Source: Christensenella sp. UBA7584 (GTDB lineage: Bacteria; Bacillota; Clostridia; Christensenellales; UBA1242). Taken from it: 64,000 nt of DNA. The stretch's first letter is position 1. Every line of letters begins with the position of its first letter. Below are positions 1 to 64,000 of this stretch, piece after piece. Location: positions 13,420 through 77,419 of the forward strand of contig DLKQ01000013.1 in the NCBI GenBank assembly GCA_002477805.1. Reading direction: 5' to 3'. The notes under the pieces were generated by a model. The model ran no database searches. It was not told the origin of the DNA and saw only the letters and a list, made by a program, of their open reading frames with translations. Position numbers and translations under genes: made by a program.

Positions 1-273
1 CAAAAAATATTATTACTTGATGAGCCCGTTAATGGTCTCGACCCAATAGCTACAGAAGAAATGTATGAAACAATTAAAAAATTAAACGAAAAAGGTATTA
101 CTATAATTATGATTTCTCACGATGTATCTTCAGCTATAAAATATGCAAAACACATTCTTTTTGTAAATAAAACACCATTTTTCGGTACAACTAAAGAATT
201 TAAAGAAAGTGATTTGGGCAAACAATTTGAAAAGTATATAAGCGAACATATAGGAGGTCATCAAGATGGGTAA
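1..273 (+). CDS. ABC transporter ATP-binding protein, C-terminal part (5' end lies outside the window); metal (Zn/Mn) uptake type
   Basis: Frame 1 is open from base 1. It reads QKILLLDEPVNGLDP (Walker B/D-loop) and IIMISHD (H-loop). Its stop overlaps the start of the downstream ABC-3 permease. Confidence 0.85.
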   Translation, partial: QKILLLDEPVNGLDPIATEEMYETIKKLNEKGITIIMISHDVSSAIKYAKHILFVNKTPFFGTTKEFKESDLGKQFEKYISEHIGGHQDG

Positions 274-1120
274 TTTTTTTGAAACATTAGCATTTTATCT
301 ATCTTTTCCTTTTGTTCGCTATGCTATAATTGTGGGAATTTTAATTTCTTTATGTGCTTCTCTATTGGGAGTTACTTTAGTATTAAAGCGTTTTTCATAT
401 ATTGGAGATGGACTTTCACATACTGCTTTTGGAGCAATGGCTATTGGAAGCGTACTAGGACTTACAAACAATATGGTTATAGTCTTACCGATAACAATTA
501 TTTGCGCAATTTTACTATTAAAAACAAGTCAAAATAAAAAAATAAATGGAGATGCACTAATTGCAATTTTATCTGTTAGCGCACTCGCTATAGGTTATCT
601 TTTGTTAAATGTATTTAATGTTTCTTCAAATGTTTCTGGCGATGTTTGCACAACACTTTTTGGTTCAACTTCTATTCTCACACTTTCTTCAAGTGATGTC
701 TGGCTTACAATAGGACTTTCACTGTCTGTTATTTTGTTTTTCATTTTCTTTTACAACAAGATTTTTGCAGTTACATTTGACGAGAATTTTGCAAAAGCTA
801 GCGGAACAAAAACTGGATTACTTAACATTTTGCTTGCAAGTATTATTGCCATTGTGATAGTTATCGCTATGAATTTGGTTGGTTCACTTTTGGTATCAGC
901 ACTTGTAATATTTCCTGCACTTTCAGCTATGCGAGTTTTTAAAAGTTTTAAAGGTGTAATTATTTGCTCTGGAATAATTTCTGTTTTGTGTGCTTTTTTG
1001 GGAATTATTCTTTCTATCTTGGCAGGAACACCGGTTGGTGCAACTATTATACTTGTAGATATTATTTGTTTTATTTTATTTTTCATTATAGGAAAATTCG
1101 CTTTTAGGAAAACAGTATGA
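266..1120 (+). CDS. ABC-3 family metal ABC transporter permease (ZnuB/MntB-like)
   Basis: 284-aa polytopic membrane protein. It has the family-typical segment LKRFSYIGDGLSHTAFGAMAIG and is translationally coupled to the ATPase upstream. Confidence 0.85.
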   Translation: MGNFFETLAFYLSFPFVRYAIIVGILISLCASLLGVTLVLKRFSYIGDGLSHTAFGAMAIGSVLGLTNNMVIVLPITIICAILLLKTSQNKKINGDALIAILSVSALAIGYLLLNVFNVSSNVSGDVCTTLFGSTSILTLSSSDVWLTIGLSLSVILFFIFFYNKIFAVTFDENFAKASGTKTGLLNILLASIIAIVIVIAMNLVGSLLVSALVIFPALSAMRVFKSFKGVIICSGIISVLCAFLGIILSILAGTPVGATIILVDIICFILFFIIGKFAFRKTV

Positions 1121-1548
1121 AATCAAAATTGAAAAATTTTTTTATGATATTATCACTTATCTTTATGTTCGGAATCGTACTTGTTTCTATTGGTATTTGT
1201 GGCAGAAAAGTTGATACTACTGGTAATTATATTGACCTTACAAATATGAATAGCACAATGGTATATTCTCAAGTTTACAATATATTATCTAATCCAAATG
1301 AATATAAGGGAAAAACAATAAAAGCAAGCGGAACCCATAGAGTGTATTATGACGATGCCACTGGTACAACTTATCATACTGTAATAATAACTGATGCCTT
1401 AGGTTGTTGTTCACAAGGTTTAGAATTTGAATTATCAACTAAAAATTATCCTGAGGAAAAAAAGTATATCACCATAGAAGGAACTTTTGAAACATATATA
1501 GAAAATGGAAATGTCTATTGTTATTTGAAATCATCAAAGATTGTTTGA
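1117..1548 (+). CDS. Small membrane-anchored protein; its soluble domain resembles the C-terminal CC-motif domain of DUF1980/TIGR03943 proteins
   Basis: ATGA overlap with the permease stop. One N-terminal TM helix. NPNEYKGKTIKASG...ITDALGCCSQGLEFEL resembles, from memory, the domain found next to metal transporters. Needs an HMM check. Confidence 0.6.
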   Translation: MKSKLKNFFMILSLIFMFGIVLVSIGICGRKVDTTGNYIDLTNMNSTMVYSQVYNILSNPNEYKGKTIKASGTHRVYYDDATGTTYHTVIITDALGCCSQGLEFELSTKNYPEEKKYITIEGTFETYIENGNVYCYLKSSKIV

Positions 1549-1733
1549 TTAATTAATTTAATTATACATATTCTTTTCTTTTACAAAAAATTTTTATAGT
1601 ATCAATACAGCTTAAGCCAACATTTACAAAACTTATCCAAATTAAATAAAACGTCAATATTTGAGTTTGCTTAAAAATGCAAATACAGTATTACTCACTT
1701 ACACAAATACAAATAGCAAAATAGCTAAAAAAT

Positions 1734-1764
1734 AAAAAATCGCCAAGCAGTTAGCGATTTTTTG
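1734..1764. terminator. Bidirectional intrinsic terminator between the ABC operon and the helicase gene
   Basis: AAAAAATCGC-caagcagtta-GCGATTTTTT: a stem flanked by an A-run and a T-run. Confidence 0.6.
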
Positions 1765-1939
1765 TTAAACATTATAAAAATAATTTGAATTTTTATTAAC
1801 CACTTTAAAAAGCAACATTCTAAAAAAGTTAGATTTTTTATAATTATTCCTGATTTTTGAAGTGATTGTTAAAATTAGTAAAATTACGCTCAAGCATTTT
1901 ATAATCAAATGAAAGGTTTGATGTGAATTTTAAGTACAA

Positions 1940-4900
1940 TTATTTTTTCGCTTTATTAGATTTTTTTTGATATGCAATTTTAGCTTTTCCAATTTCTTTT
2001 ACAATGGAATTTAGAACTTTGGTTTTGTGAAGATAATAATCCCTACTCCAAACACGCATAATATTCCAGCCACGAGATTTTAAAAATGCAGGTCTAAAAA
2101 CATCACGCTCTAAAACAGATGGAGAAGATAGAAAAGCACTATAGTCACATTCTATGCCAAGTAAATACCTATCTAGTTGTTTATCATAAACAGCCACACT
2201 AATTTTGTAGTTGGTATTGCCGAGGTTTGTTTCAACCTTGTAACCCAAACGCTCAAGCTCAGCTTTTAAGTCGGCTTCAATATTACCTAGCTCTACTTTT
2301 GGTTTTTGTTCTGTTTGAATTCTTGCTTGATTTAAAATAATTTCGGTTTCAACACTATTACCACTAGACACAGCACGGACATATCTGAGATAATTCTTGA
2401 AGATTTTTGGCCCCATATTTTTTGTTGAATCTACATTGAGTTCTTCTGGTTCAATACTCGTCACAACATAAATTTTTTCTTTTGCACGGGTAATTGCAAC
2501 ATTTAGCCTATTTTCACCACCTTCTAGTGATAAAGGCCCAAAATTAGCCACAACCCTACCTAGTTCATTACGTGCATAACCAATACTAAATATTATTATA
2601 TCTCTCTCATCACCCTGAACATTCTCTAGATTTTTGACAAACATACTAATATCTTCACCATTTTCTTTTCGGTTTTCTTCTTTCAAAATATAATCTTTGA
2701 ATTTTGGATTAATACTACATTCTTTGTCTATAGCGTCTTCAATGGTAGATTCTTGTTCAGCGTTAAAAGTAATAATACCTATAGACTGATTATTTTTTCG
2801 AGTAGCAAAAATTTTCTTTAATATTTCAACCACAGCATTTGCTTCGGCAGTATTACTTCGGTTTATCCACTTTCCATTGACTTTGATTCGCTCTATTGGT
2901 TTGTAATTTTTATTCTTAGTAATGTTTGGCGAAATTTGCAACTTTCCTTCATAAAAACTTTCATTTGAAAAGTTGATGAGCTCTTCATTTTTACTACGAT
3001 AGTGATAAGTCAAATTGGCACTTTTGTATCTTGTCATTGCAAGGTCTAACAAGCTTTCAACCTCTAACGCGGCTTGTGTTGAATAATCCATAGTGTCATC
3101 AAAATCGCCACCCAAGAACCTTTTAACAAACATAGCAGTTGGTCTGAGCTGTTTAGAGTCTCCCGCAACCACAATATTCTTTCCACGATAAATTACTGGC
3201 AAAGTGTTTTCGATAAATACCTGTGAAGCTTCATCAAAAAGTATAACATCAAATAAATTTTTAACAAGTGGCAAAATAGTGCAAACACTTTCAGGCGATA
3301 AAAGCCAACAAGGAAACAATTTGTAAAGGTACTCTCCGTAAACTTCCATAAATTTTCGGATAGGCCACTGATTTTGAGTTTTACTAATTTGATACAAATA
3401 GTTTTTGCTATCAGTAGATTTCTGATAGTATTTTTGGTAGTCTAAAGTAAATTGTTCTAAGCATATCTCTTTAGAAATTTTATTCAAATCTAGTTTTAGT
3501 GAAAGAATACGATTTTTGATATTATCATAGTCAAGAATGTGCGATAATTCGGACTTAAATTTGTCCTCTAGGGCAGTTATTTCGTGATAAATTCGAATAT
3601 TTTTGATTTTATTAACAGTTTCTAAGTATTTTAACTTTGTATCTGAAGTTTTGTATGCAAATTTGAGAATTGTTTTTTCATCTTCGGTCAGAGTGTTTAA
3701 ATTGGTACTTAAATCTCTAAATTCAACATAATTATCCAAAGCCTTTAACAAATATTTTGGATACTGTGTGTTGCCATTTAGGATATTGTCTATCATCATA
3801 CTATAACCGTTTTGGGTAAGCACATCTTGTAAAAATTGGTATTCTAAGGTGTACTCTTTTATCTCTTCCATTGTTTTTATAAATTCTTGCTTAATCTCGT
3901 TTTCAAGTTTGTTTTTAGAGTGTAATTTGAAAGGAAGAGTTGGCAAAAATACATAGCTTTTTCGGACTGAACTATAGACTTTTGGATAATTTGTCTTTCC
4001 GACAAAACTAACAAGTGAATCAATGTTATCAAACTTGAGTTTGTTGTCAATAAAAAATGCTACAAATTGTCTAGAATTTGGGTATTTGGACATATCAAAC
4101 GGAGCAACTCTATTTTGTAATATCTTGCTAAGTTTTTGTTTCGTTTCATTGATAGTATGAAATTCCAAATCTTCTCTAATATTTCCAACAAAAGGGTTCG
4201 ACTTTTTCGCTTCTACAAACTTGTAATAAAGTTCGGCCTTGTTTTTTTCTTTAATCAGTCTCAAGCTTTCGTTTAGTCTTGAATAGTTTAGTTCTAACAA
4301 TTTTTTGTTTTGTAACATATTTTGATAAATCACATATTCAATACTTTTCTTTCCAATAAGAGTAGAACTTGCATACATCTGCCCAAGTGACAAACCAAAT
4401 TCAGTCGGAGTAAACAAAACATCACTAATTTCTTTTAAAGCGTTTTCTTCATTTAAAAGTTTTTCGCTAGTTTCGTCATATTTTTCTTTTGCAACAAAAA
4501 AATTGGAATTAATTACCTGTTCGTGGCAAGTACGCACTCTTTCGTAAAATGCACTCTTCTTTTTGTCTGCATCGGTTAGAAACATTACTTTAGAATTCAA
4601 ATCGCCCAAACGGTTGTAAACAACATCTAAAGCAGCTCTCTTTTGAGAGACAACGAGCACTTTTTTATGTTTCGCTATTGCATCAGTAATAATATTTACT
4701 ATTGTCTGAGATTTTCCTGTTCCTGGTGGCCCATAAATAACCATATTACCACTTTTGTTCAAACATTCTACAGCATTTTGCTGTGCGTAATCCAAACTAC
4801 TAACAGTGTATGTACGAGAGTCAATATTTGAGCTAGCTTTTACTGGCTTAGCGTATAGTAATTCATCAATCGCGTCATTTGTCAATCTCTTTTTTTCAAG

Positions 4901-5755
4901 TAAAGAATAATCATTGTAAATACTATTTGCGAGTGGATATTTTCCGAGTACAGCACAGTGTTTAACTTCAAGCCATTGCCCAACTGGTACTTCTTTTGTT
5001 TTTTCGTAAGGAAAAAGTCCCTTTCGCGAGCTGTAAGAAATTTTTATGCCAAACTTTTTCAAGCTTTCTATCAACTGGCCAACATCTTTGTATTTGGTTG
5101 AAATAGAACTCTTGAACTCAGTTTCCAACTCTTCAAGATTTTTTAATTTATGTTTTTGTGCATAGGCTAAAATTAACACCTTGTTGAGCTGAACGTGTTC
5201 GTTGGTTCGAGGTTCAATATTAACAGTGCTTTCATTTACGACATCAATTGTTACTGGAAAAAGAACAAGGGGTGCTTTTACTTCTATATCCTTGCCAATA
5301 AATCCTTGAACAAATGGGTATCCAACATAAAGTTCGTACCTACCTGTTTCCTTTTCAAACTCTTCTATTTCTCTTTTTAAACTTACAACTAGACTCACTT
5401 GAGACAAAATGGTGCGTTTAATTTCTTCTCGCTTTTTTCTTTCTAACTTCAAGCACTCACTACTTTTTTCCACCCCTTCCAAATTTTCTAGTTCTGCCTT
5501 TTGTTTTGTGTATTTTTGTTCAATACCCAAATTTTTGGAAATCCGTTCACTGCTATCCTTGCCAATAATATTAAAAGCATATTTGTTCCCTTTCCACAAA
5601 AAATCTACAAGCTCTTTGGTTGATTCATAATCACCCTCAAATAATCTGCCAATATCAAAACTATTTTTTCGACTAATTTTTTTGGAAAAAAGACTTCTGT
5701 TTTTTCCACTAATCTCTACCAATCTTTCTTTGTAATATGTGTAAATGCTTTTCAT
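1940..5755 (-). CDS. Stand-alone SF1B (Upf1/DNA2-like, AAA_11/AAA_12) helicase with a DUF4011-like N-terminus and a C-terminal DUF559/Vsr-type nuclease-like domain
   Basis: AAGGAG RBS. Walker A GPPGTGKSQT (nt 4709-4732). Also ILFDEASQ, VVAGDSKQLRPT, YHYRS, GIITFNAEQ, VQGDERD and NVAITRAK. The last ~110 aa (LGIECDYSAF...RDVFR...GWNIMRVWSRDY) look like a PD-(D/E)xK fold. Confidence 0.85.
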   Translation of the reverse strand: MKSIYTYYKERLVEISGKNRSLFSKKISRKNSFDIGRLFEGDYESTKELVDFLWKGNKYAFNIIGKDSSERISKNLGIEQKYTKQKAELENLEGVEKSSECLKLERKKREEIKRTILSQVSLVVSLKREIEEFEKETGRYELYVGYPFVQGFIGKDIEVKAPLVLFPVTIDVVNESTVNIEPRTNEHVQLNKVLILAYAQKHKLKNLEELETEFKSSISTKYKDVGQLIESLKKFGIKISYSSRKGLFPYEKTKEVPVGQWLEVKHCAVLGKYPLANSIYNDYSLLEKKRLTNDAIDELLYAKPVKASSNIDSRTYTVSSLDYAQQNAVECLNKSGNMVIYGPPGTGKSQTIVNIITDAIAKHKKVLVVSQKRAALDVVYNRLGDLNSKVMFLTDADKKKSAFYERVRTCHEQVINSNFFVAKEKYDETSEKLLNEENALKEISDVLFTPTEFGLSLGQMYASSTLIGKKSIEYVIYQNMLQNKKLLELNYSRLNESLRLIKEKNKAELYYKFVEAKKSNPFVGNIREDLEFHTINETKQKLSKILQNRVAPFDMSKYPNSRQFVAFFIDNKLKFDNIDSLVSFVGKTNYPKVYSSVRKSYVFLPTLPFKLHSKNKLENEIKQEFIKTMEEIKEYTLEYQFLQDVLTQNGYSMMIDNILNGNTQYPKYLLKALDNYVEFRDLSTNLNTLTEDEKTILKFAYKTSDTKLKYLETVNKIKNIRIYHEITALEDKFKSELSHILDYDNIKNRILSLKLDLNKISKEICLEQFTLDYQKYYQKSTDSKNYLYQISKTQNQWPIRKFMEVYGEYLYKLFPCWLLSPESVCTILPLVKNLFDVILFDEASQVFIENTLPVIYRGKNIVVAGDSKQLRPTAMFVKRFLGGDFDDTMDYSTQAALEVESLLDLAMTRYKSANLTYHYRSKNEELINFSNESFYEGKLQISPNITKNKNYKPIERIKVNGKWINRSNTAEANAVVEILKKIFATRKNNQSIGIITFNAEQESTIEDAIDKECSINPKFKDYILKEENRKENGEDISMFVKNLENVQGDERDIIIFSIGYARNELGRVVANFGPLSLEGGENRLNVAITRAKEKIYVVTSIEPEELNVDSTKNMGPKIFKNYLRYVRAVSSGNSVETEIILNQARIQTEQKPKVELGNIEADLKAELERLGYKVETNLGNTNYKISVAVYDKQLDRYLLGIECDYSAFLSSPSVLERDVFRPAFLKSRGWNIMRVWSRDYYLHKTKVLNSIVKEIGKAKIAYQKKSNKAKK

Positions 5756-5850
5756 CTTTCGCTCCTTTGACTAAAAATAATTATAGCAAAAACATATACA
5801 ACAATTCAATTGTTTTTACTAAATTTGTTTGAATAATTTTTGGTTAATCA

Positions 5851-5882
5851 AAAATAACACCAGATACCTGATGTTATTTTTA
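5851..5882. terminator. Hairpin terminator downstream of the GT2 gene
   Basis: AAAATAACACCAG-atac-CTGATGTTATTTT with one mismatch. A-run on one side and T-run on the other. Confidence 0.5.
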
Positions 5883-5999
5883 TAAAAAATTCCCTTAAAA
5901 TTCTACAAACAATTTTTGCGAAAATTTCTCATTTGTTTTAAATTTGTAGAATTTTTTATTTCACCCAGTAATCCTCTTATAGAGCAGTCTTTTTAAAAG

Positions 6000-8195
6000 T
6001 TATTTAGTTTTCTGACTTTTGCTCAGTTTTTTCTTTTTAAATTTGTTATTTGGCATTTTTAAAGTTTTACCTTTTACTGTTTTCTTTTTGTATTGTGGCC
6101 TACTTTCATTTACCAAACTATTGTCACCTTTATTTTCATTATCATCGTTTATTTCAGGCTGAGCATCGCTATAAACGTTTTTGCCTAAACTTTCATCACA
6201 AGAAGTGTTTGATTTAGATTTTTCGCTTTCAATACCGCTATTATTTAAAATGCATTCTTTTGTATCAGCTCTTTCTGTTTCACTATCTAAAATTTCGCTT
6301 GGTTGACTTTCTACCACATCGTCTTTAATTAAATCATCGCTAGTTTGAATGTTTTTATTAGCAATGTTTTCACAAGCAATATTTGTGTCTACACACGAAA
6401 TTGTTTTTGATTTTTTCTTGCCATAGTTAGAAAAATCACTTTCGCTGTCAAAAAGGTCACGAATTATAGTTTCTTGGAAAGCAATACTTTTTAAATCTAC
6501 ATTACTTTCTCCGCCACAAACAGCCACAGCCTTGTTAGCTTTTAGAGTATAAGCAAAAGTTGTGTTAATTTTTAAACTAACCATTGTTGTTTTTCGGTCT
6601 ATTTCCTTAGTCTGCTTTTCACTATATTTTTTGTTTGAAAAGAAAAGTAAAAAGAATGAGAGATAACCTGTAATAATTATCAAAATAACAGGGAACGGAC
6701 TTTTGCTGAAAATTAGCGAAACCGCAAGTAGAATTGATGAAAACAAAAATTCTTTCCATTGAAATAATAGTGCATAGCCTAAGTTAATTTTGTTTGAAGT
6801 TTTAGGGGTTACAATAAATTTTGCCTTCTTTCCGAAAAGCCCCAAAATTGCACTGATTAGTGAGGTTGTAAGCATAGAACCATACAAAATAATAACGCAC
6901 AAAAGATAAAATAGAGACCTGAAAATATTAATTCTAAACATCCAATAAAATACATCATTTAGCATTGGCGAGAAAAAGAATATTATCGTTGGAATTACCA
7001 TCCAGAGTACATAAACCTTACCCAAATCTAGTCCAAGAAGTGGTGCAAAAATGAGGTTTAGAAAAATGAAAAACGCAAAAATTGCAGTGAGTGGCAAATT
7101 GTATGTAAACAAAACAATATCCATTTTTTCATACCACTTCATTTTTGATTTGGCTATCTTTTTTGAATATCTTTTAATAAATTCCAAATTCCCTTGAGTC
7201 CACTTTGAATGCCTCTTTTTGAAAGCAACATAGTCAATAGGATATTCTTCCGAACACACAATATTTGGAGCAAAAGCAACATAGTATCCAGCACTGCGTG
7301 CTTCTATCGAAAGACAAAGGTCTTCAGCAACCAGGTTTGGAAAGCCACCAACTTTTTCATAACAATCTCTCTTTATCATTGCACCGTGACCAAGCATTGA
7401 TGAAAAACCATAAAAATGTTTCATAGTCTGATAAGTAGGCCAGTGTGAATTTACACCAATATGAAAGAGTTTCATAAAGAAATTTCGGTTTCTTGTTGAA
7501 ACGTGATTCGCTTGCACAACACCTACATTATCATAAGCGTAAAAATATTTTAACGACTCAACAACATAGTTTGGTGGTAAAATTTCATCACTATCAAGTA
7601 TAACAACAAAGTCATACCCCCCCCCACAATCTACAAGCTCGGACATTAGGTAATTGTTGATATTTCCAGCTTTAAAGCCTTTTCTATCCGCTCTGCGAAC
7701 AACTTCAACATTATACTTTGCCCCAAATTCGTCTACTTGTTTTTTGTAGTTTTCATCAGACGAATCATCAAGAATAACAGTTCGAACATTTTTGTATGTC
7801 TGTTGCATAGACCTTTCTAAACTGTGACCGTCAAAATCATTGCAAGTGCAGTATACCATAAGCACTTTGTCGTTTACTTTTGATACATCGGTATTAATAA
7901 CTTCTTCAAATCTTTTGTTAAGTTTTTTTCTAGCACACACGTACCAAATAACATAAATAAAATCTTTTACACCATTTAGCCAAAAGTATGAAATAAATAC
8001 CGCATTTAAAACTAGAAGTATTGTTGCAAACACTCGAAGAGTTGTTGTCTGCGAAACGTCATCTTTAAATGGAGTATCTATAAAACTTTTTACAAAGTAA
8101 TACCACAAAAATGCAATGAGAGCAGTCCAAATAACCAGCATAAGAAGATATAAAATAGGGCTCTTTTTCATTGTTTTCTTTTCTTTCGTTTCCAT
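6000..8195 (-). CDS. Membrane-embedded processive family-2 glycosyltransferase (cellulose-synthase-like) with a ~230-aa low-complexity C-terminal tail
   Basis: Start moved to METKEKK, which has a GGGGGAAATT RBS. Motifs ILDDSSD, GFKAGNINNYL, LDSDE, VAEDLCLS and RHSKWTQGN (a QxxRW-type motif). Multiple TM helices flank the catalytic domain. Confidence 0.85.
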   Translation of the reverse strand: METKEKKTMKKSPILYLLMLVIWTALIAFLWYYFVKSFIDTPFKDDVSQTTTLRVFATILLVLNAVFISYFWLNGVKDFIYVIWYVCARKKLNKRFEEVINTDVSKVNDKVLMVYCTCNDFDGHSLERSMQQTYKNVRTVILDDSSDENYKKQVDEFGAKYNVEVVRRADRKGFKAGNINNYLMSELVDCGGGYDFVVILDSDEILPPNYVVESLKYFYAYDNVGVVQANHVSTRNRNFFMKLFHIGVNSHWPTYQTMKHFYGFSSMLGHGAMIKRDCYEKVGGFPNLVAEDLCLSIEARSAGYYVAFAPNIVCSEEYPIDYVAFKKRHSKWTQGNLEFIKRYSKKIAKSKMKWYEKMDIVLFTYNLPLTAIFAFFIFLNLIFAPLLGLDLGKVYVLWMVIPTIIFFFSPMLNDVFYWMFRINIFRSLFYLLCVIILYGSMLTTSLISAILGLFGKKAKFIVTPKTSNKINLGYALLFQWKEFLFSSILLAVSLIFSKSPFPVILIIITGYLSFFLLFFSNKKYSEKQTKEIDRKTTMVSLKINTTFAYTLKANKAVAVCGGESNVDLKSIAFQETIIRDLFDSESDFSNYGKKKSKTISCVDTNIACENIANKNIQTSDDLIKDDVVESQPSEILDSETERADTKECILNNSGIESEKSKSNTSCDESLGKNVYSDAQPEINDDNENKGDNSLVNESRPQYKKKTVKGKTLKMPNNKFKKKKLSKSQKTK

Positions 8196-8476
8196 AATTT
8201 CCCCCTGGATAAAACACAATCATTATACTAAATAACAGTATTTTTGTCAATAAATAAAAGCACAAACAACAATTTTATACAAATTTATGCAATTTTGCCT
8301 TAATTTTGTATCAATATTATAATATTTGATTAAGTTTTTCACTAATTCAAAATAGTTAAAAATCAAAAAATATCTTAAGAATCTCAAAATTTTGATAAAA
8401 TAAGAATTTTGTCATCAAGCATCTTTTTAGTTAAAACTGTACGTGTACACAATTCTTTTTAAACCATTTTCTAAAC

Positions 8477-9496
8477 TTATGAGATTTTCATAACTGTGAG
8501 CGTTGCACCTGGCCCACCATTTGCGTCAATTCTTTTTGCATTGATTACAACTGGTACAAGTGTGAGTGAACTTCCAGCCTGCAAATTTAGCACAAATTGT
8601 CCGCTTGAAGTTGATGATTCGCTAAGCGGTCTTGCTGTGTTGTTATCCCTCACGCCATTAATTGCTAGCGCAATTCCATCGGTACCAGCAGCGCCAGAAG
8701 CCCTATTGACATAATAAGCCACAAAGTAAGTCCCAGCATCTGGAACTGTTATTGAATTTTCAGTAATTATCATTCTGTTATTTGTCAATGTTCTAAAAAG
8801 TGAAATAGGCACACCTGTCGAAATGTCCTGCCCAGCCATATTCAAAATGGTTGCATTAATATTTTGCTCCACGCCTTTTGCCCCAGTTGCACCGCGTGGA
8901 ATATAAAAATTAAAAATTGCATTTTGCTCCGAACCAACGTTGGTTACACTAGCTTCTTCTTCGGGTTCTACCACACTAACATCGCCCACCATAATTGTTG
9001 CCGAAGCCCCGTTTTGCCCAGTCGCTCCACGAGGAATAGAAAAATCAAGAACCAATTTTTCTGCATCACCACTATTTGCAACAACAGCTTTTTCACCTGG
9101 TTCAAGAGTCGTTGTAGTGCCCACACTCACAGAGGTAGTTTTCCCAACTTCCCCTTTGTCTCCTTTTTCCCCCTTTTGACCCACATCGCCTTTTTCACCT
9201 TTTTGCCCAACTTCTCCTTTCTCACCTTTTTCACCTTTTGGAATGACAAAATTGAAATAGGCTCTTTCACCTGTTTGCCTTAACTCCACTTTTGCTGGCG
9301 TGTTAGGAAGTCCTGTTGTGGTCGAATCAACAAAAACCTGCACTACTGAGCCTGTTGCTCCTGTTGCACCTGTTTTACCTCTAGCACCTGTTGCACCTTT
9401 TATTATATGAAAAGGTTGACCTCCTAAATTGGAACCATTCACAACAAAATGTGCTAAATTGTTTCCATTTTGTCCGTAACCATTGTTATATGTCAT
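8477..9496 (-). CDS. Collagen-like triple-helix repeat protein with a BclA/C1q-like C-terminal domain (exosporium or surface filament type)
   Basis: G-X-Y runs GATGARGKTGATGATG (aa 34-49) and GEKGEKGEVGQKGEKGDVGQKGEKGDKGEVG (aa 88-118, nt 9143-9235). Three F-x-F-x-IP-[KR]-G junction motifs. A C-terminal ~130-aa beta-rich domain. AAGGAG RBS. Confidence 0.8.
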   Translation of the reverse strand: MTYNNGYGQNGNNLAHFVVNGSNLGGQPFHIIKGATGARGKTGATGATGSVVQVFVDSTTTGLPNTPAKVELRQTGERAYFNFVIPKGEKGEKGEVGQKGEKGDVGQKGEKGDKGEVGKTTSVSVGTTTTLEPGEKAVVANSGDAEKLVLDFSIPRGATGQNGASATIMVGDVSVVEPEEEASVTNVGSEQNAIFNFYIPRGATGAKGVEQNINATILNMAGQDISTGVPISLFRTLTNNRMIITENSITVPDAGTYFVAYYVNRASGAAGTDGIALAINGVRDNNTARPLSESSTSSGQFVLNLQAGSSLTLVPVVINAKRIDANGGPGATLTVMKIS

Positions 9497-9632
9497 AAAA
9501 ACTCCTTGCTATAACATTTTATTACTAAAACTGTTTTTATGACACTATCAAAATTATAAATTTAGTTTTAATAGCTTTTACAACACAAAAAAGGCAAAAC
9601 TTGAAAAAATTAATTTTTTTTAAAATTACATA

Positions 9633-9661
9633 TTGAAATTTTATACAAAATATGATATAAT
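9633..9661 (+). promoter_or_regulatory. Sigma-A type promoter for the 9689 gene
   Basis: TTGAAA, a 17-nt spacer, then TGaTATAAT (extended -10). It lies 28 nt upstream of the ATG. Confidence 0.55.
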
Positions 9662-9688
9662 ACAAAAGGTTAAAAGGGAGTGAAAATT

Positions 9689-10444
9689 ATGTTTAAAATA
9701 TACACAAAAAGTGAAGAAGAAATCAAAAAACAAACTGCAGAAAACCAAATTTACGCAAATATGGTAAATGGAACTGCTAAACCAGTTTGCAGATACTATG
9801 TTTTAGGAAAAGAGAAAAAGCACATTGATATTTCTACATTTTCAGAAAATCAAGTTATTACAACTTGTAAAAATTCGATTGAATACCAAATAAAAGGCGA
9901 ATCAACAAAAAACAATGTTTGCTCTATTAGTGATGCTTGTCTTATTGTACAAGAATTTTGTAAGTCAAACAATTTTAGTGGTGAGGGTTTAAATGAAATT
10001 TTTGACCTTTTTGAAAGCGATGACAAAAAAGTTGCTAGTGTTTCAAAAGATATTTTTATGAAATCTGTTGAAAGTGAGTATGTTAAAGTCAGCGCCATTG
10101 CAAATTATCTACTTGACCAAAAAGACATCGCCGAAAAAGACAGACCAAAAGTTCGAAGACAACTAATAAAAGAAGTTATTGACAACCAAGCAAAAAAATC
10201 AAAACAAAAAACTGCAGAAACTCGCGTTACTATGGGAAAAAGCACAAGTTTCGATAATGAAGAAACAGGTGTTATGATGAATCCAGATAGCTCATCTTCT
10301 ACCATGGAAGAAACTGGCGTTACTTTGCAAAAGAGCACAAGTTCTACAACAAGTACAAGAAATGCAACAAAAAGGTTAGAAGACTTTTCAATGTCTGCAC
10401 CTTCGCAAAAATCAACAAGTAGCGAAAGCACAAATAATTTTTAA
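9689..10444 (+). CDS. Hypothetical protein with a Ser/Thr-rich C-terminal third
   Basis: AAGGGAG RBS 8 nt before the ATG at 9689; the ORF-track start at 9680 is a GTG. No recognisable motifs. Internal repeat EETGV(M/T) x2. Confidence 0.6.
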   Translation: MFKIYTKSEEEIKKQTAENQIYANMVNGTAKPVCRYYVLGKEKKHIDISTFSENQVITTCKNSIEYQIKGESTKNNVCSISDACLIVQEFCKSNNFSGEGLNEIFDLFESDDKKVASVSKDIFMKSVESEYVKVSAIANYLLDQKDIAEKDRPKVRRQLIKEVIDNQAKKSKQKTAETRVTMGKSTSFDNEETGVMMNPDSSSSTMEETGVTLQKSTSSTTSTRNATKRLEDFSMSAPSQKSTSSESTNNF

Positions 10445-10825
10445 TAAAAAAACCACCAAAATTATGAAGTGAATCCCGAAGTGGACACTGCAAATAGGTG
10501 GTTTTTTTATCCATAATATTTATAGGGATTTTATTTTTTAGTTGCCTGTTTCTAATTTAAACAATTTATTTTTTAAATTAAAATCACGAGGTAAAATGTG
10601 GAAAAGTGGATAACTTTTGTTAACATTTGCTAAACTGGCTTGAGTACATAAAATCGCATTAGTAAATTAATTAAGGTACTTTTCCCACAGCCAGTTACAA
10701 CATTCAAAAAGCAGTTGCGATTTTTTGCATTTGCAAATTTTTAAGCGAGAAAAAGTAGTTTTTTGCTGTTTTTTGCTGTTTTTTTGAGTTTTTTCACCTA
10801 AATTTTGCCACACAAAAACAAAAAC

Positions 10826-10857
10826 AAAAAACTTGTCTAAATTTTAAACAAGTTTTT
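10826..10857 (-). terminator. Intrinsic terminator of argS
   Basis: On the minus strand: AAAAACTTGT-ttaaaattta-GACAAGTTTTTTGTTTTTG, starting about 20 nt after the argS stop. Confidence 0.7.
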
Positions 10858-10877
10858 ATTCTTTAAAATTACACTTT

Positions 10878-12560
10878 TTACATTTCTTCTAATACATCAA
10901 TGCAAAGAATATTGAACAGTTTCAAAAGTAATTTTTGCAAGCTCACTAAAAAGAAAACTTTTGCTTTTGTCATTTCTAAATTTGTACTCAAAACTTTTTC
11001 TTGGCTGTAGAATTTGTTGATAAGTTTGCAAAGGTCTAAAGTGTATTTACTGATAATACTTGGTTCGCTTTGCTCAGCAGATTTTGTTAAGACATTTTGA
11101 AATTTATTAACCGCAATCATCACACTTGCTACAGGTTCTGAGTTAAGATATGAAAAATCAATAGAGGTTAAATCAATGTCACCAACCTTTCGAAGTATGC
11201 TACACATTCTAGCATAAGTATATTGAATATATGCCGAAGTATCACCTTCAAAACTAAATGCGTTTTCAATATCAAAAACAGTGTCTTTGATGCGTTCATT
11301 TTTAATTGCACTAAACCTCAGCGCACTGAAAGCAATTTTTTGAGCAACTACTTCTTGCGTTTTTTCATCAAACGACCTATCCACAACCATTGACCTAGCT
11401 TTGTTTAAAGCATAGTCTATTAGGTCAACAAGAACTGCCTGTTTACCTTTTCGAGAAGCAATTTTTCCAGTTGGTAGTGAGAACATACCGTACTGAACGT
11501 GAGTTAAATTTTGACTAAACTGGTACCCCAAAAGTTCAAGTACTTTAAAAAACTGCTGAAAGTGAAGTTTTTGCTGAACTGCAGTTACATAAAACATTTT
11601 TTCAAAATGATATGTATTATATCGGTCTATTGCAGCAGCAATATCACGAGTAGCATATAAACTTGTTCCGTCTGATTTCTCCACCAAACACTTTCCAAGT
11701 CCATACTCGTCAAGGTCAACCATTTTTGCCCCATTACTCTCAACAAGAAGTTTTTTGTCCTGTAACATCTTTATCACATTTTCTAGTTGGTCACTATAAG
11801 CACTTTCACCTTTCCACGAATCAAAGTGCACACCCATCATATCCAAAAGTCTTTCGTTTTCTTTTTTAGAAATCTCAATAAATTTTTGATAGATAGAATA
11901 CGCGGGTTCTTCCTTTTCACAAATCTTTTTGAAATATTCACGTGCTTTTTCTTCCAAACTTGGGTCATTTTCAGCAAGAGCGCAAAACTTTACATAAAGC
12001 TCCTGAATATAATCAACTCCGCGTGTTAGCTCTTTTTCATTTCCCCATTCAAGAAAAGCATAAACCATTTTCCCAAAAGGTGTTCCAAAATCGCCAACAT
12101 AATTGAGCCTTTTTGTATTATATCCAAGTTCTGTAAAAATTCGAGCCAAACTTTCACCAATCATTGTAGTAGATAGATGACCTATGTGCATATATTTCGC
12201 TAAATTTATTGAGCAGTACTCAACGCAAATTGTTTTTTCTTTATTTTGTGGGTCTTTTTCAAAAAGTTTTTCGGACGAAAGCTCTTCGAGAACTTCTTTG
12301 ATAAAATTTTGCCTATTTACAAACAAATTTACATACCCATTTACAACTTCTATTTTATCTATAAATTTATTTTGCTTAAAATTTTCTTTAATTTCGTTTG
12401 CTATTTGAACTGGCGACTTTTTAAAAATTTTTGCAAGTGAAAAACAGGTAATTGTATAATCACCATTAGATTTGTCTTGCGTTTCTGTGATTAAAGGCAA
12501 AAAATCAATGCTTTTTCCCTCAAAGGCTATGCTTTGTGCAATTACATTTTTTATATCCAT
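10878..12560 (-). CDS. argS: Arginine--tRNA ligase
   Basis: 560 aa. HIGH-type motif YMHIGH, typical ArgS length and a C-terminal anticodon-binding region. AAGGAG RBS. Confidence 0.95.
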   Translation of the reverse strand: MDIKNVIAQSIAFEGKSIDFLPLITETQDKSNGDYTITCFSLAKIFKKSPVQIANEIKENFKQNKFIDKIEVVNGYVNLFVNRQNFIKEVLEELSSEKLFEKDPQNKEKTICVEYCSINLAKYMHIGHLSTTMIGESLARIFTELGYNTKRLNYVGDFGTPFGKMVYAFLEWGNEKELTRGVDYIQELYVKFCALAENDPSLEEKAREYFKKICEKEEPAYSIYQKFIEISKKENERLLDMMGVHFDSWKGESAYSDQLENVIKMLQDKKLLVESNGAKMVDLDEYGLGKCLVEKSDGTSLYATRDIAAAIDRYNTYHFEKMFYVTAVQQKLHFQQFFKVLELLGYQFSQNLTHVQYGMFSLPTGKIASRKGKQAVLVDLIDYALNKARSMVVDRSFDEKTQEVVAQKIAFSALRFSAIKNERIKDTVFDIENAFSFEGDTSAYIQYTYARMCSILRKVGDIDLTSIDFSYLNSEPVASVMIAVNKFQNVLTKSAEQSEPSIISKYTLDLCKLINKFYSQEKVLSTNLEMTKAKVFFLVSLQKLLLKLFNILCIDVLEEM

Positions 12561-12752
12561 AAAAACTCCTTAAAACTCTATCTAGTATAACATAAAAATG
12601 AAGATTTTTCAATAAAATAGACTCATTTGACCAAGAATTTGTTCGCATTTTTAACTTTAAAAAGCATAATTTTACTCTTCTATTAATATAGTTCACAGTA
12701 CTGTTAATTGATTTACTATTTCAAAACCATACCCAACAAAAACTTTTCTTAT

Positions 12753-12896
12753 ACTAAAATTGTTTGTCGATTTGTTTTTAATTTAATTTTCTCATTTAGC
12801 TTTCTCATTTTACATTTATTAGGTTCAAAACAAATGTACATTAAAAGAAAAAATCAAATCTACTCATCGGAAAACCCAAACAAAGCCACCAGATAG
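12753..12896 (+). repeat. Intergenic repeat family, copy A (~140 nt)
   Basis: Starts ACTAAAATTG and ends CCAGATAG. Its first 38 nt match copy B at 34 of 38 positions. Followed 19 nt later by a terminator hairpin. Confidence 0.7.
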
Positions 12897-12914
12897 TCTT
12901 GTGGTTTTATATTA

Positions 12915-12943
12915 CAAAAAAAGACCAAAATCGGTCTTTTTAA
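12915..12943. terminator. Bidirectional intrinsic terminator (ends rplA; also closes repeat A on the plus strand)
   Basis: AAAAAAAGACC-aaaatc-GGTCTTTTT. Confidence 0.7.
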
Positions 12944-12955
12944 AAATCATTATAC

Positions 12956-13630
12956 TTAGGCTTGAACTTTTATACCTGGCCCCATTGTTGTTGCTAGGCT
13001 TACGCTCTTTAAATAAGTTCCTTTAGATGCAGAAGGTTTTGCCTTTACCAAAGCTTCCATAAGGGTTTTGTAGTTTTGCATTAATTTTTCTTCTCCAAAA
13101 CTTACTTTTCCGATTGGGCAGTGAACAATATTGTTCTTTTCAAGACGATATTCAACTTTACCAGCTTTAACATCGTTGATAGCTTTTGTTAAATCGTTTG
13201 TAACAGTTCCACTCTTTGGGTTTGGCATCAAGCCCTTTGGTCCAAGAATTTTTGCAATTCTACCAATAACACCCATCATATCTGGAGTTGTAATACAAAC
13301 ATCAAAATCTAACCAACCACCAGCGATTTTTGCAACCATTTCTTCAGCACCAACATAATCAGCGCCTGCTTTTGTTGCTTCGTCTGCTTTATCACCTTTT
13401 GCGATAACAAGAACTTTCAATTTTTTACCTGTTCCTGCAGGGAGCACAACAACGCCACGAACTTGTTGGTCTGCTTGACGACAGTCAACACCAAGGCGAA
13501 CGTGAAGTTCTACTGTCTCATCAAATTTTGCATAAGAAGTTTTACAAATAAGGCTCATTGCTTCTTCTGGCAAGTAGAGTTTGTTTGTGTCAACAAGCTT
13601 CAATTTTTCTTGATATTTCTTTCCACTCAT
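12956..13630 (-). CDS. rplA: 50S ribosomal protein L1
   Basis: [10 protein letters not shown]... shows full-length L1 similarity. The start was moved to the ATG that follows the AAGGAGG RBS, just after the rplK stop. Confidence 0.95.
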
Positions 13631-13632
13631 AA

Positions 13633-14076
13633 CTAACACCCCTCCTTGTCATCTTTTACCGTGATACCCATACTTCTTGCAGTTCCTGCAATCATACTTT
13701 CAGCACTTTCAAGGCTTGCTGCGTTAAGGTCTTTCATCTTGAGCTCAGCAATTTCTTTGATTTGCTCTTTTGTGATTTGTGCAACTTTGTCTTTGTTACA
13801 TTTTCCACTTGCTTTGTCAATTCCACAAGCTTTTTTGATTAAAACTGAAGCTGGTGGTGTTTTGATTTGCAAACTAAAACTGCGGTCTGCATAAATACTA
13901 ATTACAACAGGAACAATTGTTCCAACCTGTGATGCTGTAAGAGCGTTGAACTCTTGAACAAACTTTGGAATGTTAATTCCTGCAGCACCACACACACTTC
14001 CAACTGGTGGAGCTGGTGTAGCTTTTCCAGCAGGAAGTTGAAGTTTAATGATTTTTACTGCTTTTTTTTCAGCCAT
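13633..14076 (-). CDS. rplK: 50S ribosomal protein L11
   Basis: [26 protein letters not shown] is the canonical L11 N-terminus. The ORF-track N-terminal extension was trimmed. GGAAGGAG RBS. Confidence 0.95.
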
Positions 14077-14378
14077 TTTTCTTCTCCTTCCGACCTTTTG
14101 TCGGTGGTGGTAATAACGAACGATAATTAAATAGATTTTTATCAGTTCTCCCACATATATATTTTAACTTGATTAGTCATTTGACTAGCCAAAGGTTAAA
14201 ACCAATTTTATCTTTCCATAATTTTAGTTTCTTTGTTTTTAAACTTTTTGTCTTGCTTTCTTTTAATGTCATTTTAGATTTTAAAAGCATTTGAATATGG
14301 TCATATTAATTTCATTTCTAACAAGTTTTTCTCTATGTAGAATAGGTTTTGTAATCTTACTCCCCCATTTCACTATGA

Positions 14379-14915
14379 TTAAAGTTTTTTTACATCAGAG
14401 TATGAAACTTCAATTGGAGTTTCACGCCCGAACATATTTACATTCACTCTTGCACGCTGATTTTCTTCATCAACTTTTAGCACGGTACATACTGTTCCAA
14501 CTAGTGAACCTGACAAAATTTCAACATCATCTCCAACTTCTAACTTGAAATCCACAGGGACACACTCAAGTTTCATTTTTCGAATTTCCTCATCAGTAAG
14601 AGGAAGTGGCCTACCTTTTGGCCCAACAAAACCTGTAATTCCTCGAGTGTGAGTGATAGTGTGCCAAATGTCATCACCATAAATCATTTTTATAAAGATA
14701 TAACAAGGCATAGACTTTCGAGTAATTAACTTTCTTTTTCCGTTTACTTCTTCAATAACATCTTCAGTTGGTATCACAATGTCAAAAATGCGATCTTGCA
14801 AATTTCCATTTTCAATAACCTGCTCTAAGTTTTCTTTTGCAACAGCCTCATAACTATGAAAAGTGTGCAAAACGTACCATTTGGGTTCGGTGCTTATAAA
14901 TTTACTTTCTGCCAT
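14379..14915 (-). CDS. nusG: Transcription termination/antitermination factor NusG
   Basis: KWYVLHTFHSYE (NGN domain) and a C-terminal KOW domain (GDDVEILSGSLVGTVCTV). Conserved position after secE. Confidence 0.95.
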   Translation of the reverse strand: MAESKFISTEPKWYVLHTFHSYEAVAKENLEQVIENGNLQDRIFDIVIPTEDVIEEVNGKRKLITRKSMPCYIFIKMIYGDDIWHTITHTRGITGFVGPKGRPLPLTDEEIRKMKLECVPVDFKLEVGDDVEILSGSLVGTVCTVLKVDEENQRARVNVNMFGRETPIEVSYSDVKKL

Positions 14916-14924
14916 AGCTTTCTC

Positions 14925-15356
14925 CTATACAATAAGTCCGCGAAGGAAGTAGATAAGATAGTCGAACGCCCAAAGCACAACACCAAAACACAAAACCACA
15001 GCGATTACTACGCCAGTTTTTTTCATAACCTCTTTAAAAGAAGGCCAGGTTACCTTCTTGAGTTCGCTTCCAGTTTCTTTAACCCTTTCCTTTAGGCTAA
15101 CTTTCCCCGCTTTCTCCCTAGCTTCGGCACGCTTTTTCTTGTCTTTTTCTTTTTGAATTTGCCTATTTTTCTTTTCTTCCGCTTTCAAAAGCTTTTTTTG
15201 CTCTTTTTCGCTTAACTCAGGTTTTTTTTCAACTTGAGCTTCAACTTGCTCAGCATTTTCAGCTTGCTCAGCTACTTCTGAAACAGGCTTAAAGCTCGCT
15301 TCTGTAACTTTCGCCTTCTTTTGTTTTTGTTTACCTTTATGCCTTGGTTGTGCCAT
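14925..15356 (-). CDS. secE: Preprotein translocase subunit SecE with an ~85-aa Lys/Glu-rich N-terminal extension
   Basis: The C-terminus ELKKVTWPSFKEVMKKTGVVIAVVLCFGVVLWAFDYLI is canonical SecE. The only plausible start is the ATG at 15356, with a GGAGA RBS directly after rpmG. Confidence 0.85.
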   Translation of the reverse strand: MAQPRHKGKQKQKKAKVTEASFKPVSEVAEQAENAEQVEAQVEKKPELSEKEQKKLLKAEEKKNRQIQKEKDKKKRAEAREKAGKVSLKERVKETGSELKKVTWPSFKEVMKKTGVVIAVVLCFGVVLWAFDYLIYFLRGLIV

Positions 15357-15376
15357 TCTTATCTCCTACAAAAAAT

Positions 15377-15526
15377 TTATTTGCCTTCTTTGTGCAATGT
15401 TCTTTTGTTACATCTTGGACAGAACTTGCTAATTTCCATACGGTCTGGATTGTTTTTCTTGTTCTTTTGTGTGTCGTAATTTCTTTCTTTACACTCAGTG
15501 CAAACAAGAGTAATGTTAGTTCTCAT
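15377..15526 (-). CDS. rpmG: 50S ribosomal protein L33 (49 aa; below the ORF-track cutoff)
   Basis: Hand translation gives [49 protein letters not shown], with two CxxC pairs. AAAGAGG RBS. Canonical position upstream of secE. Confidence 0.9.
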
Positions 15527-15578
15527 TTCTATACCTCTTTAATAAAAAATTAACACCCCTCTCGGTCAGTGCTAGATA

Positions 15579-15607
15579 AGTTTAGCATAAAAGTGCCAAT
15601 ATGTCAA
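15579..15607 (-). promoter_or_regulatory. Sigma-A type promoter of the rpmG-secE-nusG cluster
   Basis: Minus strand: TTGACA, a 17-nt spacer, then TGcTAAACT. It lies ~50 nt upstream of the rpmG ATG. Confidence 0.5.
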
Positions 15608-16033
15608 TAGTTTTTTCAAGATTTTATAATTATATTATAAATAAATAATTTAACTCAAATTTAGGCTCTTTTTGTATAAAATTATTACCATTTTCAGCTC
15701 TGAAAAATGTGTTTTGATAGTTTTTCTTTTGTCAATATGACAAATCCACATTAATTAATTTTTCACAAAAAATTCCCCTAATATAATTTTACAATCGTTT
15801 AAAACTAGAAAGGCATAAGAATTTTCATATTTTAAAAATGTAAATATTTGTGCTTGAATAAAAATTTTAAATGCAGTACTCCCACAAATTAGCTGAAAAA
15901 TTTATCAATACCCTTTTAAGCTATCATCAACCCAAATATTCTTAATTCACGACACTCAACACTATCTCACACCTAGTCGTGAAAGACATTTTTACATCTT
16001 TCAGTGTTATAGACAAATTTAAAGTTATAAACC

Positions 16034-16059
16034 ACAAAAAGAGCAAAACCTTTGCTCTT
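16034..16059 (-). terminator. Intrinsic terminator after the polA/HTH pair
   Basis: Minus strand: AGAGCAAA-ggt-TTTGCTCTTTTTG. Confidence 0.65.
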
Positions 16060-16094
16060 AAAGTTAGAATCATTCCTATTTTCCCCATTAAGTC

Positions 16095-16295
16095 TTAAAC
16101 AAGGTCAGAAATTTTACAATCAATAGTTGTAGCAATTTTCACAATTACTGAATAGCGAAGCTCTGATATGTCGCCTGTTAAAACTTTTTTCAGTGCTGAT
16201 TCTTTTATGTCACATAATTTGGCAAATTCAGCTTCGGAAAGATTTTTTTCTTTCATAAACTGTACAATTTTACCTGTTTTTGCTAATATTTCCAT
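16095..16295 (-). CDS. XRE-family helix-turn-helix protein (66 aa)
   Basis: LSEAEFAKLCDIKESALKKVLTG is a typical HTH_3 pattern. The start lies 10 nt after the polA stop, with an AGGGA RBS. Confidence 0.7.
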   Translation of the reverse strand: MEILAKTGKIVQFMKEKNLSEAEFAKLCDIKESALKKVLTGDISELRYSVIVKIATTIDCKISDLV

Positions 16296-16304
16296 TTTTT
16301 TCCC

Positions 16305-18785
16305 TTATACTATTTTTTCACATTCAAGCCAATTTTTGCCCATTTTTAGTTCTACCTCTAGCGGAACTTGTAGCTTGATTACGTTTTCCATACACTCTTT
16401 TACTAGCGAAGCCATTATCTTGTTTTCCCCGTCTGGAACATCAAAAATGAGTTCATCGTGAATTTGAAGAATTAGTTTGCTTTTTAGATTGTTTTCTTTA
16501 ATTAGTTTGCTTACTTTTTTCATAGCAAGTTTTATTATATCCGAAGCAGTGCCCTGAAGTGGCATATTCATTGCAGCTCGCTCACCAAACATCGCGATGT
16601 TGTGATTGGTTGAAAAAATTTCTGTTATGTTTCGGCGTCTGCCTAAAAGCGAGGTTACATAACCCATTTTCTTTGCATTTTCGACCGATTGATTTAAAAA
16701 GTGTTTGATTGTTGGATACATTTCGAAATATTTTTCAATATATAATTTTGCTTCTGAAACCGAAATACCCGTTCCTGCAGAAAGTCCAAAAGGCGAAATT
16801 CCATAAATTATTCCGAAATTTACTGCTTTAGCCTTACGCCTTTGCTCCTTTGTAACCTCAGTATATGGCACTCCAAAAATCTGTGAGGCTGTTGTGGTAT
16901 GAATATCTTTGTTTTGGTGGTATGCCTCAATCAAGTTTCTGTCGCCACTATAATGTGCGAGCAGTCGAAGTTCTATCTGAGAATAATCTGCCGAAAGCAA
17001 ATTACAACCTGGGCTAGCAATAAAAATTTTTCGAAGAACTTTTCCTTCCTTTGTACGCACTGGTATATTTTGCAAGTTCGGGTCATTTGAACTAAGCCTA
17101 CCAGTTACTGCTTGTGTTTGGTTAAATGTGGTATGAATTTTTCCGTCTTTAATAAACGCTTTCATTCCGTCAATATATGTTGATTGCAGTTTTGCAATAC
17201 TTCGATATTTTAAAATAATTTCCACTATTGGGTGTCTATCTCTGATTGCTTCGAGCTTGTCAACAGCGGTAGATTGTTTTTTGTTGCTTTTTAGATTAAG
17301 TCCAAGCTTTGTAAACAAAATTTCGGCAAGTTGCTTTGGAGAATTTATATTAAATTCCTCGCCAGCAAGATAGTAAATCTGTCTTGTCATTTCTTGCAAA
17401 TCTGCTGAAAACTCTTTTCCAAGCTTATCTAATTCCGCTTCATCCACACAAATTCCTTGTTTTTCCATTTGGTAAAGAACATCTACAATTGGAAGTTCAA
17501 GGTTCATATACAAGTTTTCAAGTTCAAGTTCTTTAATTTTTTCACTAAGGATATAATAACTTTTTAGCAGAGTACAAGCATTTTCATCTGGAACAATATC
17601 CAAATATTTCAGCGTCTTTTCTAAACTATCATCTTTCAGGTTTGAATTTACCAGATACGCCATCAGCGAAACACTTTGCGCGTTTTTAATCTTTCCGTCA
17701 AATGCGTGAAGTAGTGGCTTTATTTTATAGAAAATCTTTGTAATTTTTTCATCTTCAAAAATTGTGGTAAAATCTTCAATATTGCCCTGATATTCAAAAT
17801 TTATTTTTTCATTTGTAGCAACAAAAAGCTTGTTTTCAAATTCATAAAAAGCAAAAATATTTCCTTTGAGCTCATCTAAATTACTAAGAGGCTTTGTTTC
17901 AATCGCAATTGCTTTTGGTTTTGACTCAGTTGTATCAAAAAGTTCCTTGCGCCGAGTAAGACTTGAAAATTCATATTTCTCAAAAATACTAAAGACTTCT
18001 TTTGAAAATGGCAAAGTAAAAGCACATTCTTCCAAACTACAATCTATATCTACATTTGTGTCTATTGTAGCCAATATATAACTCATTTTTGCAGACTTTT
18101 CATCTTTTTTTAACTTTTCCTGAAGTTTTCCGCCTATTTTGTCAATGTTTTCATATACACCTTGGCAAGTTTGGTACTCGGCAAGCAATTTTTTTGCCAT
18201 TTTTTCCCCAATGCCTTCAACCCCTGGAATATTATCACTTGCATCACCCATAAGGGCTTTCAAGTCAATAATTTGCGAAGGTGAAAGCCCTTCAGATTCC
18301 TTGAGCTGTCTTGCGTTCATAGTTAGTATTTCAGAAATTCCGTGTTTTGTTAGCCAAACTTCAGTTTTTTCGTCAATAAGTTGAAGGCAATCTCGGTCTC
18401 CAGTGAGTATAATACTTGGATAATCAAACCTCTTTGCAAGTGTTCCGATAATGTCATCTGCTTCTATACCGCTTTTTTCTAGGATTTTAATTCCCATTTT
18501 CTGCAGAAGTTCTTTTAGCGGTGAAAGTTGGCTTTTTAGTTCTTCTGGCATTGATTTTCGCGTGCCTTTGTAATCCGGATAAATGTCGTGTCTAAAAGTT
18601 TTTTTACCATAATCAAACGCAACAACTATATGCGATGGACTATACTCCGTTATCACCTTTACCAAAACATTTATAAAACCAAAAATTGCATTAACAACTT
18701 TTCCGTCCCTTGTAACCAGTGCTGGAAGCGCATAATACGCCCTATTTATTAAGCTGTTTCCATCTATAATAATAATTTTGTTCAT
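16305..18785 (-). CDS. polA: DNA polymerase I
   Basis: 826 aa. The N-terminal 5'-3' exonuclease has LIDGNSLINRAYYA and GDASDNIPGVEGIGEK. The polymerase has motif A (DYSQIELR), motif B (RRKAKAVNFGIIYG) and motif C (QIHDE). Confidence 0.95.
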   Translation of the reverse strand: MNKIIIIDGNSLINRAYYALPALVTRDGKVVNAIFGFINVLVKVITEYSPSHIVVAFDYGKKTFRHDIYPDYKGTRKSMPEELKSQLSPLKELLQKMGIKILEKSGIEADDIIGTLAKRFDYPSIILTGDRDCLQLIDEKTEVWLTKHGISEILTMNARQLKESEGLSPSQIIDLKALMGDASDNIPGVEGIGEKMAKKLLAEYQTCQGVYENIDKIGGKLQEKLKKDEKSAKMSYILATIDTNVDIDCSLEECAFTLPFSKEVFSIFEKYEFSSLTRRKELFDTTESKPKAIAIETKPLSNLDELKGNIFAFYEFENKLFVATNEKINFEYQGNIEDFTTIFEDEKITKIFYKIKPLLHAFDGKIKNAQSVSLMAYLVNSNLKDDSLEKTLKYLDIVPDENACTLLKSYYILSEKIKELELENLYMNLELPIVDVLYQMEKQGICVDEAELDKLGKEFSADLQEMTRQIYYLAGEEFNINSPKQLAEILFTKLGLNLKSNKKQSTAVDKLEAIRDRHPIVEIILKYRSIAKLQSTYIDGMKAFIKDGKIHTTFNQTQAVTGRLSSNDPNLQNIPVRTKEGKVLRKIFIASPGCNLLSADYSQIELRLLAHYSGDRNLIEAYHQNKDIHTTTASQIFGVPYTEVTKEQRRKAKAVNFGIIYGISPFGLSAGTGISVSEAKLYIEKYFEMYPTIKHFLNQSVENAKKMGYVTSLLGRRRNITEIFSTNHNIAMFGERAAMNMPLQGTASDIIKLAMKKVSKLIKENNLKSKLILQIHDELIFDVPDGENKIMASLVKECMENVIKLQVPLEVELKMGKNWLECEKIV

Positions 18786-19151
18786 AAAAACCTCAATTAT
18801 AATTATAAACTAAAAATTTTTTTTTTACAACTAAACTAGCATAAAAATTACATTCTGTATAAAAAGAAAGATTTTTGAAAAAATGTTATTTTTTTATTTT
18901 AGATTGGTTGTTAGTAAAATTTTCTATGTTTACATATATTTCTATTTATAAATAACTAACAGCTTGTATATCTTCTTGTATACTATCTTACATATTAGTT
19001 TCAACCAAAAAAATAGTATGTTTATCATTTTAACTTTAAAATGATATGTAACTGAGCTTTAAAAAATTTCACAATCTTTATACTTCCATTCAATTAATAC
19101 AGCATTATGGGTACAGGAATTACCTTAGTTTTGATTACTACAACTATTACA

Positions 19152-19183
19152 GAAAAACACTAGCAAAACTGCTAGCGTTTTTG
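19152..19183. terminator. Hairpin terminator downstream of the acidic zinc-ribbon gene
   Basis: ACACTAGCA-aaac-TGCTAGCGT with one mismatch, flanked by an A-run and a T-run. Confidence 0.5.
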
Positions 19184-19335
19184 TAATGGGGAAAGTTGGT
19201 GGCATATGTTATAAATTAAGCTTTACAGAGCGAAAAATTTTAAACCTTAAAATACTTTTGCTTGTATGCTTGTTTAAATTTGTCACTACCAAAATGAATT
19301 TAAAATTAGTTCGATGAAATTAGAGCATAGTGATA

Positions 19336-19869
19336 TTACTTTTTGTCGTCCTCGTCATCGTCATCATCTTCCTCGTCCTCCTCATCATCTTCGTCATCGT
19401 CGTCGTCCTCGTCTTCGTCATCATCTTCATCATCGTCATCATCATCGTCATCAAGGTCGTCAAAACCAAGGTCATCATCGTCCATTGAAATATCAAGGTC
19501 AAGGTCATCAAGGTCACCACTAATATCATCTTCGTCTGAGATACCCATCATATCGCCAAACTCATCATCTTCTTTGAGTCTGTCGTTTTCGTAATCATCA
19601 ACATTTTCATCTTCATCTAAGGCATCTGTACCACTAAGGCTTCGATCCAAATCCCTTTCTCTGGCACAACTTGCACACATATCTTCATCTTCACGAATGT
19701 AGTTGGTTTTACAAATTGGACATATTTCAAAATCAACGCCTAGGTCTATATCTCCATCTTCATCACCATTTCGGTAAGCTGATTCCACTTCTCGCTTACA
19801 AACAGAGCAAAGTTTGTCCTTTTTTAAAATAAAGTTAAGTTCACATCTTGGACATCTGATATACTGCAT
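19336..19869 (-). CDS. Double zinc-ribbon protein with an extreme poly-Asp/Glu C-terminal tail
   Basis: Start moved to MQYIRCPRC (AAGAGGAAGG RBS). Four CxxC pairs: CPRC, CSVC, CPIC, CASC. The last ~70 aa are almost entirely D/E. Confidence 0.75.
   Translation of the reverse strand: MQYIRCPRCELNFILKKDKLCSVCKREVESAYRNGDEDGDIDLGVDFEICPICKTNYIREDEDMCASCARERDLDRSLSGTDALDEDENVDDYENDRLKEDDEFGDMMGISDEDDISGDLDDLDLDISMDDDDLGFDDLDDDDDDDDEDDDEDEDDDDDEDDEEDEEDDDDDEDDKK
19345..19500. repeat. Imperfect (GAN)n trinucleotide tract encoding the poly-D/E tail
   Basis: Runs of tcgtcatcgtcatcatcttcctcgtcctc... Several alternative frames across the tract are open, which produces the artefact ORFs at 19314, 19320 and 19343. 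Confidence 0.8.
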
Positions 19870-20160
19870 ACCTTCCTCTTTGTTATCCAAAACACACCTC
19901 CGAAAATTTAATTTGGCTTTATTATAGTTTAATGTAAAAAAAAAGTCCACTAATTTTAAGCAATTTTTAAAAATAATTTACCATTTTTTTTATTTTCTAT
20001 ACAAAAACTAAAAAAAGCGTGAAAATTTCACAACTTTTTTATTTACTTTGATGGTAAAGTTTTTTCATAAAAATGCAATTAAATGTTAAATATTTGTAGG
20101 AAAGCGACAAAAATTTGTGACTTTATGCCAAAAAAATGATAGGAATGTGTCTTAAATTTA

Positions 20161-20952
20161 TTATGCAGACTCAATTAGCATTTTATCCGCAACAAGTGCG
20201 ATAAATTCACCATTTGTAGGCTTGTCGTTTGCTCCATAAACTTGCAAGCCAAAAACATCATTTATATTTTCAATTTTCCCTCTATTCCAAGCAACCTCAA
20301 TTGCGTGACGAATAGCACGTTCCACCTTGCTTGGACTGGTCGAAAAACGCTCAGCGATATTCGGATACAACTTTTTAGTTATACTATTAATAATATCTGG
20401 GCTGTCCACGGTCATTTTTATGGCCTCACGCAAAAACTGATAGCCTTTGATGTGAGCAGGAATTCCAACTGTAATAAATATATTTGAAATTCGCTCGTCC
20501 ATATTATGCTGAGCTCTAAAACCTTTGTATTCAGCCACAACACTTGAAACACGCTGTTGAACTGGGCTAGTAGTTTTACCCCAATTCCCAAATTGCTCTT
20601 TTATAACCCTATCAAGGTCAGTTTCACTACAAGGCTTTACCACAAAATAACTTGCGCCCATTTGCATTGCTTTGTGAACAAAATTTGAACTTGAAAGCGC
20701 AGTGCAGACAATAATTTTAGGAACTTTTTCGAGCTGTGTGATTTCTTCCAAAACAGCATAGCCATCTTTGTTTGGTAAAACCAAATCAAGTAAAACAGCA
20801 TCAGGCTGGCACTCTTTTACTACACTGGTCGCGATGTTACCATCGCTCACTTCTTGTAAAAGTTCGAAATCGTCACTATTTGAAAAGTGGTTCTGAGCAA
20901 GCTCTTTCATTTGTTGACTATCATCAATAATAACTAGCTTTATTTTTTCCAT
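20161..20952 (-). CDS. spo0A: Stage 0 sporulation protein A (response regulator)
   Basis: N-terminal receiver domain (IIDDS..., DAVLLDLVLPNKDG). The C-terminal Spo0A-specific DNA-binding domain reads ITVGIPAHIKGYQFLREAI...SKVERAIRHAIEVAW. GGAGG RBS. Confidence 0.95.
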   Translation of the reverse strand: MEKIKLVIIDDSQQMKELAQNHFSNSDDFELLQEVSDGNIATSVVKECQPDAVLLDLVLPNKDGYAVLEEITQLEKVPKIIVCTALSSSNFVHKAMQMGASYFVVKPCSETDLDRVIKEQFGNWGKTTSPVQQRVSSVVAEYKGFRAQHNMDERISNIFITVGIPAHIKGYQFLREAIKMTVDSPDIINSITKKLYPNIAERFSTSPSKVERAIRHAIEVAWNRGKIENINDVFGLQVYGANDKPTNGEFIALVADKMLIESA

Positions 20953-21075
20953 TTTAAATCCTCCAAAAAAGTCCCGTGTGGAACATTAGTAATTTCAATT
21001 TAACATTGTTTTCAGCCTTTTGGGCGGTGACAAATATTGTTTTTTGCGGGAAATATGACTTTTAATGGTGAAGTA

Positions 21076-21082
21076 TGTCGAA
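21076..21082 (+). promoter_or_regulatory. Perfect 0A-box heptamer TGTCGAA upstream of spo0A
   Basis: An exact match to the Bacillus 0A-box consensus TGNCGAA, ~125 nt upstream of the spo0A start. It is a single heptamer, so chance cannot be excluded. Confidence 0.3.
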
Positions 21083-21373
21083 GGAGCTTTAAATTTCAAA
21101 AAATGTATACATAGTTGCAAAAAAATAAGGTATAACCGCTAATTTTTGTGGGGATAGTGCAAAAAAAGTGATATTTTGTAGAAAAACAAAAAAAGTTTTC
21201 CAACAATTTTAACTAAAAAAGACACCAAAAAAACGTAGCAAGACAAAAACCGAAAAAGCCAAATAATTTTAAAATGATAAATTCTAAATTATAAACGCAA
21301 ATTTGATAAGATATAAGATGAAGGAAAATAAAAAGACAATCAACAATGTTACTTAAAAATTTATATTTACAAA

Positions 21374-21400
21374 TGAAAAAAGGAATTTAAAAATTCCTTC
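21374..21400 (-). terminator. Intrinsic terminator of cvpA
   Basis: Minus strand: AAGGAAT-ttttaa-ATTCCTTTTTTC, starting 9 nt after the stop. Confidence 0.7.
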
Positions 21401-21408
21401 CATAATAG

Positions 21409-22080
21409 TTAGCCAAAGAAGAATGGTAAAATTGTGTTTTGCATTAATGATTTGACCCAACCATAGAATGTCTCAGCGACAGGGTTTTGTCCAAGCATAT
21501 TGTCCACCCACGCCCCAAGCGGGGTAATAAAACTGCCCAAACAGAACACAATAGCCATTGCAATAAAGATATACAAAAATCCTTTTGCGAGCCCCAAAGT
21601 TGTACCAAAAATTCGGTCTAAAACACTGATTCCACGAGATTTTGTAAGTTTGCTTACTATTTTTGATAAAATGAAAAGCACAATTCGAATGAGAATATAA
21701 AGGATTATCACACAAATCACGATTGTTATAAGATTTCCTACTTTAAAAGCAAAATCTGCAGAAAGCGTTTCTACTGGTGGGTTCGTACTTAGATAGTCCG
21801 AACCCAAAAATACTGCAATCAGCTGTGCTATCCAGCCCCCTGTATAATCATTTGTGCTAAAAAAGTTCAGAAAGGTTGGTTCAAGGCTTCCACCGATACT
21901 TGCTGTCAGTCCAAACCAACTATCAAAAAGCCCCGAAAGTGGTTTTGCAAGCCATATTGCAAGAACTAAAGTTACAAGAGTGGAAAAAAGGGACAAGAAG
22001 GTTCGCATAAAGCCTTTGATAAAGCCCAATAGTCCAAAAAGTACCAAAATGCCAATTACGAGAATATCTAACCAGACCAT
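21409..22080 (-). CDS. cvpA: CvpA-family membrane protein
   Basis: Start moved to MVWLDILVIGILVLFGLLGFIKGF (GGAGGGTGG RBS), a typical CvpA N-terminus. Four to five TM helices. Confidence 0.7.
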   Translation of the reverse strand: MVWLDILVIGILVLFGLLGFIKGFMRTFLSLFSTLVTLVLAIWLAKPLSGLFDSWFGLTASIGGSLEPTFLNFFSTNDYTGGWIAQLIAVFLGSDYLSTNPPVETLSADFAFKVGNLITIVICVIILYILIRIVLFILSKIVSKLTKSRGISVLDRIFGTTLGLAKGFLYIFIAMAIVFCLGSFITPLGAWVDNMLGQNPVAETFYGWVKSLMQNTILPFFFG

Positions 22081-22242
22081 TTTCCACCCTCCATTTGTTA
22101 AAGAATAACATAATTTGCAAATTTTTTCAAGTTTATACACTAAAAATTTACCAACAAGCACACTTTTAGACAATATTTTTTCCTTTATATTGAATAGAAT
22201 CCAAAAATCGGCTAAAAATTGGATTAACAAGGAGAATTTATT

Positions 22243-22776
22243 ATGAATATTTCGTGGTCAGCTTGGGGAACACCTATAGAACTTATTTCAAAACAACTTG
22301 AAGAAATTTTTTATGAAAAACCAATAATTTTGTGTCTTGGAAGCGACAAAGTTTTAGAAGATTGTCTTGGCCCTCTTTGTGGAACAATGCTTTCAAAACT
22401 TGGGTATCAGGGTTTTGTTTATGGAACTTTGGAAGCTCCTATTTTTTGCCAAAATGTTGAATGTGCATTTAATTTTGTAAAAGCTGTTCACCCAAATCGA
22501 AAAATTTTAGTTATTGACGCGAGTACAACAAAAGATTCAGATAGGCTGGGAAAAATTGTGCTCGCAAAAAACTATCAACCATTTAATTTAAATTTGAAAA
22601 ATGTTAATTTAAAAGCAGATTGGTTTTTGTTTGGAGTTTGTAGTACAAATCAAGGTTTGAGTCTTGCTGGTTCTAGAATGGCAATCGTTCAAAAAATTGC
22701 AGACACTATTTGCAGTGCAATAATAAAAACTCAAAACGCGTGCCTATTTGAGAATAGAACCGCACAATTTGTTTAA
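22243..22776 (+). CDS. yyaC: Putative sporulation protein YyaC (DUF1256, GPR-protease-like fold)
   Basis: ILCLGSDKVLEDCLGPLCGTML and ILVIDAS match, from memory, the YyaC family signature. AAGGAG RBS. Confidence 0.7.
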   Translation: MNISWSAWGTPIELISKQLEEIFYEKPIILCLGSDKVLEDCLGPLCGTMLSKLGYQGFVYGTLEAPIFCQNVECAFNFVKAVHPNRKILVIDASTTKDSDRLGKIVLAKNYQPFNLNLKNVNLKADWFLFGVCSTNQGLSLAGSRMAIVQKIADTICSAIIKTQNACLFENRTAQFV

Positions 22777-22977
22777 TGTAAACCAAAAAGAAAACATTTT
22801 TATTTGAATTATTTTAGAAATGCTTAGATAAAACTATTTTTAAACTAAGCATTTGTAATTATTGGGATTGTTGATAACGCAAATTTAATAACAGATAGGA
22901 AAAGCCTATGCGTAACAATTTTTTGTTTTTTGTTTGCTTAACATTTTATGCTTAGCTAAAAACAATTTTTTTGATTA

Positions 22978-23117
22978 ACTAAAATACTAATCTTGAAGAT
23001 TTTTAATTTTGGGCTTATAAATTTTTTTATAATTTTTTAAATAAAATTCCAGCTAAAGAGAAAATTAATTTTACTCAATCAGTAAACCAAAAGAAATCCA
23101 CTCAGACTACCTATTAG
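22978..23117 (+). repeat. Intergenic repeat family, copy C (~140 nt, most diverged)
   Basis: Starts ACTAAAATAC and ends CCTATTAG. The core GAGAAAATTAATTTTACTCAATCAGTAAACC aligns with copy B's GAGAAAATTAAATCTATTTATCAGTAAACC. A terminator follows 16 nt downstream. Confidence 0.6.
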
Positions 23118-23132
23118 CTTTATATAATACAA

Positions 23133-23165
23133 AAAAGGATTAGAACTGAGTTCTAACCCTTTTTT
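23133..23165. terminator. Bidirectional intrinsic terminator (ends the giant gene; closes repeat C)
   Basis: AAAAGGaTTAGAAC-tga-GTTCTAAcCCTTTT. Confidence 0.65.
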
Positions 23166-23369
23166 ATATCACTAGATAAAGGCATTTTTAATTTAACTTT
23201 ATACTATGTCTTTGTTAAAATTTATTTTTGAAATTAGCATATTTTTTGATGTTAATTTTACTGCAACTTGACTTACAGCAAGAAGGCAAAACTTGTAGCC
23301 CAGCTCTGTTTTTCGAATGTTTGATTACAGTTTAGACTATGCAAAGGCAATAATTTTTTTGCATACTTA

Positions 23370-26300
23370 TTACTGTTTAGACATTCCAGCAGGTTGTTGT
23401 TCAAGCACATACGCGTATCCACTACCCTGCTGTTTAAAGTCTACAATACCGCGATACAAACTTGATTTTTCGCTTTCAGTCATATCTGATAAGTTTTTAT
23501 CGCAAAGTTTGTATGTTGTACCCTCTCGTATGTAATAATTTAGGTACTCTCGTGGGTCAGAAATTTGACCTGAAACTTGTTCGAAATAAATTGTAGGTGT
23601 CACTTTAGGAAGTCCTACATTGTTGTCATTACAACCAACCAATATTCCAACACCAACAAAATATGTTGTACCACTAGAAATTGTTGGAATTTCATCAATG
23701 CGGTTATTGTAATTTGTATTATGATACCACATATACCAAGTTTGTTTTGGCGACTTGAAGTCAGTATAATCATTTGTGTGTCCATCAGTGCCATACTGAT
23801 AAGTTTTCGCTCCAAAATATGAAAGTGTCAAAACCTGGTCAGTGTTATCACGTACGAATGTAACAGTAGCACTACTCATCTCACCTTTCATCTCACCTTT
23901 ATTTTCACTTAACCCAACAAAGCCACCGATAAGTATTCCACCCGCAATTTGCGATTTGTGGCTAATGCTAAATTTTGTAGTTATGTTCCCTCTGTTAATT
24001 CCAACTGCGCCACCTATTGCATATGAACTAACTGAGCTATTTCCAACTTTTCCGTTTACCGCACCACTGAATGCACTTGTTCCGCTAAATGTTCCTTCGT
24101 TGAGACCAACAATTCCGCCAAGAATTCCTTGTGCAATAATGGTGTTTCCAGCACCGACACTGTTTGTTCCAGTCAAGGAAGACATATTGTTCCCAACAAG
24201 ACCTCCGACATTTACACCAGTGGATACAATTACGTTTGAAGTAGCCTCTCCACCGTCTGTCTTGAGGGCTTCAAGGACTACATTTTGAGTAATACCGCCT
24301 GTACTATTGAGACCAACAATTCCACCGATATTATCTTTCCCTTGAATTTTGTCCGCACTTGAAATATTTACATTACAGCCTGAAATTGTTCCTTGGTTTT
24401 GTCCAACAAGACCTCCGAGAACGCTTCCTGCTTCACCGCTTTCACTAGTTGCGTTTATTGTTGTTGCATAAACTCTACTATTTGTAATTTCTGAAGTGTT
24501 TAGTCCAACCAAACCACCAAAGTTCATTTCTGCGCTTAAATTTGTTTCTTGAGTAATCGTGTTTCCCGACACAAAAGCTCCGTCAATAGTGCCAGTGTTT
24601 TTACCTACAAATCCACCAACGCTAAGCCGTCCACCGAGCGATGAAGAAGTGATAACACTCTTTGTAACTGTTCCCGACAGTTTTGCACTATTAATTCCAA
24701 CAAATCCACCGATATTTTCATTACCACTAATTGTAATAGCATTTACTATTGGAGTACTTTGAGTTAATGTAATATTTTCTTTGTTTTGTCCAATAGCACC
24801 ACCAACATTTGTACCACCCGTAATAGTGATGCCTGTAATCAAATTTTCACCGTCCAATTCCAAAATTTGACCATTATTTAAACCAACAATTCCACCAACA
24901 TTGACAGAATTTTCTGCATTAATTTCAAGTTTTCCCGTAACTTGATAGCCCGAAATTTTACCTTCGTTAAATCCAACTACTGTACCAATACTTGTACCTG
25001 TTAAATTCCACCTCTTTGAAGTTTCGTAACCAAGTTTAACTCTTACAATGCTTGCGTTTTTCTCATTATAACCTGCAACCATTCCGATGTTTTTGAGAGC
25101 ATTACTTGTTAATACACCACTTAGAGTAATGTCACTAATAATTGCTTTGTTTGTTCCAACAAAACCTATATTTGAGTCATTTTCTGAAGCGGTTATTTTT
25201 ACGTCTTTCATATTTATGTTCGAAATCTCACCTGAGTTAACTCCAATCAAGCCAACATTTGTGTGACTGCCCAGTGCTGAAGTATCCAGTTTGGTTAGTT
25301 CAGAGCCCTGAGTTCTACTTTCAAATGTAACATCTTTTATCGTTGACTTGTTTTCAGCAAGTAAAAGTCCTGCTGGAGTACTATCTGAATCTGTTTTGGT
25401 ATAAGTTACTTTTATTGTTTGCCCATCAAGCGCTTTGACTAGCAAGTTTTGAATAACAGCATCTGTTTCATTGATTGATGTAATTACTCCAACATCTTGC
25501 TCTGCTGAAAGTGTAAGCACACCTACTACTTGAGATGTATTGGAAGCAGTGCCAACATCTAGATTTCCAATTTCTTGAAGGTTGATACCAGCGACACCAC
25601 CCACAAAACGCTTTCCAAACAAAGTTGAGCTATTAATTACAAATTTCTGAACTTTTCCATTATTCTTTCCGACAATTCCACCGACATATTCTGAAACACT
25701 TGCCGAAGCCACTGGCTGACCGACCGAATCTAGCGTTGCGATGATAATGTCGCTTGCTTCTGCCGAAATAACACCTGTTTCCACGAGCCCAGTTGATTCA
25801 CTTTGTGCTGTGTCATTTAGACCTACAATTCCACCAACATTTGTGCTAACGCTATTTATTGTAACACCGCTCACTGCGGTTTTAATTGTGCCTAGGTTGT
25901 AACCAGCAAATCCACCAATATTACTATCTGTTTGTGTGGTGTTAATAATAATTCTATTATCTTCACCACCATTATACATTATGCTATCTAGCGTTTTGAG
26001 GTTGTAACCAACAATTCCACCAATATTTTTGCTTTGAGCTGTTGAATTAATGTTAATATTTGCCTTAAATGATTTTACTATGCTTGTAGAAGTTATTTGA
26101 ACTGACGAACTTGCACTAACACCAATAATTCCACCTATATTTTCGCTTTCGCCATTAATTTGTAGTGAAATTGCTCCAATTGTACTTTCGGCTGTATGAA
26201 CTTTGATTTGTCCTTCGCCCGAAGCAGAACCGATAATTCCACCAAGATTTTTAACAGCCTCATTTGCAGTAATGTTAATTGTTCCCGCAAGGTGAAGGGC

Positions 26301-29300
26301 GTCGCCAATAGGACTTTCCTCTCCTTGTGTGCTACCCGTAATTACACCGACAGCTCCACCAACATTAGCACTTTCGCTTTGAAGAGTTAGATTTAGTGCA
26401 CCTGATGACCTAATAATGACTTCACCCGTTGCAACACCTTTTCCGATAATTCCTCCAAGATTTTCACAGCTATCTGCAACAATAATTTCCACTTCGTCCG
26501 TAATTGTAATCTTGCTAAACCTATTGTCTACCGAACCAACAACGCCTCCTATTGCATTAATGTCTTTACCCTTTTTAATCACAAGATTTTTAATTTTGTT
26601 TGTAGAAATAATTCCGCCTTTTAACTCTACGACCTCGTTATTCTCATTATCAATATGTGTTGTAACATAACCACTGTTTCGACCAGCGACACCTCCAACT
26701 GTTCCTCCGTCAGAGATAATTGAAACATTTTCAATACTGATTTCTTCACAAATACCTTGGTTGCGACCTATAACTGTTCCAACACTTCCGTTTATAGAAC
26801 TAATTGAACTATTTGAAACTGTGATGTTTTTAATTGTACCCAAGTTTTCACCCGCAACAATTCCGCCAACGTATTCGCTAACAAGGCTAACTTGGTTAAA
26901 TTTTAAGTTTTTGATTGTTCCATTAAATACGCTTATAAGTCCAGTGTTTTCTAGTCCACTGACATCATCAATGATAAAGTTGTAAATTGTGTTATTGTTT
27001 CCGTTTATGTCTAGTTTTATTTCTTGATTTCCGCTTGTTAAGTCAGGAACTTTGTATCCAAGCATATTAATACTTCCTGAAAGGTTAATGTGATAAGTAA
27101 AGCCATTTCCGCCACTTCGAGCAAAATATTGAAGGATTGCTGAATATTGTTTTATATCATTTATCTCAAGAGTAACGTCCAAGCCACTGGTACTAATCTC
27201 ACCTGTTGTTCCGTTTACATCTAAGGTTGCCAATGTTGGAACAAAACATCTAAGTGCAATATTTCCTGTAGTTAAATGATTTGTTTCGCCTGGGTTATTT
27301 GGTCTTAGTGCCCAAGTATGAACAAAGTCAAAGCTATCAGACATTGCAACAATATTATCATAATTAACCGTTCTTTTAGCTGGGTCACTTGAACCCTGTC
27401 CACTTGTATCAATAACATAATTTTCAGTTACACAGTCGGTAATTTGACCGCCACCCGAATTCGCAAACATTTCAATTTCACCTTGTTTTGTAATATAAAC
27501 TTTAGAAATTGTACCTGCGTTTATGTTTGCAACCAAACCACTTGTTGCAGTGCTATCTTTAAATCCAAGCTGTGTAATCTGACCACTATTCGTTCCCACA
27601 AAAGCTGAAGTGCTACCCAAAATGTAATGTCCATCTCCGTCAATTGTGCCTTTAAAGTCTAGCATCGAAAGTGACAAATCTTGAATATTGCTACTTGCCT
27701 CTAAGATAGTACTAATTAAGCTATAATCCATATCTCTAATTAGCCTATATTTATAAACTCCTGCTAAACTTAAGTTGGTTGAACTTGTCCTAAGCGCCCA
27801 AACAAGTTGACTTTCATTATTAATTAAGAATGGACTATCTTTTCCACTAGAATCACGAGTTCCATTTCCTGTTTCAATCATATTTGTTTCAGTTGAAAGG
27901 TAAGGAAGCCCATAGTTCAAGTAATCACGACTGAGCCAAATCCCTGGTGTCATTGAGCCATTTGTTTTTTCGTTTAAAACAACGCCTGTTGTAATGTTGT
28001 ATGTTTGCCCATATTCGTTTGCACCATAGCGTTGCTCATAAACGCTAAACTCGTCACCAATAAGTGTATCTTTCTTTTGAATTGGTTTGTTAATTTTTCC
28101 GATGTAATAAATATTTTTACACAGGCTATCACTACCAGACCAATCACCCAAAATAGCTCCGCCACTACCTTTAATTGTGGCTGATGAATAAGCGTTTAAT
28201 AGGTTAGCCTGTCCAGAAATGCTTGTTTCTAGCGGAATTGCAACATTTTTAACCACTTTTCCAATCAAACCACCAGCATAAGCCTTTTCAGTAGCATAAT
28301 TGTTAATTGTTCCACTAAAGTAACAATCTTTAAGTGTGTAGTTTTGATTATTTTCGTTATTGTAACCAACCAGTCCACCAACTGCAAAGTAGTTTTGGTC
28401 ACTTCCTGAAAAGCTAATGTCAACTTTTGAACTTGAAGCAATGATTTGTCCAGAGTTTACACCAACAAGCCCGCCGACTATGTTTCCTATTTGCTCTGTA
28501 GTAATAATTGTGATTAGACCTTTTGTACTAGAACCAAAAATTACACCTTGCTCACTTAGATTTGCGGTAATAATACCTATCCTAGTTTGTTTTAGTTCAC
28601 CACTTGCACTTAGTCCAATATAAATTGTAGAAGTTGCATTTACGCCCGAAATTGCACTTTGTCCGATTATCTCACCAAAAAGTCCCATATCCGAAACAGC
28701 TTGGCTACTTCCATAAATAGAATCATAGCTCGTAGTTGTAATACTTCGTCCAGTACCATTATAAAAGCCTTGAAGTATCACATTTTGAGTTAGTGGAACA
28801 TCTTGCAAGTTTGCACTTTGAATATACCACTTGTAATTTTCTTTTGTCCAACCGTTTGCCCAAGCTATGTCTTCAGTATAACTTGAAGGCATTGCCATTG
28901 CTAAAAATTGACCTACGTTACTGATTTGAACCGGCTTGATTTTTGTTCCATAAAGAGCATTTTCAAAAAGTTCGACATATTTCGAGTAAAACTGCGTTCT
29001 TTCGGCAGTTGGCTCAAATTGTATTCTTGGATACTTGTCTGAACCAAATTTGAAAATTGAATATTGGTCGTTTGCGTCTAACAGTTCAAAACTAGTTGAT
29101 GATGATGAATCATAATACAAAAAGCTTGTACTAGTTTGTCCACATTTTGCCTTGTCTGATGCTGTCAGACTCAAATACTTGTCGAAATACACATTTTTAA
29201 CATTATCATTATCTCTACTATTGAAATTCGTTGGTGTTTGATAAGCAAAACCGTCAATATTTGTAAGGAGTGAATTGTTAAATATACTTGCAAAAGAAAC

Positions 29301-32300
29301 ATCGTTACGCATTATCAAATTGTTTGAATTTACACCAAGGCTACCCGCAAAACCACCAATTTGTTGATTTTCAGTTCCGCTTGATAATGCTGTCCAGTTG
29401 TTTTTCTCGTTTGAAAGTCGCATATTTGCAAAAGTAATACAATTGTCAATTTGTCCGTTAATTCTACCAGCAAAACCTCCAATTGAAAGGTCTTTTTCAT
29501 TTGATTCAATTGTTAAATCAACATCACCAAACATCATTACATTTGTGGTCACTGAATTTGTAATTTCTCCAGCAAAACCACCAACAACCGCTTTGTGCTT
29601 TGCTCCTATTACATTCACTTTTGCGTTTGCAAACGCTGTCTCTATATTAACATTACTTGCATAACCCACAAAGCTACCAACATTCATTGGCGAAATTCGG
29701 TCAATATCAATATTCCCGACAAAGTAATCGCCTTCTATTAACATATTTCTTCCAACACTTGCTTCTACAAAACCGATACTTCCACCAACATAAACTTCTG
29801 GATTTAAAATCGGTTCACATTCTAGTTTTGTTTTTGAAGCATTAAGTGTACAGTTGTAATCTTCTAGCACAAATTTTGTTCCACTCGCAACAAGTGTTCC
29901 ATCATCTGTATAAACATTACCAAAAGCGTCAATAGTATAAACCATTCCATTTAACACAAATTGATTATTTTCTATACTTAAAGTTTGTTTACCCGCATTA
30001 ACTACAGTGAGTTTTGCTTCAACATTGCTATTTAGGATAGAACCTTTTTCTTTGGCGAGCAGTGTATAACTACCAACAAGTCCACCAATATATTTTGCAC
30101 TAGATTTGAGGATATTTTCCTTTTTCCAAGTTTGTAAAAGTGTATTATTTTGAATTTCAAAAGATTTTCTGCCAATATTAAATGTTTGGTATGTAACAGA
30201 ACCTGACTCACTTGATATGGTAACAGTTTTTATGTCTGCAACCTTTGTGCCACCACTTAAAAGACTATTTCCACTTATATTATAACTCTTTCCATCAATA
30301 GTAAATTCTGAGCCAAGTGATTCTACTTCAACACGACTAAAGTCTTCTAGAACTTGTACATTTGAAATTACTGAATCCTCAGCGTAACCAACCATAATAC
30401 CTGCATAACTTGTAGCATTGAGAGCAGATGGCACCCAACTGAAGTTTACGCCCGAAACTACTACATCTTTAATTGTTGCATTTTTGATGTAAGCAAAAAG
30501 TCCAATTCCTGATGCGTTGTATGTTGAGTCGGTTGGCATTGTAATATTATAAAGAACGTGAGTGGTTGTAACCCCATCTTGTGTTGATGTACCTGTAAAT
30601 GAACCAGTGAAAGGTTTTGACGCTGAACCAATTGGAGAATACTCTACACCAGTAAAGTCAAGGTCAGCCATTAGAACATAATTTGATTTGAGCGAATTTT
30701 TTATATTTTGATAATCTTCAACTGTCCAAATCTCAATTACATCAGGATTTGGAAGAGGTTTGTAAATTGGCATACCTGCAAAGTCATAATTTGTGTTCTT
30801 GTAGAAAAGTGAATCATCACTTAATGTAAATACTGTTCCATAGTTGTAAACAAGCCAATTTTCGAACACACGGTCAGCTTGCTTTAGAAGCCTTGTCTTT
30901 AAGTCTGGTTCGTCTTGCTCTTTTACTTGCGTGCTTGTGTTTTGATAGCTGTATGTGTACGCTTCAAACCTTGTAAGTCCTGTTGCAACATCACTCGTTC
31001 CTAAGCCAGCACCAACCGCTTTTATTTCTAGTCCATTTGAAGCTTTTTTCGTTTTATCTGGTTGATAATTGTAAATTTCTTTTACATAAAAGTTTTCTTC
31101 ACCAGAAAGTCCAATACCATTACCTTCTGCAACGAGTAACTCGTATTCTTCGTTTGAAATTGTGCTGTGCATTTCGCTGATTTTATCGCTGACAATTTCA
31201 CCGATAAGACCACCAAACTTTCCGTTTTCTTTAATGAGTGTTAACTTGTCATAATCCGAAACAGACCAGTTGTTCATCGCAACAAGGTGCGAAATTGTTG
31301 TGTGAATTTCATCATTTTTCATTCCGTTATAGACTGATTTGTTTGGAACAATTTCGATTGGGAATGGGTCAGAAATATCAGATGAGACATCTCCCATTCC
31401 GCAAACAAGGCCTATCGCTCCACCTAGAGTTCCAGACTTGGTTGAAAGCACACTACCTGTCACATAACAAGTATCAATTTCACCACCAACTGAAATTCCA
31501 ACAAGTCCTCCCGCAACTTTTGCTGTACTATTTGCCACTTTTACTTTGTTAAAGCTGTTTGCAATAATCCCTGATTGCATATCATAAATGTACCCAATAT
31601 TAATTCCAACAAGTCCACCTATTGCCTTACTATTATATTGAAACATATTTATGTTTGCATTAGCCGAAGTAAATCCAACGCCTGTCGACTTGTCCATTTC
31701 GTCTTGAACTTCTTCATCATAAACAAGCCTTGCGTAATTTAATACACCGTGGTTTTCACCAACAATTCCACCAGCATATCTAACTGCTTTGATAATGCTA
31801 CCTACTTCTACAACTTTTTTTATGTTGTTTGCAAAACTTGTAGCACCTAATAAGCCAACCACACCGCCAGCGGTTGTTCCGATAACTTCACTTTCGCCAC
31901 TCACTTTAATGTTTGAAATATGAGCATCGTTAAAGTCCTCGCGGGTTATGTTTAACTTTTCGGCAACATAACTCTTTAAATCAACAACACCAAACACTGC
32001 ACCAGCGTAGCAAAGCTGACTATCTGGATTACCAGAGTTTGCAATTTTGTAAAGCCTCAAAAGGTCTGCATTGTAAATTAGTTTTACTGTTTGCGAATTT
32101 CCAAAAACAGCAGTAACTGAAATTGAACTATCGACATTACTAATTCGTGATGTACCCGTAACTTTTCCAATTACACCACCAACAATATTCTTTCCGATTA
32201 CAATCGAATTTGTACTTTTTGCGTAAACATTAATATTATTTATGCTAACATTTTCCACTTCTCCAGCAAGTGCACCAACTTTTGTAACAAGAGCTGCTGT

Positions 32301-35300
32301 AACATTGTTTACACTTAAATCCAAATTTTGTACTGAAACAAAGTTGTTTACTATTCCATTTGTGTCATCTATTTTAGAGAAAAGTCCAAATCGGTCGGCT
32401 GAGCCACTTGAAATATCCAAATTCTTTATTTCAAAACCATTTCCTTCAAAATTTCCGCTAAATGTCTGCTTGCTTATGGTTGAAAAGTCAAGTCCAAGTG
32501 CGGTAAGTTCTGAAAGGTCAATGTCACTAACAAGTCTATACCACTCAGTGATTTTTCCGTGACACTCAAAGTCTGATTTCATAAGTGTGTAAAGCGTCTC
32601 AGCACTATCGATAAGGTTTGGGCTCACAACTGCCACATTTGCATCTTCATCAAGTATTAAATACTCATTGATTGCATAAATTTTGTCATCTTTCGTATAA
32701 ACTCCACGAGTGTATGTATACATATCTTCGCCAGACTCATTTTTGGTATACTCAACTGTATCCCAATTTTCAACTGCAATCAGGTCTGCCGAAACAAGCC
32801 TTGGACCCATAAAAAAGTATAATGTGTTTGCTTCTTTAAGCTTTGGTAAAAAATTGTTCATATTGAAATAAGCATTATCATCATTAACAAAAGTCCAAAC
32901 TGAAGCAAATTCTTCTCCTTTGAATCCGTCCACATATTTGCGACTTGTGCTATATGTATCCCAATACGAAATTTGTTCATTGTCTCGATTTATAAACTGC
33001 TCCATTGTTCGTTCTTCAATTCCAAGTGCCTCCGAAAGTTTGATTCCTTCACTTCCAAAACCAGCATCGTAGAAGAAGCAATTTTCAATCGCGTCTTGTC
33101 TAGGGTTCTCATTGTAAAGTGAAGAATAATCTGCTGTTGGCCCAATAAATGGCGTGTGCGCTTTATTTCCTTGTTCGCTTGCTCCAATATTTGGAACATA
33201 TGAGACACTATAACAGCGTTTGATTGTTCCGCTAGACTTGTTTGCATAAACAAATCCGCCCGAAAGTGAACTTGAATCTAACGAAAGTGCAATTCCTGCA
33301 AAGCTGTCCGAAATTTTTCCATAGTTTTCATATACAAATCCACCAGTATTAACTGTTGAAATGATTTGAACAGTTCGACCCTGTATTCCGATAGAACTAT
33401 CAACTTCATAAATTTGTCTACCATTTGAAGTATAGAATTTGACAAAAGCTCCTCCAGCATAACTAGTTGTAATTTGCGAGCCAGAACTATTAAATGCAAC
33501 AAATCCCGCACTTGCACCTGAAAGATTTGATAGTGCTTGGTTTGTTATTTGGATATTATCACTAAAGCTTGATGCAATTTTGTGATTATTTTGACTAACA
33601 AATCCAGCAACGTATCCACGTGCAATCAAATTCAAATCTTTGACTCTACTATTTGAAATACTTGCATTATTTACTGCAACAAGTCCTGCAATATTAAATA
33701 CATCAGAAGTACTACCCGTAGATGAAATTTGAATTGTACCCCTATTTCCAAATTCATCACGAGCAATAACTTGGCAGTTTGTAACTGTTCCGTTATTTAT
33801 TCCAGCAAGTCCACCAAAATTTATATAAGTACTTGCTGATAAGTCTAGTTCGGTGGTAATATATTGCACTGTTAAGTTTTTTATTAATGTATCCTCTCCA
33901 ATCTCAGCGAACAGACCATAATTTGCCACACTAGTTTCACTACCAACTGTGCTAGTGTTAAATCTTGAAAGTTTTATTGTCTTTCCGTTTCCATCAAGGC
34001 TGGCAATATTAACATCAAGTGGCTCCCACAAAACACTTGTTGCATCAATGTCCGCCATTAATCGGTAGTCTCTACCCTCAGTCATATTCAATAAATCTGT
34101 TAAGTTTTCAATAGGAATTGGGCTATCTCTTGATGTCTGCTGTGTAAATTTGAGCGTAAATACTTGTCTTGGAACGAAAAAGTCATTTCCATTAAGTGTT
34201 GTAAAGCCCATATTCAAAACACTAGACAAATTAAACGAAAAGTCTATGTCATTAAACACAACTTTGAGACCATTAAAGTTTTGTTTGATTGGACAGAAAT
34301 ACCAACCATTGTTGTCACCATCTTGAATCACAAGCCTGATATAAAATGTATTTTGAATTACAGAATAAACCGAAGTTGAACCAGTATCATTATTTTTATC
34401 AAAAGGTGAAACGCTGTCACTGAGTTTTGCTGTCACTGCATAGTAATAATCTGCACCAACAGAACCAGCTTTTTTGATTTGCTTGATTGAAGTTTCTTCC
34501 GATGCTGATTCTGACACCTTTTCCAGCATAGACCAAATTTCTACTTCACCACTATTTAAAGCTTTTAAAAAGCTTTCCAAGTTCTGCTTTGCTTTTGCGT
34601 GAGTTGGGTTAAAGTTGATTTTTTCATTATCAATGCCAATAGTAATTTTGAACATTGCATTTTTGTAATATGGTTTGTCCATAACTGCATCTTTAACATC
34701 GCTCACAACAAGCGACCCATTCTTGAGAACAAAATCAGTTGTGGTGAAAATCATCTGCCTAGTAATTGTTCTACGATAACCATTTACATATTTTACACCT
34801 TGAACTTGCACTGTAAACTGTGCACCAATTTGGACTGTACTTGGAACTACAACATAGTAAATTCCCGCAGTGTGCTCAATTTGAGCCAAGCCTTCTGTTT
34901 GGTCGTCAATGATTGAAACGCTAACTTCAGATTCAAACTCACCTTGCTGTGTTATTTTCAAAATGTTTTTGTTTGCACCATTTGTAACAGTGAGTTTTTC
35001 GCCCAAAGCATTGAGTTTATCACTTGAACCACCTGTCCCAACTGCAACAAACGCTTGTGGAAGATTCGATTCAAGGTTTTTTGCTGTGTCATACGAAAGA
35101 GTTATGTTCGCACTGCTATCAACGGCGAGGTCGAAGGTAAACACCTTGTCTTCACTTCCGCTTTTTGAAATGGTAACTGTGATTAAAAAGCTTTGCACAG
35201 TTGTTGACTGCTTTGCAATCAGTGTTTGAAGCCAAATTGTACCGTCAAAAGAGCCATCACTATTTGTCACGCAAGCTGGCATAATTCCATTTTCAATATA

Positions 35301-38300
35301 AACTACACCATCACTAAAAATAAAGTATTTTGTTGTATCTACTCCATTTTGCGAAGTTGTTTCGGCGACTCTTTGCTGGAATGTTACCCTATCACCATTT
35401 ACAGTGTTTGACTCAACTTTTATGCTATCGAAAACAGCGTAATCTGGCGAAACATTAATTCTAAGCAGTCCCATTTCTCCCACCAAAATTGTATCAGTTG
35501 GAATTGCTCCCGCGTTTACCAGATAATTTCCTGGGAGATTAAGTTCACCTTCAAGCTGTGCATCAGCATAGTGATGAATTGAAACAGTTTGTACTTCTTT
35601 TGGCAAAATTTGAAAATAATATTCCTTTGTAAGTACTCTCGAATTTGAAACAAATTCGTAGTTTGAAACAACTATTTTAAAAGTTTTTGCTTGTTTGAAA
35701 CTTTGCTTAAACGAATTTTGAACACCAAACACAATATTTTCTGTAATATTATCGCCCGACAAACTAATATCTGATACTAGCAAGAAATATTTGTCGTTTG
35801 CATAATCCGAAAGTTCTATTTGTGTTGTTTGAGTGTTTGGGTCAAAAAGTTTAGAGGCAACTAAATTATCTTCCTCAAAAACCTCAATTTTACTTCCAAA
35901 CTGCTGGTCAGTTGGTGAATCACTCACAAGCGTTACACCAAGTTCAACATCTTCCGAAATTTCAAGTTCTACTGGGTTGGTTTCAGTTCCAGTTTTGTCT
36001 ATTTGGATTTGTGACGCACCTTCGTAAATTACAAGTTTGATACTAACACTTTGATTCCAACGATACGAAACAAAGTTTTCAGTCTCGCTTGTAATAACTT
36101 GCCCTTCAACCTTGCCAAGCTGACCTTTGAGATATGGAACCATCGTGAGCTGGAGATTTAGGTTTCGACTTTTTGCAATAAGGCTTGCAGTACTTGTGTT
36201 TTCGACATACATATAAACTTCACTAAGTATCCCAGTAATGCGACCTTGCGAACTTATCACCTGCGAAACTTGTGCATAATTTAACCCACCAACACGGAGT
36301 ACAACATAGTACCTTCCGTCACGCTTGTCAAGTAACACGTCAGCATTTGAGTAAAAAATTGAAAAGGCTTTTTTTGCTTTTAAAAGTAGATTTGTAATAT
36401 CGCTCTCTTCGATGTCTTCTAGTTTTAATATATAAATTTGCGAACCATAAAATGCAAAATAGTTTGTCATATTTAGAATAGCTTTTCTATCAAGTGTAAC
36501 TTGCTTTTTGCTTGTTTCTACATTAAAAGTTGTTTTGTTTACATTACACCAAACATCATCAGAAACGCTAAAGACATAGCTTGTTCCGTTATCTACAACT
36601 TTTGCATTAGATGAAAGATTGAAGGCAAATTGGAACAAGTATTCCATTAATACTAAGTCACCATTAGCAAGTTTTACAATACCCGAAATTACATCAGAAA
36701 AATTCATTTGTTTTGTCTTAAACTCATCTTCACCGAAAGTAGCGTATCCGTCTTCAAGCACAAAAGCCACACCTGTTCCAAGCCCTTCCGCTACCAGCGG
36801 TGTTGTCACATATTCCCCTGAAATTCGCGAAATATTAACATAATTAATTAGCCAATCTTCATTTTGACCTGTTTGAAGAGTAACTGTGTCGCCACTAACA
36901 AAGTTAAATGTCTGACCTGGAAGTTCGTCCTCTTTGTCTTTGAGTGCTCCGCTTTGGTAGAATTTTACATCGCTGTAACCCTGAACAACTTGAATACCAA
37001 CAATATCAAAAAGTCCGCTACTATATTTTGACCTAACCGTGATAAAAGTACTCCCAGTGCCAACAATATTTAGTGTTGCCGAAGCCACTGTATTACCATT
37101 TGAAATATAAATTACTCCAAGGTTACTACTTTCAATTGTAACCATTGACGCAAGTGAAAAGTCTGCATCAAATATACTACCAAGCCTAATTGATTTTGAA
37201 GCAAGCCCGTCTAACATAATGATAACATTTTTTGAATTTGTAGATTCAAAAACATTTGTAGGGAGCACATCTTTTACACTCAGTGAAAGCGTTGTTTGCA
37301 CATCTGGATAAAGCACAACATCATCATATTTAGGAAGAGGATACTCAAACCTTTTTAAAGCGTCAAACGCCCAGTAGTTTGTAAAGTCAAAGTTATTTGA
37401 TGTAAATGTTTGCTCCAATTTTAATTCGTTTTCTGATTTGTATGTTACACCGCTACTGGTTTCTACATTTTTGTTTGAATCATCGTTTTGTTTTAAAAGC
37501 ACATTGTTATATATTACAGTTGCAACAGAAGTTTTAGAAACACAAGCCACACCAGGATGCTCCATAATACTGTAACTAGTATTTATGGTAATACTGCCCT
37601 TTACATTAGAGGCAAAGAGTGCACCTTTGCCGTTTTCTAACACTTCAAGTAATCCTGCGGTAAATGTGTTAGTTATTGTAGTTGAATCGCTCGAAGTACC
37701 TACCTCACCGACAAGTCCTCCAACCGTTTTTGCCTTGATTTTCCCATAGAAATACGAGGAAGAAATTGTCACGCCAAACGGAGCACTTCCAACAAGTCCA
37801 CCCGCTGTTTCTGTACTATAAATTTCACTAACGTTAGCTGATTGTGTAAAACTCAAAACATAAGAGGCAATTATGCTCGCGCCTTCGTAACGCCCAACAA
37901 GGCCACCAACACAGCAAAAAGCCACTGAGCCATCATTAACAACTTCACTTGAAAGCGAAGGTTTTTCGGCATCAAAAATTTCGTAATAACAATTTCTGAT
38001 TATATTTGAACTATAACCTACGATTCCACCAACAGCAAAAGCGTTTGCAATTTGTGTGCTACTAGAGCAGTTGAATACCATACCTGAGGTATGAGCAACA
38101 ATTCCTCCAGCATAGGTACACCCGTTTTCGGCATTAAGCCTAATTTCACCACTTGAAGTAATGTTTGAAAGTTGTCCGCTACTAATTCCAACTACTCCAC
38201 CAATCTTTGAATTTACTGGAAAACTGTTTTTAGTACTCGATGTGATAGTAGTCTTGGCACTGAGTCCACCTTTTACAAGCGTTGCACTATTTTGCGCAAT

Positions 38301-41300
38301 CATACCTCCAAGAGTTATTGACTGCAAAACACTTTTTATATTCGCTTCAAAACTCACTGTAATGTTCGAAATTTCGGAAGACATATTTATTCCAATCGTT
38401 CCTATATAAACTTGGTCTGCCGAACTAATTTCTACATTTTGCGTATTTATTGCAAGTTCACTTAGTTTTACACCCGCTTCAACTTTTCCCGCAAACGAAC
38501 CAACATATTTTCCGCGTATGACTGAAAGTTTTGAAATATCAAAATTCAAGTTTTCGATTTTTGCTGTAAAGATTTTGTCATCATCTGTTTGCATTCCAAG
38601 TACACCGAAAATTCCGGAATATCCACTTGAAGACTCTAATTCAAAACCATAAATTGTACTTGGTGTGCTTGAAAATGAAGTCATTGTTCCAGCAAAAGGT
38701 GTGTCTTCATTACCTATTTTAGAAATCTTTACACCCGAAACATCAATATCATTCATTATGTAATAATTTTTTGTCCACTCACTTGGGTTTTCACTGATTG
38801 ATTTTAGTTTTTGTGCGTCATAAACTCTAATATATGTTTTAAAACCATCTGCAACCGAAATTTTTACAACCTGCTTGTTTGAAATACTATTAAGGCTCGC
38901 AAGCGTTATCTCACTACGCTCTTTCGGCAAAGTGTCTTGTGGAACAATATATAGTAAAGTACTTCCTGCATTAATTGGAGTCACAAAATAATTGCCTGTT
39001 TTTTCGTCTTTTCCGACCCACACACTTTCACTGCGGAAATTACAACTTGGCTTTATTTGATTTGTACTAAAGTCTGAATTACAGTCAATCAAAAAGAATT
39101 CTAGGTTGGAATTTGATGGGTCTACATTACTAGAAGACTGAATATTGATTTTCAAGTTTGTAGTCACACCAATTTGATCCTCATCTTTGTTCGCGAGCTT
39201 GTCTTTTGATAAAATGGACATTTCCTGAGTTGTTTCGAAATAAATTTCATCTACTTCTGGCGAAATTTTTCCAAGACGAACCAGTTCGCTGATAGTCACT
39301 TCAATTGTCCTACTGAAAATAACATTATTTACATCAGTAATCACCACATTGATTCGTACTGTTCTTGATTTTATACCACTAGAAAGCGGTTTTGAAGTTA
39401 CTACAATTGTCTTACCCGAAACTGCATTAGGTTGACCCTCAACAGCTTTTTCACCATTAATCGAAACATAATTTTCACCGCCACTTTCTATTGACCAAAT
39501 TGCTTCTCCTGCCTTGACTGTTGTTTGTTTTTCTTCTGAAGAGGCAATCAGGCTCACCGAAAGCTCAGCTTTTTGATTTTCCTGGTTGTAATATCCTTCA
39601 TTCCCGCTTGCTAAAATTTCAACACGTTCGTTTGAAACAATCATTTCGGAAATTGGCTCAAAGACTCTCAGCTCAAAAGTTTGTCTAATTATGTTGGTTT
39701 CAGTTTTGTTTGTGTTTTTATTTATTTTTAAGTATGGAATATCTACAACGATATAAACAGTACCTTCTTGCTTTGAATAAACATTTATACCCGATGTGTC
39801 AGCAAAAATATTGATTATATTAAGAAAACTTCCTTCCCCTTTAACAATTTCGCCATTAGCGTCAAGTTTGCCAACAAAAATTTCAGGTGTGTGTATATCA
39901 GCTTCGGCAGGAAATTTGTTATATTTAATAGTAAAACTTTTGTTCGAAATTGTTGTAACTGATGCAAGAGTTTGCCTGTTTGGATTAGTTTTGTCTGCTT
40001 TCATTTCGGAAGAAATATTGTCTTCTCCTTCAGCCACTTCAAGCGTAACTGTGTTGATTACCGCCTTGACCGCAACTTTAAATGACTTTTCTATACCATT
40101 AATTGACCTTGCAGTAATTGTTACTGGTTGCCTGGTAGGTTTTTTTGCCGTAACAACAAATTTTCCTGTTTGTGCGTCTTGTGAAGCGGTAACATCGCTC
40201 ACCTCAACATAATTTTCATCACTTGAAGAAATCGTAATGTAGTTTTCGTAATCACTCCTTATCTTTGCACCATTTGGAGAAACTGAAATTTGAATTTCTC
40301 GCGTGTTTGTAACTTCGGTTTCGCCTTCACTTACTTCAAGCTCTATTTTTTCATCAGCTTCAATTCCATCAAAATTAATCTCAGTTATTCCAGCCGAAAA
40401 ACTTAAATAAACCTGCCTTGAAACAACATTTCCACCTATATCACTAAGTGTGGTAATTGTTATCGGAAAACTACCTGTTACTGAGCTTAGAGTTTTTAGT
40501 TTTAAAACATCGCCACTATAAAACACAAGGTCATTTGTCATATATGCTCCATTTGGAAGCTGTGAAAATAATTGATAATGTGCTTCACCGTACATAATAA
40601 CTAATTCTCTTGCGAGCTCTGGCACGGTCTGGCCAAGGCTAATAACATACTTGCCATAACCATAACTAAATGAGTCCAGTGTAATTTCTAAAGATGAACC
40701 ATCTATATCTTGTTTGTAACTATCAAAAACACTGATTTCAGTTATAGTTTCGTCAAAACATTTTGTTTCACCAACTGTAATATTTAGGCTACTAAAATTT
40801 TGCCTTGAAACTTTCACAAACTGGTTTTGCTCATTTTTAACAAACTTATCATAATATCCTTGCTCCCCTGTTGGTGTTTCGATTTGTTTGTACTCGGTAC
40901 CTTTTCCATTGACTAAAATTGCTTTTGGATAGTAAACAACCTTTACGCCCACTTTTGGCGTAAGTACCTTTGGCGAATTTAGAATATTCTCATACGAAAC
41001 AGCAAAAACAACTTCATCTTCTACCACAGTTTCATTTATTCCGACAAGTTCAAACTTGTTTGAGCTATTACCTGGTGAAATCCTAATATTTTGACCGGTG
41101 TAGGTACTTTCAAACTTTAGCCCCGTAATAGGTGTTTCGATTTGTAGTTCAGCAAAGTTTTCTTTTGTTGTGTGACTGAGAATTAAATCAAAACTTTCAA
41201 GATTTGAAACATTTGGTGTTACATTTGTTCGAGTGATAGAAAACATATCGCTCGTTATGTTTTTGAGAACTTTTAGTTTGAAAGTCTTTTGAAAAACTTC

Positions 41301-42047
41301 GTTTGTTGGGTCATCTTCATTGTATGCAAAAATGGTAATTTCACTTGTTGTACTTTGCGAAGTAGCAAGAACAAATTGCTCTCCATTTTTAAAAATAGTG
41401 TCATTTGAAGTTACACTCGTTCTGTAAACAATATTAGGAGTAACTGCTGTTTGAGGTTCAAATTTAAAAAACTTTTCAGTATCGAATTTGAAGTTTTGGT
41501 CTGTAAACACTGCGTAATTTTCTATCACATCTGGATTCGCTCCATTACTCTTTACAACTTGCAAATTGTCTTGATAGTCCATTGATGTGGCTGTTTCTGT
41601 AACTTCTACATAGATTTTTTCAAACACACTAGAATCTTCGCTCGAACTAATAGTTACATAAGTACTTTCATCACTAGCAGTTCCGCCAACTGCCATAAGT
41701 GTTATTGTACTTGTTTCAGTTTGTGGATTGTATGTTGAAACGATAGTTACTTTTTCGGTCGAACTAGAATACACATCAACAGCTCGGCTGACTTGCTCAT
41801 TTCCGCCAACTACTTTGGCCTGAATATACGCATAGCCACTTTCCTTAAGCTTTTGTTGTCCATTTTCATCAACTTCATACTCAGCACTAAGCTTGATTTT
41901 CTTTAATCCGTCTGCTTGTGAAATTTGCGAACTTTCTAGTTCTATCTTAAGTCCATCTCTTGGATTTCCACACGCTGAAAAGCCTAGCAGTGAAAGAACT
42001 GCCACGCATAGAATAAGCGATAATGTTTGAAAAAAATTGAACTTCAT
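23370..42047 (-). CDS. Giant (6,225 aa) surface lipoprotein: Ig-like segments plus six GLUG-type beta-helix repeat modules
   Basis: An uninterrupted 18,678-nt ORF with an AGGAG RBS. Signal peptide with lipobox (LLGFSAC). Hundreds of GG[ILF][VA]G.N.G.I repeats. The module caps contain Y.L..D[IL]D. Confidence 0.9.
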   Translation of the reverse strand: MKFNFFQTLSLILCVAVLSLLGFSACGNPRDGLKIELESSQISQADGLKKIKLSAEYEVDENGQQKLKESGYAYIQAKVVGGNEQVSRAVDVYSSSTEKVTIVSTYNPQTETSTITLMAVGGTASDESTYVTISSSEDSSVFEKIYVEVTETATSMDYQDNLQVVKSNGANPDVIENYAVFTDQNFKFDTEKFFKFEPQTAVTPNIVYRTSVTSNDTIFKNGEQFVLATSQSTTSEITIFAYNEDDPTNEVFQKTFKLKVLKNITSDMFSITRTNVTPNVSNLESFDLILSHTTKENFAELQIETPITGLKFESTYTGQNIRISPGNSSNKFELVGINETVVEDEVVFAVSYENILNSPKVLTPKVGVKVVYYPKAILVNGKGTEYKQIETPTGEQGYYDKFVKNEQNQFVKVSRQNFSSLNITVGETKCFDETITEISVFDSYKQDIDGSSLEITLDSFSYGYGKYVISLGQTVPELARELVIMYGEAHYQLFSQLPNGAYMTNDLVFYSGDVLKLKTLSSVTGSFPITITTLSDIGGNVVSRQVYLSFSAGITEINFDGIEADEKIELEVSEGETEVTNTREIQISVSPNGAKIRSDYENYITISSSDENYVEVSDVTASQDAQTGKFVVTAKKPTRQPVTITARSINGIEKSFKVAVKAVINTVTLEVAEGEDNISSEMKADKTNPNRQTLASVTTISNKSFTIKYNKFPAEADIHTPEIFVGKLDANGEIVKGEGSFLNIINIFADTSGINVYSKQEGTVYIVVDIPYLKINKNTNKTETNIIRQTFELRVFEPISEMIVSNERVEILASGNEGYYNQENQKAELSVSLIASSEEKQTTVKAGEAIWSIESGGENYVSINGEKAVEGQPNAVSGKTIVVTSKPLSSGIKSRTVRINVVITDVNNVIFSRTIEVTISELVRLGKISPEVDEIYFETTQEMSILSKDKLANKDEDQIGVTTNLKINIQSSSNVDPSNSNLEFFLIDCNSDFSTNQIKPSCNFRSESVWVGKDEKTGNYFVTPINAGSTLLYIVPQDTLPKERSEITLASLNSISNKQVVKISVADGFKTYIRVYDAQKLKSISENPSEWTKNYYIMNDIDVSGVKISKIGNEDTPFAGTMTSFSSTPSTIYGFELESSSGYSGIFGVLGMQTDDDKIFTAKIENLNFDISKLSVIRGKYVGSFAGKVEAGVKLSELAINTQNVEISSADQVYIGTIGINMSSEISNITVSFEANIKSVLQSITLGGMIAQNSATLVKGGLSAKTTITSSTKNSFPVNSKIGGVVGISSGQLSNITSSGEIRLNAENGCTYAGGIVAHTSGMVFNCSSSTQIANAFAVGGIVGYSSNIIRNCYYEIFDAEKPSLSSEVVNDGSVAFCCVGGLVGRYEGASIIASYVLSFTQSANVSEIYSTETAGGLVGSAPFGVTISSSYFYGKIKAKTVGGLVGEVGTSSDSTTITNTFTAGLLEVLENGKGALFASNVKGSITINTSYSIMEHPGVACVSKTSVATVIYNNVLLKQNDDSNKNVETSSGVTYKSENELKLEQTFTSNNFDFTNYWAFDALKRFEYPLPKYDDVVLYPDVQTTLSLSVKDVLPTNVFESTNSKNVIIMLDGLASKSIRLGSIFDADFSLASMVTIESSNLGVIYISNGNTVASATLNIVGTGSTFITVRSKYSSGLFDIVGIQVVQGYSDVKFYQSGALKDKEDELPGQTFNFVSGDTVTLQTGQNEDWLINYVNISRISGEYVTTPLVAEGLGTGVAFVLEDGYATFGEDEFKTKQMNFSDVISGIVKLANGDLVLMEYLFQFAFNLSSNAKVVDNGTSYVFSVSDDVWCNVNKTTFNVETSKKQVTLDRKAILNMTNYFAFYGSQIYILKLEDIEESDITNLLLKAKKAFSIFYSNADVLLDKRDGRYYVVLRVGGLNYAQVSQVISSQGRITGILSEVYMYVENTSTASLIAKSRNLNLQLTMVPYLKGQLGKVEGQVITSETENFVSYRWNQSVSIKLVIYEGASQIQIDKTGTETNPVELEISEDVELGVTLVSDSPTDQQFGSKIEVFEEDNLVASKLFDPNTQTTQIELSDYANDKYFLLVSDISLSGDNITENIVFGVQNSFKQSFKQAKTFKIVVSNYEFVSNSRVLTKEYYFQILPKEVQTVSIHHYADAQLEGELNLPGNYLVNAGAIPTDTILVGEMGLLRINVSPDYAVFDSIKVESNTVNGDRVTFQQRVAETTSQNGVDTTKYFIFSDGVVYIENGIMPACVTNSDGSFDGTIWLQTLIAKQSTTVQSFLITVTISKSGSEDKVFTFDLAVDSSANITLSYDTAKNLESNLPQAFVAVGTGGSSDKLNALGEKLTVTNGANKNILKITQQGEFESEVSVSIIDDQTEGLAQIEHTAGIYYVVVPSTVQIGAQFTVQVQGVKYVNGYRRTITRQMIFTTTDFVLKNGSLVVSDVKDAVMDKPYYKNAMFKITIGIDNEKINFNPTHAKAKQNLESFLKALNSGEVEIWSMLEKVSESASEETSIKQIKKAGSVGADYYYAVTAKLSDSVSPFDKNNDTGSTSVYSVIQNTFYIRLVIQDGDNNGWYFCPIKQNFNGLKVVFNDIDFSFNLSSVLNMGFTTLNGNDFFVPRQVFTLKFTQQTSRDSPIPIENLTDLLNMTEGRDYRLMADIDATSVLWEPLDVNIASLDGNGKTIKLSRFNTSTVGSETSVANYGLFAEIGEDTLIKNLTVQYITTELDLSASTYINFGGLAGINNGTVTNCQVIARDEFGNRGTIQISSTGSTSDVFNIAGLVAVNNASISNSRVKDLNLIARGYVAGFVSQNNHKIASSFSDNIQITNQALSNLSGASAGFVAFNSSGSQITTSYAGGAFVKFYTSNGRQIYEVDSSIGIQGRTVQIISTVNTGGFVYENYGKISDSFAGIALSLDSSSLSGGFVYANKSSGTIKRCYSVSYVPNIGASEQGNKAHTPFIGPTADYSSLYNENPRQDAIENCFFYDAGFGSEGIKLSEALGIEERTMEQFINRDNEQISYWDTYSTSRKYVDGFKGEEFASVWTFVNDDNAYFNMNNFLPKLKEANTLYFFMGPRLVSADLIAVENWDTVEYTKNESGEDMYTYTRGVYTKDDKIYAINEYLILDEDANVAVVSPNLIDSAETLYTLMKSDFECHGKITEWYRLVSDIDLSELTALGLDFSTISKQTFSGNFEGNGFEIKNLDISSGSADRFGLFSKIDDTNGIVNNFVSVQNLDLSVNNVTAALVTKVGALAGEVENVSINNINVYAKSTNSIVIGKNIVGGVIGKVTGTSRISNVDSSISVTAVFGNSQTVKLIYNADLLRLYKIANSGNPDSQLCYAGAVFGVVDLKSYVAEKLNITREDFNDAHISNIKVSGESEVIGTTAGGVVGLLGATSFANNIKKVVEVGSIIKAVRYAGGIVGENHGVLNYARLVYDEEVQDEMDKSTGVGFTSANANINMFQYNSKAIGGLVGINIGYIYDMQSGIIANSFNKVKVANSTAKVAGGLVGISVGGEIDTCYVTGSVLSTKSGTLGGAIGLVCGMGDVSSDISDPFPIEIVPNKSVYNGMKNDEIHTTISHLVAMNNWSVSDYDKLTLIKENGKFGGLIGEIVSDKISEMHSTISNEEYELLVAEGNGIGLSGEENFYVKEIYNYQPDKTKKASNGLEIKAVGAGLGTSDVATGLTRFEAYTYSYQNTSTQVKEQDEPDLKTRLLKQADRVFENWLVYNYGTVFTLSDDSLFYKNTNYDFAGMPIYKPLPNPDVIEIWTVEDYQNIKNSLKSNYVLMADLDFTGVEYSPIGSASKPFTGSFTGTSTQDGVTTTHVLYNITMPTDSTYNASGIGLFAYIKNATIKDVVVSGVNFSWVPSALNATSYAGIMVGYAEDSVISNVQVLEDFSRVEVESLGSEFTIDGKSYNISGNSLLSGGTKVADIKTVTISSESGSVTYQTFNIGRKSFEIQNNTLLQTWKKENILKSSAKYIGGLVGSYTLLAKEKGSILNSNVEAKLTVVNAGKQTLSIENNQFVLNGMVYTIDAFGNVYTDDGTLVASGTKFVLEDYNCTLNASKTKLECEPILNPEVYVGGSIGFVEASVGRNMLIEGDYFVGNIDIDRISPMNVGSFVGYASNVNIETAFANAKVNVIGAKHKAVVGGFAGEITNSVTTNVMMFGDVDLTIESNEKDLSIGGFAGRINGQIDNCITFANMRLSNEKNNWTALSSGTENQQIGGFAGSLGVNSNNLIMRNDVSFASIFNNSLLTNIDGFAYQTPTNFNSRDNDNVKNVYFDKYLSLTASDKAKCGQTSTSFLYYDSSSSTSFELLDANDQYSIFKFGSDKYPRIQFEPTAERTQFYSKYVELFENALYGTKIKPVQISNVGQFLAMAMPSSYTEDIAWANGWTKENYKWYIQSANLQDVPLTQNVILQGFYNGTGRSITTTSYDSIYGSSQAVSDMGLFGEIIGQSAISGVNATSTIYIGLSASGELKQTRIGIITANLSEQGVIFGSSTKGLITIITTEQIGNIVGGLVGVNSGQIIASSSKVDISFSGSDQNYFAVGGLVGYNNENNQNYTLKDCYFSGTINNYATEKAYAGGLIGKVVKNVAIPLETSISGQANLLNAYSSATIKGSGGAILGDWSGSDSLCKNIYYIGKINKPIQKKDTLIGDEFSVYEQRYGANEYGQTYNITTGVVLNEKTNGSMTPGIWLSRDYLNYGLPYLSTETNMIETGNGTRDSSGKDSPFLINNESQLVWALRTSSTNLSLAGVYKYRLIRDMDYSLISTILEASSNIQDLSLSMLDFKGTIDGDGHYILGSTSAFVGTNSGQITQLGFKDSTATSGLVANINAGTISKVYITKQGEIEMFANSGGGQITDCVTENYVIDTSGQGSSDPAKRTVNYDNIVAMSDSFDFVHTWALRPNNPGETNHLTTGNIALRCFVPTLATLDVNGTTGEISTSGLDVTLEINDIKQYSAILQYFARSGGNGFTYHINLSGSINMLGYKVPDLTSGNQEIKLDINGNNNTIYNFIIDDVSGLENTGLISVFNGTIKNLKFNQVSLVSEYVGGIVAGENLGTIKNITVSNSSISSINGSVGTVIGRNQGICEEISIENVSIISDGGTVGGVAGRNSGYVTTHIDNENNEVVELKGGIISTNKIKNLVIKKGKDINAIGGVVGSVDNRFSKITITDEVEIIVADSCENLGGIIGKGVATGEVIIRSSGALNLTLQSESANVGGAVGVITGSTQGEESPIGDALHLAGTINITANEAVKNLGGIIGSASGEGQIKVHTAESTIGAISLQINGESENIGGIIGVSASSSVQITSTSIVKSFKANININSTAQSKNIGGIVGYNLKTLDSIMYNGGEDNRIIINTTQTDSNIGGFAGYNLGTIKTAVSGVTINSVSTNVGGIVGLNDTAQSESTGLVETGVISAEASDIIIATLDSVGQPVASASVSEYVGGIVGKNNGKVQKFVINSSTLFGKRFVGGVAGINLQEIGNLDVGTASNTSQVVGVLTLSAEQDVGVITSINETDAVIQNLLVKALDGQTIKVTYTKTDSDSTPAGLLLAENKSTIKDVTFESRTQGSELTKLDTSALGSHTNVGLIGVNSGEISNINMKDVKITASENDSNIGFVGTNKAIISDITLSGVLTSNALKNIGMVAGYNEKNASIVRVKLGYETSKRWNLTGTSIGTVVGFNEGKISGYQVTGKLEINAENSVNVGGIVGLNNGQILELDGENLITGITITGGTNVGGAIGQNKENITLTQSTPIVNAITISGNENIGGFVGINSAKLSGTVTKSVITSSSLGGRLSVGGFVGKNTGTIDGAFVSGNTITQETNLSAEMNFGGLVGLNTSEITNSRVYATTINATSESGEAGSVLGGLVGQNQGTISGCNVNISSADKIQGKDNIGGIVGLNSTGGITQNVVLEALKTDGGEATSNVIVSTGVNVGGLVGNNMSSLTGTNSVGAGNTIIAQGILGGIVGLNEGTFSGTSAFSGAVNGKVGNSSVSSYAIGGAVGINRGNITTKFSISHKSQIAGGILIGGFVGLSENKGEMKGEMSSATVTFVRDNTDQVLTLSYFGAKTYQYGTDGHTNDYTDFKSPKQTWYMWYHNTNYNNRIDEIPTISSGTTYFVGVGILVGCNDNNVGLPKVTPTIYFEQVSGQISDPREYLNYYIREGTTYKLCDKNLSDMTESEKSSLYRGIVDFKQQGSGYAYVLEQQPAGMSKQ

Positions 42048-42402
42048 TTTAAACTCCTGTTTTTTATATTGTGAAATTTGTCGAATTATATAACAAAATT
42101 GTATTATTTTTTGGTATCAAATGTCAAACGAATTTAACAAGTTTTATATATTTTTTAAATATATAAACACACTTTTTAGTCACATAACCGCAAAATTGTG
42201 TTACTTTAATGCAAAAACTAGACATTATGCTACAACTTTATACAATTATCTCTATTTTTCTTGCTATAAAGTATTTTTGGATTTAGAAAACCAAATTCGA
42301 CAATTTTTGTCACTATGTTACAATTTTTGTGGGGGAATACTGCATTATTTTGTCGTTATGTGTCTAATTTTTGCATTTTTAATCAATTTTTTATGGTAAA
42401 AT

Positions 42403-42430
42403 ATAAAAAACTACCCCAAAAGGTAGTTTA
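42403..42430 (-). terminator. Intrinsic terminator ~230 nt downstream of glyQS
   Basis: Minus strand: AAACTACC-ttttgg-GGTAGTTTTTTAT. Confidence 0.6.
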
Positions 42431-42657
42431 AGTATTTATTAAAAATGTAAATTGCCTTTGCCAACATTTAAGCTTACACTCACATCACTGCAAGGTTTAC
42501 ATAGTTTGAGCAAAAAGCTTTATGTCGATTTAGCACATTATAGTCATTTTTTAGAGGAGCATTTTCACGCTATTTTTGTAATTTAAAAATTAGCTTTTTC
42601 TTAGTTTTAAACAACTAAGCAAGTTTAAAATAACCCATTTTTAAGAAAATGTGAAAT

Positions 42658-44052
42658 TTACTCTTTTTCAAGATTTTGAGATAGGTATGAAACAAGATTT
42701 TCAAGGCTAACACGCTCTTGTTTCATTGTGTCACGGTCACGAACTGTTACACAGTTATCTTCAAGAGTGTCAAAATCAATAGTTACGCAGTATGGAGTAC
42801 CGATTTCGTCTTGCCTACGATAGCGTTTTCCTATTGAACCCGAAGTATCAAACTCGCTTCTAAATTTTTGTGAAACAAGGCGGAAAACTTGTTCTGCTTT
42901 TTCCGAAAGTTTGTTTGAAAGTGGTAAAACAGCTACTTTGATTGGCGCTAGTTTTTTGCTAAATTTCATCACAGTACGCTCTTCACCATTTTCTAATGTT
43001 TCGACATTATAAGCCGAACAAAGAACAGCAAGTATTGTACGGTCAACACCGACAGAAGGCTCTATAACATAAGGGATAAATTTTTCATTTGTGTGAGGGT
43101 CAAGGTAGCTCAAATCCTGTCCACTAAACTTTTGATGTTGAGTCAAGTCGTGGTCTGTTCGATTAGCAATTCCCCAAAGTTCTCCCCAGCCAAAAGGAAA
43201 TTTAAACTCAATGTCAGTGGTTGCGACTGAGTAAAAACAAAGTTCGTCTTGGTCATGGTCTCTGAGCCTCAAAAGTTCTTTTTCAATACATAAACTCTGC
43301 AAAAAGTCAAAAGCCTTTTGTCTATAGTAAACAAAATATTTTTCACTCTCATCAGGCCTGCAGAAAAATTCTAGTTCCATTTGTTCAAACTCACGAACTC
43401 TGAATATAAAATTCCCTGGTGTGATTTCGTTTCTAAATGACTTTCCGATTTGTCCAATTCCAAGTGGGAGTTTTCCGCGACAAGTGCGAAGTACATTTTT
43501 AAAGTTTACAAAAATTCCGCCCGCTGTTTCAGGACGAAGGAAAATTTCGCTCTTTTTATCCTCTGTTACACCTTGAAAAGTTTTGAACATCAAATTAAAC
43601 TTTCTAATTGGTGTAAAGTCTGTTTTTCCACAATTCGGACAAGGAATATTGTTTTCTTTTATGAAATCTTCTAACTGTTTGTCACTCAGCGATTCTACAC
43701 TAAAATCAAGAGTTTTTCCATTTTTAAAGAGCCACTCTTCAATTAATTTGTCCGCACGAACACGACTTTTACAATTCTTGCAGTCCATTAAAGGGTCAGA
43801 AAAGTTTGCAAGGTGTCCGCTTGCTTCCCACACTGTTGGATTCATTAAAATCGCACTGTCAAGACCAACATTGTTTGGTTCACGCTCTATAAATTCTTTC
43901 CACCATTCTCTTTTTATGTTGTTTTTGAGTTCAACTCCAAGTGGACCATAATCCCAAGTATTGGAAAGCCCTCCATAAATTTCGCTACCTGCAAAAATAA
44001 AACCTCTATTTTTGCAAAGTGCAACAAGTTCGTTCATTGTAATTTGTGTCAT
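42658..44052 (-). CDS. glyQS: Glycine--tRNA ligase (dimeric class II GlyQS type)
   Basis: 464 aa. [49 protein letters not shown] (motif 2) and GVDRT (motif 3). Confidence 0.95.
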
Positions 44053-44084
44053 ATTATAATCCTTTTTGCTGTTTTTTGACGAAA

Positions 44085-46418
44085 TTAGTCAATATTTCGC
44101 ATAGTTAAACTAATTCTATTTTTTGCAATATCTACGCCGATAACTTTTACTTTTACTCTGTCACCAACTGTAAGTTCCTCACTTGGGTGCTTTATGTAAT
44201 GGTCACAAATTTGCGAAATGTGAACCAAGCCATCTTGGTGCACTCCAATATCAACAAAAGCACCGAAATCTATTACATTTCGAACCACACCGTCAAGAAC
44301 CATTCCTTCCTTTAAGTCCTCTATGCTGAGCAGGTCTCCTCTAAGTTCAACTTGTGGCAAACTGTCTCGAATATCTCTACCCGGCTTTTGAAGTTCGGCA
44401 ACAATATCATTTAGTGTAGGAACACCAACCCCGCAAAGCTGGGCAACTTTTTCTTCCCCCTCACTCTTTATTGCAGTAGGTAAAACTGAAAGTCCGCCTT
44501 CCTTAATTTTTTGCTGGTCTATGTTAAAATGTTTAAGAAGTTTTTCAACTGCTTCATAACTTTCTGGGTGAACTGAAGTGTTGTCCAAAATATTTTTTGC
44601 ATTAGGAATTCTCAAAAAGCCTGCGCACTGCTCAAAAGCTTTTGCTCCAAGTTTTGGAACATCAACAAGTTCTTGCCTACTCTTAAATTCACCTTTTTTA
44701 GCACGGTAATCTGCAATACTTTTTGCACTTGCACTATTAAGGCCGCTCACCCTTGCAAGAAGTGGAACACTTGCTGTGTTAAGGTCAACTCCAACACTGT
44801 TTACACAACCTTCTACCACGCCTTCTAGCACTTCTCCAAGCCTTTTTTGTGGCATATCGTGTTGATACTGACCTACCCCGATTGATTTTGGGTCAATTTT
44901 AATGAGTTCAGCAAGTGGGTCTTGAAGCCTACGCGCGATACTAATTGCACTACGAATATTTACATCATAGTCTGGAAATTCTTGAGAAGCGAGTTTGCTT
45001 GCACTGTACACACTGGCTCCAGCTTCGTTTACCATTGCGTATTGAACAGGAATTTGTACTGATTTGATTAGTTTTACTACAAAAATTTCTGCTTCTTTGC
45101 TCGCTGTTCCGTTTCCGACAGCAATTGCGTTTACATTATGCCTATAAATCATATTTGAAAGCTCTTTAATAGCTTCATCAACTTTATTTAGTGGAGGAGT
45201 TGGATAAACAACCCCAGTATCTAACACATTCCCGCTAGAGTCAACAACTGCCACCTTGCACCCCATTCTGTAACCTGGGTCAATAGACATAACAACCTTT
45301 CCTTTTAGTGGTGGTTGAAGTAATAGTGGCTTTAAATTGAGTTCAAACATTTTTATTGCTTGCTCGCTAGCGTTTTCAGTAAGTGTTGCTCTAATTTCAG
45401 TTTCAAGAGAAGGTGCTAAAAGTCTAGAAAAACCGTCAGATACCGCTTCAGACAAAAACTGAGTTACCGAAAGTTCGGCTTTTGGAGTCTTTTCAAATTC
45501 TCTTGTAGCGTTGATTGCTTTTGTAATTAAAATAGAAGCGTCTTTTACTACTTTCTCACTCTTTTCTTCACTCTTTTCTGCTTCTTTTTTCTCTTCATCT
45601 TTAACTTTTTCAGTCTGTTTTTCATCTTTTACACTTAACTTGACATTTTCTTTGATGAAAGTTTTGAATAAAAAGTTTAAGCAATCCACTGCATCTTGTG
45701 GCTTCATTACTAGAAATGCTTTTAAAGCACCCTCCTTCTCGCCTCGATTTATTGCAAGCACGCGGTGAGACGGAATAGTTCTGACAAGTTCGGAAAAGTC
45801 TTTGTATGTTTCATAAACTTTCTTCTCGTCTTTTTCTTCTTTCCACTCAGTGGCAAGTTTTGCTTTTGCAAAGAATTTTTCTCGCATTTCTTTTCGTACA
45901 TTTGTGCTATCTGAAACAATCTCAGCAATAATATCACTTGCGCCCTGAAGTGCATCTTGAACGGTTTCAATGCCTTTTTCTGGATTAATATACTTTTCAG
46001 CTTCACTAACCATATTAAAGTCTTTTGCTTGCTTTAAAATTTCATCAGCAAGTGGTTGAAGCCCTGCCGAAATAGCAACTGAAGCCCTTGTTTTCCTCTT
46101 TGGCCTAAATGGGCGGTAAATATCTTCTACTTCGGTAATAGTTAACGCTGAGTCTATCTGTTTTGAAAGCTCATCGGTAAGATTCCCTTGCTCGGTTAAA
46201 AGCTTGATTACTTCTTCTTTTCTTTTTTCTAAATTTCTAAGCTGAGAAAGGCTGTCTGCAAATTCTCTGATAGTTTGGTCGTCACAACTTCCGTGCATTT
46301 CCTTTCGGTATCTTGAAATAAATGGAATGGTACAACCTTCATCAAGTAAATTTATGATATTATTTGCATAACTTTCTTTTAGATTAAATTTTGTAGCTAA
46401 AACTTGGACTATATTCAT
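44085..46418 (-). CDS. tex: Tex-like transcription accessory protein (YqgF/RuvC-like, HhH and S1 domains)
   Basis: [11 protein letters not shown], the YqgF-like segment [18 protein letters not shown], and the C-terminal S1 domain [32 protein letters not shown]. It also carries a K/E-rich insertion, [26 protein letters not shown]. Confidence 0.9.
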
Positions 46419-46555
46419 TTTTAATTCCTCTTTTTAAGTTTGTATTAAAATTACCACATTAGGCAAAAAAGGTCAAGCGGTTTAGTTGACAAATTCAAAA
46501 AGATTTGTCATACTAAGAGCATATTAATAGGTTTAAAACTTAGGGAGAAAAATTT

Positions 46556-47410
46556 ATGAAAATAAAAATTACATCAGATAGTACAAGTGATTTAAGCTCG
46601 GAGCTAATCAAAAAATACAACATCGGAATTTTGCCTGTAACTGTTATTGCAGACGGAAAAGAGTACAAAGACGGTGTGGACATAACCACAGATGAACTTT
46701 TCCCGATTGTAGAAAAGACAGGCGAATTACCAAAAACGGCAGCAACAAACCCAACACTTTTTGAGGAATTTTTCAAATCTCAATTAGAAAGTGACGGGGG
46801 CTATGATGCGATTATTCACTTTGATATTTCGTCTAAAATCAGTAGTTTGTTTCAAAACGCACAAATTGCCTCTCAAGCTTTTGATAACAAGGTATTTGTA
46901 GTGGACAGCCTTTCTCTCTCAACAGGAATTGGTCTTCAAATGCTTTACGCCTATGAACTTGCGCAAAAAGGCGTTTCGGCAGAGGAAATTTATCAAAAAG
47001 TTTTAGAAAGACGCAACTCTGTTCAGGCTTCTTTCGTTATTGACACATTAAAATATTTGTACAAGGGCGGTAGATGTTCTCGCCTTGCAATGTTTGGTGC
47101 AAATCTGTTAAAGATTAAGCCAGTAATTGCTCTTAATGACGGAAAAATGGACGTAGATAGCAAGCCACGCGGAAAATTTGCCGATGTTGCAATGAAATAT
47201 GTTGAATATACTTTGCAAAAATACAAGACTCCAGACAAAACAAGATGCTTTTTGACTTACACTACTTTAGATGATGAGATAGTACAAAAAATTTATGAGC
47301 GAATAAAACCTCTATTTAAAGAAGTGCTTATTACTAGAGCAGGTTGTACTGTAGCAACCCACTGCGGAAAAAACACTGTTGGAATTTTGTTTTATAACGA
47401 CGGAAAATAG
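46556..47410 (+). CDS. DegV-family fatty-acid-binding protein
   Basis: IKITSDSTSDLSSELIKKYNIGILPVTVIADGKEYKDGVDIT is the canonical DegV N-terminus. 284 aa. Confidence 0.9.
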   Translation: MKIKITSDSTSDLSSELIKKYNIGILPVTVIADGKEYKDGVDITTDELFPIVEKTGELPKTAATNPTLFEEFFKSQLESDGGYDAIIHFDISSKISSLFQNAQIASQAFDNKVFVVDSLSLSTGIGLQMLYAYELAQKGVSAEEIYQKVLERRNSVQASFVIDTLKYLYKGGRCSRLAMFGANLLKIKPVIALNDGKMDVDSKPRGKFADVAMKYVEYTLQKYKTPDKTRCFLTYTTLDDEIVQKIYERIKPLFKEVLITRAGCTVATHCGKNTVGILFYNDGK

Positions 47411-47742
47411 AGATAAAATTGCATTAATATAAAATACTAGGTTGTCCAAAAGTAAAGCAAATACATAGGCAAAATGCAAAGCTGAAATAAGGTAGGAAAA
47501 TAAAAACTAAACACAAAAAGATAAACAAAAGTTTTTTAGAAAATAACAAAAACTAGTATCAGGCTTTTAAACTTAATAATACCAAAAATTTTTAAAAACC
47601 AAAAAATTTGTTATTTTAAACTTTGCAACAATCAATTTTTACTCAAAACTAGAAAAGTATTTTAATTTACCTAAAAATCGAAATTTAAACTATAATAAAA
47701 ATTGCAAGAATATAAATTACTATAAAAAATATAAAAAGTAGA

Positions 47743-48270
47743 CTAGTCAAAGTCTACTTTTTTACTGAGCACTTTTGTGAAAAATGGTTTAGCACTTTCC
47801 ACCAAATAGTCCATATATTTTGTTGGCTCTTGCCTAATTTGTGTGCTACTTATGTTTACCTTAGTTCGTTTTGGGTCTTGCAAAATGTATTTTGACTCAG
47901 GAAAATATTTCGCATAATATGGAGCGTAACTTTCTTCACTGCCGAAAATAAAGTCTATTTTTTCGCCTATGCGTTCTTTTAACATTCTACTCCAAACTTC
48001 CCAACCATAAGGCATTGGCTTGATACCTCTTTCATCAAAAGGTACAATTTTGATATTTTTTTGTTCTCCAAGTTCTAGTCTAACCCACATTGCTTTTTGT
48101 GCAAGTGAAATATAAGGTAGTCCCGCTTGCTCACAAAGTTCCTCGCAAACAACTGGGTCTTCTCCAACTACAACATACAGTTTGTCGCATTTTTTGCTTG
48201 CATCTAAAATTGCCTTTATGTGCCCCTTGTGCGGTGGCAAAAACTTTCCTACAAAAATTCCTGTAGACAT
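47743..48270 (-). CDS. Cytidylyltransferase-fold nucleotidyltransferase (NadM/NMNAT-like)
   Basis: GIFVGKFLPPHKGHI is an HxGH-type motif. ISSTQIR is the ISSTxxR motif. ~175 aa. AGGAGG RBS 9 nt before the ATG at 48270. Confidence 0.7.
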   Translation of the reverse strand: MSTGIFVGKFLPPHKGHIKAILDASKKCDKLYVVVGEDPVVCEELCEQAGLPYISLAQKAMWVRLELGEQKNIKIVPFDERGIKPMPYGWEVWSRMLKERIGEKIDFIFGSEESYAPYYAKYFPESKYILQDPKRTKVNISSTQIRQEPTKYMDYLVESAKPFFTKVLSKKVDFD

Positions 48271-48303
48271 CAATTATTTCCTCCTATGTGTTGATACAAA
48301 TTT

Positions 48304-48332
48304 TATTATAACACACAAAAAAACTTAACGCA
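48304..48332 (-). promoter_or_regulatory. Sigma-A type promoter of the NMNAT-like gene
   Basis: Minus strand: TTGCGT, a 17-nt spacer, then TGtTATAAT. It leaves only a ~30-nt leader, so there is no room for a riboswitch. Confidence 0.55.
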
Positions 48333-49029
48333 AGTTTATAATAGGGCATACAAAAAAACTAAGAAAATTGAAAACATAACTGCTACTTTGTAACAAAAAG
48401 TCTTTTGTGTTTTTGATTTTAGTAAATTGATAATTAATTAAAACACTCAATTAAAATTAAACATTTTTGTTAATATTGCAAAATCAAACTAAAAACTACT
48501 AAATAAAATTGCAAACTCAAAAAATTATTCTTTTAATCCAATGTATTTAAAAAATGGGCATTGTAATCATCTTCCACACTTTGACAAAAAATAATAAAAG
48601 CTTTTAAGAAAATGAAATACATCAATAATTTTGTGAAAAAATTACTTTTACAACTTTTTTAATATTTTATATTTTTAGTGTTAATTGTGGAAAAGTGGAA
48701 AAGTCTTATGCAAAAGTTTTACTAAAAATAAACTAAATTTATGAGCTTTTTAGTTAAGCGATTACATCTCATTTATGGCTACCAATTTTAAAAAATGGGT
48801 TTTTGAAATTAGCATTTCTTAGATGACCACAAAGAGCAATGATTGTTTGAGAAAAAATAATGTTTTTTGCTTTATTTTACTATAATTTTTAGCGAAACAC
48901 AAAATAAAATTGTGTTTATTCAATCTTTATTTAAAATTCCCGCTTGACTACAAATTCATCATTTACAAAGAAGTAATAAATTCATCAAAAAAATCTACGA
49001 AAAACACTAGACTATTTGGAGTATAATAC

Positions 49030-49058
49030 AAAAAATCACCAGTTCGGTGATTTTTTAA
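49030..49058 (-). terminator. Intrinsic terminator of thrS
   Basis: AAAAAATCACC-agttc-GGTGATTTTTT, starting ~13 nt after the stop. Confidence 0.75.
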
Positions 49059-49070
49059 TTTTTTATCTAC

Positions 49071-50807
49071 CTAAAAATCTTCTACAAGTTTAAGTGATTT
49101 GTTTTTGTTTTCAGTTTGAACAACTTTAGCAAATTTTTCTAGCGACACATCATTGACTTGCTTTCCGCCACGAATTTTTATCGAAACAGTATTTTCCGCT
49201 TGTTCTTTGCTACCAAGAATGAGAACATAAGGCACTTTCATCTTTCTATAATTATTAACTTTTGCACCCATTCCGCCTTGAGAAAGGTCAACTTCTGCTT
49301 TTAGTCCAGCATCTTTTAGTTTTTCTAAAATTGACTTTGCGTAATCAAAGTTTTCTTCACTCACTGGAACAATTCCGACCTGAATTGGAGCGAGCCAAAG
49401 TGGGAAGTTACCCTCAAAATGCTCAATTAAAATTCCAATAAATCTTTCAAACGAACCATAAATTACTCTATGAACCAAAACTGGTGTTTCAAGTCCGCCT
49501 TTTTCGTTCGCAAAAGTGAGGTCGAAGTTGCGTGGAAGTTGGAAATCAAGCTGAATTGTACCAGTTTGCCATTTTCTGCCCAAAGCATCTGTCATAATGA
49601 GGTCAATTTTTGGCCCATAGAACGCTCCGTCACCTTCGTTGAGAACAAAATTTTCTTTTCCAAAGCGATTTATCATAATTTCTTTAAGTTCAGATTCGGC
49701 TTTGTTCCAAAGGTTAATGTCTCCCATAAAGTCCTCAGGTCTTGTTGAAAGCACTGCTTGATATTTTACATCAAAAATACTGTAAAAACGGTCTGCTATG
49801 TCCAAAATTGCGTTGATTTCGTCTTTGATTTGCTCTGGTCGTATAAAGTTGTGCGAATCATCTTGCGTAAAACTTTGCACTCTGAAAAGTCCGTGAAGTG
49901 TTCCACTGATTTCTTTACGGTGAAGTTTGTCGCAGTCTGAAAATCTAAGTGGAAGGTCACGGTATGAACGAACTTTTCGCTTGTAAACCATTATTGCATT
50001 TGGACAGTTCATTGGTTTTAATGCAAAAGGGTTGTTTTCTTCACCTGTTGTGAACATATTTTCTTTGTAGTGTTCCCAATGTCCTGAGGTTTCCCATAGT
50101 TTTCGGGTGTTGAGTTGTGGGCTAGAAATTTCGTGATAACCGCGTTTTTCGTGCTCTTCTCTCCAAAAGGCAAGCAGTGTGTTAAAAAGCTTTAAACCGT
50201 GGGGAAGCCAATATGGCATACCTGGTGCGGTGTCGTCTAGGAAAAATAGGTCAAGTGCTTCTCCAAGTTTTCGGTGGTCACGGCGTTTTGCTTCTTCTAT
50301 CTGAAATAGGTACGCTTTTAACTCTTCTTTTGTAGGAAAGGCAACGGCATAAATTCGTTGAAGCATTTTGTTTTTACTATCCCCTCGCCAATAAGCTCCA
50401 GCAATACTCATCAATTTAAATGAAACACTTCTTAGCTCTCTACTATTTTCCACGTGAGGGCCAGCACAAAGGTCAATAAATTCTCCGCTTTGATAAATAG
50501 AAACAGAGTCATCTTCAATACCTTCAATTAGTTCAAGTTTGTAAGGCTGGTCTGCAAAAAACTTTTTTGCTTCACTTTTTGTCATCGTGCTGTGAACAAA
50601 ATCTACATCTTGCTTGATAAGCTCTCTCATTCTCTGCTCAATTTTTTCAAGTTCCTCAGGCAAAATTGATTTTTCAATGTCAAAATCGTAATAGAACCCA
50701 TTTTCAATAGCTGGGCCTATTGCAAATTTCACATTTGGATATAATTCTCTAACCGCCTGCGCCATTATATGCGAAAGCGAATGTCTGATTGTTTGTATGT
50801 CTACCAT
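49071..50807 (-). CDS. thrS: Threonine--tRNA ligase lacking the N-terminal TGS domain
   Basis: 578 aa. It begins at the editing-domain motif IRHSLSHIMAQAV...GPAIENGFYYDF. Class II catalytic core and a C-terminal anticodon-binding domain. AAGGAG RBS. Confidence 0.95.
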   Translation of the reverse strand: MVDIQTIRHSLSHIMAQAVRELYPNVKFAIGPAIENGFYYDFDIEKSILPEELEKIEQRMRELIKQDVDFVHSTMTKSEAKKFFADQPYKLELIEGIEDDSVSIYQSGEFIDLCAGPHVENSRELRSVSFKLMSIAGAYWRGDSKNKMLQRIYAVAFPTKEELKAYLFQIEEAKRRDHRKLGEALDLFFLDDTAPGMPYWLPHGLKLFNTLLAFWREEHEKRGYHEISSPQLNTRKLWETSGHWEHYKENMFTTGEENNPFALKPMNCPNAIMVYKRKVRSYRDLPLRFSDCDKLHRKEISGTLHGLFRVQSFTQDDSHNFIRPEQIKDEINAILDIADRFYSIFDVKYQAVLSTRPEDFMGDINLWNKAESELKEIMINRFGKENFVLNEGDGAFYGPKIDLIMTDALGRKWQTGTIQLDFQLPRNFDLTFANEKGGLETPVLVHRVIYGSFERFIGILIEHFEGNFPLWLAPIQVGIVPVSEENFDYAKSILEKLKDAGLKAEVDLSQGGMGAKVNNYRKMKVPYVLILGSKEQAENTVSIKIRGGKQVNDVSLEKFAKVVQTENKNKSLKLVEDF

Positions 50808-50948
50808 TTTTTAGCTCCTTTTTACCCCCTTATTATATAAGAAAAAAAATTTTTAGTCAATAAAATAGTCAAATTCGTTTGTATTTTTTATTCTTTTTTG
50901 GTAAAATCATTATTAAAGTAGCCCTTTAGCGAATAATTGGAGGATTTT

Positions 50949-51356
50949 ATGAAACAAAGAAAGCCTTGGCTGATTGCACTTTTGAGCCTTTGTACTATTT
51001 TTGTGTACACAGTTATTTGGTGGTATCAGGTTCAAAAAGACATAAAAGAAGAAACAAACAACGGAATTATGGCGATTGGACACCTGATGATTATGCTCGT
51101 GCCTGGCGTAAATATTGTTTATTACCTAATTTGGATTTGTAAAGTGGATAGCAGACTGGCTTTTGTTGGAGCACCAAGAGGAAATCGTGCTTTTTGGTAC
51201 ATTTTACTCACTCTCATCGGACTTGCCCCTTTTGTAGTCTTTCCTATGATACAATCCAAAATAAACAATATCGGACTAATTGAAGTTAGAGAAAAAACTA
51301 CCGCCGAAGCTCGTGCAGACAAATATGCAAAATACCTCACCCCAAACAAAAAATAA
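50949..51356 (+). CDS. Small membrane protein (DUF4234-like)
   Basis: GGAGG RBS before the ATG at 50949. Three predicted TM helices. KPWLIALLSLCTIFVYTVIWWYQVQKDI resembles the DUF4234 signature, from memory. Confidence 0.55.
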   Translation: MKQRKPWLIALLSLCTIFVYTVIWWYQVQKDIKEETNNGIMAIGHLMIMLVPGVNIVYYLIWICKVDSRLAFVGAPRGNRAFWYILLTLIGLAPFVVFPMIQSKINNIGLIEVREKTTAEARADKYAKYLTPNKK

Positions 51357-51454
51357 GCCACCAGTGGCATTGTTGGAAACAATTGTAATAAAAATCCGCA
51401 AACGAAAATTGAACTCTATTTTTGCACTGCATAAAAACGTGATTTAATTTTTAT

Positions 51455-51700
51455 CACCTCTCGCAGTTGTTAAACTATAGGAGATGTTTTTTATGCATAG
51501 TGAAATGAAATTGTACAAGATAGAATTTTACGAGCCCATAAAGAGTATGTGAAAAGCCCCATTTTCGCACCACAAAAATAAAAACCTTTTTAAAATGAAT
51601 ACCTCCTTATGGTCTATCCATATAGGAGGTTTTTTTATGGCTAGTAAAGAATATAAAGTGATTGCAAAAAATAAAATTTTACGAGCACGTAAATATTAAA
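51455..51700 (+). repeat. Tandemly duplicated ~145-nt module: ACCTC...GGAG hairpin, U-run, then a 19/20-codon mini-ORF
   Basis: Unit 1 reads TATAGGAGATGTTTTTTATGCATAGTGAAA...GAATTTTACGAGCCC. Unit 2 reads TATAGGAGGTTTTTTTATGGCTAGTAAAGA...AAATTTTACGAGCAC. The mini-ORFs are at 51493-51552 and 51637-51699. Confidence 0.6.
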
Positions 51701-51872
51701 TAATAGGAAGAACATAAAATTTCTTCCTAAGTTATTTTTTTCTAGCCCCCTACGGGAGGTAACTTCAATATACTGGTATTTTCTATAACAGGTAAAACCC
51801 TTTTGTTACCTCAACACGAAATCGTGTTTTTTAACATTGCGTTTTTTATTAATTTTTATCGCTTGTTTTCTA

Positions 51873-52301
51873 TTAATTTTTATCTTTCTCTTGGTTTTCT
51901 AATTTTTGTTCTTTTACCAATTCACTCTTTTTTTTCTCTTTTCCTTTTTCTACTTTTTGGTCTTTTTTCTTTTTAAATGAGTGAAAAAGGTGGTTTACTC
52001 CTGCAACTTCATCAACTGGTACGCTAAATGTTAGCCCCTTTCCTTCTGTAGTGAGGTTAGAAGTTTTAACTATTTCTCTCATCACAAGTTTGCGAATACT
52101 CTTTTTTACCAAAATCAAAACCACTTCTTTTTCGGGCTGAATAGGTATTCCCATAATACTTTGGTTTTCGTGCACACCAGTACCTCGTGCCTTAATGATT
52201 GTAGCACCTTCTGCACCTGCCACCTTACTTGCTTCTATAACTTTTTCTGAAAATCCTACATCAACAACTGTGATTATTAATGAAAAACTTTGTCTAATCA
52301 T
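51873..52301 (-). CDS. P-II-like signal-transduction protein with a Lys-rich C-terminal tail
   Basis: LIITVVDVGFSEKVIEASKVAGAEGATIIKARGTG shows the P-II fold pattern. GGAGAAAAAGG RBS. Confidence 0.6.
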   Translation of the reverse strand: MIRQSFSLIITVVDVGFSEKVIEASKVAGAEGATIIKARGTGVHENQSIMGIPIQPEKEVVLILVKKSIRKLVMREIVKTSNLTTEGKGLTFSVPVDEVAGVNHLFHSFKKKKDQKVEKGKEKKKSELVKEQKLENQEKDKN

Positions 52302-52339
52302 TCCTTTTTCTCCAATTAAAATTTTTATCGCTTTAATTT

Positions 52340-52807
52340 TTATTGCTTTTCTTTTTCTAAATTCTCTTTCGATTGCGAATTGTCCACTTCTGCTTTTTCC
52401 TCTGCTTTATCTAAATTATCAGATTTTTCCTGTGTCTTTTCGCTTTCTTTTGCATTGGCTGAAAGTTGTTTACTTATTTCAACAAGTCCCGATAGCGTGT
52501 TTTGGCTAATTGCATTTATAGGAATAGAAAAAACCATTCCGTTATTTTGCTTGGCTAGTTCTAATTTGTCGCAAAGCATTGATATAGCAGGTTTCACTTT
52601 TTCAATTTGTACCACAGACAAAATAACTGCACACTCCGCTTCAGCCAAACCCAAAACGCTCAAAACCCCCGAGCGATCTACCCCCTGTCCAAGCATTGTC
52701 CAAACTTTCATCGCTCCAAAAGTACCTAATATTTCACTAGCTTCTTCTATTTTTTCTCGCCTCGCAACCAAAAGCACAAACTTTATTGGCGCTTTACTTT
52801 TTGCCAT
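52340..52807 (-). CDS. P-II-like protein (second copy) with an acidic/Lys-rich tail
   Basis: FVLLVARREKIEEASEILGTFGAMKVWTMLGQG. The start is set to the ATG at 52807; a GTG at 52819 is an alternative. Confidence 0.55.
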   Translation of the reverse strand: MAKSKAPIKFVLLVARREKIEEASEILGTFGAMKVWTMLGQGVDRSGVLSVLGLAEAECAVILSVVQIEKVKPAISMLCDKLELAKQNNGMVFSIPINAISQNTLSGLVEISKQLSANAKESEKTQEKSDNLDKAEEKAEVDNSQSKENLEKEKQ

Positions 52808-52821
52808 TTTTTCACCCACTT

Positions 52822-54300
52822 TTAATCATATTCAATAATAACAGCACGCTTTAAATTTACAGTTTCATCTTCTTGCCCATTCGCAGATTTTTTGGAAACT
52901 ATTTTAAAGATTACACCAAAAATTAATACTACTAAAATTGGTGCAATTGCGCAAAAGGCTAGTGTTCCAAACGCTTCAAGCATAACATTTCCACCAAGAC
53001 TTGTACACGCACCGAGCATAAGTGGCATTGCAAAAGTTGTCGCCATTGCTCCAGTTGCCACACCGCCCGAATCAAAAGCCATTCCTACAAATAGTTTTGG
53101 AGCCACAAATCCAAGCACTATCGCAAGAAGATATGCTGGTACCAAAATCCACAAAATTGAAATATGTGTAAGCACTCTAATTGCACACAATGCAAGAGCT
53201 ATAGCAACACCAGTTGAAATACAAATGAGCATAGTCTTACGCTTTACAAGACCGTTGGTAATTTCTCCAATCTGTTTTGCCAAAACTTGAACTGCAGGTT
53301 CTACCATTGCCATACAAAATCCAATTACAGCACAGATTGGAACAAGTAGCCCACTGTAATTTTCAGCTAGCCCCGAACCTATTAGTTTTCCTACAGGTAG
53401 AAATCCAACATTTACACCAATTAAGAAAATTACTATTCCAACATAAGTATAAACAAGACCAAAAATAATCTTTAAAATTTGCTTTTTTGGTAATTTTAAC
53501 GCAAAAATTTGGAAAATCGCAAAAAATACCGCTATAGGTAAAATTACAATCGCCACATCTTTGAGGTAAATCGGAATTGCTTCCAAAAATCCTAGATTTT
53601 GTGAAGTAGCTGGGCTTGCATCTCCAACACCCAAAATCCACATAAGGAGCATTACCGCTAAAATTGGCCCCGCACTTGCAAAACCAATTAATCCAAAACT
53701 ATCATCTTTTGAACCCGCCCTTGCAGAAGCTAGTCCGACCCCAAAAGCCATAATAAAGGGCACAGAAATTGGGCCTGTTGTAACACTTCCCGAATCGAAC
53801 GAAACAGGAATTATACCCTGCTGAACAAAAATTACCATTAAAAAAATCAAAATATATGAAATTGAAATTAATATGTTAAATTTTAACTTGAACAAAATTC
53901 GCAAAAGCCCAAGCACCAAAAAAGCGCCAACACCAACCGCCACAGTCACAATAAACACCCAATGGTCAACTGAAGATACTTGATTTGCAAGTACAGTTAA
54001 ATCTGGTTCGGCTATTGTGATAACAATTCCGAGCAAAAAAGTAATAACTATCATTAAAAAAGGTTTGTTTTTCTTGCTAAGATAGCTTCCCATATGTTGG
54101 CCTATTGGAAACATCGCTGTATCAGCACCTAGAGTAAAAAGCGACATTCCAACCACCAAAAGAGCGCACGCAATTACAAAAGAAACCAGGGTTTCTACTG
54201 GTAGTGGATTAAGTGTTAATGCAAGCAAAACGACAATTAGCGTGATGGGCAAAATGGACAGCACACTTTCTTTAAATTTCACAAATAGAGCATTTCCCAT
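52822..54300 (-). CDS. DUF1538-family polytopic membrane protein (putative transporter)
   Basis: Start moved to MGNALFVKF (AAGGGGG RBS). About 12 or more TM helices in two homologous halves. From memory, DUF1538 genes typically sit next to P-II-like genes. Confidence 0.6.
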   Translation of the reverse strand: MGNALFVKFKESVLSILPITLIVVLLALTLNPLPVETLVSFVIACALLVVGMSLFTLGADTAMFPIGQHMGSYLSKKNKPFLMIVITFLLGIVITIAEPDLTVLANQVSSVDHWVFIVTVAVGVGAFLVLGLLRILFKLKFNILISISYILIFLMVIFVQQGIIPVSFDSGSVTTGPISVPFIMAFGVGLASARAGSKDDSFGLIGFASAGPILAVMLLMWILGVGDASPATSQNLGFLEAIPIYLKDVAIVILPIAVFFAIFQIFALKLPKKQILKIIFGLVYTYVGIVIFLIGVNVGFLPVGKLIGSGLAENYSGLLVPICAVIGFCMAMVEPAVQVLAKQIGEITNGLVKRKTMLICISTGVAIALALCAIRVLTHISILWILVPAYLLAIVLGFVAPKLFVGMAFDSGGVATGAMATTFAMPLMLGACTSLGGNVMLEAFGTLAFCAIAPILVVLIFGVIFKIVSKKSANGQEDETVNLKRAVIIEYD

Positions 54301-54460
54301 CACATTCCCCCTTTTTTCTTCTTGGAACTCATTTTTCATTATGATTATAGGACTAAATTGAGACTTATGTCAATCAAAATTACTCAAATTTTTGACAAAG
54401 TTTTAAAATATTTTATTGATAAAAAATTTCCATTATGATATAATAAAAAAGGTGAAAATT

Positions 54461-55780
54461 ATGAGTGACACAATCGTTGCAATTTCTACCCCACTCGGAA
54501 CTGGTGGGGTCGGTGTTATTAGGCTAAGTGGAGATAAATCAGAACGCATTTTAAAAAAGATTTTTACGCCACAAAAAGCCCAAGAATTTACACCGCGAAA
54601 AATGGTTTTTGGAAAAGTTTCGTTTAATAATATTACAGACAACTGCCTAGCAGTTGTTTTCAACGCGCCAAATAGTTTTACGGGTGAAGATGTGGTCGAA
54701 ATTCAAATGCACGGTGGCATAAAACTATTGCAAGAAACAGTTTCAAGACTAATTTCACTCGGTGCAAGAATGGCTCTACCTGGTGAATTTTCAAAACGTG
54801 CTGTTCTAAACGGAAAAATGGACATTACCGAAGCTGAAGGCCTCATTGATATGATAAACGCAAGGTCAGTCTGCCAGCTTCAGGTTGCAAGTTCACAAAT
54901 GGGTGGCGAGCTTCACAAAAAAATTGTAGAAATGCAAACTACTCTTACAAATCTATTGGCAACAATTGAAGTCGCGCTCGACTTTCCAGAACACGAGGAA
55001 ACTTTTGCCGAAGCCGAGACAAAAGAAAAAATCCCAAAGCTTATTTCGCTTTTAAAAACTTTATGTACAACTCAAAGTGTGGGAACAAAAATTAAAAACG
55101 GAGTGAGTGTCGCTCTTGTGGGAAAAGCCAATGTTGGAAAAAGTTCGCTTTTAAACGCACTCGTTGGGTTCGACCGTGCAATTGTAACTAACATCGCAGG
55201 TACAACACGCGATACTATTTGTGAAAGTTATGAATATAATGGCGTAATCTTTAACATTGTGGACACCGCTGGCTTGCGACAAACAGATGACCCAGTTGAA
55301 AAGGAGGGAATCAAGCGAAGTGTTCAAACTATTAACGAATGTGATATTACACTAAAAGTATGGGATAGTGATGAAATTATGCAGGATAGTGATGAAATTT
55401 TGTCACATACCCCCAAAAATTTTATAAATGTATTAAACAAATGCGACCTGGTTTTAACCACAAAATTCCCGTTTGACATTATGGTTAGTGCAAAAAAAAA
55501 CACTAACATTGACAAGTTAAAACAGTTGATTTATGACAAAACTATTGACAAAAACTTGCTTAGTAACGAAGTGGTGATTACCAACTTAAGGCACGGTGAA
55601 CTTCTTCAAAAAACATTAAAAACACTTGAACAAGCCGAAAGCGATTTGGACATAGTTTCCCTTGATTGCACTGCTGTTCTATTAAAACAAGCTTGGGACT
55701 TTTTAGGTCAAATCACGGGCGAAACTTCAAATGAAAAAATTATAAACACTATATTTAGTAAATTTTGTTTAGGAAAATAA
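54461..55780 (+). CDS. mnmE: tRNA modification GTPase MnmE
   Basis: MSDTIVAISTP...GGVGVIRLSG, G-domain motif GKANVGKSSLLNAL, DTAG and a C-terminal CLGK. Start set at the ATG at 54461. Confidence 0.95.
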   Translation: MSDTIVAISTPLGTGGVGVIRLSGDKSERILKKIFTPQKAQEFTPRKMVFGKVSFNNITDNCLAVVFNAPNSFTGEDVVEIQMHGGIKLLQETVSRLISLGARMALPGEFSKRAVLNGKMDITEAEGLIDMINARSVCQLQVASSQMGGELHKKIVEMQTTLTNLLATIEVALDFPEHEETFAEAETKEKIPKLISLLKTLCTTQSVGTKIKNGVSVALVGKANVGKSSLLNALVGFDRAIVTNIAGTTRDTICESYEYNGVIFNIVDTAGLRQTDDPVEKEGIKRSVQTINECDITLKVWDSDEIMQDSDEILSHTPKNFINVLNKCDLVLTTKFPFDIMVSAKKNTNIDKLKQLIYDKTIDKNLLSNEVVITNLRHGELLQKTLKTLEQAESDLDIVSLDCTAVLLKQAWDFLGQITGETSNEKIINTIFSKFCLGK

Positions 55781-55784
55781 GAAA

Positions 55785-57644
55785 ATGGATTATGAATATG
55801 ATTGTATCGTTGTGGGAAGTGGTCACGCTGGAATCGAAGCCAGTTTAGCTCTTGCCAGAACAGGAATGAAAACACTTTTAACAACTCTCAATTTGGACAG
55901 TATTGGCTTTTTACCTTGCAACCCTTCAATCGGTGGAACAGCAAAAGGTCATATTGTGTTCGAAATAGATGCCCTTGGTGGCGAAATGGGTAGAATTGCC
56001 GACCAATGTACTATCACCCGCCGAATGTTAAATGAAACAAAAGGACCAGCTGTTCACTCGCTGAGAGCTCAAGTAGATAAAAACAAATATCACGAAATTG
56101 CCAAAAAGACACTTGAAAACACAGAAAATCTAAAAATTTTACAAGCCGAAATTGTAGAAATTCTTACTGAAGATAAAAAAGTCATCGGTGTCCTTACAAG
56201 TCTCGGCGAAAAAATTACCGCGAAATCAGTAATATTATGTACAGGGGTTTATTTAAGTAGTAGAATTATTATAGGAAGTTACACTCAAGACAGCGGGCCA
56301 AACGGGTTTTCTAACGCTAAAAAGCTAAGTGCTTGCCTCGAAAATTTGGGCTTTAAAATTTTACGCTTTAAGACAGGAACACCAATGCGTGTGGATAAAA
56401 AAACCATCAATTTTTCAACTTTTGAAGAGCATATCGGCGATGAAAATACACCAAATTTTAGCAAGCGCACTAGCGAAAAAATTAAAAATTTAGACAAATG
56501 TTATTTGGGTTACACCAATGAGCAAACACACAAAATTATTAGAGAGAATTTATCTCGTAGTCCTTTATATGCGGGTATTATTAAAGGAATTGGCCCGCGT
56601 TATTGCCCTTCAATTGAGGACAAAGTTGTTAGATTTTCAGACAAACCAAGACATCAATTCTTCCTAGAGCCCGAGGGACTAAACACAGACGAGATTTATG
56701 TTCAAGGTATCAGCACGAGCCTTCCTTTTGATGTTCAAAAAAGCATTATTCACAGTATTAGCGGACTCGAAAACGCTTGGCTTATGCGACCAGCTTATGC
56801 AATTGAATACGACTGCATAGACAGCACTCAGCTTTGGTCTACGCTTGAATCAAAACTTGTGGAAGGACTTTATTTTGCAGGTCAAATCAACGGAACAAGC
56901 GGGTATGAAGAAGCTGCTTGCCAGGGGCTTATGGCGGGATTAAATGCTAGTTTAAAACTCAGAAACAAAGAGCAAATTGTACTCAAGCGTAATGAGGCTT
57001 ATATCGGAGTTTTGATTGATGACCTCGTTACAAAAGGTACAAACGAACCTTACCGAATGATGACATCAAGAGCAGAATACAGACTATTTATTAGACAAGA
57101 TAATGCTGACGCGCGTCTAACAAAAATAGGTTACCGAGCAGGGCTTGTTTCTCAAAAAGAGTATGACGCATACATAAAAAAAGAACAAGCGCTCACTGAA
57201 GGGCAAAAGATACTCGAAAAAGTTTTACCGCCAACGCAAGAATTACAAAACTTACTCGCGCAAAATAATGAGACAGCACTAAAAACTGGCGTAAAAGTTA
57301 AAACATTACTAAAAAGAGCAAATATTGATATCTTTAAACTCAATGACGCACTCAATCTTTTTGAAAACTTTTCAACCGAAGTTTTAAATGAACTTAATAT
57401 TATTGCAAAATATGAGGGCTACATAAATATTCAAGAAGAGCAAATTGAACACACTCTCAAAAATGAGGAAATTATTATTCCAAAAGACATTGACTACTCA
57501 AAACTTTCTGGTTTGAGACTTGAAGCAAAGCAAAAACTAGATAAAATTAGACCCGAAAATTTAGGTCAAGCAAGTAGAATTAGTGGTGTGTCTCCTGCTG
57601 ATATTACAGTTTTGACAATTTACTTAAAGAAAATGGAGAAATAG
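55785..57644 (+). CDS. mnmG: tRNA uridine 5-carboxymethylaminomethyl modification enzyme MnmG
   Basis: YDCIVVGSGHAGIEA (FAD-binding motif) and GPRYCPSIEDK. 619 aa. Confidence 0.95.
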   Translation: MDYEYDCIVVGSGHAGIEASLALARTGMKTLLTTLNLDSIGFLPCNPSIGGTAKGHIVFEIDALGGEMGRIADQCTITRRMLNETKGPAVHSLRAQVDKNKYHEIAKKTLENTENLKILQAEIVEILTEDKKVIGVLTSLGEKITAKSVILCTGVYLSSRIIIGSYTQDSGPNGFSNAKKLSACLENLGFKILRFKTGTPMRVDKKTINFSTFEEHIGDENTPNFSKRTSEKIKNLDKCYLGYTNEQTHKIIRENLSRSPLYAGIIKGIGPRYCPSIEDKVVRFSDKPRHQFFLEPEGLNTDEIYVQGISTSLPFDVQKSIIHSISGLENAWLMRPAYAIEYDCIDSTQLWSTLESKLVEGLYFAGQINGTSGYEEAACQGLMAGLNASLKLRNKEQIVLKRNEAYIGVLIDDLVTKGTNEPYRMMTSRAEYRLFIRQDNADARLTKIGYRAGLVSQKEYDAYIKKEQALTEGQKILEKVLPPTQELQNLLAQNNETALKTGVKVKTLLKRANIDIFKLNDALNLFENFSTEVLNELNIIAKYEGYINIQEEQIEHTLKNEEIIIPKDIDYSKLSGLRLEAKQKLDKIRPENLGQASRISGVSPADITVLTIYLKKMEK

Positions 57645-57787
57645 TAAAACGAGATTTAGTCAAAAAGAGCAAGCTATAAATAGATTAGCAGATAATTAAG
57701 ATAATTAATGAATGAAAAATTTACTGAATAAAAAATACAAGCAGCGATTCAATACTAAAAACATTACTATTATTACTATTTTTTAAA

Positions 57788-57817
57788 CAAAAACTTTCTT
57801 GAAGAGAAAGTTTTTTT
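57788..57817 (+). terminator. Intrinsic terminator after mnmG
   Basis: AAACTTTCT-tgaag-AGAAAGTTTTTTT. Confidence 0.7.
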
Positions 57818-58219
57818 ATGTTAGTAAAAAACAAACTCAAAATGGATAAATATAGTATCAGGGACTCCATTTGCTTTTTAATACAGACTATGACGCAATA
57901 GGAGAAAACTAGAGTCTGCATCTTTAACTTGCAATAGATTTGATTTATACACTTTTCCAATTTTATCTTGCAATTTTTGGTATTGATTGAGCTTTGTTTC
58001 AGAATTATCAACTTTATCAGTCCGTTGTGTTGTAATATGTCTTGTGTTTTGATTCCACTTTCGGGTAAATCTGGAATGGCTGGCAGAATTTATCACAGTA
58101 TGTATTATTATGGTCAAAAAATAATATTGCAAAAAATATTAGCTTATTTTGCGATTTTTCACTCTTTTTTATTGTATTTTTTGCAAATTTAAGTTAAAAT
58201 ATAAAAAGAGGTACAAAAA

Positions 58220-58924
58220 ATGAATGAACTAATTATCGAAACATTTCACAAAAACGGCTTAGAATTAACTTTAGAGCAAGCAAATTTATTCAATATTTAT
58301 CTAAATTTACTTTTAAAGTACAATCAAGAGTTTAATTTAACCGCAATTACTGACAAAAAAGAAATAATTTTAAAGCATTTTGTTGACAGTTGTCTATTAA
58401 ATGATACTTTTAAGCAAGGGTGTACAGTGTGTGATGTGGGTTCTGGAGCCGGATTTCCCGCGATTCCGCTAAAAATACTACGACCTGATTTAAAAATAAC
58501 AATGATAGACAGTTTAAACAAACGAGTTGAATTTTTAAAAACCGTTACAAATCAATTAAATCTAAGCGATATTACGGCGTTTCACTCTCGTGCACAGGAA
58601 TTTTGTGCCAGTAGTAGGGAAAGTTTTGATTACACAACCGCTCGTGCAGTTGCGCCTCTTAATATTTTAAGTGAGCTCTGCTTGCCTATTACTAAATTAG
58701 GTGGTGCGTTTGTAGCGTTTAAATCTCAAGACGCAGAAAATGACATAAAAAACGCAGAAAACGCAATCAATATTCTGGGAGGGAAAATAGCAGAAATTAA
58801 ACAAATCACCTTAAAATCAGATACAGAATTTTTTGTACGAAAACAAATAATTATCGAAAAAATTTCACCAACACCAATACAATATCCAAGACTAAAAGAT
58901 AAAATCACAAAATCACCTCTTTAA
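58220..58924 (+). CDS. rsmG: 16S rRNA (guanine527-N7)-methyltransferase RsmG
   Basis: NLTAITDKKEIILKHFVDS and the SAM motif VCDVGSGAGFPAIPLKI. AAGAGG RBS. Confidence 0.9.
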   Translation: MNELIIETFHKNGLELTLEQANLFNIYLNLLLKYNQEFNLTAITDKKEIILKHFVDSCLLNDTFKQGCTVCDVGSGAGFPAIPLKILRPDLKITMIDSLNKRVEFLKTVTNQLNLSDITAFHSRAQEFCASSRESFDYTTARAVAPLNILSELCLPITKLGGAFVAFKSQDAENDIKNAENAINILGGKIAEIKQITLKSDTEFFVRKQIIIEKISPTPIQYPRLKDKITKSPL

Positions 58925-59504
58925 CCTCACCAAATAAATTTAAAAATAATTAATAAAACAGGATTAAATTGAGAAATAAAAAAATATAACTTTTTTGAAA
59001 AAAGTTATGAAAATAAATTTCTTTTTTATATAGGACAAATATTACTATTAATTTACTAATTAAAAAATTTAATCGCAAATTTGCAATTCATTTAAAAAGC
59101 TTTAACTATAAAAATATTATATATTAAAACCTTAAATCAATTTTATTAAACCGTCATCTTTAATTGGCGGTTTTAACTTTAACGTAAAATTATATTTTTT
59201 ACATAATTATTTTATTTTTAATTAACAACAACATCATATTCACCACATAAATTTAGAGATAGATAAAACTAAATCTTAATTAAAATATATAATACTTAAT
59301 ATTGTGTTTTACATCTCATTTACTTTTGATGTATAAGCCATAAATAGTTATTCAATTATCTTGTTTATATTTTATTGTATTTTTATTTATTAGTTATAAT
59401 TAATTTAAAATTACATTAAGTGATGGATACTAGTAATATTACATTCTTTCCTAATTTTTAAAACATTTCTTACCATATATTCAATTATTCTTGCAAATAT
59501 ATTA

Positions 59505-59520
59505 TGTTTCGTACGAAACT
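59505..59520. promoter_or_regulatory. parS-like palindrome, copy 1 (TGTTTCGTACGAAACT)
   Basis: A perfect 14-bp dyad GTTTCGTACGAAAC at 59506-59519. The outer arms equal the parS arms; the central ACGT is replaced by GTAC. Confidence 0.5.
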
Positions 59521-60033
59521 TATTCATAAAACAAATTCAAAAGTCTTATCCAATCATAAAATAATTTCAAAATAATATTGGATTTAGAATAAATAATATT
59601 TTATTTAAACAAAAAGTGAAAAGTAAAATCAAAATAAAAAAAACAACCCCACTAAATACTAAATTGAAATAATTTTTAGATAGTAATTAATTCTATATTG
59701 TTATAATGTGGAATTAATTTATTTTCACAAAATAATATGATTAACAAATTGTAATAATATGATTAAATATAATATAAATAGTTAAATATTGTGATACAAT
59801 ATAACATAATTATTTATATAATAATAAATGATAAGATGTTTTATTTGATAATTAAATAATCATTTCCTTATAAAAAGGTTATAAAAACAATAATAAATCA
59901 AGTATAAACAATGTAAAAACTTTTTAGGAAATTAAAACACTATTAAATAATGACACTAAAAATATTATTATTTAAATTCTAGTGTTTAAAAAAGTGAAAT
60001 TAAATCATTAGATAAAAATCAAAACAAACATTT

Positions 60034-60049
60034 AGTTTCGTACGAAACA
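60034..60049. promoter_or_regulatory. parS-like palindrome, copy 2 (AGTTTCGTACGAAACA)
   Basis: The identical 14-bp dyad at 60035-60048, 529 bp from copy 1 and ~450 bp upstream of parA. Confidence 0.5.
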
Positions 60050-60103
60050 AAAAAATAAAATTAACACATAAAATACAGAATAAAAAAAGAAAATGTTAAT
60101 TTT

Positions 60104-60150
60104 AACCATAAAAAACAACAATTTTTAGTGTTTTTTATGGTTATTTTTTA
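60104..60150 (+). terminator. Strong terminator-like hairpin inside the AT-rich gap
   Basis: AACCATAAAAAACA-acaatttttag-TGTTTTTTATGGTT has a 14-bp perfect stem and is followed by ATTTTTTA. Confidence 0.5.
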
Positions 60151-60496
60151 CATTTAATAAAAACCCCAATCATTAAACAAAAATTAAAAGACAAAACAAC
60201 TTCTAAAAAATAGCAAGCTTTCACAAAAAACAACAAACAAAAAATTATTTAATAAGAAGGACAAAACTTTTTATAGACTTTTAATAAATTAAATACGAAC
60301 AAAAATAAGCAAAGACAATTTTACTGAAAGTAAAATGTTTTCACTTGTAAAACTTTTAAGGTTTAATATGTTTTAAAAAATAAAAACAGAGTAAAAAAAT
60401 TAAAACAAAATTACCGCTTTATATAAAAATATATGCAAATTTGATTGCTTTTTTATTTGTTTTATTTTATAATAAGTATGAGAAGGAGAATGGATA

Positions 60497-61315
60497 ATGG
60501 GGAAAATAATATCATTTATAAATCAGAAAGGAGGAGTTGGTAAGACAACAACTTGTGTCAATCTTGCAACATTTTTAGCTGCTTATGGGAAAAAGGTGTT
60601 GATAATAGACTTAGACCCTCAGGGTAATGCAACCACAGGAGTTGGAATAGATAAAAATCTAGAGATGAACACATTCTATGATATATTACTTGATGAGTGT
60701 ACAATTAAAGAAGCTATAATACAGACCAAATTTAAGAATCTATCAATTCTTCCTAGTAATGTTGATTTAGCAGGTTCAGAAGTAAGTTTAGTTCAAAGGG
60801 AAAATCGTGAAAAGGTACTAAAAAATATTATAAGTACAATTAAAAACGACTACGATTATATTGCTATTGATTGCCCACCTTCACTTGGATTGTTGACAGT
60901 AAACGCACTTACCGCGACCGATACTATCATAATTCCAATTCAATGTGAATTTTATGCACTTGAAGGATTAAGTCAGTTAATGAATACAGTTAAACTTGTA
61001 AAAGAATATCTCAATAGCAGTATTGAAATAGAAGGTGTAGTGCTCACAATGAAAGATAATCGAAGCAACCTTGTAAATCAAGTCGCAAAAGAAATTAAAG
61101 CTTTTTTTGGAAGGAAAGTGTATGACACAGTTATTCCAAGAAATGTAAGACTAGCTGAAGCACCAAGTCACGGATTGCCAATATTTGTTTACGATAATAG
61201 GAGTACAGGTTCTATTGCATATCAAGACTTAGCGATTGAGTTTTTAAAAAGAAATAAAGACACAGGGAAATTAATTAATCCAAAAGAACTGGTAAAAGGA
61301 GATAAAAATGTCTAA
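60497..61315 (+). CDS. parA: ParA/Soj chromosome-partitioning ATPase
   Basis: Deviant Walker A NQKGGVGKTTT, plus IIDLDPQGNAT and IAIDCPPSLG. AAGGAG RBS. Confidence 0.95.
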   Translation: MGKIISFINQKGGVGKTTTCVNLATFLAAYGKKVLIIDLDPQGNATTGVGIDKNLEMNTFYDILLDECTIKEAIIQTKFKNLSILPSNVDLAGSEVSLVQRENREKVLKNIISTIKNDYDYIAIDCPPSLGLLTVNALTATDTIIIPIQCEFYALEGLSQLMNTVKLVKEYLNSSIEIEGVVLTMKDNRSNLVNQVAKEIKAFFGRKVYDTVIPRNVRLAEAPSHGLPIFVYDNRSTGSIAYQDLAIEFLKRNKDTGKLINPKELVKGDKNV

Positions 61316-62387
61316 GTACGGTTTAGGAAGAGGTTTAAGTTCATTGTTTGCAACATTTGAAAAACAAGAACCAAAAAAGGAAGAGTCAAGGGTTAAGGAA
61401 GTAAAAAAAGTTGAATCACAACCAAACACAGAAAGCGATGCACTCAAAAAAGCAAAAAATCTTTTAAATAATAGTACCATAAACACACCACTTAAAGACA
61501 TAAACGAAACTGTTGAGCGCACGAGCTATTTAGACGAAAAACAAGCGCTCGCAAAGAAACTCAGTAAAATTGAGCACGAAATACCACGCGCAAGGGAAGT
61601 AGAAAATGAAAGCGTTACCGAACTTGAATTAAGTAAAATTGAGCCAAATGTTAACCAACCACGAAAAGCTTTTGATAAAGAAAGCTTACAAGAGCTAAGT
61701 TCATCAATCAAACAGCACGGCGTAATACAACCAATAATCATTGTTCAGAAGGGTGAAAAATATTCTATAGTAGCGGGTGAACGCCGATATAGAGCAGCAA
61801 AAATGGCTGGACTAAAAACAATACCAGTAATTATAAAAAACTACTCTACTAAAGAAATAAAAGAAATCGCACTAATTGAAAACTTACAAAGAGAGGACTT
61901 AAACCCAGTAGAAACAGCATACGCGCTAAGGCAATTGATTGAGGAATACCAGTTCACACAAGAAGAAGTAGCTGATAAAATTGGCAAAACAAGAACTGTA
62001 GTTACAAACTTTTTAAGAATACTAAAGCTTGAGCCTGAAGTACTTTCTATGGTTGAAAAAGGAAAATTAACATTTGCGCACGCAAAAGCTCTTGTAAGCA
62101 TTAACGATAGAGAAACACAAATTAAACTAGCCAAAAAAGCAAGTGACGATAAGATTAGTTCTAGAGAACTAGAAACAATTGTTCAGGAAATAATTAACCC
62201 AGAAAAAGTTAAGAAAAACAAACAAACTGTTGGCTTGGAAATAAAAAATCTGGTTAGTCGTATGCAATATGTGTTCGGAACAAAAGTTAACGTAATCGGT
62301 TCAGACAAAAGAGGTAGAATTTATATTGACTACTTTAATCAAGATGACCTTGATCGAATCGCTGGACTGATTGAAAAATTAAATTAA
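61308..62387 (+). CDS. parB: ParB/Spo0J with an ~85-aa insertion after the N-terminal ParA-interaction peptide
   Basis: GLGRGLSSLF at the N-terminus, PNVNQPRKAFD, arginine patch GERRYRAA and an HTH region. 359 aa against the ~280 typical. 8-nt overlap with parA. Confidence 0.9.
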   Translation: MSKYGLGRGLSSLFATFEKQEPKKEESRVKEVKKVESQPNTESDALKKAKNLLNNSTINTPLKDINETVERTSYLDEKQALAKKLSKIEHEIPRAREVENESVTELELSKIEPNVNQPRKAFDKESLQELSSSIKQHGVIQPIIIVQKGEKYSIVAGERRYRAAKMAGLKTIPVIIKNYSTKEIKEIALIENLQREDLNPVETAYALRQLIEEYQFTQEEVADKIGKTRTVVTNFLRILKLEPEVLSMVEKGKLTFAHAKALVSINDRETQIKLAKKASDDKISSRELETIVQEIINPEKVKKNKQTVGLEIKNLVSRMQYVFGTKVNVIGSDKRGRIYIDYFNQDDLDRIAGLIEKLN

Positions 62388-62714
62388 ATAAGTGATATAT
62401 TTCTGCTTATGAAGACAATATTCAAAAAATGGCATAACTCTTTAATCCTATTTGTTAGACTATAGACTCTATATTAAAGAATCAAACTATAAGTGTAATA
62501 AAACAACAAAATAATATAATACTTTCTAACTATGCGCATAATATAATTTTAATAAAAATTGGTTTTATAAGTTAAAGATTTACTTAAGTTTCACACCCGC
62601 ACAAACTCCTTAGAATAACCCCAATTTCTATGGACTTTTACCCAAAAAAAACTTTTTTCTATTTTTTGATGCAAAAACTATATAATACTTACAATTTCAA
62701 GTAGTATGCGCTGA

Positions 62715-62855
62715 ACTAAAATTGTTTTCCGATTTGTATTTTATTTAATTTTTATGTTTGTTAGGCTCAAAACAAACATATCATAAATGAGAAAATTAAA
62801 TCTATTTATCAGTAAACCTAAACAAAACAAAAAAATAAGGACACGAACCACATAG
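62715..62855 (+). repeat. Intergenic repeat family, copy B (~140 nt)
   Basis: Starts ACTAAAATTG and ends CCACATAG. Collinear with copy A, except that A has a ~28-nt insertion. A terminator follows 13 nt downstream. Confidence 0.7.
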
Positions 62856-62867
62856 TGAAAACTCAAA

Positions 62868-62906
62868 AGAAAAAAGAAAGAAATATAAAATTTCTTTCTT
62901 TTTATT
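62868..62906. terminator. Bidirectional intrinsic terminator (ends jag; closes repeat B)
   Basis: AGAAAGAAAT-ataaa-ATTTCTTTCT has a 10-bp stem with A/T-runs on both sides. A second small hairpin, AAGCG...CGCTT, lies at 62914-62931. Confidence 0.7.
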
Positions 62907-62969
62907 TGTTTTAAAGCGGTAAAATACGCTTTTTACAACTTTTTTACATTAAAATCTACATAATTACTA

Positions 62970-63449
62970 CTATTTTATAAAGATTTTCACAAATCTTCTT
63001 GGTTCTCTTCCAAAACTTTCACTAACAACTCGTCCATCTTGTAAAACAATATCGTGTACTGCAAACCTTTCGTATGCATTCATATAATCCAAGCTAATTG
63101 GTTTTGCTGTTTTTAGACATTTTTCTATTGCGTTTTTCACTTGCTCTTCTAATTTTTGCATTTTATTTTTGCGATAATCAGCTACATCAATTAATATCTT
63201 TTTCACAAAATCAGTACTAGATTTTGTTAGATTATTTAAAAGTGTTTGAATTGCTTGAATATTTTCACCGCGTGTACCTATTAATAAACTTGCTTCTGAT
63301 GAATTTATTTGCAAAATTATTGCTTTCTCTGTTTCAAATTTTGTTATTTTCGCTGAAATATTCATTAAATTAAATAGATTTGTTAAAAATTCTACCGCGA
63401 TTTCCACTCTATCTTTTAATTTTTCTTGATTTTTTACTAAATTTTCCAT
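62970..63449 (-). CDS. jag: Jag/KhpB-type RNA-binding protein (KH and R3H domains; short form)
   Basis: LLIGTRGENIQAIQTLLN is KH-like. ERFAVHDIVLQDGRVVSESFGREPRRFVKI is the R3H domain. Sits next to yidC. GGGGGTG RBS. Confidence 0.8.
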   Translation of the reverse strand: MENLVKNQEKLKDRVEIAVEFLTNLFNLMNISAKITKFETEKAIILQINSSEASLLIGTRGENIQAIQTLLNNLTKSSTDFVKKILIDVADYRKNKMQKLEEQVKNAIEKCLKTAKPISLDYMNAYERFAVHDIVLQDGRVVSESFGREPRRFVKIFIK

Positions 63450-63636
63450 TTTTCACCCCCGTCTAAAATGCGATGAGAAGCAAAAGTTGTTTTATTTGTG
63501 AGGAATAATTCATTCAATTTATTACCACTTTTAAAGTAAAATTTACATATTTCTAAGCATAAATAGTAAAATTTAGCTAATTTCTAATGATTTTTTATGT
63601 TTTTTATTACATTTTTAATCAATTTTACAATTTTTA

Positions 63637-64000
63637 CTATCTACTATAATCAGGTCTATTTTTTGTTGTAATAGTTACTTTTTGTTTTTTCTCTTGTTTT
63701 TCAAAAATTTTAAGACATACAAAAGATATTATTGTTGCCATAATTGAGTTTGTCACAATGTAAAGCGCAAACACAGCACTGTAACCAATTGTAAAAATTA
63801 TCATAATGATTGGAAGAATAAATTTCATAATCTTCATAGCTTTTCCTGGATTTGCAGGATTTTCCATTTCTTGGTTTCGTTTTTGCTTTTTACTTGATTG
63901 CATTTGCGAAATTGTTACTGAAAGATAAGTCACAACTGCAGCTAAAATTACTAAAATAAAGTATCCGTTCCAAGAAGAATATTCTTGCTGAAGGTTGTAA
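63637..64000 (-). CDS. yidC: Membrane protein insertase YidC, C-terminal part (5' end lies outside the window)
   Basis: The frame is open to the window edge. MKIMKFILPIIMIIFTIGYSAVFALYIVTNSIMATIISF matches the conserved YidC C-terminal TM region and is followed by a basic tail. Confidence 0.8.
   Translation of the reverse strand, partial: YNLQQEYSSWNGYFILVILAAVVTYLSVTISQMQSSKKQKRNQEMENPANPGKAMKIMKFILPIIMIIFTIGYSAVFALYIVTNSIMATIISFVCLKIFEKQEKKQKVTITTKNRPDYSR

Follow-up and report, generated by a model that had tools for sequence, protein, structure and literature searches.

Terminator-linked intergenic repeats in an uncultured Clostridia genome as probable relics of an IS200-group insertion sequence

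What are the short repeats that stand beside transcription terminators at three intergenic sites in this Christensenella genome? Within the window, by which we mean the whole 64-kb stretch of DNA analysed here (33.5% G+C genome, standard genetic code), copy A lies between argS and rplA (both on the minus strand), copy B between parB (plus) and jag (minus), and copy C between a YyaC-like gene (plus) and an ORF of 6225 aa (minus). The initial annotation had described these flanking pairs correctly, and had noted that all three copies begin with ACTAAAAT, lie on a common strand and are followed by a hairpin and a T/A-run 13-19 nt past the end that it assigned to each. Sequence reading, blastn and nhmmer bear out the homology of the copies, their common strand and the hairpin plus T-run at each. 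It had further proposed that the repeats are either a multi-copy small RNA (sRNA) gene or a terminator-associated MITE/REP-like element, with the plus strand as the meaningful one, and it is on these points that our reading differs. Three public contigs on which these genes also occur (L001, L004, L005) match the window at 100% identity and show no polymorphism.

The relationship between the copies is evident from direct comparison. A and B align over 132 nt in blastn (E 2.7e-14) and B and C over a 42-nt core, GAGAAAATTAA(A/T)T(C/T)TA..ATCAGTAAACC (E 4.5e-5), while A and C match through an inverted fragment only. An nhmmer model made exclusively from foreign full-length copies of the insertion sequence (IS) described below found B at E 2e-33, A at E 7e-20 and C at E 0.011, all on the minus strand. 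Given these blastn and nhmmer values, the similarity is not low-complexity A/T sequence, an outcome that the initial annotation had named as refuting its own claim. Alone, C is marginal against the foreign-only model, and we accept it as a probable copy mainly because it resembles B and stands after a terminator. Neither blastn nor nhmmer found further left-end copies in the window. Likewise, the Rfam scan that had been called for found no known RNA family, either in the whole window at gathering thresholds or in each copy, and ARAGORN found no tRNA or tmRNA in the window.

The nature of the repeats is best seen in relatives. A degenerate core-motif pattern, run against 185,579 reference genomes (one per species, GTDB set), found two homologous loci, L002 in a 'Christensenella sp.' MAG and L003 in an uncultured Eubacteriales bin. 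Both hold the entire repeat at high identity with homology carrying on at both sides, and beyond ACTAAAAT each has an opposite-strand ORF with a product starting MKNKPENNFSLAHTTWNCKYHIVFAPKYRRK. That product matches Pfam Y1_Tnp (PF01797, 'Transposase IS200 like') at E 9.7e-40 and the solved transposases of IS200, ISHp608/IS608 and ISDra2 at E 1e-24 to 3e-15; its family counts more than 7,980 database proteins at E <= 1e-40, of which the named ones are called IS200/IS605 family transposase. At both loci, the strand of the repeat that is plus in the window runs antisense to the start of an IS200-type transposase gene (tnpA). The tnpA of L003 (2135-2600, minus) is seemingly interrupted by a stop after '...KVFFN', and this copy may be inactive. 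Relaxed core-motif scans gave six hits in JGI metagenome contigs and two in IMG/VR, those inspected all being chance matches with no flanking homology. When the locus orthologous to that of copy A was sought, the nearest ArgS relatives were 64-65% identical, with no rplA-argS adjacency and no relic. Such distant ArgS homologues indicate that the lineage is poorly sampled and isolated within Clostridia.

The intact element of L002 is 696 bp long (5427-6122). It runs from GTAATATAAAA through a left-end (LE) hairpin CCACCAGAtagTCTGGTGG (nt 11-31; CCACCAGA..TCTGGTGG), a long stem-loop (about nt 57-121), tnpA (nt 120-584, encoding a Y1/HUH transposase of 153-154 aa) and a right-end (RE) hairpin CCACCAGGttcaCTGGTGG to ATTTTTATT. 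The two end hairpins are almost identical, reading CCACC(A/G)GAtagTC(T/C)GGTGG at the LE and CCACCAGGt(t/c/g)caCTGGTGG at the RE across intact copies, and there are no terminal inverted repeats. The long stem-loop pairs the Shine-Dalgarno GGAG and reaches the ATG. This arrangement corresponds to that published for Salmonella IS200 (PMC4513863), and in line with it an intact left end matches the Rfam model STnc490 over its full length, below threshold. In minimum free energy (MFE) folding, six intact copies, drawn from two subfamilies, all form the LE hairpin and the Shine-Dalgarno stem-loop, with a conserved apical loop AGCCUAAC. The sequestering stem covaries between the subfamilies (AUUUAAUUUUCUC/GAGAAAAUUAAAU versus AAAAUUUCCUCCUGUG/CACAGGAGGAAAUUUU), with many double substitutions. 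One subfamily is A/T-rich (L002, L014) and the other richer in G+C (L035, L041); the LE and RE hairpins and GGTTTACCGATGAGT are common to both, and the sequestering stems (L014-L050) are wholly rewritten in sequence with the pairing still complete. When the whole IS was compared with plasmids by BLAST, only the tnpA body (nt 139-578) matched annotated IS200 elements, and the ends did not. The many metagenome insertion sites with identical elements imply that the intact IS has probably been mobile recently, which does not extend to the relics in the window.

Against this element, relic A (12750-12915, minus strand) aligns by Smith-Waterman with nt 1 to ~152 at ~80% identity, and comprises the LE, the tnpA 5'UTR and codons 1-11. 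The LE hairpin (12886-12904) is kept with one mismatch as CCACCAGA-tag-TCTTGTGG, the counterpart of CCACCAGAtagTCTGGTGG in intact copies, and together with the following TTTTAT it looks terminator-like on the plus strand. The long stem-loop (12780-12860) is weakened, as RNAfold of A and of intact copies indicates, and bears a 13-nt tandem duplication (12788-12800 / 12801-12813). What had been taken for a ~28-nt insertion in A is, by alignment, this duplication plus a 7-nt stretch deleted from B, the former Shine-Dalgarno AAGGAGA. The start codon has changed from ATG to ATT (12780-12782), and the eleven codons (12750-12782) still read IKNKSTNNFSI in frame (tblastn with the L002 TnpA).

Relic B (62581-62864, minus) consists of IS nt 36-281 at 62581-62822 and a degraded outer 40 nt, corresponding to the LE hairpin region, at 62823-62864; the hairpin itself is lost. 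Its homology extends ~135 nt further 5' than had been drawn, to 62581, into a tnpA pseudogene (62599-62744, minus) that spans codons 1-49 and is broken by a frameshift and two in-frame stops. The pseudogene nevertheless translates to a recognisable TnpA N-terminus (tblastn in two frames, E 9.5e-10 and 1e-3). Here the start codon has become ATA (62742-62744) and codons 1-11 read IKYKSENNFSS. Short ORFs had been said to lie in different frames in different copies; this holds for the plus strand, but on the minus strand A and B keep these tnpA codons in frame.

Relic C (22972-23130, minus) is the most decayed copy, aligning with IS nt 1 to ~155 at ~62% identity with gaps; both hairpins are largely gone, that of the LE being degenerate. 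Predicted stability falls from MFE values of -38 to -50 kcal/mol for intact left ends to -29 for A, -20 for B and -16 for C. As to the boundaries of the copies, homology in A and C extends past the 3' ends first assigned, to 12915 and 23130, up against the T-run of the terminator. A fourth fragment, relic D (51774-51845, minus), derives from the right-end side (IS nt 598-671; nhmmer E 1e-4) and has a Smith-Waterman score of 65.5, against 32.2 +/- 4.9 for shuffles with a maximum of 47.5. It retains an internal CACGATTTCGTG palindrome and GGGTTTTACC(C/T)GTTATA with the right-end hairpin mostly lost, and lies directly downstream of a 142-aa ORF (51873-52301).

We consider it very likely that A, B and C, together with fragment D, are decayed fragments of a tnpA-only IS of the IS200 group (IS200/IS605 family) with the tnpA sense on the minus strand. 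The 140-nt unit of the initial annotation is the reverse complement of the LE, the 5'UTR and tnpA codons 1-11, so that the meaningful strand is the minus strand and not the plus strand. Conservation at the RNA level, which had been suspected, is real; it is a property of the transposon rather than of an sRNA. The copies in the window are dead: none has an intact tnpA or an adjoining right end, start codons have mutated, the reading frame of B is broken by stops and a frameshift, and the hairpins are eroding. Tblastn and profile searches found no intact tnpA or right-end hairpin within the 64-kb window, nor does it hold an intact IS copy, and the parent element in this genome is unseen there. 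Most likely the relics have no present function, except possibly that of reinforcing termination at these sites.

Under this reading, the terminators belong to the host. Relic A adjoins the intrinsic terminator of rplA (AAAAAGACCgattttGGTCTTTTTTT, 12916-12946, minus; rplA stop at 12956), relic B that downstream of jag (AAAAAGAAAGAAATtttatATTTCTTTCTTTTT plus a T-run, 62868-62906, minus; stop at 62970) and relic C that downstream of the 6225-aa ORF (AAAGGGTTAGAACtcaGTTCTAATCCTTTTTT, 23131-23165, minus; stop at 23370). Each serves the minus-strand gene upstream of it (that of rplA comes 13 nt past the stop), and each relic has the orientation of that gene. The terminators are therefore not parts of the repeated element but host sequences used as a transposon target, and the near-constant distance from repeat to terminator arises because the transposon targets terminators, not because both belong to one transcription unit.

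Intact copies elsewhere are found in the same setting. Metagenome contigs encoding four TnpA variants provided 27 distinct left flanks, representing about 26 independent sites. In all 27, by strict scan and by eye, the element start (GTAA...) directly follows a T-run preceded by a hairpin. The strict scan, which allowed loops of up to 12 nt and demanded two or more G-C pairs and five or more T, passed 22 of the 27, the remaining five being long-loop or bulged hairpins recognised by eye; as controls, 22 right flanks gave one pass and 326 TTTTT|G sites of the window gave 31. A T-rich run ending in TT stands immediately 5' of GTAA... in the 27 left flanks and in A and C, the element end is always ...GGATTTTTATT, and right flanks are unrelated to left flanks. 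Insertion at these 27 sites and at A and C is thus 3' of a short specific target, without target-site duplication. At L015 and L023 the same terminator is occupied, with slightly different T-run junctions.

The pattern visible at the sites is that the IS inserts directly behind the T-run of an intrinsic terminator, oriented like the gene that ends there, and from it we infer a mechanism. In IS608, the tetranucleotide AAAG on the 5' side of the LE hairpin foot pairs with the target TTAC (PMC5027513). By analogy, the AAAA 5' of the LE hairpin in the Clostridia IS200 subfamily would act as a guide for insertion at TTTT in the single-stranded lagging-strand template. The neighbouring hairpin may also contribute to target choice, or may simply mark a 'safe haven' where insertion does no harm. 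Plus-strand GC skew is negative over 1-54 kb, which would make the tnpA-sense strand the lagging-strand template, the orientation reported for the IS200/IS605 family (PMC5027513). The uniform orientation of the relics would be consistent with this family bias and proves nothing, three copies (four with D) being too few for statistics.

A published survey reports that sequences resembling terminators are enriched directly upstream of ISs, above all in IS200/IS605 (PMC13548323). In the relics' own IS200 subfamily, which is abundant in gut Clostridia, a terminator and T-run are present at every site examined (about 26 independent sites and the three in the window), giving sequence-level support to that genome-wide statistic. 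A concrete mechanism is also suggested, namely a putative AAAA guide pairing with TTTT beside a hairpin.

The strongest alternative starts from the same left end read on the other strand. The relics could be domesticated antisense sRNA genes, each specifying an art200-like plus-strand RNA of ~135 nt that would run from a -10 box through the complement of the Shine-Dalgarno stem-loop to the LE hairpin and a U-run, and would repress tnpA of active IS200 copies in trans or have host targets. There is precedent in Salmonella IS200 (707 bp; terminator hairpin, nt 12-34; Shine-Dalgarno-sequestering stem-loop, nt 69-138), where the antisense RNA art200, formerly STnc490, lies opposite the 5'UTR (PMC4513863). 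An intact LE (L031) matches the corresponding Rfam model RF01405 (STnc490) over its full length at 35.3 bits (E 3.2e-5), below the gathering score of 56 bits. On the antisense strand, TTGCAA-17 nt-TAAACT is present in all intact copies of both subfamilies, including the fixed Ser-Leu codons AGT-TTA, and UUUUAU comes after the LE hairpin in the plus-strand reading. B preserves the apical loop TTAGGCTCAA, and A nearly does so.

In A and C, moreover, what remains is precisely the putative antisense unit, starting in the 3' half of the -10 box and ending with the LE hairpin; both lose homology at one IS position (~nt 152), which is unexpected under random decay. We have no explanation for this shared end inside the -10 box, and estimate the probability of its arising by chance at ~1-3%.

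However, the features that such an RNA would need are disappearing from the relics. A and C no longer have the antisense -35 box, B (TGAACT) and C (TTAACT) have a substitution at the invariant A2 of the -10 box, and promoter-like sites near the copies are no commoner than in shuffled sequence and lie at a variable distance of 12-34 nt. The hairpins are eroding, as the fall in folding energy given above indicates; B lacks the LE hairpin and with it a terminator, and a terminator-like hairpin is found in A only. None of A, B and C matches STnc490 even at E <= 10. With 20-40% divergence from intact elements, extended antisense pairing would be poor. We therefore regard domesticated sRNA genes as an unlikely explanation, and the narrower idea that solo IS200 left ends are retained as complete antisense units, serving as trans-acting IS200 repressors or new regulatory RNAs, as very unlikely. 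The multi-copy sRNA gene of the initial annotation, with no Rfam match, no convincing promoter and decaying structures, is accordingly without support in that form.

A further possibility is that the copies are non-autonomous members of the IS200/IS605 family, of the PATE/MITE kind, mobilised in trans by a TnpA encoded elsewhere. The copies are several, short and alike in orientation, each lies at the terminator T-run that the family prefers, and A and C have similar boundaries, all of which would suit such elements. Yet mobility in this family needs both LE and RE hairpins, and no RE hairpin or terminal sequence adjoins A, B or C; the sole RE-like fragment, relic D at 51774-51845, is without a hairpin and at least 11 kb from any LE copy. 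The copies are also 60-80% identical rather than near-identical, and B, having tnpA coding remnants, derives from a full-length IS. This explanation is thus extremely doubtful. The suggestion of a terminator-associated MITE/REP-like element was right in that the repeats are transposon-derived and linked to terminators, through the insertion site, but they are neither MITE/PATE nor REP. A chance resemblance of A/T-rich DNA beside terminators, to which the 33.5% G+C of the genome and the weak similarity of C (matched to A in blastn only via the inverted fragment) might lend itself, is negligible in probability and excluded for A and B, which match each other at E 2.7e-14 and the foreign-organism model at E 7e-20 and 2e-33, with B translating to a recognisable TnpA N-terminus.

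Other candidates were also rejected. Short ORFs are not frame-conserved on either strand save for the tnpA N-terminal remnant, which leaves no small protein or toxin. Inspection of the flanks rejects a reading of the repeat ends as terminal inverted repeats or target duplications. For an argS T-box leader on the minus strand there is no Rfam match, and the IS relic explains the sequence.

The surroundings of the relics have features of their own. The block mnmE-mnmG-rsmG-parA-parB (plus, 54416-62387) converges on jag-yidC-rnpA-rpmH (minus, 62970-63449; L004 gene calls), and the GC skew changes sign near 54 kb. In Bacillus, the genes of both blocks generally lie on one strand. The converging blocks and the skew flip suggest an inversion beside the origin region with relic B at the junction. 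Between rsmG and parA there is a 1.57-kb ORF-free, very A/T-rich spacer (58925-60496; 27-29% G+C in the covering 4-kb windows), in which the perfect palindrome GTTTCGTACGAAAC occurs twice (59503-59519 and 60035-60048). The palindromes resemble parS half-sites with a different centre, and we presume that they may be ParB/Noc-type binding sites. The region 23370-42047 (minus) is occupied by the single 6225-aa ORF, which at ~36% G+C is richer than its surroundings. A collagen-like protein with a BclA_C domain, of the exosporium type, is encoded at 8477-9496 (minus; L001 4532-5551), and the YyaC-like spore protease at 22243-22776. Together, the BclA_C collagen-like protein and the YyaC-like protease indicate a spore-forming organism.

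Identified as transposon fragments, the relics are four old IS200 insertion scars in the genome of an uncultured, spore-forming member of the Clostridia. They offer a cautionary case, in that hairpin-rich, terminator-linked repeats with no Rfam hit proved to be the ends of dead transposons that had been read from the wrong strand, and recognising them as such averts a false sRNA annotation.

Several known systems share features with these repeats. Like PATEs/MITEs and REP/RAYT elements, they are short, non-coding, hairpin-bearing, multi-copy, intergenic and related to a Y1 transposase. PATEs, however, keep both LE and RE, whereas the copies in the window have one end only, and REPs are arrayed palindromes of 20-40 nt with a RAYT gene, neither of which is found here. 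A preference for terminators is also known outside the family. Bacterial class C group II introns also settle just behind intrinsic terminator hairpins, where they disrupt no gene; these retroelements have a ribozyme and reverse transcriptase of their own, and no sequence or mechanism in common with IS200-type ISs.

IS608 of Helicobacter pylori and ISDra2 of Deinococcus, the mechanistic models of 'peel and paste' single-strand transposition, are closer. Their TnpA proteins are homologous (PDB 2A6M, 2VHG and 2XM3; E 3e-21 to 4e-17), and they share with the element described here subterminal hairpins at both ends and insertion 3' of a specific sequence with no target duplication. They prefer the lagging-strand template (PMC5027513). 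Both carry tnpB as well, which is lacking here, and their targets are TTAC (IS608) and TTGAT (ISDra2), as opposed to a T-run ending in TT next to a hairpin.

The closest likeness is to IS200 of Salmonella and E. coli and IS1541 of Yersinia, which resemble the intact element in having ~700 bp, a single tnpA (Y1/HUH) and no terminal inverted repeats. With Salmonella IS200 in particular it has in common a left-end terminator hairpin (nt 12-34 in IS200), a Shine-Dalgarno-sequestering stem-loop and, as a candidate, an antisense RNA opposite the 5'UTR. At the DNA level, its tnpA shares ~70% identity with genes annotated as IS200-family tnpA on plasmids of Clostridium, Fusobacterium and Staphylococcus, and matches at 60-80% were also numerous among plasmids from Escherichia, Yersinia and Salmonella. 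It differs from IS200 and IS1541 in end sequences that are specific to the Clostridia subfamily, and the window holds dead fragments only. Insertion after the T-run of a terminator is documented here for the Clostridia subfamily. The relics are thus fragments, rather than functional members, of a well-known IS family.

Follow-up and report, generated by a model that had tools for sequence, protein, structure and literature searches.

To our knowledge, chromosomal parS is among the most conserved DNA-protein recognition words in bacteria, and only one natural change of specificity within the family has been well studied: the switch from ParB to Noc, at the very base (6) and residue (201) that are at issue here. 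Secondary chromosomes and plasmids (V. cholerae ParB2/parS2, the multipartite genomes of Burkholderia) carry divergent parS words that are matched to their own ParB and act as orthogonal centromeres. Such replicon-specific ParB/parS pairs are paralogs that occur alongside the canonical pair of the main chromosome.

The chemistry of recognition has been described by Jalal et al. (2020, PMC7383237), who reported that only positions 1 and 6 distinguish parS from the Noc site. R173 reads position 1 and residue 201 sits against base pair 6; position 6 and residue 201 form the pair that switches ParB to Noc specificity (PMC7383237). G201, having no side chain, makes a backbone contact alone at T-6, whereas the arginine found in Noc reads G-6 (PMC7383237). 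The same study reported G201 to be absolutely conserved among extant ParB orthologs, named S172, N178 and R204 as conserved contacts, and described a lysine at 179 or 184 as permissive, the RTKG variant of Caulobacter ParB being promiscuous (PMC7383237).

The palindromes and their surroundings

We analysed a 64-kb stretch of DNA (the window) that carries exactly two copies of the perfect 14-bp palindrome GTTTCGTACGAAAC, and no third copy even when 2 mismatches are allowed. Both copies lie in the gap between rsmG and parA, at a locus with the following features.

54416-55780, + strand: mnmE, upstream of rsmG
55785-57644, + strand: mnmG, upstream of rsmG
58220-58924, + strand: rsmG (gidB), left edge of the gap
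58925-60496, no strand: spacer holding both sites, 1572 bp between rsmG and parA, gene-free, about 16% GC
59506-59519, no strand: parS-like site 1, GTTTCGTACGAAAC, exact match; reads T-site-T with its flanks (59505-59520)
60035-60048, no strand: parS-like site 2, same word as site 1; A-site-A with its flanks (60034-60049)
60445-60473, + strand: parA promoter-like element, TTGCTT, 17 nt, TATAAT, read from sequence
60497-61315, + strand: parA (soj), 272-aa Walker-type ATPase with KGGVGKTT; NCBIfam hits, and Pfam ParA/CbiA/AAA_31 on the identical gene of parent contig L001
61308-62387, + strand: parB (spo0J), 359 aa, with LGRGLSSLF, a K/E-rich linker, the GERRYRA CTP-binding box, an HTH and a C-terminal dimerisation domain
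61983-62093, + strand: ParB DNA-recognition segment, residues 226-262, GKTRTVVTNFLRILKL...TFAHAKAL

An earlier note on this DNA had reported identical dyads at 59506-59519 and 60035-60048 and had judged a chance repeat to be very unlikely, and both statements hold. The two dyads are exact matches and the only copies, unique across ~74 kb (the window plus the rest of the parent contig), and an exact match to GTTTCGTACGAAAC arose in none of 100 dinucleotide-preserving shuffles. The looser pattern GTTTC-N4-GAAAC is likewise confined to these two places in the 64 kb, with 0.12 occurrences expected and two or more in 0/100 shuffles. Site 1 lies 991 bp and site 2 lies 462 bp upstream of the parA ATG (60497), in agreement with the rounded distances of ~1 kb and ~0.45 kb given before. 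The description of the dyads as the only G/C-containing islands in the gap needs amending, since other short G/C-containing stretches exist (e.g. 59150-59175); none of these, however, is repeated or palindromic.

The palindrome agrees with canonical parS at 10 of 14 core bases and differs at half-site positions 6 and 7, and the sites do not match the canonical consensus TGTTNCACGTGAAACA. As had been noted before, the window holds no canonical parS, the inside of parB included: the best matches to TGTTNCACGTGAAACA carry 3 mismatches and occur at chance frequency (3 found, 3.55 expected). The search gave the same outcome for the parent contig, which adds ~10 kb up to dnaA. Because the coverage amounts to ~74 kb in all, canonical sites could exist elsewhere in the genome.

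The gene order is mnmE, mnmG, rsmG, gap, parA and parB on the + strand, followed by jag and yidC on the - strand, and the parent metagenomic contig L001 (ENA ERZ808269 NODE_28) goes on through rnpA, rpmH, an inverted dnaN and dnaA. DnaA boxes are enriched in L001 (14 found against 6.1 expected; 0/100 shuffles), with clusters at L001 positions 14824-14853 and 17562-17659, 6.1-9.4 kb from the palindromes. The GC skew makes a strong negative-to-positive turn across the zone of DnaA boxes and palindromes. Given the nearby DnaA-box clusters and this skew turn, the palindromes are origin-proximal, that is, clustered palindromic sites close to oriC.

GC content is 16% across 59001-60000 and 14-17% in the 200 bp flanking each site; a similar layout is seen at L083, L085 and L003, where the site flanks are 8-18% GC. 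The gap has just one ORF of at least 40 aa, a chance ORF of 42 aa, and contains 15 promoter-like matches (19.4 expected from shuffles) and 0 terminators. Three other possible contents of the gap were rejected. Structured RNA or tRNA was ruled out by the empty scans: no Rfam family reached gathering score anywhere in the window, and no tRNA was found in a scan that included the gap. A decayed noc or rsmG was searched for by tblastn with five Noc-like proteins and RsmG against the gaps of the window and six relatives, with a best E of 3. An oriC inside the gap was dismissed because 58925-60496 holds no DnaA box, the boxes clustering near dnaN and dnaA. Sites aside, the best-conserved gap stretch in comparison with L086 and L092 is 60439-60475 of the window, and the TTGCTT-17-TATAAT element at 60445-60473 probably acts as the parA promoter.

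ParB and its putative sites in related and distant loci

The window encodes a Walker-type ParA in the same operon as ParB, the parA gene overlapping the start of parB. ParB itself is a family member with the GERRxRA CTP box and the ParB HTH: it keeps the motifs GERRYRA and ENLQREDL, matches Pfam PF02195 and PF17762, passes TIGR00180 (185 bits, cutoff 58) and fails the Noc model TIGR04285 (227 bits, cutoff 315). Its conserved core begins at about residue 101, compared with residue 22 in T. thermophilus Spo0J, and LGRGLSSLF is followed by a K/E-rich linker of ~80 residues whose length differs among relatives. The ~85-aa insertion reported in the earlier note is thus a real extension, of 80 or so residues.

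No gaps are needed to align the ParB HTH with those of Noc (7NG0), Myxococcus ParB (7BNR) and Thermus Spo0J (1VZ0), and in Caulobacter numbering it reads T172, R173, T174, N178, F179, K184, A201 and K204. Among the contact residues S172, R173, N178, G201 and R204, it retains R173 and N178 and substitutes the other three (S172T, G201A, R204K). At the Noc specificity residues (Q173, K179, K184, R201) the window protein has R, F, K and A, and the palindromes have G1 and G6, against A1 and C6 in the Noc site. The comparison with residues that discriminate parS from Noc sites, which had been proposed as a check, yields the set R173, F179, K184 and A201. In every tested respect but the canonical site sequence and the three conserved contact residues, the system is a ParABS.

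A database search returned a small family of close ParB relatives (58-78% identity), all metagenomic. Beyond L001, seven locus sets carry the helix GKTRTVVTNFLRILKL together with (F/L)AHAK, with ParB identities of 66-78% to the window ParB.

L083-85: ParB P0003, 75% identity
L086/87: ParB P0002, 78% identity
L088/89: ParB P0007, 71% identity
L101: ParB P0008, 69% identity
L092: ParB P0011, 66% identity
L111, L132: ParB from the JGI scan, about 70% identity (L111)

In all seven sets the stretch from mnmG/rsmG to parA holds GTTTCG-YR-CGAAAC in 3-6 copies, and canonical parS was found in none of these gaps. The window sites belong to this family of words, conserved upstream of parA in relatives, although the window's genome has two copies instead of 3-6 and shows no counterpart of the promoter-proximal site found in relatives 80-160 bp before parA. 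At L092 the sites are TGTTTCGCGCGAAACA (five copies) and GTTTCGCACGAAAC (one copy); the agreement with canonical parS is 12 of 14 bases in this lineage. The central dinucleotide is an asymmetric TG/CA in most of the other same-helix lineages and TA in the window alone. Gap DNA is unalignable between these lineages; what is conserved is the sites and a 30-nt parA promoter-like segment. An extra site lies within mnmG at L088 and L092, where VSHET or VSRET takes the place of the usual GLVS(K/Q)K in the protein, and each mnmG-internal site carries the central variant of its own genome. This recoding of mnmG to fit the site indicates that the DNA word itself is under selection. In a sister clade (helix ...TNY...), no recognisable site was found within 10 kb of parAB; a search of this NY-helix clade for arms, palindromes, repeated k-mers and GC islands gave 2-mismatch relics only, at chance level. 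The four 14-mers with G at half-site position 6 (G6) had no occurrence in the searchable full-text literature.

For contrast, a scan of a genome collection with a ParB profile gave at least 80 loci, mostly from Clostridia, with ParB identities of at most 57% among the matches listed. Beside parAB, 41 of these 80 or more loci have two or more sites with A at position 6 of both half-sites (A6/A6), forming canonical GTTTCAC../GTTCCAC.. clusters in which the words are GTTTCACGTGAAAC, a CA/TG-centre variant of GTTTCACGTGAAAC, or GTTCCACGTGGAAC. Among the matches listed, G6/G6 sites occur in none of the 41 canonical loci. Two further loci carry hybrid sites. Each of the six copies of GTTTCGCGAGAAAC at L003 (53% identity; helix GKSRPMVTNTLRILKL, SLAHAK) joins a G6 half-site to a T6 one, and the three copies of GTTTCACGAGAAAC at L054 (Clostridium thermobutyricum; ..EAHGR) join A6 to T6. 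Seven canonical lineages also show C/T heterogeneity at the central position 7, which suggests that the centre is generally tolerant and that the clade-diagnostic change is at position 6. Genome GC was considered as the cause of the central drift from CG to TG to TA and showed no clear relation, the position-7 heterogeneity spanning 27% to 52% GC.

On the protein side, several of the window's residues are found singly beside canonical sites: F179 (L065), A201 (L004), and K204 and K184 (many loci). T172 was found only in the G6 clade and in the NY-helix sister clade without detected sites, and the full combination of substitutions is unique to the G6 clade. Minority G6 sites occur in three clusters of canonical type. 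At L113, where ParB is of the normal ..SAGHAR type, two canonical sites and a single GTTTCGCGCGAAAC lie upstream of rsmG-parA-parB; L135 combines one canonical with one G6 site beside parA; and L134 combines two canonical sites with one G6 site. G6 may therefore be tolerated by an ordinary ParB.

These three clusters are among the 119 stretches that a metagenome scan for ATGTTTCGYRCGAAACAT returned. The scan also brought up tight arrays of 2-8 copies of aaaTGTTTCGCGCGAAACAttt, mostly 35-80 bp apart, on unrelated contigs of 23-56% GC. At seven loci whose flanks were read (L106, L122, L126, L170, L154, L180 and L149), the array adjoins a UPF0102/YraN gene; its further neighbours are NusA and an H+-PPase to one side or, to the other, a DksA-like zinc-finger gene and ComM. 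Neither ParA nor ParB was found within the fetched DNA of the seven loci. If these arrays are centromeres too, the G6 parS allele is recurrent; if they are not, another protein reads the G6 word, and this is the main residual uncertainty for the reading of the window's palindromes as parS.

Assignment of the palindromes and competing readings

We consider it very probable that the palindromes are the chromosomal parS of the ParA-ParB pair encoded just downstream. The site words suggest that an uncultured Clostridia lineage of low GC has exchanged TGTTTCAC-GTGAAACA for GTTTCG-YR-CGAAAC as its parS. As judged from the compared loci, the conserved novelty is half-site base 6, A to G, because all same-helix lineages are G6, the 41 distant loci are canonical, and the central dinucleotide drifts. 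The central CG would have drifted to TG/CA in relatives and to TA in the window, which gives the latter its "GTAC" look. The earlier picture of retained arms around a GTAC core is thus right about the GTTTC/GAAAC arms, but GTAC is particular to the window's genome and the conserved change is that of base 6.

The G6 clade keeps R173 and G at position 1, and base 6 and the adjacent residue 201 are both changed. Since the base-6 change is matched by substitutions at ParB residues that touch DNA, protein and site probably co-evolved, the covariation representing one evolutionary event and not many independent ones. The methyl group of Ala201 would crowd the methyl group of thymine -6 in an A:T pair yet fit the cytosine of a G:C pair. 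If the sites are parS, we lean slightly towards a co-evolved ParB preference for G6 over A6. The earlier proposal of a cognate centromere with shifted specificity can accordingly be divided: the comparative evidence supports the centromere, and the shift is what we infer from the covariation with contact residues.

By homology with characterised ParABS systems, ParB dimers would recognise each 14-16 bp dyad through the HTH, with G201A facing base pair 6 and S172T, R204K, F179 and K184 accompanying it. ParB would then bind CTP, close into a clamp and slide into the surrounding gene-free, A+T-rich DNA, so that the spacer at 58925-60496 is the predicted loading and sliding zone. The partition complex would lie 6-9 kb from the DnaA-box clusters, and ParA, and probably SMC loading too, would act there. 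ParB binding, the preference for G6 over A6, and clamp loading are all predictions of this scheme.

The sites could also be parS for a ParB whose specificity has not shifted, a permissive protein (K184 background) under which the sites drifted neutrally to G6 by mutation and gene conversion. G201 makes no base-specific contact with T-6, and RTKG Caulobacter ParB is promiscuous (PMC7383237); G6 sites beside canonical sites and canonical-type ParBs in L113, L135 and L134 are consistent with it, as is the presence of every substitution except S172T elsewhere with canonical sites. The hybrid half-sites of L003 and L054 show, moreover, that position 6 is labile in this region of the tree. Drift fits less well with the sites of the TNF-helix clade itself, where all ~35 are G6/G6 and none has A6, a uniformity that would be unexpected if A and G were equivalent. 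The substitutions also fall on otherwise strongly conserved contact positions (S172, G201, R204), and each genome uses one variant in all its copies, the mnmG copy included, which argues for selection on the exact word. We regard an unshifted ParB as unlikely, though well worth keeping in mind.

It is highly improbable that the palindromes are operators of another dimeric DNA-binding protein (a regulator of parAB or of a gap transcript) that resemble parS by chance. The same palindrome is arrayed beside yraN with no parAB in view, so ParB is not the sole conceivable binder, but 10 of the 14 bases (12 of 14 in L092) are canonical, both full GTTTC/GAAAC arms included, and the arrays replace canonical parS at exactly its position in relatives. 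In the window, 440-970 bp separate the sites from the conserved parA promoter-like element downstream, and arrays in which 3-6 copies extend across 0.2-1.8 kb are the usual pattern for centromeres and not for operators. The only DNA-binding protein consistently encoded next door is ParB, with no other such gene in synteny with the arrays, and the operator of another HTH protein that the earlier note had entertained finds no support. A functionless chance or relic repeat, such as a duplicated segment or the remnant of a mobile element, is effectively refuted. The window's genome does have only two copies, and a 42-nt alignment around them is 71% identical, though this is unremarkable at 16% GC; the shuffles, however, yielded no exact match (0/100), and the word is conserved across lineages whose surrounding DNA is beyond alignment.

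A stronger reading can be put forward tentatively, to which we assign a little less than an even chance: that the window carries a naturally switched main-chromosome ParB/parS pair (base 6 A to G; G201A, S172T, R204K), functionally orthogonal to canonical parS, with hybrid intermediates in neighbours, and that its site is a recurrent alternative allele. The pair would be orthogonal because the switch at base 6 comes together with substitutions at the contact residues.

Significance and comparison with known systems

A clade whose primary centromere has moved at base 6, next to neighbours with hybrid half-sites, would offer a natural series for studying how a protein and its many sites co-evolve without loss of function. 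Origin prediction and annotation based on parS would miss G6 genomes, and a verified orthogonal ParB/parS pair would serve in multicolour labelling of DNA loci. Should the orthogonal reading be true, at least one alternative allele of the "universal" bacterial centromere is recurrent; should ParB simply tolerate G6, the result is a modest extension of the known parS consensus.

Compared with canonical ParABS (B. subtilis Soj-Spo0J with parS TGTTNCACGTGAAACA; Caulobacter and Thermus ParB), the window shares the origin-proximal mnmE-mnmG-rsmG-parAB-jag-yidC-rnpA-rpmH neighbourhood, a ParB with the GERRxRA CTP box, HTH and C-terminal dimerisation domain that passes TIGR00180, and 14-16 bp dyads whose arms are GTTTC/GAAAC, grouped beside parAB less than 10 kb from DnaA boxes. 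It differs in having G instead of A at half-site position 6 and TA instead of CG at the centre, and in a ParB with T172, F179, K184, A201 and K204, where S172, G201 and R204 are usual. No site lies within the window's parB; a gap of 16% GC, free of genes, is given over to the sites, the ~74 kb covered show no canonical site, and ParB has an N-terminal linker of 80 aa.

Noc, the ParB paralogue of Bacillota, and its site NBS (ATTTCCCGGGAAAT) provide the precedent for a switch at position 6 through residue 201, with K184 permissive (PMC7383237). In Noc, R173Q brings a further change of position 1 from G to A, whereas the window protein and site keep R173 and G1. NBS has C at position 6 where the window has G, and Noc has R at residue 201 where the window has A. 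Unlike Noc, the window ParB is the sole ParB-family gene at its locus and is paired with a ParA.

Among the engineered Caulobacter intermediates between ParB and Noc (such as PtoN3 and RTKG), the promiscuous ones, which bind sites varying at position 6, resemble the window ParB in combining R173, K184 and a small residue 201. Those are laboratory variants, whereas the window ParB is natural and carries the further changes T172, F179, A201 and K204. Finally, replicon-specific ParB/parS pairs leave the canonical pair of the main chromosome in place; in the window, by contrast, it is the main-chromosome pair itself, at the canonical origin-proximal locus, that appears to have changed.

The intergenic region upstream of parA

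In the window and in two of the fetched comparison loci (L083 and L086), mnmG and parA are separated by the gene rsmG (gidB), and the mnmG-parA gap is without rsmG in several close relatives (L088, L090, L092, L093, L099 and L101). No gene was called in the gaps of these relatives, and tblastn returned no match in the five gaps tested (L088, L090, L092, L093 and L099). Besides the palindromes, a single stretch of the window's A+T-rich spacer is kept in L086 and L092:

60439-60475, containing TTGCTT-17-TATAAT, ~25 nt ahead of the ribosome-binding site of parA

In relatives, parA is preceded at 80-160 bp by a parS site that is absent from the window genome. An additional G6 site, that is, a parS-like site with G at half-site position 6 where canonical parS has A, falls inside the coding sequence of mnmG in L088 (7460-7473) and L092 (7621-7634), where the usual GLVS(K/Q)K becomes VSHET or VSRET. 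In both cases, the embedded site carries the central variant of its own genome. At the homologous place in the window (~57141-57154), mnmG has no site and reads GLVSQKEY.

Two other features of this genome were observed. Past the right end of the window, its parent contig (L001) has an unusual origin layout, in which dnaN is inverted relative to dnaA and is flanked on both sides by DnaA-box clusters (14824-14853 and 17562-17659); the first of the two flanking intergenic gaps spans 1.4 kb and is very A+T-rich (14-25% GC), and the second spans 2.4 kb (22-25% GC).

L001 14421-19311, origin region
Window 23370-42047, minus strand, one open reading frame of 6225 aa (18.7 kb)

Probable divergent centromere sites in relatives

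The sister clade (L090, L091 and L093-L099) has a ParB recognition helix reading ..TNYLRIL.., with Y replacing F after the conserved Asn. Its mnmG-parA gaps are A+T-rich and long (2-3 kb in L090, L093 and L099). No recognisable parS-like site was found within ~10 kb of parAB in this clade, where only 2-mismatch relics occur, such as GTAGCGCACGAAAC (L090 6271).

Some centromere sites combine two unlike half-sites, and the asymmetry is identical in all copies of one genome:

L003 4523-8790, six copies of GTTTCGCGAGAAAC, half-sites G6/T6
L054 (Clostridium thermobutyricum) 10759-12129, three copies of GTTTCACGAGAAAC, half-sites A6/T6

In L083 (7391-9046), three of the six asymmetric sites have the TG orientation and are followed by three in the CA orientation; intervals of 287-368 bp separate them, and the DNA there has 10-15% GC.

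G6 sites in other sequence contexts

Unrelated contigs from metagenomes, with 23-56% GC, carry the G6 site aaaTGTTTCGCGCGAAACAttt in tight arrays of 2-8 copies, mostly at intervals of 35-80 bp:

L106 4668-5243
L174 3613-4240
L122 5656-5993
L126 265-634
L146 397-794
L170 1940-2059
L154 10513-10607
L180 2191-2347
L149 1901-1964

Wherever flanking genes were read, a UPF0102/YraN gene adjoins the array, with either NusA and H+-PPase or DksA-like and ComM close by. No ParA or ParB was found around the arrays within the fetched DNA of these contigs. The yraN-linked arrays may mark another lineage whose centromere is of the G6 type.

Mixed clusters were also observed, in which a single G6 site, reading GTTTCGCGCGAAAC or GTTTCGTGCGAAAC, lies amid canonical GTTTCACGTGAAAC sites adjoining parAB:

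L113 868-1228
L135 2921-3051
L134 619-5830

The ParB proteins of these organisms have the ordinary ..SAGHAR motif. The presence of a G6 site in such clusters suggests that canonical ParB may accept G, as well as A, at position 6.
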